Origin: a virus
Reading direction: 5' to 3' (one strand)
DNA: 64,000 nucleotides
IMG/VR virus record: IMGVR_UViG_3300022589_000001
Of the stretch, positions 1-64,000 are shown piece after piece; position 1 is the first letter of the stretch, and every line of letters starts with the position of its first letter. The position numbers and the translations under genes were made by a program. The notes below the pieces were generated by a model. That model was given only the letters and a program-made list of their open reading frames with translations, had not been told where the DNA came from and searched no databases.

Positions 1-1
1 G

Positions 2-3000
2 CAAACAGTTGCTGGTGTCCGTCAATATACTCAATTGATGGCATTAATGAATAACTGGGATTTTTATAAACAAAATTTAAATACTGCGGCTAATGCAGAT
101 GGCGCTCTTGATGAACAGCAGAAGATTTATGAAGAATCTTGGGAAGCCGCTCATAAAAGAGTCCAAGCAGCAGCTCAAACTATTTATTCAGAGTTAATTG
201 ATGATGAATTTTTTATTACTCTTTTAGATGGTTTTAAAGAAATTCTTGAATATGTAGACCATTTTATTGATGCTCTTGGTGGATTAAAGGGTGTTTTATC
301 AGTAGTTGGTACTTTATTGATTAAATCTTTTAGTAATGAAATTGCTTCAAAGATTGATAATATTGGAATGGCTATTCGTCGTACTGCAGGTGGAGAGTCT
401 GCGAGTGCAATTGCTATGAAGAAAAAGGCTGTTGGATTAACTGCCAATATGGGTTCTGATTCTGATACCAACGAAGGTATGGCCATGAATGAGGCTTATA
501 ATGCTCGCCAACAAGCTCAGACTTTAATGCTTAATAATGCTAATCGTTTAAGCGAAGCTGAAAAAAGTACTTTACAAATCCTCATGGATGGTAATAAAGC
601 ACTTGGTGAACAAGTTATTCTTCAGGGAAAATTAGCTGATGAAGCTGCTCGAGAAGCAGATAATCAAGAGCGTTCTTTGAAATTAAAACATAAAACTTTA
701 AATGGTAAAACCAATAGCAAAAAAGTAACCTCTTATAAAGAGGGTATGCAAGATGTTGGTAAAGCTGAAAGTATTAGTGGGGCTATTTCAAACGCAACGA
801 AATCTCTTTCTACAGGAAAAACAAAAGGCTCTGGACTTGATGGATTGCTTGAAAATGCAAAAAATTTACAAACTACATTAGGAACCATTTCAAGTAATCC
901 TATTTTTAAGGGTAATAGTAATGTAGAAAAAACTTCTAAGTCTGTTGAAACTTTACATAGAAAACTTACTGAAATTGCAGGAAAAGATATTATAAGTCAG
1001 CAAGATGTAGATGATTTAACCAGAATGGCACAACAAGCAGACCAAATGGTTGCCGATCTTTCTATGGATATGCAAGAAAATGGTGCTGAAGATATTATAA
1101 AATCAGCAGGTTTAAAAGCTGGCGGAAAACAATCTCAAGATTTACAAAATCTTGGAGAAACTGCTCGCGATGCAGGTTTGAAAGCAGGTCAAGCTTCTGT
1201 TGGTATGACTACCCTTGGTCAAAGTGTTAAGACTATGGGCGATTATGTTGATGGAGCTCAGGGAAAAGTAATGACTTTAGGTCAAAAAATCACTGCAGCG
1301 GCGCAGACAGTTACTACCACCATTATGGTATTTAATATGCTCAAAGGAGCTATTGATACTATTAAAGACCCAGAAATGACTGGATGGGAAAAATTCTTAT
1401 CTATTATGGGAACTGTAGCAATGGCTATCCCAATGGTTGTTTCTACTGTTACCGCTTTAGCTCCGGCGTTTATGGGAGCTGGTGCTGCTGGTATGACTGG
1501 TGGTACAATGATGGGTGCTGGCATGACTGCAGCAATGGGTCCAATTGGTTGGATTATTGCCGCTGTTACTGCTTTGATTGCTTTGTTTGTTGGATTAGCA
1601 ATTGCAGCAGAACAAAACAGTCCAGAAGCACAGTTAGCTAAAACTGCTAAGACAGCAGAAGAATTATCTGAGAATCTTGAAGAAGTTCGCAAAGAAGCCC
1701 AAGAAATTAAAGATACTTTTGATAAGTATGATAGTTTAATTGATAAATTAAACAATTGTGCGAAGGGTACTAAAGAGTGGTATGAAGCTCTTGAAGAAGT
1801 CAATAATTGTGCTTTAGATTTATTAGAAAAATATCCAGATTTAGCAAAATATGAAGGTCTTTTCACAAGAAAAGACGGAATGTTAACAATTGACCCCAAT
1901 GTAGTTGAAAATATAATTAAAGATTTAGACAATCAAGTAAATAGTGCGACCGCAGCGGCTTTGTTATCAAGCGCTGATGTAGCGCAGAAGAAAGCTGATA
2001 ATTTAACAGCTGAAACTCGCTCAAGTATTGGCTCTTTCATTGGTACTGATTATACAATGGTTGGACAGGGTAGAGAAGCACATCGTCAATACGAAACTGT
2101 AAAAGCAGGGGAAATTTTAGTAGAACATGCTGAAGAATTAGCAAATTTAACTGAAAAAGAATACGAAACTAAAATTAAAGCTCTCGTAGATCAAGCAGCC
2201 AAAGATGTTTCAATGACTGAAGAGCAATATCAAAATATGATTAAAGCTTTAATGGAAGACCAAGAAGCTATTAATCAACTTGTAAGAGCTACTCAGAATG
2301 CCGCAACTCAAATGGATAATGCCACTTTAGCTTTAGCAAATCAAACTTTAGCGAATAAAGGTTATGAAAATGCAGAAGTTATGATGGCATCTATGGGTCT
2401 TGAGTCTCAATATCAAACCATTTATGATGAAATTATCACAAAAGGTAGAGCGGATTGGCAATCTGAGGGCACTACAACTAATTCTAAGGATATTTGGAAA
2501 CGTTTTGAAGAAGCTACCGGAAAAGATTATCAAGAAATTGATAATACTGTACAAGGTAGCGCGGCTAATCGTGTATATGCTTATAAAGATGACGCTGGTA
2601 AAGAACAAACCTTTTCATTAGAATATATGGCAAAAACAATTGCTGCACATGAAGCTTTGCAAGACTTAGAAATGAGTGCAAAAGAAGCTGGTGAAGCGCT
2701 TGTAAATGTTGAGCAAGTTAATAGACAATATGCTGAAACCATGGAAGGCCTTGATGCTGATGCTATAACAGCTGGAGTAAAAGATTGGGTTACTACTGGT
2801 AGTTTTGGTGATATGACAGAGGCTGATTTCGCAGGTCTCCAAGATGTTGTCGAGGGTGCAGGCGGAGTTGATGCTTATTTACAGCAAGCTTTTGGTATGT
2901 CTGCAGATGAACTTGCAGTTGCTTTTGGTGATGATTATGTAGATAGATTTACCAATAGCATGACAAATTATACTGATGATTTAAGTGAAGTTGGCAAAGA

Positions 3001-6000
3001 TTTATTAGAGAAGGCTCAAGTTGAATTAACTGCATTAGATACTTCTAAATTAACTCTTAATCAGAAAAATGCTGTAGGAGAAATGATTAATGCAGCTATT
3101 GTTAATACAGGAAGTGCTGACGCTTTTACTAATTTATTTAATCAAATTCCAGTAGAACAAACTGATGAATTTGCAGAAGTTTTAAGTAATGTTGATTGGC
3201 AAACCACCGATATTAATCAATTAAAAGATTCTTTATATGAAGCAGGAATTAGTACAGTAGGTTTTGATGATGAATTACAAAATCTTATTGATACTATGGA
3301 TAATTCTGGTATTCAAGCTGCAGCATCTCTTGGCGCGAGTTATAAAAATTTAACTGATATTACTGAAGGATTACAAACTGGAGATACAATTTCTGCTGAA
3401 GATTATGGTAAATTGGACGAAGGAATGCAACGTTATTTTACCATGATGATGGATGGCACTTATGCGCTTACTGGTTCTGCTCAAGAATTCCAAGAATTAG
3501 TACATAAACAAGGAATTGCATCTTATCAAGAAAATATTCAAAAACTTGGAGAACAAGCAGCAGGCTATAATAGAATTAAAGGTTATGATATTGATGCTTT
3601 AAAAGATGCTCAATATGAAAAAGGTGAAGGGTATAGTAGTTCTGGAGTAAAACAGCAGTTAGATATTCTTGACGTATTGGGCTATGACCCAGAGCAGCTT
3701 GCAAAATGGCGCGAAGATGCATCAGATTTTAATATGAGCCATGAAAATCTTGATGCAATTACTGCGGCTGTCCAAGGGTATAGTCATGAATTAGAAAATC
3801 TTGATGTACTTATTGAAGAAAATAAACAAGCGGTATTTGGACAGGAAATGGCAATTGCTATGTCTTATCAGTCATTATCAGATTTGACTAAGGCATATGA
3901 AGAAGGCGTTGTTTCAGTCCAAGCTTATAATACTGCGGCGATTGCTCTTAATGAAAAAGAAGATTTAGAAGGTCTTGATACAGAAGAACTTGAAGAATAC
4001 GCTGAGTATTTACAGGAAATTTGTGATGAATCTGAAGAATTAAGCAGTGAGTTAGATGATAATGATGAAGCAGCTCGAGATGTGGCAAAAACTATTCTGA
4101 AAATGAATAAAGGAATAGAGGCTCTTGCTGAAGGATATGATGATTGGGCTGATGTTATTAAAAATAGCTCAAAAGAAAGTGAAGAATATTGTGATGCTGT
4201 AAATGGTATGCGCGATGCACTTTCTGACGTATTGGACGTAAGTGAAGATTATATTTCCAGTGATTTTATGGCAGGTCATTTGGAAGATATTAAACTTGCC
4301 GCAGAAGGTAATGCAGATGCTATTGATAGATTAAAAGCTGCTTTAGCAGACCAAATTATTCTTGATATTGTCGGCGTTGATAAATTTGCAGATTTACCAA
4401 GTGGATTGCAGACTGCAATTAATGAAATGCAATCAATTATCAGTTCTACTTCTTTAAAAGTTGGCGACACTTTAGATATGAGTGTTGATGATACTGGTTT
4501 CATTGAAGCTTGTAACGAAATTATTAAAAATGCAAATATGACCGCTGACCAAGCCAACGCTTATTTTGATGCTCTTGGCTTTGAAACTAATTTTGTAACT
4601 GAACCTCAATTACAGACTCAGCGAGTTCCAGAGTATGTAACTGAAACAATTGATGAAGGTAGTACAACAGTTACTTTAGCTGATGGAACGGAAGTTCCAA
4701 TGGTTAGAACTCGAACCAGAACTTATCAGGATGGATATTATGAAGCTGAAGGCATGGTTGATGCTATTGCAATGGCAACCAGTACTGATGGTTCTACTCA
4801 AGTACCTCAAATTCAATCTATTACAAAGAAGCCAAGTGGTTCTTCTAATAATTATTCGTCTAAAAACTCTGGTGGCGCTAAGAGTCCTGGTAGTAAAGGT
4901 GGAGGCGGCGGAGATAAAAAAGCGAAGAAAGAAAGCAAAAAATCCGCAAAAACTGAAACTGAAAGATATCATGTTATTGAAAATCAATTAGAAAATTTAA
5001 AAAGTCAATATGATGAAATTTCTAAGGCTAAAGACAGAGCATTTGGTAAAGCTAAACTTGCTTTAATGGATAAAGAAATTGCGAAGCAAAAAGAAATTAT
5101 TGCGAAGCAAAAAGAATATCTTAGTCAAGCAGAAAAGAATTTAAGTACAGATGCAGCAGCTCTTGGCAAATATAATGCTACCATAGTTGATGGCGTAGTT
5201 ACAAATTATGACTCAATGGTAGCAGCTCAAGTGCAGAAATATAATGATGCCGTTGAGAAATATAACGCTTTAAGTGCTGAGGCTCAAGAAAAATTAGATG
5301 AAGAATGGTCTAATAAGAAAGATGAAAATGGTCAATATTATAATAGCTATTTAGATTATTACGAGCGCGAATATGAAAATTTCACTGAAGCATTATCACA
5401 ATATGAAGAAACTCAAGATTTAGTTCGAGATAAGCAACAAGAAATTATTGATGCGCAGAATGAATTATATGATTTGCAATTAGAGAAAATTGACTATAAA
5501 GTTCAAGTACAAATTGATATTGAGGATGACGAATTACAATATTTAGAGTATATGCTTGAAAGAATTGAAAATAAGGCATTTAGCGCAGCCGAAGCTATTG
5601 CAAATCTTGGTCAGCAAACTCAAAGCTACATGACTAAAAATCAGGTTTATGAACAGGGCGTTAAAGACATTTTTGCTAATCATGGTTTAACAAATGAAGA
5701 TTTTAATAAGTTTAAAGCCGGTGACGAAGCTACTTTGGCAAAACTTGGTCAAATGGAGTTTACTGATGATGAAGTTCAAACTCTTCGTGATTATACTTCA
5801 AGTTTAATTGACACTAATCAATCTTTAATTGAAACTCGTCAAGCGGTTCATGATAAACTCCTTTCTGCTTTTGAGGAAATGAACGAAGAACTTGATAAGG
5901 GTATTGATAAGTTAGAAGCTTTATCAGAAATGACTGAATCTTATCGAACAATTGTTGACTTGGTTGGTAAAGCTAATTTTGCAGGTGGAAATGAAACTAT

Positions 6001-8071
6001 TGCAGAAATTAATAAGGCAACTGTTGCTCAAGCAAAAAATATCGCTCAAGCAAAAATCGCTAAGAGAGATGCGCTTGCCGCAGATATTGAATATGCAGAA
6101 AAGCAATACGCCCTTCAGAAAGATAATATTTCTGAAGAAGAGCGTAAGATGTGGGAAGATTCTATTGCTGAAATGAAAGTTCAATTAACTGAAGCTAAGC
6201 AAGAGGCAAGAGATTCCATTACCGATTGGATGGAAGAGATTAATAAAGACTTCCAAGATTCCATTACTGCGGCCCTTGATAAATTTTCTGAAACGGTAGC
6301 AGGTCGTTTCAGTAGTATTGCTGAACTTTCTGATGCTTTTGGTAGAGCACAAACTAAGAATGATAGATACCTGGAAGATTATCAGAAGATTTATGAGTTT
6401 AGTAAATTAACTCGTGATATTGAAAAATCCATAGATGATACTGATAATATAAGAGCAAAGAAAGAGCTAAGAAAACTTCTTGAAGAAATTAATGAAATTG
6501 AAGAGTCTGGTGCTCAAGTAAGTGAATATCAAGTTGAAAATCTCCGTAAGCAATTTGAACTTAAACAAGCTGAATTGGCTTTGGAAGAAGTTAAAGATGC
6601 TAAGAGTCAAGTTCGTATGACTCGCGACAACAATGGTAACTGGGGATACGTTTATACTGCTAATGACCAGGATGTAGCAGCAGCTGAGCAGTCTTATGAA
6701 GATAAGCTTTATGAACTTCAAGAGCATAACGCTGAATATATCAATCAGCTCCAAGAAAGTATTATTACAATGCAACAAGAGATGGCTGATAAGTTAGCTG
6801 AAATTGCGGCTGACGAGGCGTTAAGTATTGAAGAACGTCAAGCTAAGATGGATGAAGTTCGCAGATTCTATCAAGAGCAAATGGGTTATTATAATTCTGA
6901 GTTAAATTTAGCTTTGAATAATAATAAAACACTGTACGAAGACGATTGGATGGCATATTCTGAAAGAACTGGATATAAAATTTCTGCTGATGAAGATTAT
7001 GTTGATAGCTTTGAAGAGACTGATTATGCAATTTTAACTGGTTTCCAGAATATGGAGCAGTCTCAGTTGGCATTTAACCAAGCATCTCAAACCATGTTGG
7101 ACGAGTCTAATATAGCTTTTATCACCTGGAAAGACCAGATGAAAGATGCTTTGGATGAGGCCGATTTAAATTTTGATACTTTGAAAGAAGATATTAAAGA
7201 AGACCTTGGTGAAATTGTTGAAGAGTCTAATACAACTACTGAAGAGATTAAAGAGGATGCAAAAGAAATGGTTGAGGATTACCAAACAGTTGTAGATGCA
7301 ATTGTTGAATGGGAAACTCAATATAGCACTTCTGTTGAGCAAATGATTATTGAAAGCGATAAAATTATTACTAAATTCAATGAAGTACTTAGGCTTTGGG
7401 GAGAAGTGAAAAGCGCTGCTGAACAAGGTGTACCTGAACCTCCAAGCAGTAGTGAAACTCCAAGTAGCACCCCTTCTGGAAGCCCTGATAGTGGTGACGA
7501 TGGGATGCCACCTGATAACTCAAGTAAAGCTGAGGGTGTTGCGGCAGCCATCTGGATGGACGGCGGTGCGGCGTCTGGTTGGTATAATGGTAGCGACAGA
7601 CGTTCTCGTTTGGCTGAAAAGGGTGTTACTGCAGCACAGGCTTACATCAATGCACATGGTCCAAATGGTGACATTTATAGAACATGGGCAAGTAAGCGTG
7701 GTCAGTTAAGAAACTTCTACTATGGCTCATTTGATACTGGTGGTTACACTGGTGAGTGGGGTTCAGAAGGACGTTTCGCAATGCTCCATGAAAAAGAACT
7801 CGTTCTTAATCCAGCGGACACTGAAAACTTACTTTCTGCTGTTAACTTAATCCGTGAGATTAGCTCAATCATTGATTTGAATGCAATGAGTGCAAGCCTC
7901 GGATTGACCAGCTTGTTAGGTATCGGTAAGATCGGAACCTCAAGAGAATCTCTTGAGCAAACCGTTACTATTCATGCTGAGTTCCCAGGAGTTACAGATA
8001 GAAATGAGATTGAAGAAGCATTTAGTAATCTTATTAACACAGCTTCTCAATACGCAAACCGTAAATCTTAA
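2..8071 (+). CDS. Tail tape-measure protein, 5'-truncated at the window edge. Features: coiled-coil-rich, a Gly/Ala/Met-rich hydrophobic segment, a Ser/Pro linker, and a globular C-terminal domain.
   Basis: The reading frame is open from nt 2, so the ORF-track ATG at 35 is internal. It encodes more than 2678 aa with heptad-like K/E/A/Q composition. A hydrophobic block (MGAGAAGMTGGTMMGAGMTAAMGPIGWIIAAVTALIALFVGLAIAA) is typical of tape-measure proteins. The gene sits just upstream of the tail-tip genes and is followed by an intrinsic terminator. Confidence 0.85.
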   Translation, partial: QTVAGVRQYTQLMALMNNWDFYKQNLNTAANADGALDEQQKIYEESWEAAHKRVQAAAQTIYSELIDDEFFITLLDGFKEILEYVDHFIDALGGLKGVLSVVGTLLIKSFSNEIASKIDNIGMAIRRTAGGESASAIAMKKKAVGLTANMGSDSDTNEGMAMNEAYNARQQAQTLMLNNANRLSEAEKSTLQILMDGNKALGEQVILQGKLADEAAREADNQERSLKLKHKTLNGKTNSKKVTSYKEGMQDVGKAESISGAISNATKSLSTGKTKGSGLDGLLENAKNLQTTLGTISSNPIFKGNSNVEKTSKSVETLHRKLTEIAGKDIISQQDVDDLTRMAQQADQMVADLSMDMQENGAEDIIKSAGLKAGGKQSQDLQNLGETARDAGLKAGQASVGMTTLGQSVKTMGDYVDGAQGKVMTLGQKITAAAQTVTTTIMVFNMLKGAIDTIKDPEMTGWEKFLSIMGTVAMAIPMVVSTVTALAPAFMGAGAAGMTGGTMMGAGMTAAMGPIGWIIAAVTALIALFVGLAIAAEQNSPEAQLAKTAKTAEELSENLEEVRKEAQEIKDTFDKYDSLIDKLNNCAKGTKEWYEALEEVNNCALDLLEKYPDLAKYEGLFTRKDGMLTIDPNVVENIIKDLDNQVNSATAAALLSSADVAQKKADNLTAETRSSIGSFIGTDYTMVGQGREAHRQYETVKAGEILVEHAEELANLTEKEYETKIKALVDQAAKDVSMTEEQYQNMIKALMEDQEAINQLVRATQNAATQMDNATLALANQTLANKGYENAEVMMASMGLESQYQTIYDEIITKGRADWQSEGTTTNSKDIWKRFEEATGKDYQEIDNTVQGSAANRVYAYKDDAGKEQTFSLEYMAKTIAAHEALQDLEMSAKEAGEALVNVEQVNRQYAETMEGLDADAITAGVKDWVTTGSFGDMTEADFAGLQDVVEGAGGVDAYLQQAFGMSADELAVAFGDDYVDRFTNSMTNYTDDLSEVGKDLLEKAQVELTALDTSKLTLNQKNAVGEMINAAIVNTGSADAFTNLFNQIPVEQTDEFAEVLSNVDWQTTDINQLKDSLYEAGISTVGFDDELQNLIDTMDNSGIQAAASLGASYKNLTDITEGLQTGDTISAEDYGKLDEGMQRYFTMMMDGTYALTGSAQEFQELVHKQGIASYQENIQKLGEQAAGYNRIKGYDIDALKDAQYEKGEGYSSSGVKQQLDILDVLGYDPEQLAKWREDASDFNMSHENLDAITAAVQGYSHELENLDVLIEENKQAVFGQEMAIAMSYQSLSDLTKAYEEGVVSVQAYNTAAIALNEKEDLEGLDTEELEEYAEYLQEICDESEELSSELDDNDEAARDVAKTILKMNKGIEALAEGYDDWADVIKNSSKESEEYCDAVNGMRDALSDVLDVSEDYISSDFMAGHLEDIKLAAEGNADAIDRLKAALADQIILDIVGVDKFADLPSGLQTAINEMQSIISSTSLKVGDTLDMSVDDTGFIEACNEIIKNANMTADQANAYFDALGFETNFVTEPQLQTQRVPEYVTETIDEGSTTVTLADGTEVPMVRTRTRTYQDGYYEAEGMVDAIAMATSTDGSTQVPQIQSITKKPSGSSNNYSSKNSGGAKSPGSKGGGGGDKKAKKESKKSAKTETERYHVIENQLENLKSQYDEISKAKDRAFGKAKLALMDKEIAKQKEIIAKQKEYLSQAEKNLSTDAAALGKYNATIVDGVVTNYDSMVAAQVQKYNDAVEKYNALSAEAQEKLDEEWSNKKDENGQYYNSYLDYYEREYENFTEALSQYEETQDLVRDKQQEIIDAQNELYDLQLEKIDYKVQVQIDIEDDELQYLEYMLERIENKAFSAAEAIANLGQQTQSYMTKNQVYEQGVKDIFANHGLTNEDFNKFKAGDEATLAKLGQMEFTDDEVQTLRDYTSSLIDTNQSLIETRQAVHDKLLSAFEEMNEELDKGIDKLEALSEMTESYRTIVDLVGKANFAGGNETIAEINKATVAQAKNIAQAKIAKRDALAADIEYAEKQYALQKDNISEEERKMWEDSIAEMKVQLTEAKQEARDSITDWMEEINKDFQDSITAALDKFSETVAGRFSSIAELSDAFGRAQTKNDRYLEDYQKIYEFSKLTRDIEKSIDDTDNIRAKKELRKLLEEINEIEESGAQVSEYQVENLRKQFELKQAELALEEVKDAKSQVRMTRDNNGNWGYVYTANDQDVAAAEQSYEDKLYELQEHNAEYINQLQESIITMQQEMADKLAEIAADEALSIEERQAKMDEVRRFYQEQMGYYNSELNLALNNNKTLYEDDWMAYSERTGYKISADEDYVDSFEETDYAILTGFQNMEQSQLAFNQASQTMLDESNIAFITWKDQMKDALDEADLNFDTLKEDIKEDLGEIVEESNTTTEEIKEDAKEMVEDYQTVVDAIVEWETQYSTSVEQMIIESDKIITKFNEVLRLWGEVKSAAEQGVPEPPSSSETPSSTPSGSPDSGDDGMPPDNSSKAEGVAAAIWMDGGAASGWYNGSDRRSRLAEKGVTAAQAYINAHGPNGDIYRTWASKRGQLRNFYYGSFDTGGYTGEWGSEGRFAMLHEKELVLNPADTENLLSAVNLIREISSIIDLNAMSASLGLTSLLGIGKIGTSRESLEQTVTIHAEFPGVTDRNEIEEAFSNLINTASQYANRKS
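5078..5115 (+). repeat. Tandem direct repeat (2 x 18 nt, attgcgaagcaaaaagaa) inside the tape-measure gene. It encodes KEIAKQKEIIAKQKE.
   Basis: The duplicated 18-mer is directly visible, separated by 2 nt. Confidence 0.8.
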
Positions 8072-8080
8072 TTATAGATG

Positions 8081-8112
8081 GGGGATAGACTTCGGTCTAT
8101 CCCCTTTTTCTT
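8081..8112 (+). terminator. Rho-independent terminator after the tape-measure gene. It has a 10-bp perfect stem (ggggatagac/gtctatcccc), a UUCG tetraloop and a U-tract (tttttcttattt).
   Basis: The stem-loop and following T-run were read directly. It overlaps the spurious ATG at 8078. Confidence 0.85.
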
Positions 8113-8188
8113 ATTTGGACAATTTGAACTAATAATTAAGATACAATTTTCAAAAATAATTAGAATGGAGAGAAAGGAGGCCAAATAT

Positions 8189-11100
8189 ATGAAAGACATT
8201 TCAGAAAGTCTGTTTCAAGCGGTAGACATTATTATGTCAGCTAAATTACATGACTTGAAATATGATAAAACAATCATTTGTACGATTGAAGATGATACCA
8301 ATAAAGAAAAAGGCGAATACATTTGTTCAGATGGTTCATCTAAATTTATTGCGTACTCTGATGTCACTACATATAAAAATGGCATATCAGTCTATGTGAC
8401 TGTTCCTGATGGAGATTATAATAATAGGAAAATTATTATTGGTCGATATGTCGAAGATAATGGTGAGTACTATACATATAGGGCTCCTTTCGAGGACTAC
8501 ATAGATATTACAGAGAATTTGATTGAAGACGATTTGCCTGCGACGGGATTGTTGGCAAATGGGTCTCTTAAAGAAAAAGTTCTTTGGATGCGAGATTTTG
8601 AAAAAGAGCGCGATGCCAGTGGTGATGAAAATTATGTTGGCATCGGTAAGGGTTATAAAGTTCTTGGATTAAATGCAAAATTTAAGTCTTGGCTTGCGGC
8701 TTTGGCTCCAGTGGTCGGTTCATACGGGCTTCGTATTGACTTAGTAGGAAGACAGACTAATACAGCTAAGACAGAAGCAACTGAAAAGTACTATTCCTTC
8801 TACTTAACAACAGATGATATGTTTGGTAATGTTTATAACTTTGAAACATATTATTCTCAAGAGAAGATTTTTGATATTAGTATGATTGATGAAATTGCGC
8901 GCATGCAGCTTGTATTCTACCAGGATGCAAACTTCGCAACTGCCGCAGGCATACCAATTCCTACAACCCAAGGCAATATTCCTTTAACAGACAATATTTT
9001 TGTTAAAGAACCATTTGTTTCTCTTGGTTATTCATTGAGTGACTTTGCAGAAGATGCTTTGTTGCTTTATTCATTTGATTCTTTAACTTATACCCCTCAG
9101 GCATCCTCAGAGCAAAATACAAAAAGACTTAAAGCTCGTTGGATTCATTTTGATGAGGAAGGTCAAGTTATTGCGATTGATAAGGAAAATGAAATTCCCG
9201 CAGACGCAAAACTACATTGGTATAAATTCAATTTAACAGAGGGTGTAACTGATACTTTAGCTGGAAACTTTTGGGAGGAATTACCAGACCAGTTAAATAA
9301 GTTGAGTTACAAATTTGTTCCAGATATTTCAAAACAAAACGAAAAATATAAAATCATTGTTGAAACTCCTAATTTAGAGTTAATTCAAACTGAGATTGAT
9401 GATGGTTTCACCGAATTAGAAGCTAAAAGAGATGAGTATAAAACAGAGGAAGATTTTGAGAAAGCAAAGACTGAATTTGAACTACAGCAGTTAGCCAGAG
9501 TGAACTATTACTATAGTGAAGTGTTTACTTTTGAAAATGAGGTCGCTTGTGTAAATGATGCAACAGTAGATTTAATTCAAGCTTTACAAATTGTTTGTGA
9601 CCCTAAAGAAGATGGTGGTCTTCAAGGTAATTATTGTATCTATGATATGACAAACGAACTTTTAAACCCAACCGAAGGTAAGAAAGTGAGAAAACTTGAA
9701 GCAACCTATAAGTCTTTGGTTACTGGTGAACCTTCTTTAGACAAGGCCGCATCTATTACTTGGAAAATTCCAATTTCAAATACAATGATTTATCCTCCAG
9801 AAGAAGGCGTGGAATATTTTACTGAGGTTGATGAAGAGTCTGGCGCAGTTCCTGATGAGATTAGTGGAGATGGAAACTTCTTCTATATTACTCGTATGGG
9901 TACTGAAAACTATGATTTGACCCCAGAAGAAGAAGCTGAAGGATTGCAAATTGAAGTATTACAGAACTTTAGAATTAAAAGTTATTATACTCAAAGCGCA
10001 ACCAATAATACGATTTATTGTTCTGTTGTAAAAAATAATAGAACATATGAAGCGTCAGTTTCTTTAGCTTTTGGTCCTATGGGAACCAATGGTACAGATT
10101 CTACTTTAATTCTTTCTTTAGATAAGAATGCCGCAGCTATTAAGCCAGGTGAAACTTTGAATGTAAATGCTAATTTGTATGACTATGAAAACAATGAATT
10201 AGAAATTACTGATATCACTTGGTCTTGGTGGAGTTATGATAATAATATTGGATTGACTAATACAAGAAGCAATCCTTGTACAATTAAAGCTTCTGCGATA
10301 GAAGGAATTAAGATTTATCATAATATCTTAAAGGCAGTTGTTAAGCATAATGATGTTATGCTTGAAGCTTATTTACCAATTCCAGTAAAAAGCTCTGATA
10401 ATGTTAAGTATGCTGAACTTCCAAATCGTGTTGTTTATGATGCGGGCGGTAGTAATGCAGCCTATTATAAAAATCCTTTAAGAGTAATTAAAACTGAAGA
10501 TGATAGTCAGTTTGATGGCTTTTGGGATGTGGTTCTTACAGACTACACTGAAGCTAATAGAAAATATTATCCAGTTGTAAAAGAAACAGAAGATGGAGTT
10601 AAATTTATTCCTACTTCTATGTTCTTTAATGATTTGGATAAAGGTGTTACTTTAATTTTTGAAACAGCTGATATGAAAGAATGGTGGTACCAGCCAATTC
10701 TTATCATTCAAAACAGATGGCCGAGCGCTATGCTGAATTCTTGGGACGGCAGCTTGACAATTGACGAAGAAAATGGTACAATATTATCAACGATGGTTGG
10801 TGCTGGTAAAAAGGAAAGTGATAATACTTTTACTGGCGTACTTATGGGTGATGTAGAGACAGGCTCAGGAGACAAAACCATTAAGAAAACTGGTGTATAT
10901 GGTTATAACCATGGTATGCAAAGTTTTGGTTTTATGGATGATGGCAAAGCCTTCATTGGTAAAACTGGTAAGGGTCGAATTGAATTTGATGGTAACCATG
11001 GTTGGATTCAATCTATGTCTTATTCTTTGAATAAGACTGGTATGCGAATTGATTTGGATGATGGTATTATTGACATTCGAGGAGCAAAAAAGCTTACTGA

Positions 11101-12856
11101 AAATAATACCAATACATCTAATAGTACATACAAAGAAACCAACAGTCAGATTACAATTCAAGCACTTGACCCATATTTAATTATTAAAACCGAAAACGCA
11201 AAAGAAATTATGCGTATCGGCTCTGAAAAATATTATTTACAATCTGAGGATTTCACTGATAAAGTCGGTGCGAAATTAGATATTGCAAAAGGTATTTTCC
11301 AGGCATATGACGTAGATGGTTCAGGAAACTATATTAAATTAAGTGGTAATGGCAGCCCATTCTTCCAAATTCATGATGCCGCAAAAAGTATAAATATCAT
11401 GTACGCGGGAGAAAGTCAATTTTACTTGCAATCTTCTAATTATAAAGACAAGCAAGGTATGAAGATTGATTTAAATAATGGTACTTTAACTACTTATGAT
11501 AATGAAGGTTCTGGCTCATATGTTAAGATTGATGGTGGCGGCGCACCATTCTTAGCTATTTATGATGCTGAGGCGACAACTACATCTAAATATATTTTAT
11601 ATGCTTCTAAAAGTTCTTATTATATGCAGTCTTCTGATTATGTAGCAGACACAGCTGGAGTTTATATTAACTTTAAAACTGGATATATTAACTCTTATAA
11701 AGGAAGCATTGGTGGTTGGGATATTTATCCTAATTATTTAAAGGGTGGTACTGTAACCCTTAATAAAGATGGCACTATTAGTGGTGGTACCACTTATAAA
11801 TGGTCTATTACATCAGACGGTGAAGCTAATTTTGATTATCTTCATGCAGAGTCCGGTGGGCAGATTGGACCATTCAAAGTTAATGCTACTTGTTTATATA
11901 CTGGAAGTCCAACATTAGGCTCTTCTGGTGTTTATCTTGGAAATGACGGTTTAAGTGTTGGTACTTCTTTTTCTGCCGTAGCTTCTTCTGGTACGGTTAC
12001 TTGTACTAAGCTTATTGCGAAAAAGGAAGGCCAGATTGGACCATTTAATATTTCTGCATCCGGACTTTCTACTGCGGCGACTTCAACATATAGCTTGCGT
12101 GCACGAGCAGCAGGAGGAACAGTAGATTTAACTTCTACTGGTATTAGTGTTAATGGAGATAGCTTTAGTGCTGATACTGCTGGTAATGTTAATCTTAAAG
12201 GAGTTATTGCCGGCAATCTTTGGTCTATTGATGCTGATGGATTAGCACAATTTGAAAATTTACAAGTTACTAAAAAAGGTAAATTTGGACCTTTATTAGT
12301 TGATGGAACTAAAATTAGTGCAGATACAGGATTAATTTTAGAATTAGATCAAGGTTCATCTTCTTTGTATCTAAGTAATACCATGGCAAAGTTAGCAGGA
12401 CCTACTGGATATGTTGCTTTTTTAAGTGATACTGCTTTTATTTATGCTGATAGATTACTATTAAAACAAAATGCAATATTTGAAGCTAATGGTAATTTTA
12501 CAATTGAATGTTCAGGTACTATTAATTTTGATGCTGGTAAAGTAGATTTTAAAGAGGGTGGTTTAACAATCGCTGGTGAATCAGGTATTTCTGCCACTCA
12601 ATTGATTAGAACTTCTGTGTTAGGCCCTCGTGCGAAGTTCCGATTTGTAAATGGTATTTTAGTTGAAGTTGATAAAAATGCAGAAACAGCCGACGGTGAT
12701 GAAAGTGTAGGAAGCTTAGCTACACAAACGTGGGTTACAGAAAATTTTGCAGCAAAAAGTCATAGTCATAGCGGTTATGCTTCATCAAGTCATAGTCATT
12801 CTCAGTATTGTACAGCAGACGAAGTTGAAGATATGATTAACGCCGCTTTGAAATAA
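8189..12856 (+). CDS. Large tail-tip/baseplate fibre protein of about 1555 aa. It has tandem roughly 55-aa beta-repeats and a duplicated GQIGPF motif. The C-terminus carries HSHSGYASSSHSHS, a His-x-His metal-binding-like motif.
   Basis: The ORF track starts at 8078, inside the terminator hairpin. The start at ATG 8189 is preferred because it has the RBS agaaaggagg 8 nt upstream. Repeats are visible at protein and DNA level (ggccagattggaccatt occurs twice, at about 11860 and about 12030). The gene lies immediately after the tape-measure gene. Confidence 0.8.
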   Translation: MKDISESLFQAVDIIMSAKLHDLKYDKTIICTIEDDTNKEKGEYICSDGSSKFIAYSDVTTYKNGISVYVTVPDGDYNNRKIIIGRYVEDNGEYYTYRAPFEDYIDITENLIEDDLPATGLLANGSLKEKVLWMRDFEKERDASGDENYVGIGKGYKVLGLNAKFKSWLAALAPVVGSYGLRIDLVGRQTNTAKTEATEKYYSFYLTTDDMFGNVYNFETYYSQEKIFDISMIDEIARMQLVFYQDANFATAAGIPIPTTQGNIPLTDNIFVKEPFVSLGYSLSDFAEDALLLYSFDSLTYTPQASSEQNTKRLKARWIHFDEEGQVIAIDKENEIPADAKLHWYKFNLTEGVTDTLAGNFWEELPDQLNKLSYKFVPDISKQNEKYKIIVETPNLELIQTEIDDGFTELEAKRDEYKTEEDFEKAKTEFELQQLARVNYYYSEVFTFENEVACVNDATVDLIQALQIVCDPKEDGGLQGNYCIYDMTNELLNPTEGKKVRKLEATYKSLVTGEPSLDKAASITWKIPISNTMIYPPEEGVEYFTEVDEESGAVPDEISGDGNFFYITRMGTENYDLTPEEEAEGLQIEVLQNFRIKSYYTQSATNNTIYCSVVKNNRTYEASVSLAFGPMGTNGTDSTLILSLDKNAAAIKPGETLNVNANLYDYENNELEITDITWSWWSYDNNIGLTNTRSNPCTIKASAIEGIKIYHNILKAVVKHNDVMLEAYLPIPVKSSDNVKYAELPNRVVYDAGGSNAAYYKNPLRVIKTEDDSQFDGFWDVVLTDYTEANRKYYPVVKETEDGVKFIPTSMFFNDLDKGVTLIFETADMKEWWYQPILIIQNRWPSAMLNSWDGSLTIDEENGTILSTMVGAGKKESDNTFTGVLMGDVETGSGDKTIKKTGVYGYNHGMQSFGFMDDGKAFIGKTGKGRIEFDGNHGWIQSMSYSLNKTGMRIDLDDGIIDIRGAKKLTENNTNTSNSTYKETNSQITIQALDPYLIIKTENAKEIMRIGSEKYYLQSEDFTDKVGAKLDIAKGIFQAYDVDGSGNYIKLSGNGSPFFQIHDAAKSINIMYAGESQFYLQSSNYKDKQGMKIDLNNGTLTTYDNEGSGSYVKIDGGGAPFLAIYDAEATTTSKYILYASKSSYYMQSSDYVADTAGVYINFKTGYINSYKGSIGGWDIYPNYLKGGTVTLNKDGTISGGTTYKWSITSDGEANFDYLHAESGGQIGPFKVNATCLYTGSPTLGSSGVYLGNDGLSVGTSFSAVASSGTVTCTKLIAKKEGQIGPFNISASGLSTAATSTYSLRARAAGGTVDLTSTGISVNGDSFSADTAGNVNLKGVIAGNLWSIDADGLAQFENLQVTKKGKFGPLLVDGTKISADTGLILELDQGSSSLYLSNTMAKLAGPTGYVAFLSDTAFIYADRLLLKQNAIFEANGNFTIECSGTINFDAGKVDFKEGGLTIAGESGISATQLIRTSVLGPRAKFRFVNGILVEVDKNAETADGDESVGSLATQTWVTENFAAKSHSHSGYASSSHSHSQYCTADEVEDMINAALK
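11231..11700 (+). repeat. About 3 tandem intragenic repeats of roughly 165 nt. They encode YLQS(E/S)D(F/Y)...GSG.Y(I/V)K(L/I).G.G(S/A)PF..I(H/Y)DA units.
   Basis: Seen in the protein-level periodicity of the translated ORF. Coordinates are approximate. Confidence 0.6.
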
Positions 12857-12882
12857 ATATATTATAAAGGAGATAAAGGATT

Positions 12883-13281
12883 ATGTTAATTCGTAAAGAA
12901 ATGGCAAATATTGAAATTTACAATATTGCAAACGCTCTTTTAGAGGTTTTCAATGAAGATGTACATCTCCCTGTTAAAGTAAATTTCTATTTACAGAAAA
13001 ACATCGGCCGCATGGTCGAAATGGCAAAAGATATTGACAAAGCTCGTATGGAGATTGTTAGAAAATATGGTGAGCCTCTTGAAGAAGACCCAAATCAGTT
13101 CAAGATTGACCCTGAGAAGGTTGATGATGCAAACAAGGAGATTCAGGACCTATTCTCTTTGAAACAAGAGGTTAAGATTAATACCATTTTACTTGAAGCG
13201 TTTGACGATGTTGATTTAACAAGTCAGCAGGTTGGCGCAATCATGTTTATGATTCAGGACGACGAAGAAGATAAGGAGTAA
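12883..13281 (+). CDS. Hypothetical small structural/assembly protein of 132 aa with an acidic C-terminus.
   Basis: The ORF has the RBS aaaggagataaagga upstream and is tightly packed between tail genes. Confidence 0.6.
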   Translation: MLIRKEMANIEIYNIANALLEVFNEDVHLPVKVNFYLQKNIGRMVEMAKDIDKARMEIVRKYGEPLEEDPNQFKIDPEKVDDANKEIQDLFSLKQEVKINTILLEAFDDVDLTSQQVGAIMFMIQDDEEDKE

Positions 13282-13286
13282 AGGCT

Positions 13287-16037
13287 ATGGCAGTAAAGTT
13301 GTATCCCCCTGTAATAGAGGGAGCACTTCCAGCCTTCTATGGGACTGAGACTCTCTCAGTCCCATTTTCTATGAATCGAGCTGTTGGAGTTAGTGAAGTA
13401 GCTGGATTTGCTTTAAAAATCAAAACAGTTGGTGGTGTTTATGTCACAACTCTCAAGACAGTTGATACCTCTGATTTTGACCTACTTGATAGTACGATAG
13501 TTTCATTTGATATTTCAGGATTGGATAAACCTTTTACTGTTGGTCAATATTACAAAGTTCAGCTCGCTTATATTGACAAGGATAATCAAGTCGGTTTTTA
13601 CTCAACTGTTGGTGTAATTAAATATACAACTAAACCAACTGTAACTCTTCAGAATTTTAAATTCGGACAAATTAACCAGCATAATTATTCTTATGTTGGA
13701 CTATATAGCCAAGAGGGTGCTACTACTCTTGAAGATGGTCGTGTTGTAAAGCGTGATTCTACTGAGAAAATGTATTCCTGTAGATTTACAATTCAAGATG
13801 ACCAAGGTAATTATGTGTATGATAGTGGAGAGATTATCCATAAGACTATTGAAGATGATGTATCTTATGAATCACATGAGTCTTGTTTGATTTCTCAAGA
13901 TTTGGATATTAACCGCTCTTATTATGCACGCTTCTGGGTTAAGACTATTAATGGTCTCGAAGAAGCTTCTCAGAAATATCGTGTAATGCAGAGACGTTCT
14001 ATTAGTCCTGAGATTACAGTAGAACTTAAGGCTGAATTAGATTATGACAATGGTTTCATCAATATTAGAATTATTGATGTTCCACCAAAAGACCCAGTTA
14101 TTTCTGGTACTTTCTTAATCTCTCGTGCGGCAAGTAATACAGGATATGTATGGGAAGAATTTAGACGTTTTGACTTACAATCTATGATTCCAGATAAATG
14201 GAGTGCGGTAGATTGTACAATTGAACAAGGCGTTACTTATAAGTATTCTTTGCAGCAATATAATGCTAATAAGATTTACTCTGATAGAATCATTTCTAAT
14301 GCAGTATATGCGGATTTCGAAGATGCGTTCCTTTATGATGGGAGCAAGCAACTCAAGATTCGATTTAATCCTAAAGTGTCAAGCTTTAAGAATACAGTAT
14401 TAGAAACCAAGGTGGATACTATTGGTAGTCAACATCCATTCATTCTTAGAAATGGAAACGTAAACTATCGAGAATTTCCAATCTCTGGGCTAATTTCTTA
14501 TCAAATGGACGACAGTCATATGTTCATGTCCAAGGAAGACCTTGCCCTTACTGAAAAATCGTTTGATTTAACAAGTGATAATATTAAAACAGAAAGAATA
14601 TTTAAGTTGAAAGCATTAGAATGGCTTACGAACGGAAAAGCCAAACTCTTCCGCTCTCCGACCGAAGGTAATTATATTGTTCGCTTGATGAATAGCTCAT
14701 TGACTCCGAACGATACGGTCGGCCGCATGCTTCATACATTTAACTGTACTGCATACGAAATTGCGAAATGCACAACTGAAAACTTAGAATATTATGGACT
14801 TATTGATGCGACAGAGAACCTTACAGCACAGACTCGTTGGGTTACTGTTGACATTCAGAAGTTTGCACAAACTGCAATTGGTGAACCAAACGATTTAATC
14901 ACATTAAATGATAAACAATTTTATTCTGTATCATTAACTGATATGATGCCAGGCACTTTGATTTACATTGATGGCATTAGTATTCAGATTGGCGCTACTG
15001 GGGCTTACGCAGTTTCAAGTGAAACTCCTTTTACAAAAATCCAAATTGCCAAGAAAGATATGATGCAAGGATTGGTAACTTATAGTTACAAATCTAAGGT
15101 GGCTAATGTGTTCGGTATGATTGAAGAAGTCCATATTGAGGATGTGCCTATCCAGCAATATGTTGGAGGATTCCCATATAATGGACCAGGTCTTCGAAAC
15201 TATTTAGCTTCTTTAGAAGATATAAAAACAGAAGTCTTACATATTGCATTTATGCGTTTTACTAAGCGTGAAGCAAGAGATATTTTTATGGATATTAAAT
15301 ATCAAGACTATATCGAAAGAGGAGATTCTGTATTTATGGTTACATCTGACAATCCTTTGAAGTTTTATACTGATATGGATTGTTTGAATCCTATTGAACC
15401 AGCTGATTTAGACCCATTATGTTTATACCAGATTCGTTTCAGAAGAACTGACTATAGATACTATTATGAAAATAAAAAAGACCCAAGTGTCTATTTAGAA
15501 CCTTTTATTAAAGAAGACCATTTGGTTGATAGAACTTCTCCTTACTTTGCCCCTTATGCTCCGGTTTATTTCGACCCTATTACAATTAGCATCCATCCTA
15601 TCAATGAAAATATTTATGATATTGTAATTGATGGTGAAAGGGTAAATATTGCAGAAACAGGACATTTTGAAATTTCTGATATGCAAGAAAGAAAACCAGA
15701 TGTAAGACTTTATCCAGGTATTATTACTGAGATTAGCTATTCTAAACAAATTATTACTTATTCATTTGAAACAAGTGATGAAGCTGTAAAAACAGCAAAA
15801 AATAGTTATCTTTCAGCATATAATCAATACCAGAGTGATTGGTGTGGAGGTAAAGCGGCTGTAGTTAAATTGCCAGTTCCACCTAACTCACCAACTTCTT
15901 TAAATGATACTCAATTAAGTATGTATAGAAACCAAGTTAAAATGATGGAGAATTTAACTAAGAATACCTATTCATCTTTCATTTCTCAGTTAAATAGAGC
16001 CATTAGAGAATACAAGGAGGCGAATGGTATAGTATGA
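13287..16037 (+). CDS. Tail/baseplate structural protein of 916 aa. It could be a distal-tail-protein-like component.
   Basis: A long ORF 5 nt after the previous stop. Its stop overlaps the next start in an ATGA arrangement. Confidence 0.75.
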   Translation: MAVKLYPPVIEGALPAFYGTETLSVPFSMNRAVGVSEVAGFALKIKTVGGVYVTTLKTVDTSDFDLLDSTIVSFDISGLDKPFTVGQYYKVQLAYIDKDNQVGFYSTVGVIKYTTKPTVTLQNFKFGQINQHNYSYVGLYSQEGATTLEDGRVVKRDSTEKMYSCRFTIQDDQGNYVYDSGEIIHKTIEDDVSYESHESCLISQDLDINRSYYARFWVKTINGLEEASQKYRVMQRRSISPEITVELKAELDYDNGFINIRIIDVPPKDPVISGTFLISRAASNTGYVWEEFRRFDLQSMIPDKWSAVDCTIEQGVTYKYSLQQYNANKIYSDRIISNAVYADFEDAFLYDGSKQLKIRFNPKVSSFKNTVLETKVDTIGSQHPFILRNGNVNYREFPISGLISYQMDDSHMFMSKEDLALTEKSFDLTSDNIKTERIFKLKALEWLTNGKAKLFRSPTEGNYIVRLMNSSLTPNDTVGRMLHTFNCTAYEIAKCTTENLEYYGLIDATENLTAQTRWVTVDIQKFAQTAIGEPNDLITLNDKQFYSVSLTDMMPGTLIYIDGISIQIGATGAYAVSSETPFTKIQIAKKDMMQGLVTYSYKSKVANVFGMIEEVHIEDVPIQQYVGGFPYNGPGLRNYLASLEDIKTEVLHIAFMRFTKREARDIFMDIKYQDYIERGDSVFMVTSDNPLKFYTDMDCLNPIEPADLDPLCLYQIRFRRTDYRYYYENKKDPSVYLEPFIKEDHLVDRTSPYFAPYAPVYFDPITISIHPINENIYDIVIDGERVNIAETGHFEISDMQERKPDVRLYPGIITEISYSKQIITYSFETSDEAVKTAKNSYLSAYNQYQSDWCGGKAAVVKLPVPPNSPTSLNDTQLSMYRNQVKMMENLTKNTYSSFISQLNRAIREYKEANGIV

Positions 16038-18790
16038 CAAACCCTTTGTTAGACAAAGAGTTCTTGAGATTATTAGACCAGCAGAAAGAAAGAGAAATTT
16101 TCGCCCGTGTAGTATCATTAAATTTTAAAGAGGAACCCTTGGAAGAAATTACTGGTAGAGTAACCCAGGGTTCCGTGAATATTGATGGCAATTCTGCGGT
16201 CAGACGCACCTGTTCGGTTAGTATGGTCGCAGAAGAGCTCAACATTCATGATTATTATTGGGGATTAAATACAAAATTTGAACTTTATGTTGGTTTAACT
16301 AATGATATTGAACCCAAATATCCAGATATTATCTGGTTCCCGCAGGGAACATTTTTAATCTCCTCATTTAACACTTCTCAAAGTGTAAGTAACTATTCTA
16401 TTTCTTTACAAGGTAAAGATAAGATGTGTATGCTAAATGGAGAGATTGGTGGTACTGTGACTGCGCTTTCCGTTGATTTCGGTCAGGTTGATCTGGTTCA
16501 AGAGGACGGAAGTATTATTACAGAAAAATATTTATTGAAAGATATTATTCGTGATGCAGTTCACACCTATGCGCAAGAGCCATATCAAAATATTATTATT
16601 AATGACTTGGATGAGGCTGGCGCAGAATTAATGGAGTATAGAGGAGAAACTCCAATGTATTTCCTTGTTAATAATGACACTCATGAAGTAACCAATATGA
16701 CTATGAATGGTGAACAAGGTGGTTATTATTATCAGAAATACGATAAAGAACAGGGAAAATATTTAGATTGGTCTACAGATACGATTGCTATTGGTAGTCT
16801 TGATGATTCTGAATATGATAATCGTACAGATTACCTTGACGTAGATACCTATCCAACTTATGTACGCACGACTGATGAGAATGGTAACATCACTGGAACT
16901 TATACTGTTATTCGTGCAACAGATGGTATGACTATTGGCTATCGCTTAATCGGTCTTACTTATGCAGGAGATTTAGTAATTCAAGTTGGCGGTACTGTTA
17001 CTCAAATGCTTGATAAGATTAAATCTATGCTTGGTGATTTTGAATATTTTTATGACCTTCAAGGTCATTTTGTATTCCAAAGAAAAAGAACTTTTATTAA
17101 TCAATCTTGGAATAATATTGCTCGCAATACAGACAGCGAAACTTATGTAGACCCAGTTGCTCTTACTTCCGGTGTAAGTTATAACTTTGAAAATAGTAAT
17201 ATTATTACTTCTTTTGCAAATGCTCCTAACTTAGCAAATCTTAAAAATGATTTCTCAATTTGGGGCGCACGTAAGTCTACTACTGGGCAAGAGATTCCAA
17301 TTCATTTACGTTATGCGATTGATAAGAAACCGACTTATTATAAAAGTTTTAGTGGTCAAGTATACACAACAAATATGGATTTGGTAAAATATGATAAAGC
17401 TCCCGTACCGCAGGGCCTTTCTGATGATTGGTGGGAAGTAAGAGACTGGGCTGAATATTACCATCTTTTGACAGGCGATTATCCAAACGATGTTATGAGT
17501 AATTATATTACTGAATACACTTATTTGGATTTGCAAGCTTTATTCCCTGGTGGTGTTACTTGGGATAAAAATAGACCAGTTTTCTTATTCGACGTAACTG
17601 CGCTTGGTGCTCTTTCTTATACAGGTCATAATCCTATGAGAGAACCTGTTACTTACGCACCATGCGGCCACAGTTATAGTTATTTTATCAACAACGCAAA
17701 TCAAAAAGGTATTTTATCTTATTTTTATAAGCCAAGGATTCCAGATGGCGTTGTCTATACTAAAGAAGTGGATTGGCGAGAGATTATTTATCAGATGGCT
17801 CTTGATTATATGGACCATCAAGGAGAAGATGATTTCTTGTTAAAACTTGCTGAAAATAATCGTGATGGTGAAACTGGTGAAAGCTATTACCCAGATGGAT
17901 ATACTGGCTATGAGCAGTATTATGCTGATATTTTAGGATTTTGGAGAAATCTTTATAATCCCACTTATCTTAGCTCTTATGAAACTGCTTATTTAACTAA
18001 AAGTAAATATAATGCCAATCCAACAAATTATTATGTTCCAGTACAGTGTACTGGAACTGATAAATTTGATAAAAATAAAGCTTATGTAAAGAAGATTGTT
18101 TTTGGCTCATATGAACCTGTTGAGTTAAGTGAAGAAAATTATAATAATATTAAAGATATTTCAATTTTCTATTATTTAAAACAATGCACTAAAAATATGG
18201 CATATGACCCTAAGCAATTATATTTTGTTAAGGTTACTGGAGAATATGACACAGAAAGCGGATGGCATACAACAGTATTGGAGTCTCCAGAATTACTCAA
18301 TTTCTGGTTCGATTTTTTAGATGCTCGTGATGGTCAACTTGCTAACTATGCAGTCTATAATGTTGGTAATAGGCCAAAATCCGAAAATGACTCTAATGTA
18401 AAAGCCATTTATTTTAGAGATACTCCAAACGTGATTTTTGTAGATTCTACAGTCTCAGATGATGAAATGGGAGAAATGCATGAACAAAAACCTGGTTATA
18501 CTTTTATTAAACTTCCTACTGTAATGGAGAATTTGTTTACTATTAGTTCTCAAGGTAAATCTGCATTTGACCAATTAAACTCTCATTTATATAATTATGC
18601 TTACTGTACAGAATCCATTACAGTCAATGCATTACCAGTTTATTATCTTGAACCAAATACTCGTATATTTGTAAAAGATGAAAACAGTGGTATTGAGGGA
18701 GAGTATATTATAAATCGAATTTCGATTCCTTTGCAATATCAAGGAACGATGTCAATTTCTGCTACCAAAGTAGTGGAGAGATTATATTAA
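16034..18790 (+). CDS. Tail/baseplate structural protein of 918 aa. The N-terminus resembles the start of siphophage tail-associated lysin/endopeptidase (Tal)-type baseplate hub proteins.
   Basis: Its ATG overlaps the upstream TGA (ATGA coupling). The N-terminal motif MTNPLLDKEFLRLLDQQKEREIFARV...GRVTQGSVNIDGNSAVRRTCSVSM was read from the translation. Family assignment is from memory only. Confidence 0.7.
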   Translation: MTNPLLDKEFLRLLDQQKEREIFARVVSLNFKEEPLEEITGRVTQGSVNIDGNSAVRRTCSVSMVAEELNIHDYYWGLNTKFELYVGLTNDIEPKYPDIIWFPQGTFLISSFNTSQSVSNYSISLQGKDKMCMLNGEIGGTVTALSVDFGQVDLVQEDGSIITEKYLLKDIIRDAVHTYAQEPYQNIIINDLDEAGAELMEYRGETPMYFLVNNDTHEVTNMTMNGEQGGYYYQKYDKEQGKYLDWSTDTIAIGSLDDSEYDNRTDYLDVDTYPTYVRTTDENGNITGTYTVIRATDGMTIGYRLIGLTYAGDLVIQVGGTVTQMLDKIKSMLGDFEYFYDLQGHFVFQRKRTFINQSWNNIARNTDSETYVDPVALTSGVSYNFENSNIITSFANAPNLANLKNDFSIWGARKSTTGQEIPIHLRYAIDKKPTYYKSFSGQVYTTNMDLVKYDKAPVPQGLSDDWWEVRDWAEYYHLLTGDYPNDVMSNYITEYTYLDLQALFPGGVTWDKNRPVFLFDVTALGALSYTGHNPMREPVTYAPCGHSYSYFINNANQKGILSYFYKPRIPDGVVYTKEVDWREIIYQMALDYMDHQGEDDFLLKLAENNRDGETGESYYPDGYTGYEQYYADILGFWRNLYNPTYLSSYETAYLTKSKYNANPTNYYVPVQCTGTDKFDKNKAYVKKIVFGSYEPVELSEENYNNIKDISIFYYLKQCTKNMAYDPKQLYFVKVTGEYDTESGWHTTVLESPELLNFWFDFLDARDGQLANYAVYNVGNRPKSENDSNVKAIYFRDTPNVIFVDSTVSDDEMGEMHEQKPGYTFIKLPTVMENLFTISSQGKSAFDQLNSHLYNYAYCTESITVNALPVYYLEPNTRIFVKDENSGIEGEYIINRISIPLQYQGTMSISATKVVERLY

Positions 18791-18804
18791 GGAGGATAAG
18801 GAGA

Positions 18805-19182
18805 ATGGCGAATAGAATTAAACAATTCCGCTATTATAATGACACAGCTGATGGCGTGTCTAAAAATCAGCCTGCCCAGGTAGTTGGCGAAGATGGCGGA
18901 TTAATAGATACTACATACCAGCACTATGTTTCTGGCCTTGTCTTTGGAGATAATTTCCCGGTTCTCCAGTTGGGAATTCAAGCCCTTCCTGGAACTAAGT
19001 TTAAGTTAAATAATGCTGTTGACCCGATTATCATCGGGTTGACAGGCATTTATGAATTAGACTTGGTTGGACAAACAGAAATTACAGCGATTCAATTTGA
19101 TGCAGATTCAATGGTTAATATCAATAATAATAATAATGCTTACTTGATTGTAGACATTATTTATGATGATGGAAAGGAGTAA
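18805..19182 (+). CDS. Small baseplate/tail component of 125 aa, function hypothetical.
   Basis: The ORF has the RBS aaggaggataaggag upstream and sits in the structural operon. Confidence 0.6.
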   Translation: MANRIKQFRYYNDTADGVSKNQPAQVVGEDGGLIDTTYQHYVSGLVFGDNFPVLQLGIQALPGTKFKLNNAVDPIIIGLTGIYELDLVGQTEITAIQFDADSMVNINNNNNAYLIVDIIYDDGKE

Positions 19183-19188
19183 TGATAT

Positions 19189-22100
19189 ATGGGATTTTAT
19201 GGTAACATAACCAATACATCAAAAACTACTTTCCAGTTTGATAAAACCTATGCGAATCGCAATCAGATGCAAATGAACGCAGGTAACGATGGTGTTTATC
19301 CAGGCCGATTTGTATTGGTTGATTATGATACAACAATCAATAATGATTATTTCTATAAGCCAGATCCAACAGACCCAACCAGTCAGTGTTGGATGTATGA
19401 CGGACAGGTGTATACTGGTGCTCCTAAGTCAATGGACATTAATGGTACAGTCGTTTATACTGCTGCTCCTGAAGCGCCAACAAAAATCACTGCGTCCGCA
19501 GGATTTTCAAAAGGTAGATGTGTTGCAGTTCCTGTAGGACAGAGAATTTCAAATATCAGCCAAAATTCAATTTATTATAGAATTACTGGTAAAACCGAAA
19601 CTGGTTATCAGGCTATGAAAGTAACTCAAACTGAATATGAAGCCTTCATGAAGAGATATGAAGAAGATAATGAAGATGCAGTTACTTATTATCCAGTTAC
19701 TTTATTTGACTTTGAGTATGAGCCAAATGTTTATTATACCACAGCAGATGGCGTAGTTTTTGAAAAAGCAACTGGCCAATGGGTGGAAACCCAAACTTAT
19801 TATGAAAGAGTTATTAGCCAAGACTTATTCATCTATATTATTGGTAACTCTGCGTCTGACGCAGTTTTAAATTCTACTTGGGTAACCTCTGAAGAGTTAG
19901 AAGTTAACAATATTTATCATGTTAAAAAGGGCCATTCCTACAATATCAACTCTAAATATGTTGAATATTGGGTTTTAACAAAAGAAACTGATGAGCTTGC
20001 TTGGTCTGCCGCAGCAGATGATGCTTCTACATATACATTAAACGCAAGTATTGACCGTTTAGTTTATGGAAGTGGACGTGGGTACGATTCTACTGTATGG
20101 CAGAAAGTTATTAGAAACGGTCGTGACACCTATGTAATGATTGCTGAATTAAATTCAGTAGTTCCTACATTTGACATTGCCGCAGACGCGCCTACTACAG
20201 TTCCTTTAGTTCCTCACTTTGACAAAGACAGTACAAATGTTTATTATAAACTTCATGTTCAACCAGGTTGGGCTATTAGAACAAAAGCGCAAAGAAATGA
20301 TTTACAAGGTCCAGCAATTGATAGAACTGGTGCGATGGGAGGACAGCATTCATTAACAATTGATGAAATCTATTATCCTTCTGACCAATTAACAAGTTGG
20401 AATAGTAAATTATATAATTCCGCAAATGGAACAGAAAAAACTGTTTATTATAATCCTAATACAGGAACATGGGATGCTACGGAATCTCCTGAAGACCAAA
20501 CTTTCGGCGCAGCTATTTACTATAATAAAGCAGGTTTTAATCCAAGTTTAATTAGTAAGAGTGCCGATCTTATTGCAGAAGGTAAACCAAGTTTCAATGA
20601 AATTGTGGCTAAAAGTGGCTGGACTCCAGAAGATAGAATTGAATTGAAGCCTACTGGTTTAAGCGGTAAGAGATATGATACTCATAACGCTTCTGTTGAT
20701 GACCAGATGCAGGTGGATACTCAAGAGTTTTCAATTATGTTACCTTCTCTTGGTGACGCAGTATCTCGTATGTGGGATATGGTGTTTGGTGGTCGTGAGA
20801 CTAATGACATTATTCGCCAAACAAGCGTACGTAATGAAGATATTAAATGGGAAAATGCTCGTGGTGGATTGAATAGAAACGGTTTGCGTATGGTAAGTAC
20901 CCAAGATGGAAATGCTTACAATACAGCTGAAGCCGAAACTCTTGCAGGATGTATTAACTCTGTTCATGACTTGATGGGTATGATTATCACTCCTGAGTCT
21001 TGTATTACTCTTGGTGATAATATCGACCTTTTAAATATGGATAGAATTTACTTTGTAACTCCTGACCCAACTCTTGAGATTGACCCAGAAGACCCATGGA
21101 TTTCAGACATGGTTAAAAAGGTTGCTAAGTATCAGAATTCTTATGTAAGAAAATATTTGACATATGAATACACTCCTGTTACTGATGAAATTTTTGATTT
21201 CAAGCCAACTCAACCAGAATCAGAAGACTTTGATATTTCTGATTATTATGTACTTGAGAATGGTGTATATAGACAAGCAACTGAAGCTGATAGAGGTAAA
21301 ACTCTTTACAAGAAAGTTATTGCTGAAACAGCAACTTTTGACCCAGCAGGATTAACTCCTTTCGATGGAAGTAAGTATTTCTATCAGGATTTCACTTCAA
21401 GTGGAAATATGACTGATATAAATAGTGACATTCCAGAGATTTGGTTGAAAGACTATGTTCGTGATGAAGTATATCATCCAGGACATAAGTATTTCACAAT
21501 TGATGAAGAGAATGACCTTGAAGAGCGCCCTTTAAGTGGTGCATATGTACAGAATACTTACTATTATAAACAAAACGGTTCTTATTTGCTTGATTCAGCA
21601 CTTGCACCAACCTTAAATAGAACTTACTATAAAATCGACAATAATAGAGTATTTGATATTTCAAATGATAAAGCTGGCGGTTATGATGGACTTTATGTTC
21701 CAGGTAAGTACTATTATTTAGACCCAGATACTGGCGAATATAGAATCGATAATGAGCCAGAAGGAAAATATTTCGGTAATCAGAAAGCTGGACATTTTGC
21801 AATTAAGCAAGATAGCCAAGAATCTGATAAACCATTATACATTCAAGAAACTCACTATCCACCAATTTCTTATGAAGAAATTCTTGAAGATGGTTTTGAT
21901 TACGACCTTTATATTTATGATGATGGTGAAGGTGTTTATAAATTATACACTGAAGAAATCATTAATCCAGATTTAGATTACTTCTTGAGAGAAATTCGTC
22001 TTGTTCCTACTACTGGACATTTGGTAATTGAACCTACTCCATTAAGATTGGCGCTCTATCAAGAAGATACTTTCTACTTTAAAGAATATAACGACGATGG

Positions 22101-24738
22101 TGAATTTATTGGATACTCTCTTGTAACACCAGACCAAATTGAAGCAGTTTATGATTCTGAACAGAAATTCTTTGTTTTTGGTGTTAAGAAAGAGGGAGAC
22201 GAATATAATTTCGTTTATACAGACCAAGAGAAAGTAACTGACCCTGAGTATGCTTGCAAAACTCAGTCTACATTCTATGTTCCTCATAGATATCATTATT
22301 TGACTTCTAATGATGGAATGGGAAGTTACTTACTTGACCATTATGATAAGAAAACTCATAATCCTTACTATGTATTCGTGGATGGACCTACTCCAGTTCC
22401 TGATACTGTTAAGTTCTATGAGCCTAATAAATATTATTCCAAGAACCCTATCACTGGTGAATATGAAATCGTTCGTGAGCCAGACATGCCAGACACTAAT
22501 GAGACTCCATTGTATGATAAGAAGACTTATTACGTTATCGAAGATAAAGCTGGTGTTTATGAAAAGGGCGCTGAATGGAATGTATATGCGGGAGCCATCC
22601 CAGCGACCGTAACCTTAGGTACAAGAAAAGAAACCTATGACTTAGTTCAGTTGACAGGTTTTGCGAGAAACCTTAACACTATTCATGGTTTGATTTTGAA
22701 AATCAATCAACTCTTATTGACTGATGATAAACTTACCAGAGATAGAGCAACTGTACAAGGTGCTTTAAATACTTTGAATGACATTATCAATCGTTTTGAT
22801 AAGATGATTCCTCATCGCTTAATGATTGTTGATGAGTATGGCAGAGTACAAAGCACTGATTGGAATACACAACAGCTTACTTCAAGTAATGTTGAAAAAA
22901 CATCTGAAGCTACTTACCGTAAGGGTATTGGCGCAGATATCTATCCAAAAGCAGCAAATGTTGATGCAATGCAAGACCAGTGGATTACAATGCATGTTAG
23001 CGGAGAAATTGTTAACTCCAAAGGCAAGGCAGTAAATCCTTTGATTACTATTCATCACAACTTCCAGGCCGTTCAAGACCAGACTAAGTCTCTCTTAGAC
23101 TTGAACAATCCTGCGGTTGACCAGTTTAATATTTTCACTCCAATCGTGGATAAGATGGGTCATGTTGTTGGTACTAACACACATCCAATTAGATTGCCAT
23201 ATGGATTTAAATATTTCAAGACTAATGGTGAAAGTACTTCAGTAGCACAATTGAGTGTAACTGAAGATTCAGTTATTGCAGCAGCAGATAATACACAAGA
23301 TACATTTGGTATTTATACTGGCAATAAGTGGATTAGAATGGCAACCGATGCGGCTAATGACCGTATTACTATTGCGCATGAAATTCACACTCCAACTACA
23401 ACTGCTATTGCAGAAGTAACTGATTTAGATAATAGTCAGACCTTCACAATGCAGGATATGCAGTTTGATGCAGCTGGTCATATTACTCATAATCAGACAC
23501 ATACTTATAGATTGCCAGATGGATTTAAGTTCTTAACAATTGGAAATGCCAGCTCTGTAGTAACCGATGGAATATCTGCCGCAGGTACGATTGAAGCAAA
23601 TAATCATGTTGCAACATTTACTATTATCCCTGGTAATAGATGGATTACAATGAAAGCTGATGCTGAAAGTGATACTCTCACTATTGGTCATGCATTTGCG
23701 GGTACAACTTCTCAACATGATAATCAAGCTGACAATCAAACTCCAGATTTTGGAGCGACATTTAATATTCCTTATAATGGATATGACCAGGCAGGACATT
23801 TAAGTTCCTTTGGAACTAAGACAGTGAAGATTCCTTTGCCTTCTTTGAATACCGCTACTGGAGATGTTGTAACTGGTTTGGTACTTGAAGATGCAGCTAA
23901 AGGCAAGTTCACAATGACCAAAGCCAATGTTGGAACTTTAACAATTTCTGACTTTACTCTTGGTAGTGACAGTGCAGTAATTGGTGCCAATGATACAATT
24001 AATCAGGCCTTTGCAAAACTTCAAGTTCAGATGAATAAAGAAGTTAAAGCTCGTGAAGATGCTATTACTAAAGAAGTTGAAGATAGAAATACTGCTATCA
24101 CAAACGCAGTAAATGCACTTGATGTAGATGATACTCCTGATGATAGTAAATATGTATCTGGTGTAAAAGAAGTTGATGGTAAAATTGAAGTTACAAGAGC
24201 AGACTTACCAACTAATGAAGCTGCTTCAGCAGAAACTAAGGAAGGTAAGTATGTATCAGATGTAACTCAAGACAAGGGTAAAATTACAGTTCATAGAGAA
24301 GCTCTTCCAAGCTATTCTGATGATACTGTTACTGATGATGATGGCAAATATGTTCATTCCGTAAAGCAAACCAATGGTAAGATTGAAGTTGAACGCAAAG
24401 AGCTTCCTACTTATACTCTTACTCCTGGTGAAGAAAACGGTACTGTTAAGTTGAATGAAGAAGAGGTTAAGGTAACTGGCCTTGGAACTGCAGCTTATAA
24501 GAATGAAGAAGATTTTGCGGCATCTGATATTATGGAAACCAGCACTTTTGAGTATGCAATTCCTGAAACCACTGAAGAAGAAACTCCAGAGGGTGAAGAT
24601 GCAACTATGAAGACAATCGAATGGTTGTTTAAGAAAGTGGCTGAGTTAGAAGCTAAAATTGTTGAATTGGAAGCTTTCCACACTGAAGTACCAGAAGACA
24701 ATACCAATGGAGAAAGCGGCGAGAATCCTCCAGCATAA
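19189..24738 (+). CDS. Giant tail fibre/appendage protein of 1849 aa. It has internal repeats of about 110 aa, three tandem 33-aa repeats and a C-terminal coiled coil.
   Basis: A long ORF with the RBS ggaaaggagtaatgatat upstream. Repeats of the THPIRLPYGFKYFKTNGES/THTYRLPDGFKFLTIGNAS type are present. KYV(S/H)xVKxxxGKIEVxRxxLPT occurs three times. The C-terminus ends in KKVAELEAKIVELEA. Confidence 0.8.
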   Translation: MGFYGNITNTSKTTFQFDKTYANRNQMQMNAGNDGVYPGRFVLVDYDTTINNDYFYKPDPTDPTSQCWMYDGQVYTGAPKSMDINGTVVYTAAPEAPTKITASAGFSKGRCVAVPVGQRISNISQNSIYYRITGKTETGYQAMKVTQTEYEAFMKRYEEDNEDAVTYYPVTLFDFEYEPNVYYTTADGVVFEKATGQWVETQTYYERVISQDLFIYIIGNSASDAVLNSTWVTSEELEVNNIYHVKKGHSYNINSKYVEYWVLTKETDELAWSAAADDASTYTLNASIDRLVYGSGRGYDSTVWQKVIRNGRDTYVMIAELNSVVPTFDIAADAPTTVPLVPHFDKDSTNVYYKLHVQPGWAIRTKAQRNDLQGPAIDRTGAMGGQHSLTIDEIYYPSDQLTSWNSKLYNSANGTEKTVYYNPNTGTWDATESPEDQTFGAAIYYNKAGFNPSLISKSADLIAEGKPSFNEIVAKSGWTPEDRIELKPTGLSGKRYDTHNASVDDQMQVDTQEFSIMLPSLGDAVSRMWDMVFGGRETNDIIRQTSVRNEDIKWENARGGLNRNGLRMVSTQDGNAYNTAEAETLAGCINSVHDLMGMIITPESCITLGDNIDLLNMDRIYFVTPDPTLEIDPEDPWISDMVKKVAKYQNSYVRKYLTYEYTPVTDEIFDFKPTQPESEDFDISDYYVLENGVYRQATEADRGKTLYKKVIAETATFDPAGLTPFDGSKYFYQDFTSSGNMTDINSDIPEIWLKDYVRDEVYHPGHKYFTIDEENDLEERPLSGAYVQNTYYYKQNGSYLLDSALAPTLNRTYYKIDNNRVFDISNDKAGGYDGLYVPGKYYYLDPDTGEYRIDNEPEGKYFGNQKAGHFAIKQDSQESDKPLYIQETHYPPISYEEILEDGFDYDLYIYDDGEGVYKLYTEEIINPDLDYFLREIRLVPTTGHLVIEPTPLRLALYQEDTFYFKEYNDDGEFIGYSLVTPDQIEAVYDSEQKFFVFGVKKEGDEYNFVYTDQEKVTDPEYACKTQSTFYVPHRYHYLTSNDGMGSYLLDHYDKKTHNPYYVFVDGPTPVPDTVKFYEPNKYYSKNPITGEYEIVREPDMPDTNETPLYDKKTYYVIEDKAGVYEKGAEWNVYAGAIPATVTLGTRKETYDLVQLTGFARNLNTIHGLILKINQLLLTDDKLTRDRATVQGALNTLNDIINRFDKMIPHRLMIVDEYGRVQSTDWNTQQLTSSNVEKTSEATYRKGIGADIYPKAANVDAMQDQWITMHVSGEIVNSKGKAVNPLITIHHNFQAVQDQTKSLLDLNNPAVDQFNIFTPIVDKMGHVVGTNTHPIRLPYGFKYFKTNGESTSVAQLSVTEDSVIAAADNTQDTFGIYTGNKWIRMATDAANDRITIAHEIHTPTTTAIAEVTDLDNSQTFTMQDMQFDAAGHITHNQTHTYRLPDGFKFLTIGNASSVVTDGISAAGTIEANNHVATFTIIPGNRWITMKADAESDTLTIGHAFAGTTSQHDNQADNQTPDFGATFNIPYNGYDQAGHLSSFGTKTVKIPLPSLNTATGDVVTGLVLEDAAKGKFTMTKANVGTLTISDFTLGSDSAVIGANDTINQAFAKLQVQMNKEVKAREDAITKEVEDRNTAITNAVNALDVDDTPDDSKYVSGVKEVDGKIEVTRADLPTNEAASAETKEGKYVSDVTQDKGKITVHREALPSYSDDTVTDDDGKYVHSVKQTNGKIEVERKELPTYTLTPGEENGTVKLNEEEVKVTGLGTAAYKNEEDFAASDIMETSTFEYAIPETTEEETPEGEDATMKTIEWLFKKVAELEAKIVELEAFHTEVPEDNTNGESGENPPA
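24148..24417 (+). repeat. Three tandem 99-nt repeats encoding KYVSGVKEVDGKIEVTRADLPT-like units.
   Basis: The units start at about 24148, 24247 and 24346 and are visible in the translation. Confidence 0.7.
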
Positions 24739-24751
24739 TATATAAAAAGTT

Positions 24752-24786
24752 AGCCTGGCCTTAATAGGCCAGGTTAATTTAATTTA
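24752..24786 (+). terminator. Probable intrinsic terminator. Stem cctggcc/ggccagg, loop ttaata, then a U-rich tail (ttaatttaattt).
   Basis: The hairpin lies 14 nt after the stop of the 1849-aa gene. The U-tract is interrupted, so strength is moderate. Confidence 0.5.
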
Positions 24787-24844
24787 CTATCCTCAATTCT
24801 GAAATATTGATAGGAGGATACATAAGGTAAAGGAGGTAAATGTT

Positions 24845-25804
24845 TTGGCTTACGTACAGCAATTAGGTAATTACGTAAAGTTTTTAAGAGGTACTCCTAC
24901 CGCATGGGAAAGACTTGGCGCAAAAGATGCCGATACCTTGTATTTTATTTCTAAAGATGGAGAAGATAAAGGTAAATTATACCTTGGAGATAAGTTAATT
25001 GCAGATGGTGAAAATATTACTAAAATTGAAGATTTAGAAAATGTTTTCATTGAGTCTGGATTGCCTTCTAACTCTATCTTGGTTTATGACATAAATACTG
25101 AGGGATGGGTTCCTAAGACCCTTCAAGAGATTTTTGCTCTTGTTGTCAGCGTAATGACAGGTGCGACAGCAGAAGAGAATGGTACTTCTGGTCTTGTACC
25201 TAAACCTGAAAAAGGTCAGCAGAATCTCTACTTGCGCGGTGATGCTACATGGGCTAACCCAACCGCGGCAGTCGAGTTAGACATTCAAAAACTTAACACG
25301 GATTTAACAAATGCAACAGAGCAATTTGTTCAAGAGATTAAGACCTTAAGAGGTGGCTATCCTGACACTTCTACAATCCCTCAAATTGCGCAGTCCATTG
25401 TTAGTATTGAAGTTGCAAAGCTGGTAGCAAATGCTCCAGAGCAATTTGATACTTTCAAAGAAATTGCAGATTGGTTGCAAAAACACGATAATGTTGCAAC
25501 TGTAACTCAGTTAAACGATCGTGTTGAAAGAGTTGAATTAGCAGTTTTTGGTCCTACTGATGGCAGCGTGAATGGCCTCGTACAGGACATGTCTAATGTT
25601 AAAATCGCTTTGTATGGCGACAGTGAGAACGTTGGTATTATTGCCGATGTTACATCACTTATGTCTCGAGTTCCTTCAATGGAAGGCAAGATTGTAACAT
25701 TAGAAACAAAATACAACACAGTTTCTACCGAAATCGAAAACATTAAGGATATCCTCAAGTGGCGCGATTTGGTATGGAAAGATGATGAAAATATCACAGC
25801 TTAA
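24845..25804 (+). CDS. Structural protein of 319 aa with a probable TTG start.
   Basis: The ORF track starts at TTG 24845. A strong AGGAGG lies 8 nt upstream (24831..24836). The in-frame ATG at 24840 is in another frame and hits a stop immediately. Confidence 0.7.
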   Translation: MAYVQQLGNYVKFLRGTPTAWERLGAKDADTLYFISKDGEDKGKLYLGDKLIADGENITKIEDLENVFIESGLPSNSILVYDINTEGWVPKTLQEIFALVVSVMTGATAEENGTSGLVPKPEKGQQNLYLRGDATWANPTAAVELDIQKLNTDLTNATEQFVQEIKTLRGGYPDTSTIPQIAQSIVSIEVAKLVANAPEQFDTFKEIADWLQKHDNVATVTQLNDRVERVELAVFGPTDGSVNGLVQDMSNVKIALYGDSENVGIIADVTSLMSRVPSMEGKIVTLETKYNTVSTEIENIKDILKWRDLVWKDDENITA

Positions 25805-25829
25805 TAAAGATGGAAAGGAGTAAATAGCT

Positions 25830-27689
25830 ATGGCAGTTAATTCCAATGTTGGTTTTAAACTGGGTACCCAAGCCGCAGTTGACAACATTATTAAGAATAA
25901 TACCGCTGTGTCAATTGGTAGCTTTTACTTAACAAGTGACACACACCGCTTATACATTGGTGAATCTGACGGTCTCCATCCAGTTAATGAGGGTGTTATT
26001 ACTGTTGATACTATTAATGGTTTGCCTGATGTTTCAAGCAATCCTGGAGCCTATGCAGGTCGTTTTTACTACATCAAGAATGACAACATTCTTTGTGTAT
26101 TCAACGGTTCCATCTGGGCGCAAATTAACAGTGATACATATGTAAAGAAACATGAGTTTGTAGCAGTTAAGGTTGATGGTGAGGAAAATGTAATTGAGAT
26201 TGATGGAAAAATCTACAATTACACTGCTGGAAACGTCTCTCATACTTCTAATGCACCATTCCAAATTGAAGGTGCAAACGGAATTGTTGCAACTGTTTCT
26301 AAGTCTCAAAGAACTATTGGTCAAGAGACTATTGATGTTTATAAAATCACTTTAACTGGTGATACTTATACTATTGGTACTAAAGCTAATGGTAGCAATG
26401 CACAAATTAAATTAGATTCTACGAATGCAAAGAATAATTCTCTTGTAGAAATTGTTCCAGACATTCATGAAACTGAAGAAGAAACCAACGTAGTTCTTAC
26501 TGTTGATGAAGCTAATAAAAAGATTAAATTAGCAGTTAAGGATACTAAGAATAAGACTCTTGCAATTACTGATGAAGCTGAAGGCTTTAAAGTATCTTTA
26601 ACAGATACTTACAATAAGGTTTTATCTGCGGTTCTTAATCCTACCGTTGAATATGGTGTTGATGATAAAGACACTGCAACCTTTAAGAATGGTAAAGTTT
26701 CATTAGACGTATATTCCAAGTCTGAAATTCAGGATAAGTTAAGAGCTCTTAACGCAATGACTTATAGAGGTACTATTGGTAACGGTGGTAGCGCAGCTAC
26801 TCATATCGTAACAAGCGGCACCGCACCTAACTACACCTATAAGATTATGAATGGTACCACTGAAATTAAAGTATCTCTCGGTGATACCTTCATGGTTGTT
26901 GGTTCTGACTCTGTTTCCTTGAATAACAATGCTTCTTACTTATCTTCTGGTTCTCTCTTAATTGTTAGAGGTAATGCAGAAGGCACTGATGGTTATGTAA
27001 CAAGTCCTCAGTTTGACGTAGTTGAATCTACTGTTGACTGGGATACTACTTATCACTTTGAAGGTGTTCCTGCAAGTGATGTTACTAATGGTGGTGGCAT
27101 TCTTTTAAGAGATGACACCGCAAGTAAAACTATTCAAGGTAAGTTCATTGTAGAAGGCGGCACTCAGAGCGGCGGCGCAAAGATTGAAATTTCTCGTCAA
27201 ACTGATAAGCTTGCAACAAACGGCTACCAAGAGAAATTGACAGTAAAGCATGGTACAGTAGCAAGAACTAATACCAAGAATGTAGATGATAGTGGAGTTG
27301 CTCGTGGCGCAATCGAAATGACTCCTCAAGAAGGCAACTTCGGACAAGAGGTAACCATTCCTGTTGTTATTGGAGTTACTACTGACTCTACTGGTCACGT
27401 AACTGGTGTTAGAACTCAGGACTATACTATTGAAGATACAAACGCTAAAATGGGCAAGAACCAATATGATACCAGCATTTATACAAAGGCTGATGGTACT
27501 CACGTTGGTGTTATTAAATCTACCGTAGGTGTTAAGTCTCATTTGAATGCAACTAATGAACTGGCTGGTTCAATGACCCTTAACAGCCAATCCCTTGTAA
27601 TCTCTAACCAGGATGGCAATGGCGCCACTAATGGTGGTACAGCTGTTGCAGGACTCCAAATTGAGATGGTGTGGGGCGAATTTAAATAA
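25830..27689 (+). CDS. Structural (tail/baseplate/fibre) protein of 619 aa.
   Basis: The ORF has the RBS gaaaggagtaaatagctATG upstream. Its Thr/Gly/Val-rich composition is like beta-rich fibre proteins. Confidence 0.75.
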   Translation: MAVNSNVGFKLGTQAAVDNIIKNNTAVSIGSFYLTSDTHRLYIGESDGLHPVNEGVITVDTINGLPDVSSNPGAYAGRFYYIKNDNILCVFNGSIWAQINSDTYVKKHEFVAVKVDGEENVIEIDGKIYNYTAGNVSHTSNAPFQIEGANGIVATVSKSQRTIGQETIDVYKITLTGDTYTIGTKANGSNAQIKLDSTNAKNNSLVEIVPDIHETEEETNVVLTVDEANKKIKLAVKDTKNKTLAITDEAEGFKVSLTDTYNKVLSAVLNPTVEYGVDDKDTATFKNGKVSLDVYSKSEIQDKLRALNAMTYRGTIGNGGSAATHIVTSGTAPNYTYKIMNGTTEIKVSLGDTFMVVGSDSVSLNNNASYLSSGSLLIVRGNAEGTDGYVTSPQFDVVESTVDWDTTYHFEGVPASDVTNGGGILLRDDTASKTIQGKFIVEGGTQSGGAKIEISRQTDKLATNGYQEKLTVKHGTVARTNTKNVDDSGVARGAIEMTPQEGNFGQEVTIPVVIGVTTDSTGHVTGVRTQDYTIEDTNAKMGKNQYDTSIYTKADGTHVGVIKSTVGVKSHLNATNELAGSMTLNSQSLVISNQDGNGATNGGTAVAGLQIEMVWGEFK

Positions 27690-27729
27690 TTATTAAGTCT
27701 TAATTTTTATTTATTTTAGAGAGTTATGG

Positions 27730-27773
27730 AGCGGGAGAGAAGTTTTCTGCTTCTCTCCCGCTTTTCTTATTTT
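27730..27773 (+). terminator. Strong rho-independent terminator. It has a 13-bp perfect stem (agcgggagagaag/cttctctcccgct), loop ttttctg, and a U-tract (tttcttatttt).
   Basis: Read directly from the sequence. Confidence 0.85.
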
Positions 27774-27806
27774 AGTATATAAAGATAGAAAGGAGATAAA
27801 ACCGTA

Positions 27807-30800
27807 ATGACAGATAAGACAAAGTTTAGACCGGTCACCGGTCTTGATGAGTCCATCCAGAATGCGCCTAAAAATCCTGGTTGGGTATACTTCGCATCTG
27901 ATACGGGGAAAATTTACTTCGATCTTGACGTAGATACAAGAGTAGCCATGGGCGGAAGTGGTGTTTCATTACTTTATGGTGAAGCTGGTACCATTGACCC
28001 TGATGAATACTCCCTCTATCATTTAAGTTTTGATGACCTTGAGGAAGAAGTAGTTCCAAAAGAAGGAGATTTAATTCTTAATCAAGATGGAATTTTTTAC
28101 CGCGTACAAGAGGTTAATTCTGTAGAAAAGACAATCGCTTGTACTATTATGTCTGTTAGTGGCGGCGGTGGTGGAGGCGGCGGCTCTAATTTTGCCAAGA
28201 AGATTGGTATTACAATGAAGAGCTTAGCAACTTCTAACTTACTGAATGGCCAGACTTGTGAGATTTTCTTCACAGCAAACTCTGGTATTGACGTTGATGG
28301 TTCTATTATGGATGATAGACTTACTGTTAGCTGGACTTTGGCAGAAAGAATTGGTTCTGCGACTTCCGAGTATGCTAATGGTATTATCGACGTAGCAACT
28401 GGCGTAGAAGCTTCCTTCGAATTTGGTACTCGTTTACGTCAGAATGCGACATCTATTTTGACAATGTGGACACAGGGTACTAACTCTGGTGAGTCTACTA
28501 AGAAATCTGTAACTGTTCAGACTTCTGAATTGACTTTGTCCCCAAGCGCAAACTTCTCAGCTTTAACACGTTACACTCCAGACAAGGTTCTTTTACAATG
28601 TAATGCTGTTGGTTCAATGGATAAGGTGCTTGATTTCTATTTTGATGGAAATCTTATTCAGAGTAGAGTATTAACCGCTCAATCTGAAAACTTCCAAAGC
28701 TATCAGGTAGATAAAGAGATTGCTACTCATGGTAATCATACTTGTCGTATTGAGTTATATCAAGGTATTAGAACCGGTAATGTGGTAGATAGAGGCTTGG
28801 CAGTTCCTGCTCTTGAATTCGAAATTGGTGTATTCGAAGTTGGAAATACAACCCCTGTTATTTGGTTAGGCGACTACCAAGAGACATATTATAACTATGA
28901 CAATATTCAGATTCCTTTCTTAGCTTATGACCCATCAAATTCTAATCAGATTACTGTAAACTTGAAAAAGAATGGTATTGAATTACCTGGTTCTCCTCGT
29001 ACAATTGATACCACAAAGATGGATAAATGGAACTTGTTTGAAATCACTGATGCAGAGATGGAAAAACAGAACAGATATTCTATTAGTTGCGGTGATGTTG
29101 AAAGAACTATTGTTTTTGAGGTTATTCAAGACCCAACAAGAACAATGGAATATGTAAAACAAGAATCTTTATTCTTGAAGTTCGACGCTAAGGGACGTTC
29201 CAATAGTGAATCTGTTGTAAATAGACAGAATTGGGAAACCGAGGATGGCGCAATTAAGGCTGAATTCAAAGACTTTAACTGGTATAATAACGGTTGGGTT
29301 CTTGACGAAGATAATCAGACCTGTTTAAGAATTTCAAATGGCGCTGAGTTCTCATTGCCTATTGGTCAGATGACTTTTAACGATTCTACCATTGGTAGAG
29401 ATTCTAACTCTATTGAAATTCAATTTAAAGTTAGAAATGTCCAAGACTACTCTAACTTGATTAAAAACGTTACTCGTTATAGCGGTGACGAAAACTTCTA
29501 TAATGCGTTTATGGCACAGGATACATATGATAACTACGATGCATTCTTGCAGTACTGGTTGCCAATTTATCCAATCGAGAAAGAAGAAGACCGTGTAAAA
29601 TACGATGATTTGGAATTCTCTCGTGTTCAGAAGAACATTACTCTTGAAAAAGCTGTATGTAAGTATTACTCTGGCGATAATGCTGGTGCTACTGGTTTGT
29701 GTTTAGGCCCTCAGGACGCTTTCTTCTCCAATGGTACTGATACAGTTTCTGTAGACTACGTTGAAGGTAAAATGGTTTACTTAACAATGGTATTCTCCAA
29801 GAGCTCTCAGTTAATGTATATCTACATTAATGGTGTTATTACTGGTGTTATTAAAGCATCTTCTGCAGACGCGTTTACCATTGAGAGTGACAAGTTAATC
29901 TTCAACTCTAACTATTGCGACATTGACCTTTACAAGATTCGTATTTATAATACTGACTTGAATGTTAATGACGTTGTAACTAACCACTCTGTAGATAAAA
30001 AAGATGTTCTTATTTATGACCAGAACAAACTTGCAGTTGAAAATGAGTCTATCAATGAGTTCCAGTTTAAGTTTGAAGAAATGATTAAGTATAATGAAGC
30101 CCATCCTGATGCTCCATTGATGCCATATATTGTTTACTCTACTGAGTTAACTGGTGACGACAGACTTCCTTGGTCTAAGAAGACTGAAATCGCTGCAAAA
30201 ATTGAGTTCGTTAATACTGGTTTGGACGCAGCTTTTGCATCCGGCGAACTTTTAGATTTGGCTATTAAAGATGGCCTCTGCGCAGCTACTTCTGATGCAG
30301 CAACAAAAGAAGCTGCTGTTAAGACTTATTATAAACACCACTGCCCATCTTGGACTGGTGATTATTGCGAATTGGTAGTTCAGGGTACTTCTTCTGAGTT
30401 CTATCCAAGACGTAATTATAAGATTAAATTAAAAACCGATTATCATCCAAACGCAAACGAAAAGAAACTTTATCATATCTTACTGAATAAAGGACCTTTC
30501 GCTCAAGATTATCTTGACGACCAGGCTAAGCTTGCCGCAGGCGAGATTCAATATGGTAAAGAAAGTACTCGTCAAAAAGGATGGTACATGGATAACTATA
30601 CAAACGCAACTGACAGATGGACCATGAAAGTTGACTACATGGAGTCTTCTGGTTCTTACAATGCAGGTTTTGCTTCTCTCGTAGGTACTGCATATAGTAA
30701 GCATCCTCTCCAAGACTACATTAAAGCGGGCGCTTTCGCAGGTACAGATTCTATGATTACTGACGTAATTCCAGGTAATTCTGATATTCGTTGGGATGAT

Positions 30801-33800
30801 TATAGAACATCTTTGAAGGGCTTCCCTGTTCTTGCTTTCCACAAGAAATCTGATGGTTCTTACCTCTATGTAGGTATGTATCGTATGCTCTTGGATAAGG
30901 GCTCTGATGATGTTCTTGGTTTCAATCTTCCTGAGGAAGTTACTGGTAACTTCTTAGGCGGAGAAGAAATGAGCAAGATGGCTGAATGTTGGGAATTCTG
31001 TAACAACGCACGTGGATTCTGTTCTTACAGAGACCCATGGAATCGTGTTGAGTTGAGTTTTAGAGCTCCTAAGGGAGAATCCAACGAATTCACTTCTGCT
31101 GGTGCTCCTATCATTACAGATAACATTGAGTATCGTTATAATACTAATGAGGATTACATCGACATTCTTTTGAACTTGATTGATAAAGATGGTAAAGTTG
31201 CAGTAACTCCTGAGAACAACGCAAAGATTAAAGCTGAATTCGGTGATGAATACGACGTTATTGCTGACCCAGATAAGGGTCGTGAATTGATTTATAAGTT
31301 CTATAAGAACTGGGAAGACGTAAATAAGTGGGTATGGTCTACTAATACAGAAAACGTAGTAGCAGAAGGTTCTTACCAAATTGCTCCTGTCGGTGATGTT
31401 CAGTATGCCCCAGGTACTTACTATGTTTATGATGAAGAGCAGAATGCTTACGTTAAAGAAGCAGATGATTCCGTATGGGATAGAAATACTGACTACTTTG
31501 AACAGCATGAAGATGAAAACGACGAGGGCGAAACTGTAATTTCTTACGCAAAAGTTTTCGCAACAACTGGTATTTATCTCTGGTCTGAAACTACTTCCCC
31601 TGGTATGTTCTATTCTGAAAATGATGGAGCTTATACCACAATCAATAGCAAGACTTTCGATTCTGAGATTGATTACTATGAACTCGTTATTGACGAGTCA
31701 TATAAAGATAACGCAGACAGACTCGTAGAAATCTGCAATGATGAAGCATATGATGCTTCTAAAGAATACTATACTTACGATGGTAGCGTTAAGGTAGGTA
31801 CTCGCGCGACAGTTAAAGTAGATGCGGCAACCGCTGAAGCGAACTATGCGCCTGGTAAATACTACGTTCCTAAGAAAGTAAAATATGGTATTCGTGAGTA
31901 CGAGTATGATACTCAGGAATATCGTGCAGCTAAATTCGTTAATGAATTAACTGACCACTTTGACCCTGAATATCTTGCAACTTACTTCATTATGACTGAA
32001 GTTTTTGAGTGTTACGACTCTCGTGGTAAGAACTGTATGATGGCTTCTTGGGGTCCTCTCAAAGAAGGTGGAAATTACATTTGGTATCCTATCTTCTACG
32101 ATATTGATACTCAGTTAGGTATTAACAATACTGGTATTCCTTCTTTCGAATACAATGTTGACGCTACTGAAGCTGGTAACTACTCTACATCAGACAGCTT
32201 ACTTTGGAATAACTTCTATAAGTATTTCAAGAACTCTTACATTTTGATGAAGTATAAGCATTTGAGAGGTACAACAGTAGGTGTTGACTGGACCAAGTTA
32301 AAGCAACCTACTTTGGAAAAGATTGAGAATATCGAATCTTGGTACAAGTTCGAAGAGTCTGCAACAGGTTCTTTAATGGCTCGTGGCGTAAGACCTCTTA
32401 TCGCAACTAACCTTGATATGTGGTGGAAGTATATTACTATTACCAATAACAAGGGTACTAAGGATGGTTTAACTGGATGGCTGAACAGAGATGGTCAGTA
32501 CATTACAGACACCAACGGAACTTACTTCTACGCTTTGCAGGGTGACCGCTCACTCTCAAGACAGCAGTTCTTAACAAACCGTATCGAGTATATTGACTCT
32601 TGGTTGAACCAAGGTAACTACCAACGTGGTGGTTCAAATAATATTCGTGGTCGTGTGGCTGCTAATAACCCTACAAAGACTTCTGACGTATGGGTAAATA
32701 GTGTAGATACTCCTTACTACAATGAAAATGGTAGCAAGAGATATCCATTCGATGCTCAATATTGGATTGACTTAAAACCAATCCGAAGTTCTTATGTAAC
32801 AGTATCTGACGATGCTGAAGCATATCCATCACAGAAATATGATGGTATTAACCCTGTTAAGTTTGAAATTACTGCTATCCAAAACGGTGTTATGAACAGT
32901 GCTAACTACCCTGAGCAGTTGCTCTATGTTTATGGTATGAATAAGATGGCAGACCTCGGTGAAATGCATAATCTCTACTGGCAGGAGTTCGACTTAACCG
33001 GTGACGCAACTCACTTGACAACCTTAAAGCTTGGTTATGACGGCGTTGAAATTGACCCAGATACTGGCGAAGAAATCACCTGGAGAAATGATAAGATTAA
33101 CCAGCCTTCTATCCCTGGTAGTAAGGAAGATACTTTCGGTGGTATGCCACTCTTGAAAGAGGTTAACTTGTGTAATTTACAGGTTTCTACTGGTTCTCCT
33201 ACACTTGACTTTAGTTCTTGTGAAAAGCTCCAGAACTTCCGTGCAACTGGTTCTAACTTCGTAGCATTTAACTTCGCTGAAGGTGTTGCTCTTCATACTT
33301 TATACTTGCCTTCTTCTCTCACTCGTCTTGAGTTGACTGAAGCTAACTTGCTTACTAACTTAATTACTGAATACGAGGCTCCTAAGAGAGATACTCTTGG
33401 TAACTTAGTAGCAAAGAGAGGCCTTTACCTCGAAGGTATGTTTGAAGAGAATGCAACTGTAATCAATACTTTGAATTTCCGTGGCGGTAGCTTAGGCTAC
33501 GACGGATATAAGTTGTTGAATAAATATTTTGAAATTAGAAATGCTCAAAGCACAACTTCTAAGATTCAAATGACTAATGTAAACTGGTGTCCATATGTAC
33601 AATTAGTTGAAGGTGATGAATACGACCCAACAGCTAAGTACTATAAAGATGATGGTCACTATGGTTTTGTCGAGTACGAATATGATGAGCATAAGTTTGA
33701 GACTGACATCTTGAATGGCGAACTCTATAGAAAAGACACAACCATTACAGATGATGATATCAATCAGATTAGCAGTATCAATATGTTAAAGACATTCATT

Positions 33801-35270
33801 ACCGATAGTAAGTTCCAAGGTATGGCTGGTAACGTTCCTAATATCAGTGGTATTATTTATGTTAACAATACTGATGAAGCTGACATTGTTGATGAACTTT
33901 ATGTAAGAAATACTCTTGTTAAGAACTATCCTTCCTTAACATTCTTCTTCGCTAACGTGAATAAGGCTAACACTGCTAAGTTTATCATTATGGAAGAGGA
34001 CGGAACTTATAAGTATGTAGCTAATGCAAATCCTCAAAATACTGAAATTTCAGTACAAAAAGTTGCAGATGGCTCTTGGTTCTCTAACCCTTATGAGTTA
34101 TACAATCCTCAGAAGGATAACTATGACTTCCACGGTTGGTCTACAACCAACGATAAGACAGGATTAATTTCAAGCGCCGAGGCGACACCTGCCGCACAGA
34201 AAGCTGCTTGGGAGGCATTAAGTCTTGAGGAAGGAAAAACTGACTACGTATTCTACGCAGTCTTCACAGTCCATGAATGGAATGTAAGATTCTGGGCGGG
34301 ACCTTCTGAAACTCAGTTGACTGCTGTTGATGATTACACAATTGTCCATGGAGAATCTCTCTACGACATTGAAAGCATTCCTTCAATTCCAGAAACATCA
34401 CTCGGCGCTGAAGAGCGTTATCGTTTCTTAGGATGGACTCAAAATGTTAAGAATCTCATTGTTGAGAATGCCTCTACTGCTAAGGTAGTAAACGTAAATA
34501 CCATTATCGCTTCTCAAGATATGGACTTCTACGGCGTGTTCGTAAAAGAAAGCGTTTACGCTTCCGCAACTGATATGAAGTATTTTAAACCTGAACACAT
34601 TACCTACATCGACGCTTTCACTCAGGAAGTTCTCGAAGGTTGGATGTTAACTCCTAATGTAAACCTCTCTGGTAAGATTACAATTCCTACTGAGTATAAC
34701 AAAGAACCTGTTCTTCAGGTTGGTGGATTTAAGGGTTCAAACATCACTCATGTTTACTGGCATGGTACGCCTAAGGTTGTAGAAATCTTGCAGAATGGTT
34801 TTGCAGAGTGTGCAATGCTTGAAACATTCTCTATGCCTAAGTCTATGAGAAGACTTGGAGCTTCCTGCTTCTCCGGATGTAGCTCTTTGGCTTGTCCTAC
34901 TGATTTAGGAGACACTCAGATTTCTTACATTGGTAACTACGCTTACACTGGTTCCTTGAGAATTACTGATACTATTCCTGTGATGCAGTTACCTGCAACC
35001 TTGAAGCAGTTAGGTAATAACGCATTTGCGTACTTCATTAACATTAGTGCAGGCTCTGGCCCAGTTATTGAAACAGTTAACTTTGGTAAGCCAGGTAGTC
35101 CATCAGCGTTGACCACTATTGGTACAACTCCATTCGCACAGAATGAGCGTGCTATTAACAATGTTAATATCTACGTTACTGGTGGCACTCCAGACCCAAC
35201 ATTGCAGGCTACAGTCAACGACCGTATCGCTCCGGCTATCGCGGGTACCGTAAGCTATCCAAGTGCTTAA
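27807..35270 (+). CDS. Giant adhesin-like tail protein of 2487 aa. It has an N-terminal Gly8 linker, a classic LRR block, two Listeria-Bacteroides (Flg_new-type) repeats and a C-terminal BspA-type LRR_5 block.
   Basis: GGGGGGGG is encoded at 28161..28184. LRR segments read LKEVNLCNLQVS...LTRLELTEANLLTNL. The Flg_new motifs are YDFHGWSTTNDKTG...YVFYAVFT and RYRFLGWTQNV...MDFYGVF. The BspA-like block is FAECAMLETFSMPKSMRRLGASCFSGCSSL...ISYIGNYAYTGS. Confidence 0.8.
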   Translation: MTDKTKFRPVTGLDESIQNAPKNPGWVYFASDTGKIYFDLDVDTRVAMGGSGVSLLYGEAGTIDPDEYSLYHLSFDDLEEEVVPKEGDLILNQDGIFYRVQEVNSVEKTIACTIMSVSGGGGGGGGSNFAKKIGITMKSLATSNLLNGQTCEIFFTANSGIDVDGSIMDDRLTVSWTLAERIGSATSEYANGIIDVATGVEASFEFGTRLRQNATSILTMWTQGTNSGESTKKSVTVQTSELTLSPSANFSALTRYTPDKVLLQCNAVGSMDKVLDFYFDGNLIQSRVLTAQSENFQSYQVDKEIATHGNHTCRIELYQGIRTGNVVDRGLAVPALEFEIGVFEVGNTTPVIWLGDYQETYYNYDNIQIPFLAYDPSNSNQITVNLKKNGIELPGSPRTIDTTKMDKWNLFEITDAEMEKQNRYSISCGDVERTIVFEVIQDPTRTMEYVKQESLFLKFDAKGRSNSESVVNRQNWETEDGAIKAEFKDFNWYNNGWVLDEDNQTCLRISNGAEFSLPIGQMTFNDSTIGRDSNSIEIQFKVRNVQDYSNLIKNVTRYSGDENFYNAFMAQDTYDNYDAFLQYWLPIYPIEKEEDRVKYDDLEFSRVQKNITLEKAVCKYYSGDNAGATGLCLGPQDAFFSNGTDTVSVDYVEGKMVYLTMVFSKSSQLMYIYINGVITGVIKASSADAFTIESDKLIFNSNYCDIDLYKIRIYNTDLNVNDVVTNHSVDKKDVLIYDQNKLAVENESINEFQFKFEEMIKYNEAHPDAPLMPYIVYSTELTGDDRLPWSKKTEIAAKIEFVNTGLDAAFASGELLDLAIKDGLCAATSDAATKEAAVKTYYKHHCPSWTGDYCELVVQGTSSEFYPRRNYKIKLKTDYHPNANEKKLYHILLNKGPFAQDYLDDQAKLAAGEIQYGKESTRQKGWYMDNYTNATDRWTMKVDYMESSGSYNAGFASLVGTAYSKHPLQDYIKAGAFAGTDSMITDVIPGNSDIRWDDYRTSLKGFPVLAFHKKSDGSYLYVGMYRMLLDKGSDDVLGFNLPEEVTGNFLGGEEMSKMAECWEFCNNARGFCSYRDPWNRVELSFRAPKGESNEFTSAGAPIITDNIEYRYNTNEDYIDILLNLIDKDGKVAVTPENNAKIKAEFGDEYDVIADPDKGRELIYKFYKNWEDVNKWVWSTNTENVVAEGSYQIAPVGDVQYAPGTYYVYDEEQNAYVKEADDSVWDRNTDYFEQHEDENDEGETVISYAKVFATTGIYLWSETTSPGMFYSENDGAYTTINSKTFDSEIDYYELVIDESYKDNADRLVEICNDEAYDASKEYYTYDGSVKVGTRATVKVDAATAEANYAPGKYYVPKKVKYGIREYEYDTQEYRAAKFVNELTDHFDPEYLATYFIMTEVFECYDSRGKNCMMASWGPLKEGGNYIWYPIFYDIDTQLGINNTGIPSFEYNVDATEAGNYSTSDSLLWNNFYKYFKNSYILMKYKHLRGTTVGVDWTKLKQPTLEKIENIESWYKFEESATGSLMARGVRPLIATNLDMWWKYITITNNKGTKDGLTGWLNRDGQYITDTNGTYFYALQGDRSLSRQQFLTNRIEYIDSWLNQGNYQRGGSNNIRGRVAANNPTKTSDVWVNSVDTPYYNENGSKRYPFDAQYWIDLKPIRSSYVTVSDDAEAYPSQKYDGINPVKFEITAIQNGVMNSANYPEQLLYVYGMNKMADLGEMHNLYWQEFDLTGDATHLTTLKLGYDGVEIDPDTGEEITWRNDKINQPSIPGSKEDTFGGMPLLKEVNLCNLQVSTGSPTLDFSSCEKLQNFRATGSNFVAFNFAEGVALHTLYLPSSLTRLELTEANLLTNLITEYEAPKRDTLGNLVAKRGLYLEGMFEENATVINTLNFRGGSLGYDGYKLLNKYFEIRNAQSTTSKIQMTNVNWCPYVQLVEGDEYDPTAKYYKDDGHYGFVEYEYDEHKFETDILNGELYRKDTTITDDDINQISSINMLKTFITDSKFQGMAGNVPNISGIIYVNNTDEADIVDELYVRNTLVKNYPSLTFFFANVNKANTAKFIIMEEDGTYKYVANANPQNTEISVQKVADGSWFSNPYELYNPQKDNYDFHGWSTTNDKTGLISSAEATPAAQKAAWEALSLEEGKTDYVFYAVFTVHEWNVRFWAGPSETQLTAVDDYTIVHGESLYDIESIPSIPETSLGAEERYRFLGWTQNVKNLIVENASTAKVVNVNTIIASQDMDFYGVFVKESVYASATDMKYFKPEHITYIDAFTQEVLEGWMLTPNVNLSGKITIPTEYNKEPVLQVGGFKGSNITHVYWHGTPKVVEILQNGFAECAMLETFSMPKSMRRLGASCFSGCSSLACPTDLGDTQISYIGNYAYTGSLRITDTIPVMQLPATLKQLGNNAFAYFINISAGSGPVIETVNFGKPGSPSALTTIGTTPFAQNERAINNVNIYVTGGTPDPTLQATVNDRIAPAIAGTVSYPSA

Positions 35271-35287
35271 TAAGGAGGTAAAAACAA

Positions 35288-35506
35288 ATGACTAAAACAG
35301 TTTATTACGTTTACCTTGGTACGAACGGGACTATTACAAGTCCCGTTCATTTAGAGGACGTTTACTACATTCGTAAATACCTCTTGACTGCAGAAGATGG
35401 CAAAAAGCTTACTAAGGATAATAAGAATTTTGTCGATTCTGTAATGATTCCAGAAGGTGAACTTGACCTTTGGAAAGAAGTAAAGGCTCCAACTGGTCAG
35501 AAATGA
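35288..35506 (+). CDS. Hypothetical small protein of 72 aa.
   Basis: The ORF has the RBS taaggaggtaaaaacaaATG upstream. Confidence 0.55.
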   Translation: MTKTVYYVYLGTNGTITSPVHLEDVYYIRKYLLTAEDGKKLTKDNKNFVDSVMIPEGELDLWKEVKAPTGQK

Positions 35507-35554
35507 TTATTATAAACTATTCTTTTTTCAAAATTATTTGAAAGAAGAGTTGGG

Positions 35555-35598
35555 GGAGGCTGTGTTTTTCGCAACCGGCCTCCTTCAATTAAAATTTT
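35555..35598 (+). terminator. Weak candidate terminator or attenuator hairpin. The 6-bp stem (ggaggc/gcctcc) has a long loop and is followed by a U-rich stretch.
   Basis: Read from the sequence. It is poorly formed. Confidence 0.25.
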
Positions 35599-35619
35599 AA
35601 GAAAGGATTGGACGATTGA

Positions 35620-37674
35620 ATGATTACATATGTTAATAAAAAGAATGCCGGTCAGTATCAATTCTTATATGAACTCGCTTCTAAAGACTTAAGAACCCAT
35701 GATGGTGATGGTCGTGAAGTTCCATTCGGTTCTGCAGATGCGCTTCTTCCTATGGAAGCTATCACATTAGATGCAGAAACTTATATGCAGGATAGATACT
35801 ATGTAATCGATGCAGTTACAGGCGGCTATACATTGTGTACAGATGAAGAGTTCGACGCAGCTAAGTCCTACTACAAGAGTGATGATATCACCACTCTGGA
35901 CGAGTATTTCTCATTCATTGAAGAGTTGAACAAAATTAATCGTAATAAGTACACTCGTCTTCCATTAGATGAGGAAGTCTTTACAATTAACGCTGACACA
36001 AGATTTATTACCGTACCTCCTTCATTTGCTTCTAATGGCGTTGCTGTTCAGGGTGATGAAGTTGCTGAGGTTGTATATTTTAAAGTAAACAGATTCTTTG
36101 ATGTAACTGACTTGGATACCAAGGACATTTACATTCAGTGGCGTTCTCCTGCAAAAGATGCAAATGGTAACTTTATCGAGGGTGTTTCTGCACCTTGGAT
36201 TAAAGATATTGAGAGTGAACCTGGCTATATCATCTTTGGTTGGCCTCTTTCTTCTACAATCACCCAGGCCGCAGGTGACGTTCAGTTCGCAGTTCGTTTC
36301 TATGAGTTCAATGATAAGAAGCAGCTTGTTTACTCCTTGTCTACTTTAACTCAGAAAGTAACTGTTAAACCTTCTCTCGATTTTAACCTTCCTGATATCA
36401 TTCTTGATAACAAGGATAAGATTGATGATATGACAACTCTTATCAATGACAGATTTGAGAACTCTACTCTTGTTAGCGGTTCTGTTGAGGCTATTGATCC
36501 TCGCTGGACTAAAGTTCTCACTGAAACTGATAAGGAAATCGTAAACCTTGACAAAGATGAAAATGGTTTCAGAACCAAGTCCATTACTAAGAGTGTTCAG
36601 GCTGTTGCTGATGACGGCGGTCGTATCTCTTACGGCTGGAGAAAGTTCTCCATCGACAATGGCGCAGGCTTAGATATGTTCTCTGAAATCACTATGGCTT
36701 TGACCGAGGATACCGAGAGACAGGATGGTAAGTTGTACTACCAGAAGGCTGTTGCTCCAGCTTCCGTTGGTGACTACATCCTTTATAATGGAAGCTTCGA
36801 TAAAGACGCAGATGAATATCCAGTTGATGGTATCTTTGAGAAGTTCTCTACTGGTACAATCGATGGAATTGGTGAGTACTTTGTATTCGCGACTAACCGT
36901 TTGCGTAACAGCACTAAGAAAGTTCAGTCTAAGACAATTATTGTTCCAAGACCAAAGCTTCCTGTATTCGCTGATGACGCAGCAAATCTTCCTTTGTCTG
37001 GCATTTTGTTAGCTGACAAGGAATATGATTTATCTCTTAAAGTAAATCCTACAATGCCTGACGCAGGTAAGTTTACTTATCAGTGGCAGAAGTGTGCTCC
37101 TGGCAAAGACCCAGCAATTGAAGAGTCTTGGGAGAACATCACAGATGCAGTTGCAGAAGAGTATCTCGTTGAAGGTACTGATGTTGAGACTGCTGAAGCT
37201 GGCGGTGTAGGTGATGGCTATTATAGAGTAGTTGTTACTAACAACGTAAACAAGGAATCTATTTCCTTAAATAGCTATGCTTGTAGAGTAACTCACACAG
37301 CAGCAACTCCTAAGGTAAGTGTTGTTGGTGACATTAGCTTTACTGTTGATGACATGCTTATTGACCATCAATATCTTGAAGTAACTCATAGCTTTGCTGC
37401 TAACTGCGGTGAAACTATTCAGAGAACTGAAGATGATAAGATTTCTTATCAATGGTTCAAATATAGAGCTAACGGTAGAACTGTTGAAGATGACATTGAG
37501 GCTTCTGATGAAGGTCGCTACGAGAGAAACATTAATGACTTGCTCATTGAAGGTGAAACTGGTGCAACCTATCAGCCTACTTCTTCTGGTTATTACTACT
37601 GTGAAGTAACCAACCTTTATAACGGAACTAAGGCTTCTAAAGTTTCAAGATTCTTCGCTGTTGCTGAAGCTTAA
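35620..37674 (+). CDS. Ig-like-domain fibre/decoration protein of 684 aa. Two or three Hoc-like Ig-like modules sit in the C-terminal half.
   Basis: Three segments show the Ig-like pattern of a Y.W/YGW motif followed by a G.YYC.VTN-type motif: FTYQWQKC...GDGYYRVVVTNN, ISYQWFKY...SSGYYYCEVTNL and ISYGWRKF. The N-terminal domain is paralogous to the next gene. Confidence 0.75.
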   Translation: MITYVNKKNAGQYQFLYELASKDLRTHDGDGREVPFGSADALLPMEAITLDAETYMQDRYYVIDAVTGGYTLCTDEEFDAAKSYYKSDDITTLDEYFSFIEELNKINRNKYTRLPLDEEVFTINADTRFITVPPSFASNGVAVQGDEVAEVVYFKVNRFFDVTDLDTKDIYIQWRSPAKDANGNFIEGVSAPWIKDIESEPGYIIFGWPLSSTITQAAGDVQFAVRFYEFNDKKQLVYSLSTLTQKVTVKPSLDFNLPDIILDNKDKIDDMTTLINDRFENSTLVSGSVEAIDPRWTKVLTETDKEIVNLDKDENGFRTKSITKSVQAVADDGGRISYGWRKFSIDNGAGLDMFSEITMALTEDTERQDGKLYYQKAVAPASVGDYILYNGSFDKDADEYPVDGIFEKFSTGTIDGIGEYFVFATNRLRNSTKKVQSKTIIVPRPKLPVFADDAANLPLSGILLADKEYDLSLKVNPTMPDAGKFTYQWQKCAPGKDPAIEESWENITDAVAEEYLVEGTDVETAEAGGVGDGYYRVVVTNNVNKESISLNSYACRVTHTAATPKVSVVGDISFTVDDMLIDHQYLEVTHSFAANCGETIQRTEDDKISYQWFKYRANGRTVEDDIEASDEGRYERNINDLLIEGETGATYQPTSSGYYYCEVTNLYNGTKASKVSRFFAVAEA

Positions 37675-37713
37675 TTTTGAGCAAGATTTCGCTAAAAAGG
37701 AGGGTTTAGGCTT

Positions 37714-38310
37714 ATGAAGACAGAATCTAAAGAATACTATGATTTGCTTTATGAAATCCAGGATTTCAATAGACCGAGCTTAGCCGTCTTGCTTCCAGGG
37801 ACAGAGAAGATTTATCGAGTGGACCTAAACACTCGTACAATCGAGGCTCCTGAGTATTTAAGCGTTGAATCTGACCATCGTTCAGAATATATTTATTTCA
37901 AAACTGGAAGATATTACGACAATCTTGATTTATCCGGTGCCGTGTGCGTGATCCAATACATCAACGCACTCGGTGAGCCGAGAGTTTTTGCCGTACCTTA
38001 CTTCGACGTTGATACATTCTCTGATGATAATGATATGGTTTTTTATTGGAGAATTGACCAAGAGGTAACTAAGGCTTCTGGCGATGTAGAATTCTCTATT
38101 CGATTCTATTTACTTGACGACAATTATGTTGACAAGAAATTAATCTTTAACTTAAATACCTTACCTGCTTCAAGTAAAGTATTATCTGGTATCGATTTTG
38201 ACCCAGAAGGATTCAAACCTAATGAGGATTGGATGGCGGACTACTTAGCTCAAATTGCGGCAGCCGCAAAAGAAGCTTATGAAAAGGACGTATACTGGGT
38301 AGTAATTTAA
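37714..38310 (+). CDS. Structural protein of 198 aa, paralogous to the N-terminal region of the 684-aa protein.
   Basis: GDVEFSIRFYLLDDNYVDKKLIFNLNTLPASSKV aligns with GDVQFAVRFYEFNDKKQLVYSLSTLTQKV. The RBS aaaaggagggtttagg lies upstream. Confidence 0.7.
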   Translation: MKTESKEYYDLLYEIQDFNRPSLAVLLPGTEKIYRVDLNTRTIEAPEYLSVESDHRSEYIYFKTGRYYDNLDLSGAVCVIQYINALGEPRVFAVPYFDVDTFSDDNDMVFYWRIDQEVTKASGDVEFSIRFYLLDDNYVDKKLIFNLNTLPASSKVLSGIDFDPEGFKPNEDWMADYLAQIAAAAKEAYEKDVYWVVI

Positions 38311-38319
38311 GACTTTTTT

Positions 38320-38362
38320 GGGGAAGAGCATCCTTCGGGGTGTTCTTCCCCTTTTTCTTATT
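38320..38362 (+). terminator. Rho-independent terminator. It has a 14-bp stem with 2 G.U pairs (ggggaagagcatcc/gggtgttcttcccc), a UUCG tetraloop and the U-tract tttttcttattt.
   Basis: Read directly. The U-tract motif cccctttttcttatttgg is identical to the terminator at 8101. Confidence 0.85.
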
Positions 38363-38455
38363 TGGCCAGAAAGTAATAATATGACTTGAATTACTTTCAA
38401 AGATATATAGGATGAATTATAAAAATTGAAGCGATAAAGGAGGTTTAAAAATTTT

Positions 38456-41400
38456 ATGGCAACCAATGTAAAATTTTCGACCGGTTTAGAAGAAGACCTT
38501 CTGAAGCTTAATTCTGATAAAACCTATGTCAATAAGATAGATAACGGACACATTTACTTCACAACAAGAACCAATGATGAAGGTGAGGTTATTGGTTCAA
38601 TCTTTTATGACGTAGATGACAAGCGTGTAAGTATGGGCGGCGGTATCGCTGAGCAAGCAAAAGCTGACGATATGAAACAAAACATCGCAGATACTTATGT
38701 GACAAGAATTTCAAGCGAAGGAACAAAGTACGCAAGTACCGACGGTGTAACAATTACTACTTATAATGGTAGAAATGTTGCATTGGATACTATTATGTTG
38801 CCGGTCGCAAGTGCGAACCGCGCAGGTACTGTAATCGCCGGTGCGCAAACATTTGCCGGAAATAAAACTTTTAATAACAATATCTTATTTCCAAATGTTT
38901 CAACTGGAATTTCAAGCGGAATTCGTTGGACTGTTGGTGATAGCGATGGTGCCCGTATTATTACTGGCGCAACCGCAAGTGATGCGGGATACTTAGAAAT
39001 TGCCGTAAAATCCGATGGAAACGAGCCAATTTACGTACGTCAATATTCTGGTGATTTCGCGACTTTAGTACGAACCTTAACTTTGTTAGATGCTTCTGGT
39101 AATACAATTATTCCAGGAAGTTTACTTCCAACAGCAAAAGACACCAAAGATTTAGGCTCTGAAACCTATAGATGGAATAATGCTTATATTAAAAATGTTC
39201 AAGCAGACACTTTAAGTGGTCACTTAACAGGCTCATTAACAGGTAACGTAACTGGTAATGTAACCGGACATGCCAGCTTAGATTTACCTTTAGCGGGCGG
39301 AACAATGACTGGTGATATTACATTTAAAGCAATTGCATCTTGGCCTGCCGCGAGCGGAGAAACTTACCCAATTAAATCTAAAGGATTAAAGTGGAGTGGT
39401 AGTTCTGATACTGCAGCTATCTATTACCAAGTAGATGGTGCAGACAGTGGACATTTATATATTAGCATGGGTGACGATGATGCCGCATCTGTCAAGTTTG
39501 CTAAGAGTGGAATTGCGCACACAATTTTTGACAGCGCTGGTAAATTGTATCCAGTAACTAATGACACTGGTTATATTGGTACGTCTTCTAATAAATTTAA
39601 AGCTATTTATGCAACAAATTTCTACGGAATCATTGAGAAAGCATATCAAGATGAAAGTGGAAATAATATTAAAGCGACTTACGCTGCAACCTTAAAAAAT
39701 CACGCTCATGATGGAAATGGTTGGAGCTTTAGATTGTTAAATAAAAACGGAGCAGCTTTGGCTGATGCTCTTACAATTCCAGGAGCAACCGCAGAAAAAG
39801 CTGGTCTCATTACCACAGGTGCTCAGACTTTTGCAGGAAAGAAAACCTTTAATGGTCAAGTTGTTATTGCAAATACAACTGATGCTGCTAAAGCAACCGC
39901 AAATTCTGGAGCATTAATCGTAGGTAACCCAAGCGGAGAGCATTTAGCTATTGATGGAAACGAAATTATGGCCAAAGCGAGCGGAACAACGGTTCGCGCA
40001 CTTCTCTTCCAATTAGATGGTGGAGAAACTAAATTTGGTGGTAGTGTTCTTCCATATACAACAGATACTCACTCTCTTGGTACTGAGGCTCTTGCTTGGA
40101 AAGAAGCTCACATTGGAGAAATTTATGGACATTTAACAGGTTCTTTAACTGGTAATGTAACTGGCAATGCAACAAGCGCTTCAAAATTATTAACCGCAAG
40201 AAAAATTATCTTGGGTAATGATTTACAAGGTTCAGTATCTTTTGATGGTACTAAGGATGTTACAATTAGTGCGGCAAGCTATTCTGCTTCTATTGGGGGC
40301 GGCAATAAAGCTAATTATCCATGGCATAGAATTGCAACTACCGGCGCAAACGCAGTAACAAGTATTTACAATGATAAAGATATTGTTATTGTAATTCGTC
40401 ACAGTTATAATAACGGTGGATATGGTATTGCTAAAGTATCTATGCGTACTAACAATGCTTCTGGTGGTGCAACTGCTAATTGTACTATTACTTGGTTAGT
40501 GAGATATAATATCGCAGAAGACGCTTTGCAAGCTGGATTTAGAAACACTGCCGCAGACTCTTATGCAGATTTGTTCTATAAATGTAACACTTATCCAAGA
40601 GCAACTGTATATCAACTTCAAGGTAATCGAGCTTGGACTTTAATTAGTTCTACTGAAGCAAGCGACACAACTACAACAGATAAGAAAACATCTTCTGAAG
40701 CATACGCTACTATTGCAGCCGCAGCAACTGAACTGGGACGTACATACACCCACACTATTGTGGCAGAAGATGGGGGTATTATTGGAAAGGCTTATATGGA
40801 TGAGTCTGGCAATAATATTAAAGCTTCTTATCTCGCAAGCATTCAGCAAGTAACTTCTGATAAAGACACATTTACATTCCGTGGTTATAACAAGAATAAC
40901 GCGGCAATGAATAACTTAATTATTATTCCAGCTGCAACTGCAAGTGGTACGGACCAAACAAAATGGAAAGCTGGTTTAGTAACTTCTCAAGCTCAAACAT
41001 GGGCGGGAGATAAAACCTTTACTGGCAATATTATTATTGCACATACGGCTTCTACTGATATGACCGCAAGTTCTACCAATCCAAAAATTACTTTCTCTGA
41101 AGGTGGTACTCATCAACCAGTACATTTAATTTATACAGATTATGATGGTTATCGTAGTCCTGCAGGATTAAAAGTTATTGGTGGCACAAGCGCAACCCCT
41201 GCTTGGTTTGAAGTAGAAGGTGCATTGTTTGTTGGTGGAGCATCAACTCTCAATGGTAATGTATCTATCAAGGGTAATATTATGCCTCAAGTAGATAATA
41301 CCTATGTCATTGGTGATTTGAACGCTAAGTGGAAAGATATTTATTCTACTACAGCACATGTATATAACACACTTTATGTAAATACTTCTACTACTGGCAC

Positions 41401-44400
41401 TGTTGGTGGTATTGCATTGCATGGTACTGTTGACCCAACAGCCTATGGTATTGCAATGCGTAGTAACCTTGGTGCTCATGGTTATGCAACAGACACTTGG
41501 AATACGTATTTCATGATGTCTAATGGCGCAACTCGTGGTTGGGTATTTAGAAATGGAACTACTAATGTAGCGTCTATTAATGGTCAAGGTTATATTTCAG
41601 CTAATAAGCTAAACTTGAATAGAACTGGTGGTATAGCCAACGGTCGTATTAGCTGGTACAGCACAACATATAAGACATGGCATGATTATATGTCTAATGT
41701 TGTTGCAGGAGGATGCCCAAGTGGTGGAACTCCTTCAATTCTCGGTGCTGTTAAGACCTGGGCACTTAGAAGCTATATTGAAAATGCAAGTGGACATGGT
41801 TGGTTATGGGAGTCTGCCGCAGAATCAAATACTGGAACTCCTACTCCAAGAATGGCCTTGTCCTCTAATACTGGTAAACTTTACCTCTCCAATGATTTAA
41901 ATATTATCACTGGAGATACAGATAAATTCGTTCATTATTTGTATGACGGAACTGAAGCTAATACAATTGGTGCCTCTTGGAGAGCTGGTGTAAAACAGTC
42001 TACCACAGATAATGAATATGTCATTGAATCTGGTAGCGCAGCAACCACTGCAACTGCTTGGCTCAATGGATTAAAAATTACTCAAGCAACACTTAATGCT
42101 ACTTTTGGTACTTCTGCTTTAGGTGGTTTAGGTATTGCAAATACTTCTGCTACTACTGGTCACGGCATTTCCTTGTATAGCGGAGGTATGAGTGGCAAAC
42201 CAACTTATGGTTTAATGTTTGCGGGTACGGCAACATTTAAAACTCATGGTTATGTAACTGGCGACTGGGCTACTTACTTCACTATGAATGGTACAGCAAA
42301 TCGTGGTTGGATTTTCTTGAAAGATGCAAATCCAGTAGCATCTATTAGTAATGATGGTAAAGCTAACTTTGGAGAGACTTACATTAGAGGTCCTTTAAAG
42401 ATTGGTGATAATGCGAATGGTGATACGAACTATATTGCATTTTATGGAACAACTGGAGATAATCCTGGTTCATTTAATCACGCATATATTGGTGAAAATC
42501 TTTGGGGAACCAATGAGCGTAGTGAATTGTTAATCTTTAAAGGTAATGATATTGGAACAACTGCTACAGGCCCAGATAGAATTCGTCACGTTGCTGCAGC
42601 TCATTTATTCCAAGTTTATACTACCGCTTTAAGTGGAACTTGGACTACAATTTGTGATTCTACTGTTCCAGTTAGTGTATTTGAAATTAACCAGTCTGGA
42701 ATCGTAGTAACAGGTGCGACTACAATTAGTGGCAATGCCACTGTTGGCGGAACTCTTGATGTAACTGGTAATACAAGTCTTGGTGCTGAATTAAGTGTAA
42801 CAAGTTATGCTAAATTTAAGCAAGGTAGTGCGGCTACTGGTCTTAATACTGGTGCAGTGCAAGTGACTGGTGGTATTAGCGTAAGTGCAGCTTCTTATAT
42901 TGGTGGAGCATTAACTGTAAATAGTACAATTAATGCAACTGGTAATGTGACTGCTCCAAGATTTATTGGACTGGCAGATAGAGCAACTTTGATAGACGCA
43001 ACTCTGTCTGGTACATCTTCTGCAACACATTTAACTGCTCATCCAGCAACCGCAGGTCGTGTAGCATTTTATTATAATGTCAATCCATGTACAGGATTAT
43101 TCACAACAGATAATAATGCTAATTTCTTGATTACTCTTAATAAGCACTCTGGTAATTATGATTCTCAATTAGGATTTAGTTCAGATGGAAATATCTATTA
43201 TAGAAGTTTTAATGGCTCTGCATTAGATACAACAACTGGTTGGCAAATGTTACTTACGACTGCAAATGTAACTGGTGAATTAGATGGCCGTTATGTAAAT
43301 GTCACTGGAGATACTATGTCTGGTGCATTAAAAGTTCCTAATATTACAATTAGTAGTACTTCAAGTATTGCACATATTCAATTCTCTTGTACTACTTCAT
43401 ACAATTACTTACATGTTCCTTCTACTGAGGGTAAAATTGCATTTTGTGCAGCTGATAGTTTATCTTTGAAGGGTTCAGCTTTGGTTGTTACTAACACAGG
43501 CATTGTTCCTGGAAATAACAATACATTCACTTTAGGTAGCTCTTCTGCTTATTGGAGTAGGGCTCACTTAGGAGCATTAACAATGTATGGTAATATTACA
43601 TATGCTAATGGTTCTTATACTGATTATGAAATGATTAAGTTTGTTACCGGCACTGGAGATGGTTGTGGTATTGTAATTGGCGGTGGCGGTCTTGCGGTAT
43701 TTGGCTCAGGCGAGTCTGCAAGTAATTTTGTATCTGCTGCAGGCTTAGCTGGCAATACTGAAACAACTTATATCACTTCTGATAATGGAATTTATTTTGT
43801 AACTAATTGTCAGACTATTGCAGATAGAAATGAAAGTATTTTTGTTTCTGGTGGACAAATTAGCAGACCTGGAACTTCAACTTCTTGGTATTTAGGAAGA
43901 AGTAACGCTCTCTTAAAAATTACTTCTTACTTAGGATATAATGCTATTTATTCTATGAAAACAACCAATGGAGACTGGTCTTGTGGTGTTTATAGTAGCA
44001 ATACTTTGTATTGGTCTTATGTTACTGATACTAATTTTAATGCGGGTACAAATGAAACTACTGCTCAAATGAGGCTAACTGCTGATGGTTATTTATATGC
44101 TACAAGAGTATATAATGCTGTATGGAATGACTACGCAGAGTGTAGAAGTGCAGATACAGAAGAGCCAGGTCGAGTTGTTATTGAAGGTAAATTTGGTATT
44201 ATGACTAAATCTACTAAAAGACTTCAAGCTGGAGGTAGTATTATATCTGATACGTATGGCACTTCAATGGGAGAAACAGATAATTGCAAAACTCCAGTTG
44301 CAGTAGCGGGTCGTGTACTTGCATATCCATATGAAGATAGATATTCTTATCCTTTGGGTGCGGCGGTATGTACTGGACCAAATGGTACAGTAAGCTTAAT

Positions 44401-44527
44401 GACTCGTGAAGAAATTCGAGAATATCCAGAACGTATTCTTGGAACAGTTTCTGAAATTCCTGAATATGAAGTTTGGGGAAGCGGAAACGTTAAAGTTAAT
44501 GGAAGAATTTGGATTAAAGTAAAATAA
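38456..44527 (+). CDS. Giant tail fibre/receptor-binding protein of 2023 aa. It has a three-fold repeat of about 380 aa, (G)HLTGSLTGNVTGN collagen-like and LPLAGGTMTGDITF fibre motifs, and a C-terminal ...VWNDYAE... domain resembling the Peptidase_G2 / intramolecular-chaperone autoproteolytic domain of phage appendage proteins.
   Basis: The RBS taaaggaggtttaaaaattttATG lies upstream. Repeats match (IIEKAYQDESGNNIKATYAA vs IIGKAYMDESGNNIKASYLA, period about 1157 nt). The GGTMTG motif is common in phage fibre proteins. The C-terminal domain assignment is from memory of the ADYAEY motif. Confidence 0.8.
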   Translation: MATNVKFSTGLEEDLLKLNSDKTYVNKIDNGHIYFTTRTNDEGEVIGSIFYDVDDKRVSMGGGIAEQAKADDMKQNIADTYVTRISSEGTKYASTDGVTITTYNGRNVALDTIMLPVASANRAGTVIAGAQTFAGNKTFNNNILFPNVSTGISSGIRWTVGDSDGARIITGATASDAGYLEIAVKSDGNEPIYVRQYSGDFATLVRTLTLLDASGNTIIPGSLLPTAKDTKDLGSETYRWNNAYIKNVQADTLSGHLTGSLTGNVTGNVTGHASLDLPLAGGTMTGDITFKAIASWPAASGETYPIKSKGLKWSGSSDTAAIYYQVDGADSGHLYISMGDDDAASVKFAKSGIAHTIFDSAGKLYPVTNDTGYIGTSSNKFKAIYATNFYGIIEKAYQDESGNNIKATYAATLKNHAHDGNGWSFRLLNKNGAALADALTIPGATAEKAGLITTGAQTFAGKKTFNGQVVIANTTDAAKATANSGALIVGNPSGEHLAIDGNEIMAKASGTTVRALLFQLDGGETKFGGSVLPYTTDTHSLGTEALAWKEAHIGEIYGHLTGSLTGNVTGNATSASKLLTARKIILGNDLQGSVSFDGTKDVTISAASYSASIGGGNKANYPWHRIATTGANAVTSIYNDKDIVIVIRHSYNNGGYGIAKVSMRTNNASGGATANCTITWLVRYNIAEDALQAGFRNTAADSYADLFYKCNTYPRATVYQLQGNRAWTLISSTEASDTTTTDKKTSSEAYATIAAAATELGRTYTHTIVAEDGGIIGKAYMDESGNNIKASYLASIQQVTSDKDTFTFRGYNKNNAAMNNLIIIPAATASGTDQTKWKAGLVTSQAQTWAGDKTFTGNIIIAHTASTDMTASSTNPKITFSEGGTHQPVHLIYTDYDGYRSPAGLKVIGGTSATPAWFEVEGALFVGGASTLNGNVSIKGNIMPQVDNTYVIGDLNAKWKDIYSTTAHVYNTLYVNTSTTGTVGGIALHGTVDPTAYGIAMRSNLGAHGYATDTWNTYFMMSNGATRGWVFRNGTTNVASINGQGYISANKLNLNRTGGIANGRISWYSTTYKTWHDYMSNVVAGGCPSGGTPSILGAVKTWALRSYIENASGHGWLWESAAESNTGTPTPRMALSSNTGKLYLSNDLNIITGDTDKFVHYLYDGTEANTIGASWRAGVKQSTTDNEYVIESGSAATTATAWLNGLKITQATLNATFGTSALGGLGIANTSATTGHGISLYSGGMSGKPTYGLMFAGTATFKTHGYVTGDWATYFTMNGTANRGWIFLKDANPVASISNDGKANFGETYIRGPLKIGDNANGDTNYIAFYGTTGDNPGSFNHAYIGENLWGTNERSELLIFKGNDIGTTATGPDRIRHVAAAHLFQVYTTALSGTWTTICDSTVPVSVFEINQSGIVVTGATTISGNATVGGTLDVTGNTSLGAELSVTSYAKFKQGSAATGLNTGAVQVTGGISVSAASYIGGALTVNSTINATGNVTAPRFIGLADRATLIDATLSGTSSATHLTAHPATAGRVAFYYNVNPCTGLFTTDNNANFLITLNKHSGNYDSQLGFSSDGNIYYRSFNGSALDTTTGWQMLLTTANVTGELDGRYVNVTGDTMSGALKVPNITISSTSSIAHIQFSCTTSYNYLHVPSTEGKIAFCAADSLSLKGSALVVTNTGIVPGNNNTFTLGSSSAYWSRAHLGALTMYGNITYANGSYTDYEMIKFVTGTGDGCGIVIGGGGLAVFGSGESASNFVSAAGLAGNTETTYITSDNGIYFVTNCQTIADRNESIFVSGGQISRPGTSTSWYLGRSNALLKITSYLGYNAIYSMKTTNGDWSCGVYSSNTLYWSYVTDTNFNAGTNETTAQMRLTADGYLYATRVYNAVWNDYAECRSADTEEPGRVVIEGKFGIMTKSTKRLQAGGSIISDTYGTSMGETDNCKTPVAVAGRVLAYPYEDRYSYPLGAAVCTGPNGTVSLMTREEIREYPERILGTVSEIPEYEVWGSGNVKVNGRIWIKVK
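38711..41040 (+). repeat. Roughly three intragenic repeats of about 1.1 kb in the 2023-aa fibre gene. They are protein-level paralogous modules and diverged at DNA level.
   Basis: Motifs recur at about aa 86, 425 and 770 (...TFAG.KTF..N) and at about aa 225 and 540 (GHLTGSLTGNVTGN). Confidence 0.6.
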
Positions 44528-44530
44528 GTT

Positions 44531-44550
44531 AGAGAGCTTTCGGGCTCTCT
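44531..44550 (+). other. 8-bp stem with a UUCG tetraloop right after the fibre gene stop. No adjacent U-tract, so it is probably an mRNA 3'-end stability or processing hairpin.
   Basis: Sequence is agagagcu-uucg-ggcucucu. The nearest T-run is 16 nt downstream, inside the promoter spacer. Confidence 0.5.
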
Positions 44551-44553
44551 AAT

Positions 44554-44582
44554 TTGACAATCCAATTTTTTTATGATATAAT
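44554..44582 (+). promoter_or_regulatory. Perfect consensus sigma-70/sigma-A promoter: TTGACA, 17 nt, TGaTATAAT (extended -10).
   Basis: ttgaca is at 44554..44559 and tataat at 44577..44582, with TG at -15/-14. AGGAGG at 44594..44599 and ATG at 44608 follow. Confidence 0.8.
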
Positions 44583-44607
44583 ATAATTAAAATAGGAGGG
44601 TTATAAT

Positions 44608-44952
44608 ATGGTAAAATACTATTTAGTAATCAATGACAATGCTGAAAAATCTTATCTTATTGGTCGTTTCAATGAAATGATTTTACCAGATATGAAGCGT
44701 CAGTTATCTGTCACACTTTATCATGAAGACTCTTTAAATGGAGATTCTATTTTAGTTGATTTAGCTGTTTACCAAGCTGAAAACAGTCTTACTAAAATTG
44801 CTATTAAAGATGCAAACGATAAGACGATTTATGAATCAACTAATTACTCAAGATTAAATTCTTGCACTGCAAGCTTGCATAATATTACTGACCCAGAAGA
44901 TGATTTTACTGGTATGGAGTATACAATCGGCGCAGAGGCAAGTATTGATTAA
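44608..44952 (+). CDS. Hypothetical protein of 114 aa, first gene behind the consensus promoter.
   Basis: The ORF has strong RBS spacing. No recognisable motifs. Confidence 0.7.
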   Translation: MVKYYLVINDNAEKSYLIGRFNEMILPDMKRQLSVTLYHEDSLNGDSILVDLAVYQAENSLTKIAIKDANDKTIYESTNYSRLNSCTASLHNITDPEDDFTGMEYTIGAEASID

Positions 44953-44964
44953 GGAGGATAAATC

Positions 44965-45369
44965 ATGGATTGGTTAGCATTATTATCTGATATTTTTGAA
45001 GTTTGTGTGCTTCCTCTTCTTGGCGTTTTAACAATGTATATTGTTAAGTTTATCCAGGTTAAGAGCGCAGAAATCACTGGTAAGGTTGATAATGACCTCG
45101 CAGATAAGTACATCAATATGCTTGCTGTCACCATTGAAAACTGTGTAATTGCTACAAACCAAACCTATGTTGAAGCACTTAAGCAGGCTGGCAAATTTGA
45201 TGCTGAAGCTCAGAAGACCGCATTTAATATGACAAAGAATGCCGTTATGGCAATTCTTAGCGACGAAGCTAAGAAATATCTTGAGAATGCGGTTGGCGAC
45301 TTAAATGAATATATTACTCAACAGATTGAAGCTGCTGTTAATATTAACAAGCCTGCAAAAGCTCAATAA
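44965..45369 (+). CDS. Holin-like small membrane protein of 134 aa. It has one N-terminal TM segment and a charged C-terminal tail.
   Basis: The N-terminus reads MDWLALLSDIFEVCVLPLLGVLTMYIVKFI, followed by a highly charged amphipathic tail. The RBS ttaaggaggataaatcATG lies upstream. It is the last plus-strand gene before the convergent terminator. Holin family assignment is tentative. Confidence 0.5.
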   Translation: MDWLALLSDIFEVCVLPLLGVLTMYIVKFIQVKSAEITGKVDNDLADKYINMLAVTIENCVIATNQTYVEALKQAGKFDAEAQKTAFNMTKNAVMAILSDEAKKYLENAVGDLNEYITQQIEAAVNINKPAKAQ

Positions 45370-45431
45370 AAACAAAAAAGGGGAGACCTTAGTAATTTCT
45401 TACTAAGGTCTCCCCTATTTTTTTTATTTTT
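45368..45431. terminator. Bidirectional intrinsic terminator. A 16-bp perfect stem (ggggagaccttagtaa/ttactaaggtctcccc) with loop tttc is flanked by an A-tract (5') and a T-tract (3').
   Basis: Read directly. It sits between the convergent plus-strand (holin-like) and minus-strand (168-aa) genes. Confidence 0.9.
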
Positions 45432-45930
45432 CTGGTGCATGGTCAACAACATCAAGTTCAATTACTTTTTCGTAATATTCTTGTGCTTGACCATTGCCAC
45501 CTAAGCCATGATATAATTTATACATTTCTGTAATTTGCTCAAAATCGGAGGTAGTAATCCAGCCATCACGAAGATGTGTTTTACAAAGTTGGATAAGTCT
45601 AAATTTATAAGAATTGATAATCAATTCCAAATTCTTATCATTCTTTTGCGTAACTTTTTCCAAATCTTTATACATTTCTGCGTGGGTCTTATCTGCTTCT
45701 CTTTGAGCATTATGTAAGCCTTTTTCTAAGTCATCTTTCACAACTTTTAATTCTTTGATGATTGGCTCAATTTCATCTAAAATCATTTGTCTGTGAAGAC
45801 GTGTCAAATCTTCCTGTTTACGTTTCTCTAATTCTTTCTTTTGTGACCAAAGGGATTTGCAGAATGCAAGTAGGCCCGCAGAAACTAAACCGAAGAAGAT
45901 TTCAAGACCATATTCGGTTAAAATCTCCAT
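45424..45930 (-). CDS. Membrane-anchored coiled-coil protein of 168 aa. It has an N-terminal TM helix, a K/E-rich helical region and a C-terminal globular part. Function unknown.
   Basis: The N-terminus reads ILTEYGLEIFFGLVSAGLLAFCKSLW. The RBS GGAGG is embedded in the hairpin at 45940..45988. Confidence 0.65.
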   Translation of the reverse strand: MEILTEYGLEIFFGLVSAGLLAFCKSLWSQKKELEKRKQEDLTRLHRQMILDEIEPIIKELKVVKDDLEKGLHNAQREADKTHAEMYKDLEKVTQKNDKNLELIINSYKFRLIQLCKTHLRDGWITTSDFEQITEMYKLYHGLGGNGQAQEYYEKVIELDVVDHAPEK

Positions 45931-45939
45931 AATAAAAAA

Positions 45940-45988
45940 CCTCCATTCAAATTCCTAACCTCTATAGAGATTTAAAAGTTGAATGGAG
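45940..45988 (-). promoter_or_regulatory. Stem-loop on the minus-strand transcript. It has a 10-bp stem and 28-nt loop followed by U6. The 3' arm contains the SD (GGAGG) of the 168-aa gene, so it may act as terminator/attenuator and RBS-sequestering element.
   Basis: Minus strand reads ctccattcaa...(28 nt)...ttgaatggaGG ttttttat ATG. Read directly. Confidence 0.55.
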
Positions 45989-45997
45989 ATTATTTGC

Positions 45998-46507
45998 TTA
46001 ATCCGCCCAATCAAATCCATCACTCACAGTTGTTCCAACTCCTGGTCGTTTCAAACAATGAGTTCCAATGCAAATTGCATCGCAGACGTCTTGAATGGCC
46101 TTTACATTATATGTTTTCAATACATATTCTTGTGCATTTTTCTTTTGTTCAGGTCTGGTGCGGCCTTTAATACCAAGAGTAGATTTCCAAGTACCAGCCA
46201 TCACAATTGTATATTTCATCTTTTTCTCTTGGAGTGTTTCAGCGATTACACCAAAAACTTCGGACAGGACTTTAAAGGTTTGAACATTATTTGCGACATT
46301 TCCTTGCATCTGAATATCTTCAAATGCAACTTCATCAATATCGTACTCTTGGATAAGTTCAATTACCTTTGCGCGGATTTTAACAAGGCGCTCCGCGATT
46401 ACATCATCATTGAAAGTGAACTTACCATAATTGACAAGCTCACCATCTTTAAAGACCGCATAACCTGAAGTTACGCTCGCTTGGTCAATTGCTAATAGAT
46501 TGGACAT
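45998..46507 (-). CDS. ruvC: RuvC-family Holliday-junction resolvase (phage type) of 169 aa.
   Basis: The N-terminal motif is LAIDQASVTSGYAV with the catalytic Asp. The acidic EDIQ motif and the C-terminal DAICIGTH motif match the RuvC fold. Confidence 0.8.
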   Translation of the reverse strand: MSNLLAIDQASVTSGYAVFKDGELVNYGKFTFNDDVIAERLVKIRAKVIELIQEYDIDEVAFEDIQMQGNVANNVQTFKVLSEVFGVIAETLQEKKMKYTIVMAGTWKSTLGIKGRTRPEQKKNAQEYVLKTYNVKAIQDVCDAICIGTHCLKRPGVGTTVSDGFDWAD

Positions 46508-47082
46508 TACGTCGCTGGAGCCATAGCGGATTCATCAGAATGACCCATAGTGGTGGAGCCAAATCCGCCTGTGCGAAACCCTTCTGCATTATCGTCTTCA
46601 GTTTTGAAGTAGTTCTTAATAATTCCCTGTCCAATGGCCTCGCCCTTTTGAATTTTGATAGGAAAAGGACTCATATTATATAACTGGAAGAAAATTTCAC
46701 CCTCATTGTCAGGATTATCATAGTAGTCAGCATCAATAATACCAACACTATTAGCCATCATAACCCAATATTTTAAAGGAGAAGAGCTACGAACACTCAA
46801 TTCCAAATACTGGTTAGGAGCAAGTTTACATTTCATACCAGTAGAAACAAGAGTTGGTTTTGTGCCTAACTTCTTAGTTAAAGCAGCCATCTCATCAATA
46901 GTTCTTACTTCATTATCCATAGGAGAAGTTTCTCCTAACATAGTTGAAAATAATACATCATATGGAGGAATAATAATGTCCTCTGCGGCAACCATGTCAT
47001 AACCTGCGGCATGTGCAGTCTTTCTGACCGGCATAGCGATGTCCGCATCTGCAAATCTGCTAACTTTCTCAAATTTTGCCAT
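46507..47082 (-). CDS. dut: dUTP pyrophosphatase (trimeric dUTPase) of 191 aa.
   Basis: Motifs AGYDM, GIIDADYY and the C-terminal RTGGFGSTTMG (motif V) are present. Confidence 0.85.
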   Translation of the reverse strand: MAKFEKVSRFADADIAMPVRKTAHAAGYDMVAAEDIIIPPYDVLFSTMLGETSPMDNEVRTIDEMAALTKKLGTKPTLVSTGMKCKLAPNQYLELSVRSSSPLKYWVMMANSVGIIDADYYDNPDNEGEIFFQLYNMSPFPIKIQKGEAIGQGIIKNYFKTEDDNAEGFRTGGFGSTTMGHSDESAMAPAT

Positions 47083-47083
47083 A

Positions 47084-47326
47084 TTAGTTTACCTCGTACC
47101 CAATATCAACAACTGTGCAAGGGTCTTTCTCTTCATTGAAAACTTTCTTAATAGAAACCTGATACCACTCGTCAATAATTTCACCCTTCTGCTTTGTACA
47201 CTTGTACTTATAGCTAAAAGATGCTAACTCATAACGACCGTCAGTTTTTACTTCCTCTTGGAGGGCTTCAACCTCCTCGATGCTTCCTACTCTAAATACT
47301 TCTGTTGTGTTTACTAAATATTTCAT
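47084..47326 (-). CDS. Hypothetical protein of 80 aa.
   Basis: The ORF is tightly packed in the operon (2-nt gap) and has two Cys. Confidence 0.55.
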   Translation of the reverse strand: MKYLVNTTEVFRVGSIEEVEALQEEVKTDGRYELASFSYKYKCTKQKGEIIDEWYQVSIKKVFNEEKDPCTVVDIGYEVN

Positions 47327-47589
47327 TACTCAATTACCTCGACTTCAATAGTATTATTTTTATACATAAACGCATTACATACTCTTACATCATCTGCAAT
47401 ACTTTCAGCATAAGATGCATTTCCTGCAATCTTCACAGAGAAGACTTGATTATCGTTACAAAGAGTTGCGATTGTATGACCGAGTTCACTCATCTCAACG
47501 CTCGCAAGTTCAGAGGAAGCAACATCATCGACCAACTGGATAGTCTGCTTTGCATCGAATAGGTTTAATCTACAATAAATTACTGGCAT
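47326..47589 (-). CDS. Hypothetical protein of 87 aa.
   Basis: The ORF overlaps its neighbours by 1 and 10 nt, which suggests translational coupling. Confidence 0.55.
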   Translation of the reverse strand: MPVIYCRLNLFDAKQTIQLVDDVASSELASVEMSELGHTIATLCNDNQVFSVKIAGNASYAESIADDVRVCNAFMYKNNTIEVEVIE

Positions 47590-48089
47590 AAAACAACGCC
47601 CCTTCCATAATCGAAGAAATACATTACATATGCTTCGCCTTCAGATACAATCCAAATTTCAATAGCCTGACCATCCTCAGACTCTTCAACAGATTTAATT
47701 TCACCGACATAAGACAAGCAATCCATAATTGCATCTACGATATTTTCTTCATACTTTTGGTCTCGCGCAAACATTGTGAAATATCTTAAATCATAACACA
47801 ATAGCATATAGTAATCATCACTATGGTCAAGACCATTTACATAGTGAGATAAAGTCAATCTCGCTTCTTCCAAATCTGTGCCACTTAGTGTAGGCAGTTG
47901 CGCAATTACTTGCTTGTTTACCTCATAAAGTGAGAGGCCGACACCAGTGGTCTTTGGGTCGAGAACAACCCATTGACCATCGTGCCATACACGATACTCC
48001 TTGATATCTTCAATCCAGGCGATTTCGTTTTCCTCGTGATTTTGGAGAGCGTACAATGAATTCATATTAGGTATTCTAATTAAGTTCAT
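47580..48089 (-). CDS. Hypothetical protein of 169 aa.
   Basis: The RBS gaaaaaggagaataATG is on the minus strand. Confidence 0.65.
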   Translation of the reverse strand: MNLIRIPNMNSLYALQNHEENEIAWIEDIKEYRVWHDGQWVVLDPKTTGVGLSLYEVNKQVIAQLPTLSGTDLEEARLTLSHYVNGLDHSDDYYMLLCYDLRYFTMFARDQKYEENIVDAIMDCLSYVGEIKSVEESEDGQAIEIWIVSEGEAYVMYFFDYGRGVVLCQ

Positions 48090-48116
48090 TATTATTCTCC
48101 TTTTTCACTTCATTAC

Positions 48117-48614
48117 TTACATTATATCATTTTTTCTCATTTTTGTCAAATCAATAATGCGTTGATTTGAGCTTCCCCTCATTTCAAGAGTAATATTTCT
48201 ACACTCTTCCATGTAGGGCCCATCAATCAATACATCAGCTACTTTAAGTAGCATCATTGTATGTTTGTTATTTTGTGCGACAAGGTCTTCATATGTATAA
48301 CCGGTCCACACATAGATTTTTGCTTCTGGGACTTTTTCCTTTACAGTAGAGACGATGAGATATGAGAGGAAGATATTTTCGGGACACAGTGGTTCTCCGC
48401 CCATAAGGCAGAAATTTCGCTGAATTCCTTGAGCAGTCAGACCTTCAACAATCTTGTCAAGAATGTCTGGTGTAAACTCTTTTCCTCCTTGGAAATCCCA
48501 GGTCTCTGGGTTGTGGCAACCCTTACATCTGTGCGGGCAGCCTTGAGAGAAAAATGTTACACTAACTCCCGGAGCAGCCGCCATGTCATTATATAATATT
48601 CCACTATATTGCAT
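48117..48614 (-). CDS. nrdG: Anaerobic ribonucleotide reductase activating protein (radical SAM) of 165 aa.
   Basis: The CPHRCKGC (CxxxCxxC) cluster is near the N-terminus. Size and position next to nrdD fit. Confidence 0.85.
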   Translation of the reverse strand: MQYSGILYNDMAAAPGVSVTFFSQGCPHRCKGCHNPETWDFQGGKEFTPDILDKIVEGLTAQGIQRNFCLMGGEPLCPENIFLSYLIVSTVKEKVPEAKIYVWTGYTYEDLVAQNNKHTMMLLKVADVLIDGPYMEECRNITLEMRGSSNQRIIDLTKMRKNDIM

Positions 48615-48648
48615 TTCGTAAACTCCTTTGTAATTTTCTGGTGCTGTA

Positions 48649-48676
48649 TTGCTCTGTAGTAAACACTACAGAGCAA
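48649..48676. other. 12-bp perfect hairpin (ttgctctgtagt/actacagagcaa, loop aaac) in the nrdD-ZnR / nrdG intergenic region. It is U-rich on the plus side only.
   Basis: Read directly. On the coding (minus) transcript it lacks a following U-tract, so it is probably a stability or processing element. On the plus strand it would terminate antisense read-through. Confidence 0.5.
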
Positions 48677-48684
48677 ATTTTTAA

Positions 48685-48903
48685 TCAGCTGAGGGTATTT
48701 TCACCGTCGACTAAATAAACGAGGTAATTTTTCTTGCGGCATTCTGGGCAAGTAATATATTCCATTTCTACAGAATGTAACTCACCAAAAACGTCATCAA
48801 GACGAGATTCCTTTTTTATATCAGCCTTAGTATATCCCAGGATTGCGCGACAACGGTCGCATCCTCGTTCTACATATGTTTCTCCATGTCGAATTACAAT
48901 CAT
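48685..48903 (-). CDS. Small Zn-ribbon protein of 72 aa with CxxC...CxxC, between nrdD and nrdG.
   Basis: It contains GCDRCRA...CPECRKK. Its start overlaps the nrdD stop by 4 nt. Confidence 0.6.
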   Translation of the reverse strand: MIVIRHGETYVERGCDRCRAILGYTKADIKKESRLDDVFGELHSVEMEYITCPECRKKNYLVYLVDGENTLS

Positions 48904-51209
48904 CTGTGTTTAACCCTCATTAAAGTTTCTTGCTGCTTACCAAGATTGAAAGCAGATTTAAAGTCACCAGTCAAGTAGCCAGTTACACGGCGCAAACGCT
49001 GAATTTCGGTGCAGCCGCACATTGGACATTCATCGTTAATTTCATCAGTATAGCCACAATTCATACAAGTATCATTTGGGACATTAACTGCGAAATAAGG
49101 AATGTCTTTATTCATAGCATAGTCAACAATCATTTCTAATGCATCAATATTATTCTTAATACCAGAGTCAAGCTCTACATAAGTAATACAACCAGCAGAA
49201 GAATAACCAGTCAACTGAGATTCAATATCAATCTTTTCAAAAGGACTCATTTCTCTCCAAACAGGAACATGGATACTGTTAGTAAAGAAGTCTTTATCAG
49301 AAACATTAGGAATTCTGCCATACTTAGCCTGGAATTTCTTCATAGCGGTGTAGCAGAGATTCTCAGCAGGAGTATAGTAAACACCAAAGTTCAACTGATA
49401 TTGTCGCTTGAATTCGGCACAGCGGTCTTTAAACAACTGTTCAATTCTCTTAGCAAGCTCCATACCTTTTTCAGTAGTATGGTCACAACCAATTAAAATT
49501 TGAAGTGTTTCTGCTAATCCAAGCTGACCAAGTGCTAATGTACCATGCTTCAATGCAGAACGAATGTCCTTACCATCATATCCTGCCATAGTTCCGTTCT
49601 CATACATGAACTTAGCCGCACTTGACTTCTGAGAGCAAATATACTCAAAACGCTCGAGCAGCATATCTTTTGCTTCGTGAATCTTTACATCCAAGAGTTG
49701 CATAAAGAACTCAATGGTGTCGTTCTCAAGGTCGCCGCAAGGCGTAATTTCATAATACTTAACAGCCTGCATAGCTAAAGTAGGCATAATAACAGTTACA
49801 GGGCAAATATTGCCACGGCCATCTTTACGCTGACCGAGACCGTTAATATCCCAACCATTAGCAGTTCTACAACCCATAGTAGAGAAATAAGTACAAGGGT
49901 CATTTACATCATAACCAGCGTTACCAGACCAATCCACATTCGCATAGTTAGGATAAAGTCTTGTTGCAGTAGACGCAAGAGCCATTCTCTTCAAATCATA
50001 GTTAGGAGTACCTGGCTCTTTATTAACACCAGACATAAGCTGGAAGATACCACAAGGGAAGATAGAGGTCTTGCGCAAACGACCAGTTCCTTTAAGAGAA
50101 CCATCAATAAGAGCTTTGATAACTAATCTACCTTCTGGGCTTGTACAAGTACCATAGTTAATAGAAGTGAAAGGAAGCTGGTTGCCGCTTCTGGACTGAA
50201 GAGTATTGAGGTTGTGATACATACCCTCAACAGCCTGCTTAGTTTCACAAATAGTATCATAAAGTGCGCCTTGGTAAAGAACTGGGTCAAGTTTTGCCTT
50301 ATTGTCCAATCTAAAGTCAGCTTCTGTTAAACCAAACTTATTAAGGAATACGGCTTTATTTTCATCAACCCACTCGTCAAATTTATTACGAATAATTCCA
50401 ACTTCATCTTTATAGTTGTCGAACAACATACCCATTAAATCCAATCCCAAGAAATCAGGAGTTGTCTTTAAGTATCCAACAACATAGTGCTTAAAGAAAG
50501 ACTTGCGCACATATGGAACAGCAGTCCAGTCAAGGTGAGTTGCAGAAACGCCACCAAACTGCTGTAAACTCTGAAGCTGGAATAAAACAGCAACGAGCTG
50601 GAACATTGTATTCACAGAGTTAGCTGGGCGCACGTCTGTCTGACGAGTATTAAAACCATTAGCGAGCAAATCATCAAATGGAATAGAAAGACAGTTGTGC
50701 ATACCAACGGCATATGCGCCAAGGTCATGAATATAAATTTCATTATTCTCGTGGTTAGCACGAGCCATAGGAGAAACGCAGAAATCTAATGCGTATCTCT
50801 TGGTTAAATAATCAGTAGCTTCGCCCATTCTTCCGCCGAAAGAATGTTCATCAACGTTTGCGTTCTGGTTCTGAACGTTGGAAGCCTGAAGCTTTTCTGA
50901 AATAGCAGCCAAGAAATCATCTGAGTAGTTTCTTGCTACTTCCTTCTTATATCTATAACGAATATATGCGCGGGCTACGTCACGACGCTCGGAGCGCATG
51001 AGAAAGTCCTCAACACAATTCTGAATAGCTTCAACGGAAATATCAGAAGAAGATTTTTCTACTAAACTTTCAATTTCATCAGCAATATCTTCGGCAGTAT
51101 CAGTTTCGTACAAAATGCCATCAACATCTAAGAACGCACTATTAATAGCATTAATTATCTTTTGTTTGTCAAAAGGAACTTGTGTTCCATCTCTTTTAAC
51201 AATATACAT
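48900..51209 (-). CDS. nrdD: Anaerobic ribonucleoside-triphosphate reductase (class III, glycyl radical) of 769 aa.
   Basis: An N-terminal ATP-cone (MYIVKRDGTQVPFDKQKIINAI) is present. The C-terminal Zn-ribbon reads CMNCGYTDEINDECPMCGC and the glycyl-radical motif is RRVTGYLTG. Confidence 0.9.
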   Translation of the reverse strand: MYIVKRDGTQVPFDKQKIINAINSAFLDVDGILYETDTAEDIADEIESLVEKSSSDISVEAIQNCVEDFLMRSERRDVARAYIRYRYKKEVARNYSDDFLAAISEKLQASNVQNQNANVDEHSFGGRMGEATDYLTKRYALDFCVSPMARANHENNEIYIHDLGAYAVGMHNCLSIPFDDLLANGFNTRQTDVRPANSVNTMFQLVAVLFQLQSLQQFGGVSATHLDWTAVPYVRKSFFKHYVVGYLKTTPDFLGLDLMGMLFDNYKDEVGIIRNKFDEWVDENKAVFLNKFGLTEADFRLDNKAKLDPVLYQGALYDTICETKQAVEGMYHNLNTLQSRSGNQLPFTSINYGTCTSPEGRLVIKALIDGSLKGTGRLRKTSIFPCGIFQLMSGVNKEPGTPNYDLKRMALASTATRLYPNYANVDWSGNAGYDVNDPCTYFSTMGCRTANGWDINGLGQRKDGRGNICPVTVIMPTLAMQAVKYYEITPCGDLENDTIEFFMQLLDVKIHEAKDMLLERFEYICSQKSSAAKFMYENGTMAGYDGKDIRSALKHGTLALGQLGLAETLQILIGCDHTTEKGMELAKRIEQLFKDRCAEFKRQYQLNFGVYYTPAENLCYTAMKKFQAKYGRIPNVSDKDFFTNSIHVPVWREMSPFEKIDIESQLTGYSSAGCITYVELDSGIKNNIDALEMIVDYAMNKDIPYFAVNVPNDTCMNCGYTDEINDECPMCGCTEIQRLRRVTGYLTGDFKSAFNLGKQQETLMRVKHR

Positions 51210-51330
51210 AAATTATTGTTCTCCTTCCTTATAAAAAATGAATAGATAAAAATGGAGATAGAAACCCCATACATTATATGAGAATTTATATAACCAAATT
51301 TACCTATTCTGCCCTCAGTCCGCCGCTGGT

Positions 51331-51891
51331 TTAGAGCTGGGACACAATCGTCCTTACAGCTGCCCTAAATTCTTCTCGAGTGTCATTCGGTAGGACTTGG
51401 AATTCGAACCCCAAATCTGAAAAGTCATCTCTATCAGCCTTAAATCTGCGGATAATTTCATCCACGTCTGGATTCTCTTCTCTATTAAGTTGACGAATTA
51501 ATCTATTTTTATCAGTAGCATGAACATAGTACACGGTCACATCCACAAGTGGAGACTCCAAGAGAGCGTCAATACCATCAGGATTGAATACTCCAATGTT
51601 CACAACGTTTTCGTCAAGTGACTGGAGGGCCGTCCCGTAGAACCAGTCATTAAAACAAGTTGCTTCCAGCATTTCCATATTGAGAACCTTGGCCGCAAAT
51701 TGCTCATTTGTAAGGTAGAAGTAGTTTACCCCTTCTTTTTCACCCTCGCGCATTGGGCGCGTAGTACAGCTAATAATCTCATGTAGGCCTGGCGCAGCTT
51801 CTAAAACAGCCTGCATCACAGAGTCCTTGCCTGCGCCAGCCTCTCCAATTAACGCAACAATTTTATACATCTGCGTCCTCCTCAAACTCAT
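51331..51891 (-). CDS. Guanylate-kinase-like nucleoside monophosphate kinase of 186 aa.
   Basis: The P-loop reads IVALIGEAGAGKDS. The Gmk-type motif is TTRPMREGEKEGVNYFYL, which compares with TTR.PR.GE.DG.DY.FV. Confidence 0.65.
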   Translation of the reverse strand: MSLRRTQMYKIVALIGEAGAGKDSVMQAVLEAAPGLHEIISCTTRPMREGEKEGVNYFYLTNEQFAAKVLNMEMLEATCFNDWFYGTALQSLDENVVNIGVFNPDGIDALLESPLVDVTVYYVHATDKNRLIRQLNREENPDVDEIIRRFKADRDDFSDLGFEFQVLPNDTREEFRAAVRTIVSQL

Positions 51892-52090
51892 ATCTCAGCA
51901 CTCCTGGTACCTCCCCTTCCCAGAAAGTCTGACGCCCATCACAGTCCTTATTAGTGCATTCAAAAGGATATTGCGCGGGGTAAGAAGTCAATACCATGCC
52001 TGTGTGGCGCATAATCGCGCCACACTTATCACAGTATGCTTCTTCAATATAAGCTCTTTTTACATATTTCTTTTTAAGCATCTTCCTCAA
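51863..52090 (-). CDS. Small Zn-ribbon protein of 75 aa. It overlaps the dnaE 3' end and the kinase 5' end.
   Basis: It contains CDKCGA...CTNKDC. The overlaps are 17 nt and about 8-29 nt, suggesting coupled translation. Confidence 0.55.
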   Translation of the reverse strand: MRKMLKKKYVKRAYIEEAYCDKCGAIMRHTGMVLTSYPAQYPFECTNKDCDGRQTFWEGEVPGVLRYEFEEDADV

Positions 52091-55000
52091 TACCTCTTTG
52101 ATATCTCTGGTCTTTCAATACCAAGTCACCATTTTCGTCAATGCTTTCAATTCTATACAACTGATGTCCACCAGTACTCTGATACTTCTTGGCAACAAAA
52201 TCATCACCAGAACGAATACCTTGAACAACAATCATATTTCCACGATTGAACCAAGATTTCTCAACTACGTGCTTAACACCATCAGCTCCCTTTTCGGAAA
52301 TCTGCTTGTCAAACAATGAGAAATATTCTTTTCTGAATTTAACATCAACAACTCCTGAATTTGTCAACAGAGTTACTGTGCTCTTGGTTTTATTCTTTGC
52401 AATACAAGTTCCACAAATCTTGTGAATCTTAAAAATCTTAACTTCTTGTCCTGCACGAGACATGAAGGTTCTTTCAACAATCGGTTCTTCTGGCAGGCTG
52501 TGGAAATTAACCAAACCATATTTACCCATGTTTACATCTTTCAACTCATGGTCATGATAATAGAAGCAAAGCACTTCCATCTCCCAAGCGGAGATATTTC
52601 CAAGAGCATATTTATTCCAATCTTCAAGGAAGATTTGAGTATTCAAAGCTTGTAAAATTCCATCTTTATCAGATGCAATCCAATTACGAACTTTATCCAT
52701 CCAAGGCTGATATGCTTTCTTATCCCATTCGCTTATATTTAACATATAGTTATCTGCTACGACATTGAGCAATCCTTCATATCCTAATTCCATTACGAAG
52801 TTTAATCCTCTTTCATCAAGATAGTAATACTTAGGGTCTCTGCCCTTGCACATAGCTTTGAGATATCTATTGAATTCAAAAACTCTTTTTGCAGTTACAA
52901 GGTCTTCATTTTCAGTTGGAATGATACCATACTTAATCAATCCACCCATATTCTGCAAAGTAATTCTCTTTTTCTTATCACAAGTTTCCCAGAGATACCA
53001 TCCCATACAAAGTTTTCTATCCATCATTTCATCAAAGGCTCCGCCCTTAATCAAAGAAATCATAGCCTGCTTGCCAGGTTTAACTTTGTTTAAGAAATCT
53101 CTTGGAGAAACATAAGGTCTGTTTGCAATCGTGTTAGCAATAACATCATCACCGACATTCAACATACCCTTCAAACCGAACAAGATTCTATTGTTCTCAA
53201 CGTCCGGCGCAAAACCATAGTCAGACTTGTTGATATTTGCCAAACTAACTTTGATACCAACTGACATAATATCTCCAATTGCTTTCGCAATCTTACCATA
53301 GTCAGTTGAGCCACCTGCTTCTTCATCAGTCGCACCACTGTTTACAATTAAGCAAGCAGTGTTCCAATAAATCGGATTGAAATTGATTACAAAGTAGATA
53401 GATTGCATACCAACAAAAGAATAAGGAAGTGAATGGTTCAAGCTAAACGCATAACCAAGCTGAGGCGCAATCGCATTTTCCCAGAAATAGTCAGCAACCA
53501 TTCTGTCCTCAAAGCTTCCATATACCTGTTCGCGCAACTCTGGAATCTTGCTCATTTGTTTCTTACCAACAATCTTACGAGCGTTATTTGCTTCACCGAG
53601 CGTAAATCCGGCAACATCCATAAGAAGTTCCATCATCTGCTCCTGGAGAGCGCAACATCCCCAATACTGGTCACAATGTTTATGCATTAACTCTCTCTGT
53701 TGGTCAGTAAATCTTGCTCTCTGCATTTCTGCATCGAATACTTCCAAGCCTTGATTCTGAATACGAACATATCTGTCCTGCTGAGACTCCTTGCCTTTTT
53801 CAGACATAAGTCTCATCATAGCGTTCGCTGCAGTCATCTCCATAGGGTTTTGAGGTTTAAGCTTTTTCGCAATCGCCAAACCTACGCCAGTAGAGAACTG
53901 GAATACGTCAAGAACATCACCCAAAGCCAAATGTTCCCAAAGTCTTGGGTCTGTCGTATCCATAATCTCAGGATGAATGTATTTATTATATAATTCACGA
54001 ATTGTGAATTCAGCTTCAACAACTTTATCTTTCTGTAATAACTCGAAACACTTGATAATTTTATCAGAAATTTCAGTTACAAGGAAGTCGTACTTTGTAT
54101 CACCCGCTGCTTCCGCTTTATGTAGGTCGTAGCAAGTAATCAAGTCGCCTCCTGGAGTCTTCATGAAAGATGCAGTTTCAAATGGGTCATCACCATAAAG
54201 AATAACACCAGACGCATGAGAAGAACGCTTATTTACAAGACCTTCAATTCTTTCAATAATATCCAAAAGACCAGGATATTGATTTACTTCACGAATGAAA
54301 GCCTGAACTGGTTTTCTACCTTTTTCCTCACTACCATGAATAACTTCACTAATAGACCACAAAAATCCACGCTCTTGTGGAATCAGCGAAGACATGTATT
54401 GAGCTTGGTCAACATCAATTCCATCTGGGAAGTCATCACTCCTGTAGCCTCTGCAAGCCGTGAGAACTGCTGACTTAGTTCCTTCAGTTCCGAAAGTTGC
54501 GACCTGAATGAGTCCGAATTCTCCTCGCTCTTTTCTGATAGCTTCGAAGATTGCTGGTCGTTTACTTGGTGCCAAGTCAATGTCGATATCTGGCAACTCT
54601 GCTCTTTCTTTATTGAGGAATCGCCAGTAAGGCAACTTCCATCTGATTGGGTCGAGCTGAGTGATTCCAAGTAAGTAGTTCGATAGGAATCCAGTTGCTG
54701 AACCTCGTCCAGGGCCAACTGTACTTCCGCATTCCCAAAATAAGTCGATGTAGTGCTTAAAGGTGTTGAAATATGCGAATAAGCAGTCATCTAACTTCTC
54801 TCCAATATATTTAATTACATCAGCTTCGATTTCCAATCTCTGAGCATATTCACTATTGCCATCGAGATTCATTTCAATCAACTTGTTGATGCATTCATTT
54901 GCCCAGTATCTTTCTTGAACATTATCAGACACCAACAAATCACGAATTGTTGGATACATATCCCATTCCCAAGCAGAACACTTAGGATAATCTTTTACTT

Positions 55001-55955
55001 CAACCTTTGGAATAATCTGATTTCTTTCAAGAGAATACCAAGTAATTTTATCTTTAACTTCATTAGTATTATCTAAAATCCACTGAACAATATCTGCAGG
55101 ATCTTCGTGAATATCCTCTGCATCAAAACATGGTTTCAAAAGTTCAGTTACTTCTTCTACAGTCATCAAACGAGAGAACTCGTAGAAAGAGTCAACCTCA
55201 CGCTCGCCACCTTTAGAATTCAGATAAGCCTTATGAACTTGTCTATCTTCAGTTGTAAGATAATGTGCATCTGTTCCCACAACCATCTTAACGCCCATTG
55301 CTTTTGCAATTCTATAGAGCTTATGATTAACAATCATCTGGTCCTGCATAGTGGAAGGCGCACATTCAATATAGAAATCATCACCAAAAACATCTTTACA
55401 AAATGTGACAAATTCTACAATCTGACTATGATACTCGCGCATTGCTTTAGTATCATTCACATCGGCCGCAAGTTCCATAGCCAAAGCTAAAGTGGAAAGT
55501 TCTCCACCCATACATGCTGTAGTCGCAACCACATGACCTCTATACTTATTCATTACCTCTTGGAGTTCAGATTTAAGCAGAGGTACACGCTCCATTCGTC
55601 TATCTTCATAGCTATTATACCATGCGATAGAACTCATTTCACGAAGAGCTTTGTGACCCAAAGCATCTTTCGCACCAAGAATGAAGTGGTAATATTTTTG
55701 ACCACGACTTCTATCTTCAGTTAAATAAATCTCATTGCCAAGACCAATCGTGAAATCTGGGTCAATTTCTTTTAGCTTCTTTGCATACTGATTTACCTCC
55801 ATGTGTGCTGAAAGACACTCATGGTCGGTAATCATAATGCCACTGAGACCCATCTCTCTGGCTTTGTCAATGAGAGCTTTTGGTTTGTTAATACAGTCTA
55901 ACAAACGGATATTGGAATATTCTGTGTGATTATGAATCCCGAAATAAGTTCCCAT
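52074..55955 (-). CDS. dnaE: DNA polymerase III alpha subunit (DnaE-type replicative polymerase) of 1293 aa with an N-terminal PHP domain.
   Basis: The N-terminus reads MGTYFGIHNHTEYSNIRLLD, the PHP His cluster. Size is right and the TFGTEG-type motifs of the DnaE palm are present. Confidence 0.85.
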   Translation of the reverse strand: MGTYFGIHNHTEYSNIRLLDCINKPKALIDKAREMGLSGIMITDHECLSAHMEVNQYAKKLKEIDPDFTIGLGNEIYLTEDRSRGQKYYHFILGAKDALGHKALREMSSIAWYNSYEDRRMERVPLLKSELQEVMNKYRGHVVATTACMGGELSTLALAMELAADVNDTKAMREYHSQIVEFVTFCKDVFGDDFYIECAPSTMQDQMIVNHKLYRIAKAMGVKMVVGTDAHYLTTEDRQVHKAYLNSKGGEREVDSFYEFSRLMTVEEVTELLKPCFDAEDIHEDPADIVQWILDNTNEVKDKITWYSLERNQIIPKVEVKDYPKCSAWEWDMYPTIRDLLVSDNVQERYWANECINKLIEMNLDGNSEYAQRLEIEADVIKYIGEKLDDCLFAYFNTFKHYIDLFWECGSTVGPGRGSATGFLSNYLLGITQLDPIRWKLPYWRFLNKERAELPDIDIDLAPSKRPAIFEAIRKERGEFGLIQVATFGTEGTKSAVLTACRGYRSDDFPDGIDVDQAQYMSSLIPQERGFLWSISEVIHGSEEKGRKPVQAFIREVNQYPGLLDIIERIEGLVNKRSSHASGVILYGDDPFETASFMKTPGGDLITCYDLHKAEAAGDTKYDFLVTEISDKIIKCFELLQKDKVVEAEFTIRELYNKYIHPEIMDTTDPRLWEHLALGDVLDVFQFSTGVGLAIAKKLKPQNPMEMTAANAMMRLMSEKGKESQQDRYVRIQNQGLEVFDAEMQRARFTDQQRELMHKHCDQYWGCCALQEQMMELLMDVAGFTLGEANNARKIVGKKQMSKIPELREQVYGSFEDRMVADYFWENAIAPQLGYAFSLNHSLPYSFVGMQSIYFVINFNPIYWNTACLIVNSGATDEEAGGSTDYGKIAKAIGDIMSVGIKVSLANINKSDYGFAPDVENNRILFGLKGMLNVGDDVIANTIANRPYVSPRDFLNKVKPGKQAMISLIKGGAFDEMMDRKLCMGWYLWETCDKKKRITLQNMGGLIKYGIIPTENEDLVTAKRVFEFNRYLKAMCKGRDPKYYYLDERGLNFVMELGYEGLLNVVADNYMLNISEWDKKAYQPWMDKVRNWIASDKDGILQALNTQIFLEDWNKYALGNISAWEMEVLCFYYHDHELKDVNMGKYGLVNFHSLPEEPIVERTFMSRAGQEVKIFKIHKICGTCIAKNKTKSTVTLLTNSGVVDVKFRKEYFSLFDKQISEKGADGVKHVVEKSWFNRGNMIVVQGIRSGDDFVAKKYQSTGGHQLYRIESIDENGDLVLKDQRYQRGIEEDA

Positions 55956-55995
55956 TCGACTTTTCCTTTCATCTTTTTATAACTTCTTTACTTAT

Positions 55996-56024
55996 ATTAT
56001 ATCATATTTTTCATTAAATGTCAA
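55996..56024 (-). promoter_or_regulatory. Perfect consensus sigma-A promoter on the minus strand: TTGACA, 17 nt, TGaTATAAT. It lies upstream of dnaE.
   Basis: On the minus strand, ttgaca is the complement of 56019..56024 and tataat the complement of 55996..56001. The -35 box overlaps the stop codon of the 61-aa ORF. Confidence 0.75.
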
Positions 56025-56199
56025 CTGGTTGCCCGTCAGCTTCAAGTCTATCCAAAAGGACTTGTAAGATGTAGGCTGCCGCAGTAAAATCTGTTGTTTG
56101 GTCAAGCAAGAATCTGGCAAAAGCTTCACTCTTAACAATACGACTTACTTCATCTAAGTTAACTTCAACTTCCATATTCCAATCTATTTTTTCTGCCAT
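56014..56199 (-). CDS. Hypothetical small acidic protein of 61 aa.
   Basis: The ORF lies 1 nt after the upstream gene stop. Confidence 0.45.
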   Translation of the reverse strand: MAEKIDWNMEVEVNLDEVSRIVKSEAFARFLLDQTTDFTAAAYILQVLLDRLEADGQPVDI

Positions 56200-56200
56200 A

Positions 56201-56827
56201 TTATTTTACCTCTTTATAATAATACTCATACATTAACTTCCAAGTAGCAAACAAATGTCTGTACATCGGAGGAATCCACCAAGAGCTGCCACAGAGGACT
56301 ACTCTATCAATTTTATCAAGATATTTTTCTAATTTATAAAAATCAAATGGAAGCTCTAATACTTCTTGAGGGTAATACTTTGCGTCAATAATATCAGTGT
56401 CAAATTCTGAATTGCCATTAGCAACCCATGTGTAACTATTGATGCGATCTCGGTCAGTTAGATATTTTACCCAGTCACCAACGCTTGCAAAATCTAACTC
56501 TTCATCCCAGTGTTGACAAATATATCCATATCCAATGTCATGATGATAATCTACATTGATTAAATCAAATTTCTCTAAGTCAGCAGTACAATCTACAATT
56601 TCCGCATGATTATCAATGAAATAAAAAACATCTTTATCTAAGCGTTCAAAAAGTTTCATTAAAAACTCTGTTAAATTTTGATATAAACCAAGGTCGGCCG
56701 TAGCTCCCCACATATGAGGGAAATGAGTTGCCATATCTTCAAATTTATATTCTTCTCTAATAAAATTGTTATAGGTAGGTAAACTTAAATACATAATTGT
56801 ATCAAAATCAATAGTTAATACTGTCAT
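56201..56827 (-). CDS. Hypothetical protein of 208 aa with His/Asp-rich candidate metal-binding motifs (IDNHAEI, VDYHHDIGYG).
   Basis: The motifs were read from the translation and are reminiscent of metal-dependent hydrolase signatures. No family is assigned. Confidence 0.6.
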   Translation of the reverse strand: MTVLTIDFDTIMYLSLPTYNNFIREEYKFEDMATHFPHMWGATADLGLYQNLTEFLMKLFERLDKDVFYFIDNHAEIVDCTADLEKFDLINVDYHHDIGYGYICQHWDEELDFASVGDWVKYLTDRDRINSYTWVANGNSEFDTDIIDAKYYPQEVLELPFDFYKLEKYLDKIDRVVLCGSSWWIPPMYRHLFATWKLMYEYYYKEVK

Positions 56828-58005
56828 CTATAATTCCTCACAATCACTAATCTATCTACTGCACGAGTAGCGGCCGTATAGAGCCAGCGCGCATGCATTT
56901 CTGCATCACCTTTAAGCCACTCTTCAAGAACTAAAACTTTACCATATTCAGAACCCTGTGACTTATGGCAAGTAATACAATAGCCATAATCAAATTCTTT
57001 AGGCCTCCAAATCTTAGGGAAAGATTTCCAGTTTTTTTGATTTACTGTTGTTTCACCTTCGTTCAACAACTTATAATCCATATTTACATTTCTGAATATC
57101 AAATCTTGAGGTGACAGCATTAGGTCTTCATCCGTCACTCCCTCTGGTATAAAATCTGCTAACATTTGAGGTTTCAAGAAATAGTGGTTATCATTGAAAG
57201 TAACATTACTCAAATATCCGATACTTCCATTAACCATTACATCTCCCGCCTCGTTCGGATTCTCCCAGTCGTTGCGCACACAAATTACCTTATCCCCTTC
57301 GATAGGACGAGGGTCAGTGACGCCATGAATCATCTGGCGCATCTGATGATTTACCAGTCTTCTGGTTTCATTCTTCGCTACGATTACTTGGTCAGCCCAA
57401 GTAAGCATTCCGTCAACCATATCACACTGGTCAATAACCTGCACTTGCTTACCCTTAAAAAGTTCAAGAGGCTTGCCCGCACGAATGTCCATAGTCAACT
57501 TAATAATTTCACTATCTTCCTCTTGGCGCATAATCTCGTCCAAAAAGATATGAGCATCCTTAAGAACTCCATTATCTTTACCTACTGGTGGCAGCTGGAA
57601 CGGGTCACCAAGAGCAATAACATGAATATTATGAGAAAGAAGCAACTGCCAAATTTCATCAGGCAACATAGAAATCTCGTCTACAACAATTAACTTATAA
57701 GGATAAATTGGTCTACGAGGTCTGTGTGCGAAGGTGCCATCATTTCTCGGATAAGATTGATAAAGTAGTCTATGTGCGGTCATGGCATTGGGGCAACCTT
57801 TGTCCTTGAGGACAAGGGCTGCTTTGCCAGTAAAAGCGATATATGCAATATCGGTTTGACGGAGGTTTAGAGCGGATACAATGAACTTAACCAGAGTGGA
57901 CTTTCCTGTACCGGCGTAACCAGCAATACAGGTATATGGAGCGTCTTCATTGTAACGCTTTACAGCAAGCTCCAATCCTTCCTGTTGTTTCTTTGTTAAT
58001 TCCAT
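56824..58005 (-). CDS. RecD/Dda-like superfamily-1 DNA helicase of 393 aa.
   Basis: Walker A is GYAGTGKST and Walker B is LIVVDEISM. The C-terminal ITCHKSQGSEY is the RecD-family motif. Confidence 0.85.
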   Translation of the reverse strand: MELTKKQQEGLELAVKRYNEDAPYTCIAGYAGTGKSTLVKFIVSALNLRQTDIAYIAFTGKAALVLKDKGCPNAMTAHRLLYQSYPRNDGTFAHRPRRPIYPYKLIVVDEISMLPDEIWQLLLSHNIHVIALGDPFQLPPVGKDNGVLKDAHIFLDEIMRQEEDSEIIKLTMDIRAGKPLELFKGKQVQVIDQCDMVDGMLTWADQVIVAKNETRRLVNHQMRQMIHGVTDPRPIEGDKVICVRNDWENPNEAGDVMVNGSIGYLSNVTFNDNHYFLKPQMLADFIPEGVTDEDLMLSPQDLIFRNVNMDYKLLNEGETTVNQKNWKSFPKIWRPKEFDYGYCITCHKSQGSEYGKVLVLEEWLKGDAEMHARWLYTAATRAVDRLVIVRNYR

Positions 58006-58017
58006 TCATATTCTCCT

Positions 58018-58611
58018 TTATTCACAATAACAATCGGAATCATCATCGTCATCCCAATCATCATCTTCATATTCATAATCATCATCGTCGCTCGTCCACT
58101 CGGCGCTGTTGAATGCGGCAATGGGGTTCGAGAGATCGATATCTCGGCAAATCATGGTTTCATATGGGCAACCCCAAACGCAGCCTTCTACATAAAGGGT
58201 ATCTTCATCCCAATCAAAATAAATAGGACAGAAGCCACAGCCGAACTTTTTATCATCAATATCAACATATGACTTGGCTTCCATATCATCCAAGTTCACA
58301 ATAGTGATGCACTGGTAATCACCAGAAGTGATAATGTAATCTACCCCATTTTGTTCGACAAAAATTGCTTCAAAAGATGGGTAGTTGCGCACGAACTCAA
58401 ACATTACAGTACCATTACTGCAAATCTGAATGAGTGAAGAACCCCATACATGGTCGTCGGTAGCGTGCTTAAAACTCTGTTTAATAACACTATAAGGTTG
58501 AGGTAAATCTCTTACTTGATATGAAATATCCTTAACCTCATGAATAATATAATTTTCCAGTAAACGCTGCTTATCTAATAGTGCAACTTCTTGATAGTTT
58601 TGTCTTTGCAT
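58018..58611 (-). CDS. Cys-rich protein of 197 aa with an extremely acidic C-terminal tail (DDDDYEYEDDDWDDDDDSDCYCE). Function unknown.
   Basis: FGCGFCP...CVWGCP forms a putative Zn site. The tail is poly-Asp/Glu. Its start overlaps the upstream stop by 1 nt. Confidence 0.65.
   Translation of the reverse strand: MQRQNYQEVALLDKQRLLENYIIHEVKDISYQVRDLPQPYSVIKQSFKHATDDHVWGSSLIQICSNGTVMFEFVRNYPSFEAIFVEQNGVDYIITSGDYQCITIVNLDDMEAKSYVDIDDKKFGCGFCPIYFDWDEDTLYVEGCVWGCPYETMICRDIDLSNPIAAFNSAEWTSDDDDYEYEDDDWDDDDDSDCYCE

Positions 58612-64000: not shown

What the first reader, a model, noticed from the sequence alone, without database searches (positions are those of the whole stretch)
27807..35270. 2487-aa tail protein assembled from bacterial cell-surface adhesin modules
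One polypeptide combines a (Gly)8 hinge, a canonical leucine-rich repeat, two Listeria-Bacteroides repeat units (motif ..F.GW.....(F/Y)A(V)F) and a BspA-like LRR_5 block (F..C..L..I.IP). These domains are typical of host surface proteins such as internalins and BspA. Their presence on a phage fibre suggests capture of host adhesin modules for receptor binding, possibly to glycans, proteins or S-layer. The central about 1200 aa has no assigned function and could hold a depolymerase.
Basis: partly seen in the sequence, partly recalled or inferred. Interest (0 to 1): 0.5.

Follow-up and report, generated by a model that had tools for sequence, protein, structure and literature searches.

The report
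Giant phage tail fibre carrying a kinase
This 2487-residue gene most likely encodes a tail fibre of a large gut phage. It has a bacterial-adhesin-type binding tip, but its conserved core is a CotH-type protein-kinase fold rather than a sugar-cutting enzyme, and it is a relative of the hypervariable tail fibre of the Bacteroides Hankyphage.

Summary
The ORF 27807..35270 (+, 2487 aa) is real. It has a strong ribosome-binding site and lies between the tape-measure gene and the holin gene of a large phage.

- The (Gly)8 stretch is present.
- The C-terminal BspA-type LRR_5 block is confirmed (Pfam 40.3 bits, cutoff 27.7).
- One Listeria-Bacteroides repeat is only sub-threshold (16.4 to 24.8 bits, cutoff 27). 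The second unit and the upstream "canonical LRR" get no profile support.

What changes:
- The protein's own C-lobe fragment gives a sub-threshold Pfam CotH hit, and one relative passes the threshold.
- The kinase-like motifs YDSRGKN and YDIDTQLG are invariant in about 247 family representatives.
- The protein is collinear over aa 227-1850 with the 2245-aa DGR-target "tail fibre" of Hankyphage. That part comprises an Ig-like region, a LamG lectin, the CotH core and an LRR-like domain. Only the tip differs.
- More than 1,600 representative relatives exist.
- The tip is the fastest-evolving and mosaic part. Its nearest bacterial relatives are at most 30% identical, so recent capture from a host is not supported.

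CotH-containing giant phage proteins have been noted in the literature but remain unstudied. This one is a variant without a DGR and with an LRR_5 tip.

The parts
27728..27764 (+). Terminator-like hairpin (16 bp stem, 8 GC pairs, T-rich tail) that ends the upstream gene and precedes this one
27788..27795 (+). Ribosome-binding site GAAAGGAG, with AGGAG 11 nt before the ATG at 27807
   Evidence: read directly from the sequence
27807..35270 (+). Complete CDS, 2487 aa: giant tail-fibre protein
27807..28160 (+). N-terminal domain, aa 1-118. It is conserved and has no family match. It is inferred to be the anchor to the tail tip.
   Evidence: no Pfam hit. The anchoring role is inference from its position before the hinge.
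28161..28184 (+). (Gly)8 hinge, aa 119-126, conserved in the family
28185..29156 (+). Beta-rich, Ig-like region, aa 127-450. It matches PHROG 14959 and 24896 (function unknown). From aa 227 on it is collinear with the Hankyphage protein.
   Evidence: The weak Big_5 hit and the Chitinase A N-terminal-domain hit are hints only.
29157..30026 (+). LamG / concanavalin-A-like lectin domain, aa ~451-740
   Evidence: Own fragment scores Laminin_G_3 16.1 bits, sub-threshold. The aligned Hankyphage segment scores 36.2 bits against a cutoff of 27.6.
30324..31151 (+). CotH-type kinase fold, N-terminal half, aa 840-1115. Invariant residues include QGTSS 859-863, N870, K872, K941 and D943.
31152..31886 (+). 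Variable beta-rich module inserted in the kinase fold, aa 1116-1360, with three 'PG.YY' hairpin motifs. It is the least conserved internal region.
31887..32666 (+). CotH-type kinase fold, C-terminal half, aa 1361-1620, and the most conserved part of the protein. It carries the catalytic-loop-like YDSRGKN (D1404, K1408, N1409) and the metal-site-like YDIDTQLG (D1432, D1434).
   Evidence: Pfam CotH scores 20.0 bits, E 5.5e-4, on this fragment. Relatives P0199 and P0247 also hit CotH.
32667..33026 (+). Conserved beta-rich region following the kinase fold, aa 1621-1740, with no family match
33027..33986 (+). LRR-like beta-solenoid plus a helical and beta region, aa 1741-2060. It is collinear with the Hankyphage protein up to aa ~1850.
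   Evidence: There is no Pfam support.
34029..34271 (+). Listeria-Bacteroides (Flg_new) repeat, unit 1, aa ~2075-2155
   Evidence: sub-threshold in this protein; 9 of 17 relatives hit
34272..34592 (+). Possible second Flg_new-like unit, aa ~2156-2262, supported by motif only
   Evidence: not supported by profile
34593..35267 (+). BspA-type LRR_5 domain and C-terminal tail, aa 2263-2487. This is the fastest-evolving, mosaic tip and the inferred receptor-binding module.
35288..35506 (+). Conserved 72-aa ORF with its own AGGAGG site, 18 nt after the stop codon. It is a possible fibre partner or chaperone.
   Evidence: 70% identical to the ORF at the same position in a 198.7-kb relative

Best explanation
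The gene most likely encodes a giant modular distal tail fibre, or receptor-binding protein, of a large (~165-200 kb) siphovirus-like gut phage. The host is probably a member of the Firmicutes/Clostridia.

Proposed layout:
- An N-terminal ~118-aa domain anchors the protein to the tail tip.
- A conserved (Gly)8 hinge gives flexibility.
- An Ig-like region and a LamG lectin provide carbohydrate contacts.
- The strongly conserved core is a CotH-type atypical kinase fold split by a variable beta-rich insert. It keeps an intact catalytic-loop-like motif and a metal-site-like motif, so it is probably an active phosphotransferase whose substrate is unknown.
- An LRR-like solenoid, one or two Flg_new repeats and a BspA-type LRR_5 domain form the distal, rapidly evolving tip that sets host specificity.

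The protein is the counterpart, without a DGR, of the Hankyphage-type DGR variable protein. In that protein the same chassis ends in a retroelement-diversified C-type lectin.

What is shown: the ORF, its synteny, the homology, the folds, and the pattern of conservation and variability. What is inferred: virion location, receptor binding by the tip, and catalytic activity.
For: Tail context:
- ORF 35..8071 matches tape-measure PHROGs, and 44965..45369 matches a holin.
- The same gene order is kept on a 198.7-kb contig.

Family:
- More than 120 collinear ~2500-aa relatives were found.
- A profile of aa 800-1740 finds 1652 representatives at E<=1e-3.

Hankyphage link:
- tblastn and BLASTP give collinear alignments over aa 227-1075 (E 5e-14) and aa 1368-1850 (E 3e-23) with the 2245-aa ORF 31489-38226 of BK010646. 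That ORF carries the DGR variable repeat at its 3' end.
- That gene is called the tail fibre, and the DGR diversifies it (PMC12135933).
- The tail proteins listed just before thymidylate synthase were detected by mass spectrometry in particle preparations.

Kinase fold:
- The AF2 model has pLDDT 75 and pTM 0.77.
- CotH is also the top Foldseek hit.
- Pfam CotH scores 20.0 bits on the protein's own C-lobe fragment, 24.3 bits (above cutoff) in P0199 and 18.1 bits in P0247.
- D1404, R1406, K1408, N1409, D1432, D1434, T1435 and G1438 are invariant in all ~247 representatives that cover them.
- The spacing D-x4-N followed by a D-x-D motif parallels CotH D228 and D251, whose mutation inactivates CotH (PMC7821199).

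Tip as specificity module:
- Against the closest relative P0002, the core is 99% identical but LRR_5 is 65%.
- Against P0003, the core is 36-75% identical but LRR_5 is 73%. The tip is therefore mosaic between lineages.
- The tip has the lowest conservation in the protein.
- It occupies the position of the DGR-diversified lectin in Hankyphage.

Host hint:
- The DNA polymerase is closest to those of phAss-1, Enterococcus phages and SPbeta-like phages.
- Relatives sit on 164-175 kb contigs binned as Clostridium and as Mollicutes.
Against: - No virion proteomics exist for this phage. The label 'tail fibre' in Hankyphage is itself an annotation.
- The Hankyphage mass-spectrometry table is ambiguous about which named row is the 2245-aa protein, and the preparation was a PEG precipitate rather than purified virions.
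- This protein does not itself reach Pfam's CotH cutoff: there is no hit in the full-length scan and 20.0 bits against 23.8 on the fragment.
- Profile-profile and HMM comparisons with Bacillus CotH sequences were not significant. The residue-by-residue equivalence with D228 and D251 is therefore by motif, not by a significant alignment.
- An extracellular virion kinase would lack an obvious ATP supply.
- Host assignment rests on weak evidence.
Confidence: 0.62

Rival explanations
1. First reader's model. The protein is a phage fibre pieced together by capturing adhesin modules (LRR, Flg_new, LRR_5) from the bacterial host, and the uncharacterised centre hides a polysaccharide depolymerase.
For: The module types at the C-terminus are those of bacterial surface proteins. 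Bacterial proteins combining Flg_new and LRR_5 exist.
Against: - The architecture is old and stable within a very large phage family.
- The nearest non-family proteins are at most 30% identical over part of the tip.
Confidence: 0.08
2. The CotH-like core is not an enzyme here. It would be a rigid scaffold or an adhesin domain, as CotH proteins of Mucorales act as host-binding invasins. The whole protein would then be a purely binding fibre.
For: - A virion enzyme outside the cell has no clear ATP source.
- Similarity to Bacillus CotH is detectable only by structure and by weak Pfam scores.
- The protein is rich in binding modules.
Against: - Catalytic-type Asp, Lys and Asn residues are absolutely invariant across ~247 divergent representatives, and this segment is the most conserved in the protein.
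- Such a pattern is typical of active sites rather than scaffolds.
Confidence: 0.2
3. It is not a fibre but a host-manipulating effector kinase, as was speculated for DGR targets of cluster PC_00012. It would act in the infected cell or be delivered into it, and the binding modules would select the intracellular or envelope substrate.
For: - The kinase motifs are intact.
- The literature speculates about manipulation of host signalling (bioRxiv 10.1101/2020.04.01.020958).
Against: - The gene sits inside the block between the tape-measure and holin genes.
- It is preceded by an Ig-like region and a LamG domain and ends in surface-adhesin-type modules.
- The Hankyphage homologue's DGR-varied end fits receptor recognition, and tail proteins next to the DGR are found in particle preparations.
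Confidence: 0.1

Closest known systems
Hankyphage (Bacteroides phage p00, BK010646) DGR variable protein, called 'tail fibre'. It belongs to the large DGR targets with a CotH domain: Roux et al. cluster PC_00012 and Macadangdang et al. 'domain group 3'.
   Same: - Giant size: 2245 aa against 2487 aa here.
- Position after the other tail genes.
- Collinear homology over aa 227-1850: Ig-like region, LamG lectin, CotH-type kinase core and LRR-like domain.
- The literature describes this combination of CotH, a carbohydrate-binding motif and LRR.
   Different: - No DGR here. There is no template/variable repeat pair anywhere in the 64-kb window, and the C-terminus is not a C-type lectin.
- The tip is Flg_new plus BspA-type LRR_5.
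- There is an extra N-terminal domain with a Gly8 hinge and a ~245-aa insert in the kinase.
- The phage is a ~165-200 kb probable Firmicutes phage with a SPbeta/phAss-1-like polymerase, not a 43-kb Mu-like Bacteroides prophage.
Bacillus CotH spore-coat protein kinase (PDB 5JD9 and 5JDA; Pfam PF08757)
   Same: - A D-x4-N catalytic-loop-like motif and a downstream D-x-D motif, as in CotH NFDGFVHN and WDYD (sequence).
   Different: - Only 9-10% identity.
- Not significant in sequence or profile comparisons with Bacillus CotH.
- Embedded in a 2487-aa structural protein and split by a 245-aa insert.
- Substrate and activity are unknown.
BspA / TpLRR / PcpA-type LRR_5 surface proteins (for example Bacteroides ovatus 4FS7, Treponema pallidum TpLRR 6MLX)
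   Same: The C-terminal ~160 aa passes the Pfam LRR_5 threshold and matches these structures by sequence profile and by fold.
   Different: It is a short block at the end of a phage structural protein. Identity to any bacterial protein found is at most 30%.
Internalin B of Listeria (LRR plus B-repeat, which is the Flg_new domain)
   Same: The order of an LRR-like solenoid followed by a Flg_new-type repeat resembles InlB 36-392. There are weak Foldseek matches over ~480-540 columns.
   Different: The matches are weak (E 0.02-0.09). Flg_new is below the Pfam cutoff, and the upstream LRR has no profile support.

Membership tests
Pfam LRR_5 (PF13306, BspA-type LRR) | Score above the Pfam gathering threshold (27.7 bits) | tested here: met
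   40.3 bits, E 3.4e-10, aa 2308-2411. 44.7 bits on the C-terminal fragment, and 16 of 17 relatives hit.
Pfam LRR_5 (PF13306, BspA-type LRR) | Fold like solved LRR_5 proteins | tested here: met
   The family profile hits 4fs7 (8e-27), 4gt6, PcpA and TpLRR. Foldseek of the AF2 model (pLDDT 89.5) gives TpLRR 1.9e-5 and 4fs7 4e-4.
Pfam Flg_new (PF09479, Listeria-Bacteroides repeat) | Score above the gathering threshold (27 bits) | tested here: not met
   16.4 bits in the whole protein and 24.8 bits in the fragment. TIGR02543 scores 9.9 bits against 20.95. 9 of 17 relatives hit at E<=0.1, best 7e-7, so the family probably has the domain.
Pfam Flg_new (PF09479, Listeria-Bacteroides repeat) | Two tandem units | tested here: inconclusive
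   Unit 2 (aa 2150-2262) has no Pfam hit at E<=5. Internal alignment score is 37 against shuffles of 27 +/- 4.6. The motif YRFLGW...FYGVF is present.
Canonical LRR (for example LRR_8 or LRR_4) at aa ~1780-1900 | Profile match to an LRR family | tested here: not met
   No hit on fragment aa 1741-2060 at E<=5, and no PDB profile hit there. AF2 predicts a short-repeat solenoid, with weak Foldseek LRR matches.
CotH kinase family (PF08757) | Score above the gathering threshold (23.8 bits) | tested here: not met
   No hit in the full-length scan. 20.0 bits, E 5.5e-4, on fragment aa 1360-1620. Relative P0199 scores 24.3 bits (passes) and P0247 scores 18.1 bits.
CotH kinase family (PF08757) | CotH atypical kinase fold | tested here: met
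   [not shown]
CotH kinase family (PF08757) | Catalytic Asp and metal-binding Asp (B. subtilis D228 and D251) retained | tested here: inconclusive
   D1404-x4-N1409 and D1432-x-D1434 are invariant in ~247 representatives and resemble CotH NFDGFVHN and WDYD. No statistically significant residue alignment to Bacillus CotH was obtained.
CotH kinase family (PF08757) | ATP-dependent protein phosphorylation | not testable with these tools
   This needs a biochemical assay.
Laminin_G_3 / ConA-like lectin (PF13385) | Score above the gathering threshold (27.6 bits) | tested here: not met
   16.1 bits, E 0.013, on fragment aa 440-760. The homologous Hankyphage segment scores 36.2 bits, aligned.
DGR variable (target) protein | A variable repeat at the 3' end with a matching template repeat and a reverse transcriptase nearby; a C-type lectin fold at the tip | tested here: not met
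   There is no direct repeat of 40 nt or more involving the gene's 3' end anywhere in the window. The tip is LRR_5. No RT-like match was seen among the ORFs that were scanned. Only the 64-kb window was examined.
Phage tail fibre / receptor-binding protein | Encoded in the tail module downstream of the tape-measure gene | tested here: met
   Tape measure at 35..8071 and holin at 44965..45369. Synteny is conserved in L004.
Phage tail fibre / receptor-binding protein | Present in virions at the tail tip and needed for adsorption | not testable with these tools
   The only evidence is indirect. Hankyphage tail proteins adjacent to the DGR were detected by mass spectrometry in PEG-precipitated particles.
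Tail-spike depolymerase | A beta-helix, lyase or glycosidase catalytic domain | tested here: not met
   [not shown]

The most novel reading that the evidence does not exclude
The tail fibre carries a catalytically active CotH-type kinase. This enzyme would phosphorylate a component of the host cell envelope, or the fibre or virion itself, as an obligatory step in adsorption or tail assembly. That would make it a virion-borne phosphotransferase, a class of tail-associated enzyme distinct from depolymerases and lysins. It is conserved in more than 1,600 phage lineages of the gut, and it is paired either with a DGR-diversified lectin tip or with a germline-encoded LRR_5 tip.
Probability: 0.3. Interest if true: 0.8.

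Novelty: new variant of a known kind. Interest (0 to 1): 0.5.

Why it matters
Giant phage proteins with a CotH-kinase domain are abundant in gut viromes. A profile of the core alone finds 1652 representative clusters. They include the DGR-diversified fibre of the very common Hankyphage, yet the literature calls them "currently unstudied".

This locus shows that the same chassis also exists without a DGR, in much larger phages that probably infect Firmicutes. There it carries a BspA-type LRR tip that evolves by divergence and by exchange of modules between lineages.

That gives a natural comparison for one open question: what the invariant kinase core does, independently of how the tip is varied. 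It also gives a clear target (aa ~800-1740) for biochemistry. For annotation, it replaces "hypothetical protein" or "possible depolymerase" with a concrete domain map.

Tried and rejected
- Megablast of the gene against 50,697 phage records gave no match.
- A full-length Pfam scan does not report CotH, LamG or any upstream LRR.
- The PDB sequence-profile search with the 39-sequence alignment finds only LRR_5-type structures.
- phmmer of relative P0199 against the PDB gave no CotH hit.
- Three attempts to align the family to Bacillus CotH were not significant, so residue equivalence to D228 and D251 could not be established statistically:
  - hhalign of the family core against the B. cereus CotH sequence;
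  - an HMM built from 271 family core segments against CotH;
  - hhalign against a 41-sequence Bacillales CotH alignment.
- The afdb50 fold library was unavailable, so no organism-level search for a structural donor of the tip could be made.
- The model coordinates are not exposed, so clustering of the invariant residues in the active-site pocket could not be checked.
- No paralogue of the protein or of its N-terminal domain exists among the neighbouring giant ORFs.
- The depolymerase idea and the DGR-target idea were both considered and rejected; see the membership tests.
- The genome-collection scan gave only two loci, both on MAG contigs of phage size, so it supports only a weak host inference.
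Full report

The ORF 27807..35270 on the + strand is open for 2487 codons. Its start is credible. A 16-bp GC-rich hairpin with a T-rich tail at 27728-27764 follows the previous gene, and GAAAGGAG lies 11 nt before the ATG. The run of eight glycines is at aa 119-126 and is part of the family consensus, with G119 invariant.

The BspA-type LRR_5 block is confirmed.
- Pfam gives 40.3 bits against a cutoff of 27.7, at aa 2308-2411.
- phmmer against the PDB finds the Bacteroides LRR proteins 4fs7 and 4gt6 and T. pallidum TpLRR.
- A 39-sequence family profile raises 4fs7 to E 8e-27.
- An AlphaFold model of aa 1741-2487 (pLDDT 89.5) matches TpLRR and 4fs7 by Foldseek.

The Listeria-Bacteroides repeat is weaker.
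- Unit 1 scores 16.4 bits in the whole protein and 24.8 bits in the C-terminal fragment. Both are below the cutoff of 27.
- 9 of 17 relatives hit at E<=0.1, the best at 7e-7.
- The second unit has no profile hit and only a weak resemblance to unit 1.

The "canonical LRR" at aa ~1780-1900 has no profile support. It is predicted as a short-repeat beta-solenoid with weak fold matches to InlB and other LRR proteins.

**2. Context**

- ORF 35..8071 (at least 2678 aa) matches tape-measure PHROGs at its C-terminus, and 44965..45369 is a holin.
- Everything between them, including this gene, is a + strand block of very large ORFs with few or no family matches.
- The - strand half of the window encodes replication functions: a Pol III-alpha/YorL-like polymerase, NrdD, a Dda-like helicase, RecJ and a primase.
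- The polymerase is about 39% identical to those of phAss-1, Enterococcus phages of ~134-142 kb and SPbeta-like Bacillus phages. The phAss-1 group is described as siphoviruses with ~3150-aa tape measures and predicted Clostridia hosts (PMC10607447).
- Relatives of the gene lie on contigs of 164-199 kb. Two of these are binned as "Clostridium sp." and "Mollicutes" MAGs.
- The local gene order 125 / ~1900 / ~310 / ~610 / this gene / 72 / ~690 / ~199 / ~2100 aa is conserved on a 198.7-kb contig.

**3. The family**

- More than 120 clusters of ~2500-aa proteins align end to end with this one, down to 37% identity.
- A profile of aa 800-1740 finds 1652 representatives at 50% clustering with E<=1e-3, and 1135 at E<=1e-10.
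- Conservation peaks at aa 1361-1480, where the majority residue frequency is ~0.9. It is lowest in aa 1121-1360 and in the last ~130 aa.

**4. The centre is a CotH-type kinase fold, not a depolymerase**

- An AlphaFold model of aa 800-1740 (16-sequence alignment, pLDDT 75, pTM 0.77) has B. cereus CotH kinase as its top Foldseek hit, though weakly (E 0.09).
- The isolated C-lobe fragment of this protein gives Pfam CotH at 20.0 bits, E 5.5e-4, over aa 1373-1481. That is below the 23.8 cutoff.
- Distant family members P0199 (24.3 bits, above cutoff) and P0247 (18.1 bits) hit the same part of the CotH profile.
- In ~247 representatives that cover the site, D1404, R1406, K1408, N1409, D1432, D1434, T1435 and G1438 never vary. 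Neither do QGTSS 859-863, N870, K941 and D943 in the N-lobe; K872 is replaced in one of 233.
- The pattern D-x4-N followed ~25 residues later by D-x-D parallels NFDGFVHN and WDYD of CotH (sequence obtained).
- In B. subtilis CotH, the D228Q and D251A mutants are inactive (PMC7821199).
- I could not obtain a significant sequence alignment to Bacillus CotH. The residue equivalence is therefore an inference from motif and fold.
- No glycosidase, lyase or beta-helix signal was found by any method.

**5. Relationship to Hankyphage**

- tblastn of the core against phage genomes finds the ~43-kb Bacteroides Hankyphages.
- The match lies in the 2245-aa ORF 31489-38226 of BK010646. The 3' end of that ORF holds the DGR variable repeat. 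A template repeat and a reverse transcriptase lie just downstream.
- BLASTP shows two collinear blocks, aa 227-1075 (E 5e-14) and aa 1368-1850 (E 3e-23).
- The Hankyphage segment aligned to aa ~520-735 here passes Pfam Laminin_G_3 at 36.2 bits. The fragment from this protein scores 16.1 bits.
- The shared chassis is therefore an Ig-like region, a LamG lectin, the CotH core and an LRR-like domain.
- The literature already notes this class:
  - a 2284-aa viral DGR target with a CotH-like domain (bioRxiv 10.1101/2020.04.01.020958);
  - Bacteroides DGR proteins of more than 2000 aa with CotH motifs, carbohydrate-binding motifs and LRRs (bioRxiv 10.1101/2024.11.15.621889).
- The Hankyphage gene is treated as the tail fibre, and its DGR is active (PMC12135933).
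- Tail proteins listed just before thymidylate synthase were detected by mass spectrometry in PEG-precipitated particles. The table does not say unambiguously which row is the 2245-aa protein.

**6. The tip**

- No direct repeat of 40 nt or more involves the 3' end of the gene, and the tip is not a C-type lectin. This protein is therefore not a DGR target, at least within the window.
- Against the closest full-length relative (P0002, 88% overall), the kinase core is 99% identical, but the LRR-like domain is 85%, Flg_new 72% and LRR_5 65%.
- Against P0003, the Ig-like, kinase and insert regions are only 36-75% identical, while LRR_5 and the tail are 73%.
- The tip is therefore both the fastest-diverging part and exchanged between lineages, as expected for a host-specificity module.
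- A search with the last 427 aa finds three fragments that are probably from the same family. Beyond those it finds only proteins of 24-33% identity. These include a Clostridiales LRR protein, one with a dockerin, and several Flg_new + LRR_5 proteins.
- The module types are thus indeed those of bacterial surface proteins, but there is no sign of recent capture.

**7. Most likely mechanism**

The shown steps are as follows. It is a tail-module gene. It is homologous to the Hankyphage fibre. It has lectin-type and LRR-type binding modules. Its kinase fold has invariant catalytic-type residues. Its tip is variable and mosaic.

The inferred steps are as follows.
- The N-terminal 118 aa dock to the tail tip.
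- The Gly8 run acts as a hinge.
- The C-terminal LRR_5, with the Flg_new repeats, binds the primary receptor. This is the role filled by the DGR-varied lectin in Hankyphage.
- The CotH core is an active phosphotransferase.

Its substrate is unknown. It could be an envelope component, or the fibre or virion itself during assembly in the ATP-containing cytoplasm, by analogy with CotH patterning the spore coat.

They are weighed in the fields above.

**8. Novelty and score**

The kind of protein, a giant phage protein with a CotH domain, is already described in surveys but has not been studied experimentally. New here are a variant without a DGR and with an LRR_5 tip in ~165-200 kb phages that probably infect Firmicutes, and the demonstration that the kinase motifs are invariant across the family. 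I rate it a new variant of a known kind, with interest 0.5.

Noticed in passing
window 35288-35506 (+): A 72-aa ORF with its own AGGAGG site starts 18 nt after the fibre's stop codon. An ORF of the same length sits at the same place in a 198.7-kb relative and is 70% identical, which is more conserved than the fibre itself (59%). It could be a fibre chaperone or partner. A GC-rich inverted repeat follows at ~35552-35585.
   Followed up: partly
window 35-8071 (+): The tape-measure protein is at least 2678 aa; the listed ORF starts 35 nt from the left edge of the window, so it may extend further left. At the usual ~1.5 A per residue this implies a tail of roughly 400 nm. That is an inference and was not tested.
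   Followed up: partly
window 8078-27689 and 35620-44527 (+): There is a run of very large ORFs (1592, 916, 918, 1849, 619, 684 and 2023 aa) with almost no Pfam or PHROG matches. Only weak 'tail' or 'tail fibre' PHROG hits appear for 16034-18790, 24845-25804 and 38456-44527. The tail tip of this phage seems unusually elaborate.
   Followed up: partly
window 35620-37674 and 37714-38310 (+): These two adjacent ORFs share a homologous ~175-aa segment (28% identity, E 4e-17). This suggests a local duplication or a shared domain.
   Followed up: no
window 31152-31886 (aa 1116-1360 of the fibre): The insert inside the kinase fold contains three 'PG.YY' motifs (aa 1203, 1266 and 1350) and is predicted to be beta-rich. 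It is the most variable internal part and is nearly replaced in some relatives (7-20% identity). There is a weak CshA_repeat hint (E 0.044). It may be an additional binding module.
   Followed up: partly
window 52074-55955 (-): The Pol III-alpha/YorL-like DNA polymerase is closest (39%) to that of phAss-1. That group is reported to read TAG as Gln in late genes. The giant late ORFs of this window are open in the standard code, so no recoding is evident here.
   Followed up: partly
window 19160-19200 and 25801-25841 (+): A shared ~41-nt motif containing GATGGAAAGGAGTAA precedes the start codons of ORFs 19189 and 25830. It may be a common translation-initiation or regulatory element of late genes.
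   Followed up: no
window ~45000-46500: The sign of the GC skew and the coding strand both switch here, just after the holin. This marks the boundary between the structural and lysis block and the replication block.
   Followed up: no
tblastn result (records not listed in the output): Two Bacillus megaterium phage records also match the kinase C-lobe. They were not inspected. They may hold a further branch of phage CotH-domain proteins in a cultured system.
   Followed up: no

Follow-up and report, generated by a model that had tools for sequence, protein, structure and literature searches.

Known DNA mimics carry their negative charges on a folded surface and not on a disordered tail. Ocr (T7 gp0.3) is all-helical and ArdA consists of three α/β domains, and in both proteins the charges are displayed by a rigid fold. 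In a second group of acidic proteins, which includes T7 gp2.5, T7 gp4, T4 gp32 and bacterial SSB, the acidic C termini serve as protein-protein tethers within the replisome; the SSB tails end in D-D-D-[IL]-P-F, and tails of this group close on a hydrophobic residue (...DDDIPF or ...DF). A third point of comparison is the C-terminal domain of GyrA, a six-bladed structure with a basic DNA-wrapping rim that is autoinhibited by its tail. Residues of the acidic tail of Escherichia coli GyrA are credited with regulating supercoil levels (PMC6463007).

The gene considered here, X, lies on the minus strand of a 64,000-nucleotide stretch of viral DNA (the window; IMG/VR record IMGVR_UViG_3300022589_000001). 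It is a complete open reading frame at 58018..58611 that encodes an acidic, propeller-like protein of 197 amino acids, with an ATG start codon (58611..58609) and a TAA stop codon (58018-58020) evident in both the open reading frame listing and the raw sequence. Thirteen close homologues of 41-98% identity were found, and comparison with the orthologue at locus L001 gave a dN/dS of 0.10, indicative of purifying selection. Together with a confidently predicted fold, these data confirm that X is a real, conserved gene. At the protein level, X changes 4-6 times faster than its neighbours (dN of 0.16 versus 0.03-0.045). The protein contains 44 Asp/Glu residues (22%) and nine cysteines (4.6%), and its calculated pI is 4.05. 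The net charge of -32 is divided equally between a folded core (-16) and a C-terminal tail (-16).

The core, residues 1-174 (58090..58611, minus strand), was predicted to be all-β, with approximately three four-stranded blades and an N-terminal hairpin. The antiparallel blades are set radially in the model, the arrangement by which β-propellers are recognized. Described propeller repeat families (WD40, Kelch, PD40, YncE-like and others) gave no Pfam match to X or to 67 family members, and no blade-to-blade repeat signal was detected in X by hhalign profile comparison (P of 0.4-0.9). At ~3 blades per 174 residues, the modelled chain would by itself have too few to close a ring, for which at least four are needed, whether in one chain or through oligomerisation.

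Inspection of the polypeptide sequence against its homologues reveals a family signature consisting of W56, R75-N76-Y77, D98-Y99-Q100, G124-x-G126-F127-C128, G143-C144-x-W146, P149-Y150-E151, D159 and P163. Among 198 family sequences, R75 and N76 were each conserved in 186, Y99 in 195, Q100 in 178 and E151 in 160. A sequence-only reading of this DNA had pointed to C-x2-C and C-x3-C pairs, and both are present in X as C125-x2-C128 (GCGFC) and C144-x3-C148 (GCVWGC). A Cys-rich or zinc ribbon-like core did not survive comparison with the family. C128 (codon 58228-58230, minus strand) and C144 (codon 58180-58182, minus strand) were found in 195/198 and 184/198 sequences, respectively, whereas C148 and C125 were found in 103/198 and 25/198. 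Given that only C128 and C144 are conserved, that the zinc-ribbon Pfam families gave no match and that the predicted fold is an all-β, propeller-like one, a zinc ribbon or four-cysteine metal protein was rejected.

Profile searching assigned 851 clusters from phages, giant viruses and bacteria to the X family, in which X represents a short form alongside medium and long architectures. The family is acidic overall; among the short representatives, the net charge has a median of -15 and the pI one of 4.57. No Pfam match was obtained for X at E values up to 1 or for 67 family members at E values up to 0.01, and PHROGs and NCBIfam likewise matched neither X nor these 67 members. The PADLOC models matched X nowhere and yielded a single marginal match for the 67 members (E = 0.0057). 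Sequence searches of the PDB with family profiles returned chance-level matches only, fold searches of solved structures returned nothing specific to X, known defence and counter-defence proteins were unmatched, and a literature search found no paper on the family. The best structural matches in BFVD were A0A7D3V5V8 of Fadolivirus (E = 6e-8) and A0A1V0SA92 of Catovirus (E = 4e-6), at 18-23% identity. Both proteins are uncharacterised and, at 367 and 256 amino acids, longer than X; they are probably true members of the family. Searches of Pfam and the PDB with the long-form C-terminal domain found no relative. In the long form P0163, the N-terminal domain was predicted with confidence, and the C-terminal half was poorly supported because the alignment there was thin.

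Phage homologues elsewhere lie within arrays of small unannotated accessory genes, where the neighbours include NADAR (L009, L050), Macro (L051) and SocA_Panacea (L011) proteins and, in L050, a weak match to Lar_restr_allev. Bacterial homologues have defence genes as neighbours at individual loci: in L026, the ApeA HEPN protein with NADAR and a resolvase; in L014, a GmrSD enzyme and an EcoRI-like methylase; in L012, a DUF2357-PD-(D/E)XK protein and an AAA ATPase; and in L017, a type IV restriction enzyme (E = 5e-189). A PADLOC scan of the bacterial neighbours, pooled across loci, gave strong matches to DpdF, a type II restriction enzyme and PsyrT. Telling against a role in conflict, the homologue in two Verrucomicrobia metagenome-assembled genomes lies between the housekeeping genes panC and nadB. 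For the earlier proposal that X is a candidate anti-defence protein, the support is indirect and comes only from gene context (a variable slot of the replication operon beside a small alarmone hydrolase-like gene, accessory arrays and bacterial defence neighbours).

The reading preferred here, tentatively, is that X is a polyanionic binder of a nucleic acid-binding protein in phage-host conflict. The functional evidence on X consists of gene context and composition, from which we infer binding by charge mimicry, a counter-defence role and whatever target X may have. On this reading X, a short form of a large uncharacterised family, would be an accessory, non-core protein of an SPβ-like gut phage of about 120-135 kb, co-transcribed from its own predicted promoter with an alarmone hydrolase-like gene and a Dda-like helicase. 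The compact acidic three-bladed propeller-like domain probably provides the surface or pocket for specific binding, built from the invariant R-N-Y, D-Y-Q, G-F-C, G-C-x-W and P-Y-E motifs; after it comes the poly-Asp/Glu tail, predicted to be disordered, with Tyr and Trp interspersed. X would act by stoichiometric binding and not by catalysis: the target protein would be engaged by the folded domain, and the polyanionic tail and acidic surface would fill the basic nucleic acid-binding groove of that target as a competitor or mimic of nucleic acid. The most likely target would be a host nuclease, a restriction enzyme or another defence or DNA-handling protein encountered early in replication. 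If this role is correct, the few known polyanionic or DNA-mimic inhibitors with which phages counter host nucleases and immune systems would be joined by a new fold, in a family that comprises several hundred sequence clusters.

The conserved residues R75, N76, Y77, D98, Y99, Q100, C128, C144, E151 and D159 would be just as compatible with an enzyme or with a pocket for a small molecule. X may be an enzyme or small-molecule binder, such as a hydrolase or sponge related to nucleotides or ADP-ribose, with C128 and C144 in its pocket and the acidic tail as a solubility, regulatory or linker element. This alternative, judged unlikely, draws on the near-invariance of the polar and cysteine residues across phages, giant viruses and bacteria in the 198 sequences, and on the recurrence of nucleotide and ADP-ribose enzymes as neighbours: HD_4 in the window, NADAR in three contexts (L009/L010, L050 and L026), Macro in L051, Nuc_deoxyrib_tr at three loci (L036, L045 and L053), and also dUTPase or DCD. 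In the long forms, moreover, the acidic stretch does no more than link a second domain. Yet X resembles no enzyme family or solved structure searched, neither a conserved His nor another obvious catalytic partner is present in the phage clade, and a strongly acidic protein is unlikely to bind anionic nucleotides. The residues that are conserved could instead be structural, contributing turns and aromatic packing between blades.

The position of X within the phage genome bears on a second alternative. The X locus is a variable cargo slot between the genes for a RecJ-like exonuclease and a Dda-like helicase, in which a lysozyme-domain gene and an HD_4 hydrolase-like gene were also found as cargo. 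The slot is empty in cultured relatives, as in the SPβ-type phage Goe13, where the RecJ-like yorK adjoins the polymerase gene yorL; in Enterococcus phage VRE9_4 the equivalent module holds just two tiny open reading frames at the position of X. Around the polymerase of Phass-1, the annotation consists of hypothetical proteins throughout. The empty slot in Goe13, the two tiny open reading frames in VRE9_4 and the failure of tblastn to find a copy of X in 50,697 phage records suggest that X is accessory and not part of the core replisome. If the preferred reading, a polyanionic binder in phage-host conflict, holds, the RecJ-like/Dda-like junction would be a site at which SPβ-like gut phages gather counter-defence cargo, comprising the alarmone hydrolase, the lysozyme-domain protein and X.

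In the phage clade of the window, X is always found in the replication module beside the helicase gene, which also fits a replication role. X may be a replisome accessory or adaptor whose acidic-aromatic tail serves as a tether, attaching to a basic patch of the Dda-like helicase, of the DnaE polymerase or of a single-strand-binding protein, with the propeller-like domain as a hub. No neighbour of X in this clade is better conserved than the helicase (a Dda/RecD-like SF1 protein of 393 amino acids; 56824..58005, minus strand), which lies immediately downstream of X in the window, L001 and L032-L035. X and the helicase fall within one predicted operon, and the 12-nucleotide spacer between the X stop codon and the helicase ATG (AGGAGAATATGA; 58006..58017, minus strand) has an AGGAG ribosome-binding site that directly abuts the stop codon. 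In L004, a single 271-amino acid open reading frame, unmatched to any family and by eye resembling a mobile endonuclease, separates X from a helicase gene that is itself split by an HNH open reading frame, and in L008 DnaE is immediately downstream of X. X stays in the SPβ-like replication module across a wide divergence, with identities running from 94% down to 57% for DnaE and from 72% down to 36% for X itself. Against such an adaptor, the cultured relatives named above have an equivalent replication module and lack X, neither a helicase nor a polymerase gene lies within 6-8 kb of the close homologues (42-60% identity) of L007, L009 and L011, and bacterial homologues are unlinked to replication genes. 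X also evolves much faster than the replisome genes, and its tail does not have the terminal hydrophobic residue of the SSB and gp2.5 tails. A replisome function is regarded as improbable.

The tail itself comprises residues 175-197 (DDDDYEYEDDDWDDDDDSDCYCE; 58021..58089, minus strand), and translation of the raw sequence gives ...TSDDDDYEYEDDDWDDDDDSDCYCE as the end of the protein. These last 23 residues comprise 16 Asp/Glu, three Tyr, one Trp, one Ser and two Cys. The sequence-only reading had counted about 20 acidic residues in this segment; this was an overcount, but the acidic cluster is real, the hypergeometric probability of at least 16 Asp/Glu in the last 23 residues, given 44 in 197, being 2.5e-7. 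Residues 178-197 had pLDDT values below 50, consistent with disorder. When an acidic tail was defined as at least eight Asp/Glu within the final 20 residues, one was retained in 61 of 94 short-form members (65%), and 57 of these 61 tails contained aromatic residues. The earlier reading had named absence of the tail from homologues as a possible refutation; the remaining 35% of short forms have no clearly acidic tail, which tells against a charge mimic. Tails of the DDW/DDY type also occur in distant family members, family tails end in DCYCE, TDE, NDE, DED or similar (...DE, ...ED), and the long forms have an acidic linker where the short forms have the tail. Judged from these sequences and the structural model, the acidic tail is a conserved trait of the X family and is predicted to be disordered.

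Alternatively, the tail could have arisen by slippage in GAT-rich DNA, as a low-complexity extension that has no relevance to function and sits on a protein with an unrelated role. Predicted disorder, a coding stretch rich in GAT, GAC and GAA, tail sequences and lengths that differ even between close homologues (195 to 199 amino acids), and the third or so of short forms that are not clearly acidic at the C terminus are all as such an origin would have them. By contrast, acidity and embedded aromatic residues recur in lineages whose cores share only 25-35% identity, an acidic stretch occupies the equivalent site in the long forms, and conservation at the level of composition spans very deep divergence. 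An irrelevant tail is considered quite improbable, with a probability below that given to the enzyme and the replisome adaptor.

Immediately upstream of X lies a gene for an HD_4-family phosphohydrolase of 219 amino acids (58611..59270, minus strand), which has a RelA/SpoT-type hydrolase domain and resembles small alarmone hydrolases. Stand-alone small alarmone hydrolases of phages neutralise toxSAS toxins, that is, toxic small alarmone synthetases (PMC7229694). The one-nucleotide overlap previously described between the two genes is present in the raw sequence as TAATG (58609..58613, minus strand), the HD_4 stop codon TAA (58613..58611) and the X start codon having nucleotide 58611 in common. 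It had been taken to mean stoichiometric production of both proteins, but an overlap does not establish a 1:1 ratio. X has a Shine-Dalgarno-like site of its own, AAAGGAAAG (58619..58627, minus strand), read from the sequence 8-16 nucleotides 5' of the X ATG within the 3' end of the HD_4 gene, and this site (AAGGAAAG) means that independent initiation is also possible. A promoter-like TTGACT-17-TATAAT element with an extended TG and 11/12 matches (59305..59333, minus strand) is predicted to start an HD_4-X-helicase-orf208-orf61 transcription unit. The last two genes, orf208 (56201-56827) and orf61 (56014-56199), complete the predicted operon (56014..56827, minus strand) and are unmatched to known families, orf208 being fast-evolving. 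A terminator-like hairpin with a 15-bp stem and a T run, directly 3' of the lysozyme-domain gene (59444..59479, minus strand), is predicted to set that gene apart from the HD_4-X operon; both the promoter and the terminator come from consensus scans.

Translational coupling could make X a necessary partner or a regulator of the hydrolase, a partnership suggested by the sequence-only reading and by the TAATG overlap in the window, L001 and L003 and the common predicted operon. This reading is very unlikely and largely refuted by the differing distributions of the two genes, since HD_4 adjoins X only in the window and the L001-L003 lineage, is absent in at least eight other contexts (none beside X in L004-L006, L032-L035, L007, L009, L011, L050, L051 or L052) and is split into open reading frames of 39 and 163 amino acids in L002, where X is intact, and since X has its own Shine-Dalgarno-like site.

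A wider form of the preferred reading, in which the polyanionic binder is one member of a new family at work in virus-host conflict, is more speculative and rather doubtful as a whole. Such a family would be widespread, with members in bacteria, giant viruses and phages. In bacteria, the medium and long forms join the propeller-like domain through an acidic linker to an additional C-terminal domain and have restriction and abortive-infection genes as neighbours; they would belong to immune or mobile-element systems. The phage short forms would be inhibitors or decoys, a new fold class of nucleic acid-mimicking counter-defence proteins that may assemble as a ring of three-blade subunits. The family provides a well-defined and confidently foldable domain that is absent from Pfam, NCBIfam, PHROGs and PADLOC, and its signature residues and short, medium and long architectures could form the basis of a new domain model. 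For work on propeller evolution and assembly, a three-blade fragment that occurs in nature and has kept an acidic-aromatic tail is likewise of interest.

Compared with β-propellers in general, and with propellers built from three-blade fragments (PDB 6r5z), X is distinguished by the lack of a Pfam repeat match and of sequence repeats between blades, and from closed propellers it differs in having only ~3 blades in its chain. Like the C-terminal β-pinwheel of E. coli GyrA, X has a propeller-like all-β domain followed by an acidic tail (~35 residues in GyrA). The sequences are unrelated, and X already has an acidic core (net charge of -16) and not a basic one, which makes autoinhibition of DNA binding unlikely; a GyrA-style autoinhibited DNA binder was therefore rejected. 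With the tails of SSB, T7 gp2.5, T7 gp4 and T4 gp32, X shares a disordered, Asp/Glu-rich C terminus that contains aromatic residues, as well as a gene in a phage replication operon. Unlike these proteins, X has no OB fold and its tail does not end in a hydrophobic residue, and it is missing from related phages with equivalent replisome genes. An SSB-tail mimic was rejected on the C terminus, which ends ...DCYCE. The earlier likening of the tail to Ocr/ArdA or SSB types found no similarity of sequence or fold. X has no sequence or profile match to Ocr or ArdA in Pfam, PHROG or NCBIfam and neither a helical-dimer nor a three-domain fold, and half of its charge resides on the disordered tail of an all-β domain, which tells against a mimic. 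Like Ocr and ArdA, X is nonetheless small and highly negative (-32 in 197 amino acids) with a pI of about 4, and is encoded by mobile elements in accessory gene contexts; by analogy with both, its proposed action would be competition for a DNA-binding site.

The reading frame of the acidic protein spans 58611 to 58018 of the minus strand and codes for a protein of 197 residues ending in DDDDYEYEDDDWDDDDDSDCYCE, as read from the ORF listing and the raw sequence, in agreement with the gene proposed in the sequence-only reading. Its start overlaps the stop of the upstream HD_4 gene (58611-59270, minus strand; 219 aa, small-alarmone-hydrolase-like) by 1 nt, as that reading had also stated, TAA and ATG sharing nucleotide 58611 (TAATG). 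Stoichiometric production had been deduced from this overlap; since the acidic protein has its own Shine-Dalgarno-like site (AAGGAAAG, 8-16 nt upstream of the ATG), translational coupling is plausible from the sequence, but a 1:1 ratio does not follow. AGGAG lies directly after the stop codon, with the ATG of a Dda/RecD-like helicase gene (56824-58005, minus strand) 12 nt further. Consensus scanning, in which calls are pattern matches and not proof, revealed three minus-strand elements: a strong hairpin terminator with a 15-bp stem at 59479-59444, just past the lysozyme-domain gene; a promoter-like TTGACT-17-TATAAT (11/12 matches) at 59333-59305, before the hydrolase gene; and a promoter-like TTGACA-17-TATAAT (12/12 matches) at 56024-55996, before DnaE, both with an extended -10 TG. 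Together, these elements predict a transcription unit of HD_4, the acidic protein, helicase, orf208 (56201-56827) and orf61 (56014-56199). The two near-perfect sigma-70-type matches and the terminator also suggest that the replication arm contains several transcription units.

Thirteen close homologues (41-98% identity) were found in metagenomes. Comparison with the orthologue in phage contig L001 gave a dN/dS of 0.10, indicating purifying selection; dN was 0.16, compared with 0.03-0.045 for the helicase, DnaE, hydrolase and RecJ-like genes, so that change at the protein level is 4-6 times faster than in these neighbours. Very fast evolution was also observed for orf208 (minus strand), which is 30-37% identical to its L001 counterpart (dN/dS 0.37) between neighbours that are 94-96% identical, and which matched no family.

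The acidic protein belongs to no described family: neither it nor 67 diverse relatives matched a Pfam, PHROG, NCBIfam or PADLOC model, a PDB sequence search returned no related solved structure, and none of the cultured phage records encodes it. When 1.84 billion cluster representatives were searched with a profile, 851 proteins passed a cutoff of E ≤ 1e-3 and 390 a cutoff of E ≤ 1e-10, in three architectures. Short forms (170-215 aa; domain and tail) occur in phages and low-GC contigs. Medium forms are about 245 aa in length and come from Planctomycetota, Verrucomicrobiota and Anaerolineae, all as metagenome-assembled genomes (MAGs). The long forms (about 350-380 aa) are encoded by nine Sorangium chromosomes and by viral contigs of 220-450 kb, and combine the domain with an acidic linker and a conserved C-terminal domain of ∼190 aa (L012, L016-L019 and L023; L037-L043) with the motifs TFRReGxKLV, WVSxxE..RR, DPLY, GxTYDGWCPxF and FFEHSxEGMxxA. 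No Pfam or PDB relative of this domain was found, and it is therefore a second uncharacterized domain.

The structure prediction proposed in the sequence-only reading was carried out with AlphaFold2 on a 14-sequence alignment and showed no Zn ribbon. The model (mean pLDDT 84, pTM 0.79) comprises 13 beta strands and a pair of short helices, and its core is predicted to be a propeller-like beta domain of about three blades, with no sequence repeat detectable between blades; pLDDT falls below 50 in tail residues 178-197. Foldseek returned nothing from the PDB at E up to 1e-3, and good matches in BFVD solely to uncharacterized giant-virus proteins. A model of the long-form member P0163 confirmed the N-terminal domain (pLDDT above 90) and added further strands and long helices, its C-terminal half being poorly supported.

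Inspection of 198 sequences revealed a signature comprising W56, R75-N76-Y77, D98-Y99-Q100, G124-x-G126-F127-C128, G143-C144-x-W146, P149-Y150-E151, D159 and P163. The C-x2-C and C-x3-C pairs noted previously are both present (C125-x2-C128 and C144-x3-C148) among nine cysteines in all. Only C128 (195/198) and C144 (184/198) are conserved; C148 is found in 103, C125 in 25 and the others sporadically, which rules out a Cys4 zinc site as a family property. The two retained cysteines could form a pocket through which the protein acts as an enzyme or ligand binder, a reading that we regard as unlikely.

An SPbeta-like phage of an anaerobic host is the source of the window, which is its replication and nucleotide-metabolism arm. 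DnaE shares 39% identity with its counterparts in SPbeta-type Bacillus phages and in Enterococcus phages, and is followed downstream by NrdD, NrdG, guanylate kinase, dUTPase and RuvC; very large plus-strand ORFs at 35-44527 (2678, 1592, 916, 918, 1849, 619, 2487, 684 and 2023 aa) presumably form the structural/tail region. Judged by DnaE (39% identity), the nearest relative among cultured or deposited phages is Phage Phass-1 (L047, 2429-2687), annotated as genetic code 15 with two suppressor tRNA-Sup-CTA genes beside NrdD, whereas the window can be read in code 11 without difficulty. The genes of uncultured relatives are arranged as RecJ-like gene, optional lysozyme-domain gene, optional HD_4, acidic protein, helicase, further genes and DnaE, and this order is kept from 94% down to 57% DnaE identity. 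The acidic protein is absent from cultured relatives with the same replication module: in phage Goe13 the RecJ-like yorK abuts the polymerase gene yorL, and Enterococcus phage VRE9_4 has two tiny ORFs in the slot. The protein is thus cargo in a variable slot and not a core replisome part. That it serves as a replisome adaptor tethered by its tail, as the kept gene order might allow, is improbable.

Other features of this region were also observed. VRE9_4 has a thymidine kinase in the helicase-DnaE slot held by orf208 in the window. A 290-aa protein (59481-60353, minus strand), whose N terminus is a hydrophobic anchor or signal (MKKKLNCLRIVGIVIILVALITT) and which carries a Phage_lysozyme2 domain (E = 2.5e-17), is encoded within the replication operon, between the RecJ-like exonuclease and the hydrolase, an odd site for a cell-wall enzyme; its gene is present in L001-L006 and in none of L032-L035 or the cultured relatives. 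In contig L004, the sole insert between the acidic protein and the helicase is a 271-aa ORF of an undescribed family, mobile-endonuclease-like by eye; the helicase gene appears split into a 50-aa ORF 50% identical to the window helicase N-terminus, a 178-aa HNH-type ORF and the remainder, and upstream of DnaE lies a GIY-YIG gene. These features (L004, 6578-8099 and 9602-10171) have the appearance of inserted homing endonucleases or introns.

The tail is acidic as previously claimed, but 16 rather than about 20 of the last 23 residues are D/E (hypergeometric P 2.5e-7, given 44 D/E in 197 residues), which is still far from random. The protein has a net charge of -32 and a pI of 4.05, the core and tail each contributing -16; a basic DNA-binding core masked by the tail is ruled out by the charge of the core itself. 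The family is acidic throughout, with a median net charge of -15 for its short representative sequences and values of -28 to -34 at its extreme, in the window clade. Homologues share the tail: 65% of 94 short-form members have at least 8 D/E in their last 20 residues, 57 of 61 acidic short-form tails contain aromatic residues (2.5 on average), very distant members have similar C-terminal tails rich in DDW/DDY, and an acidic stretch occupies the corresponding position in long forms. The tail is thus conserved in composition, with sequence and length varying. A meaningless tail, which low pLDDT and variable length could suggest, is quite unlikely.

HD_4 adjoins the acidic protein solely in the window and the L001-L003 lineage and is missing from every other context examined. 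In L002 (5376-6001) it is called as two ORFs, of 39 and 163 aa, beside an intact acidic protein, and as a single ORF of 219 aa in L001 and L003, which nearly match this contig; the break is due either to a frameshift (or pseudogene) or to faulty assembly. An obligate partnership is thus not supported, and the hydrolase-partner role suggested earlier from the adjacency is very improbable. Stand-alone phage small alarmone hydrolases neutralize all tested toxSAS toxins (toxic small alarmone synthetases) (PMC7229694), and by analogy the window hydrolase is plausibly a counter-defense gene, which further portrays the slot as a place where accessory genes gather.

Elsewhere in phages, homologues (42-60% identity) sit in extended arrays of small genes that lack annotation, away from any replication genes. 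The arrays encode SocA_Panacea and DUF1848 (L011), NADAR and LPD29 (L009), NADAR and a weak Lar_restr_allev match (L050), Macro and an integrase (L051), and Nuc_deoxyrib_tr, directly upstream of the family gene in L036 and L045 and two genes downstream in L053. Bacterial homologues neighbor an ApeA HEPN protein, NADAR and a resolvase in Gimesia (L026), an EcoRI-like methylase and a GmrSD enzyme in Anaerolineae (L014), and, in Sorangium, an AAA ATPase and a DUF2357-PD-(D/E)XK protein (L012) or a type IV restriction enzyme (L017, E = 5e-189). Among 129 neighbors pooled across loci, a PADLOC scan found strong matches to DpdF, a type II restriction enzyme and PsyrT. Defense-gene enrichment at these bacterial loci is at most suggestive. 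Counting against a defense link, Verrucomicrobia MAGs L020 (7106-10348) and L025 (7088-10402) carry a medium form between panC (pantoate-beta-alanine ligase), which it overlaps in L020, and nadB (L-aspartate oxidase), a housekeeping neighborhood unlike the defense-island contexts elsewhere. ADP-ribose-processing domains lie within 1-6 kb of family genes in four independent contexts, three NADAR (L009, 8922-9353; L050, 1618-2355; L026, 4090-4545) and one Macro (L051, 5772-6242), and may reflect accessory-region coincidence or a functional link.

We tentatively infer that the acidic protein is a stoichiometric polyanionic binder of a target in phage-host conflict or DNA handling. The propeller-like domain would give specificity, and the acidic-aromatic tail and acidic surface would occupy the basic nucleic-acid-binding site of the target, itself a protein. 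What the analysis establishes is that the gene is real, along with its family, fold class, conserved tail and synteny; binding, target and role follow by inference. It is doubtful whether the protein is the first of an as yet undescribed class of conflict proteins common to phages, giant viruses and bacteria.

Membership of the Ocr or ArdA groups failed both sequence and fold tests, the likeness being in charge and context only. The tail resembles those of SSB and gp2.5 in composition only. The C-terminal domain of GyrA is a propeller-like domain with an acidic tail (PMC6463007), and there the likeness is one of layout only. By these comparisons, the protein stands among the acidic phage accessory proteins that may act as mimics.
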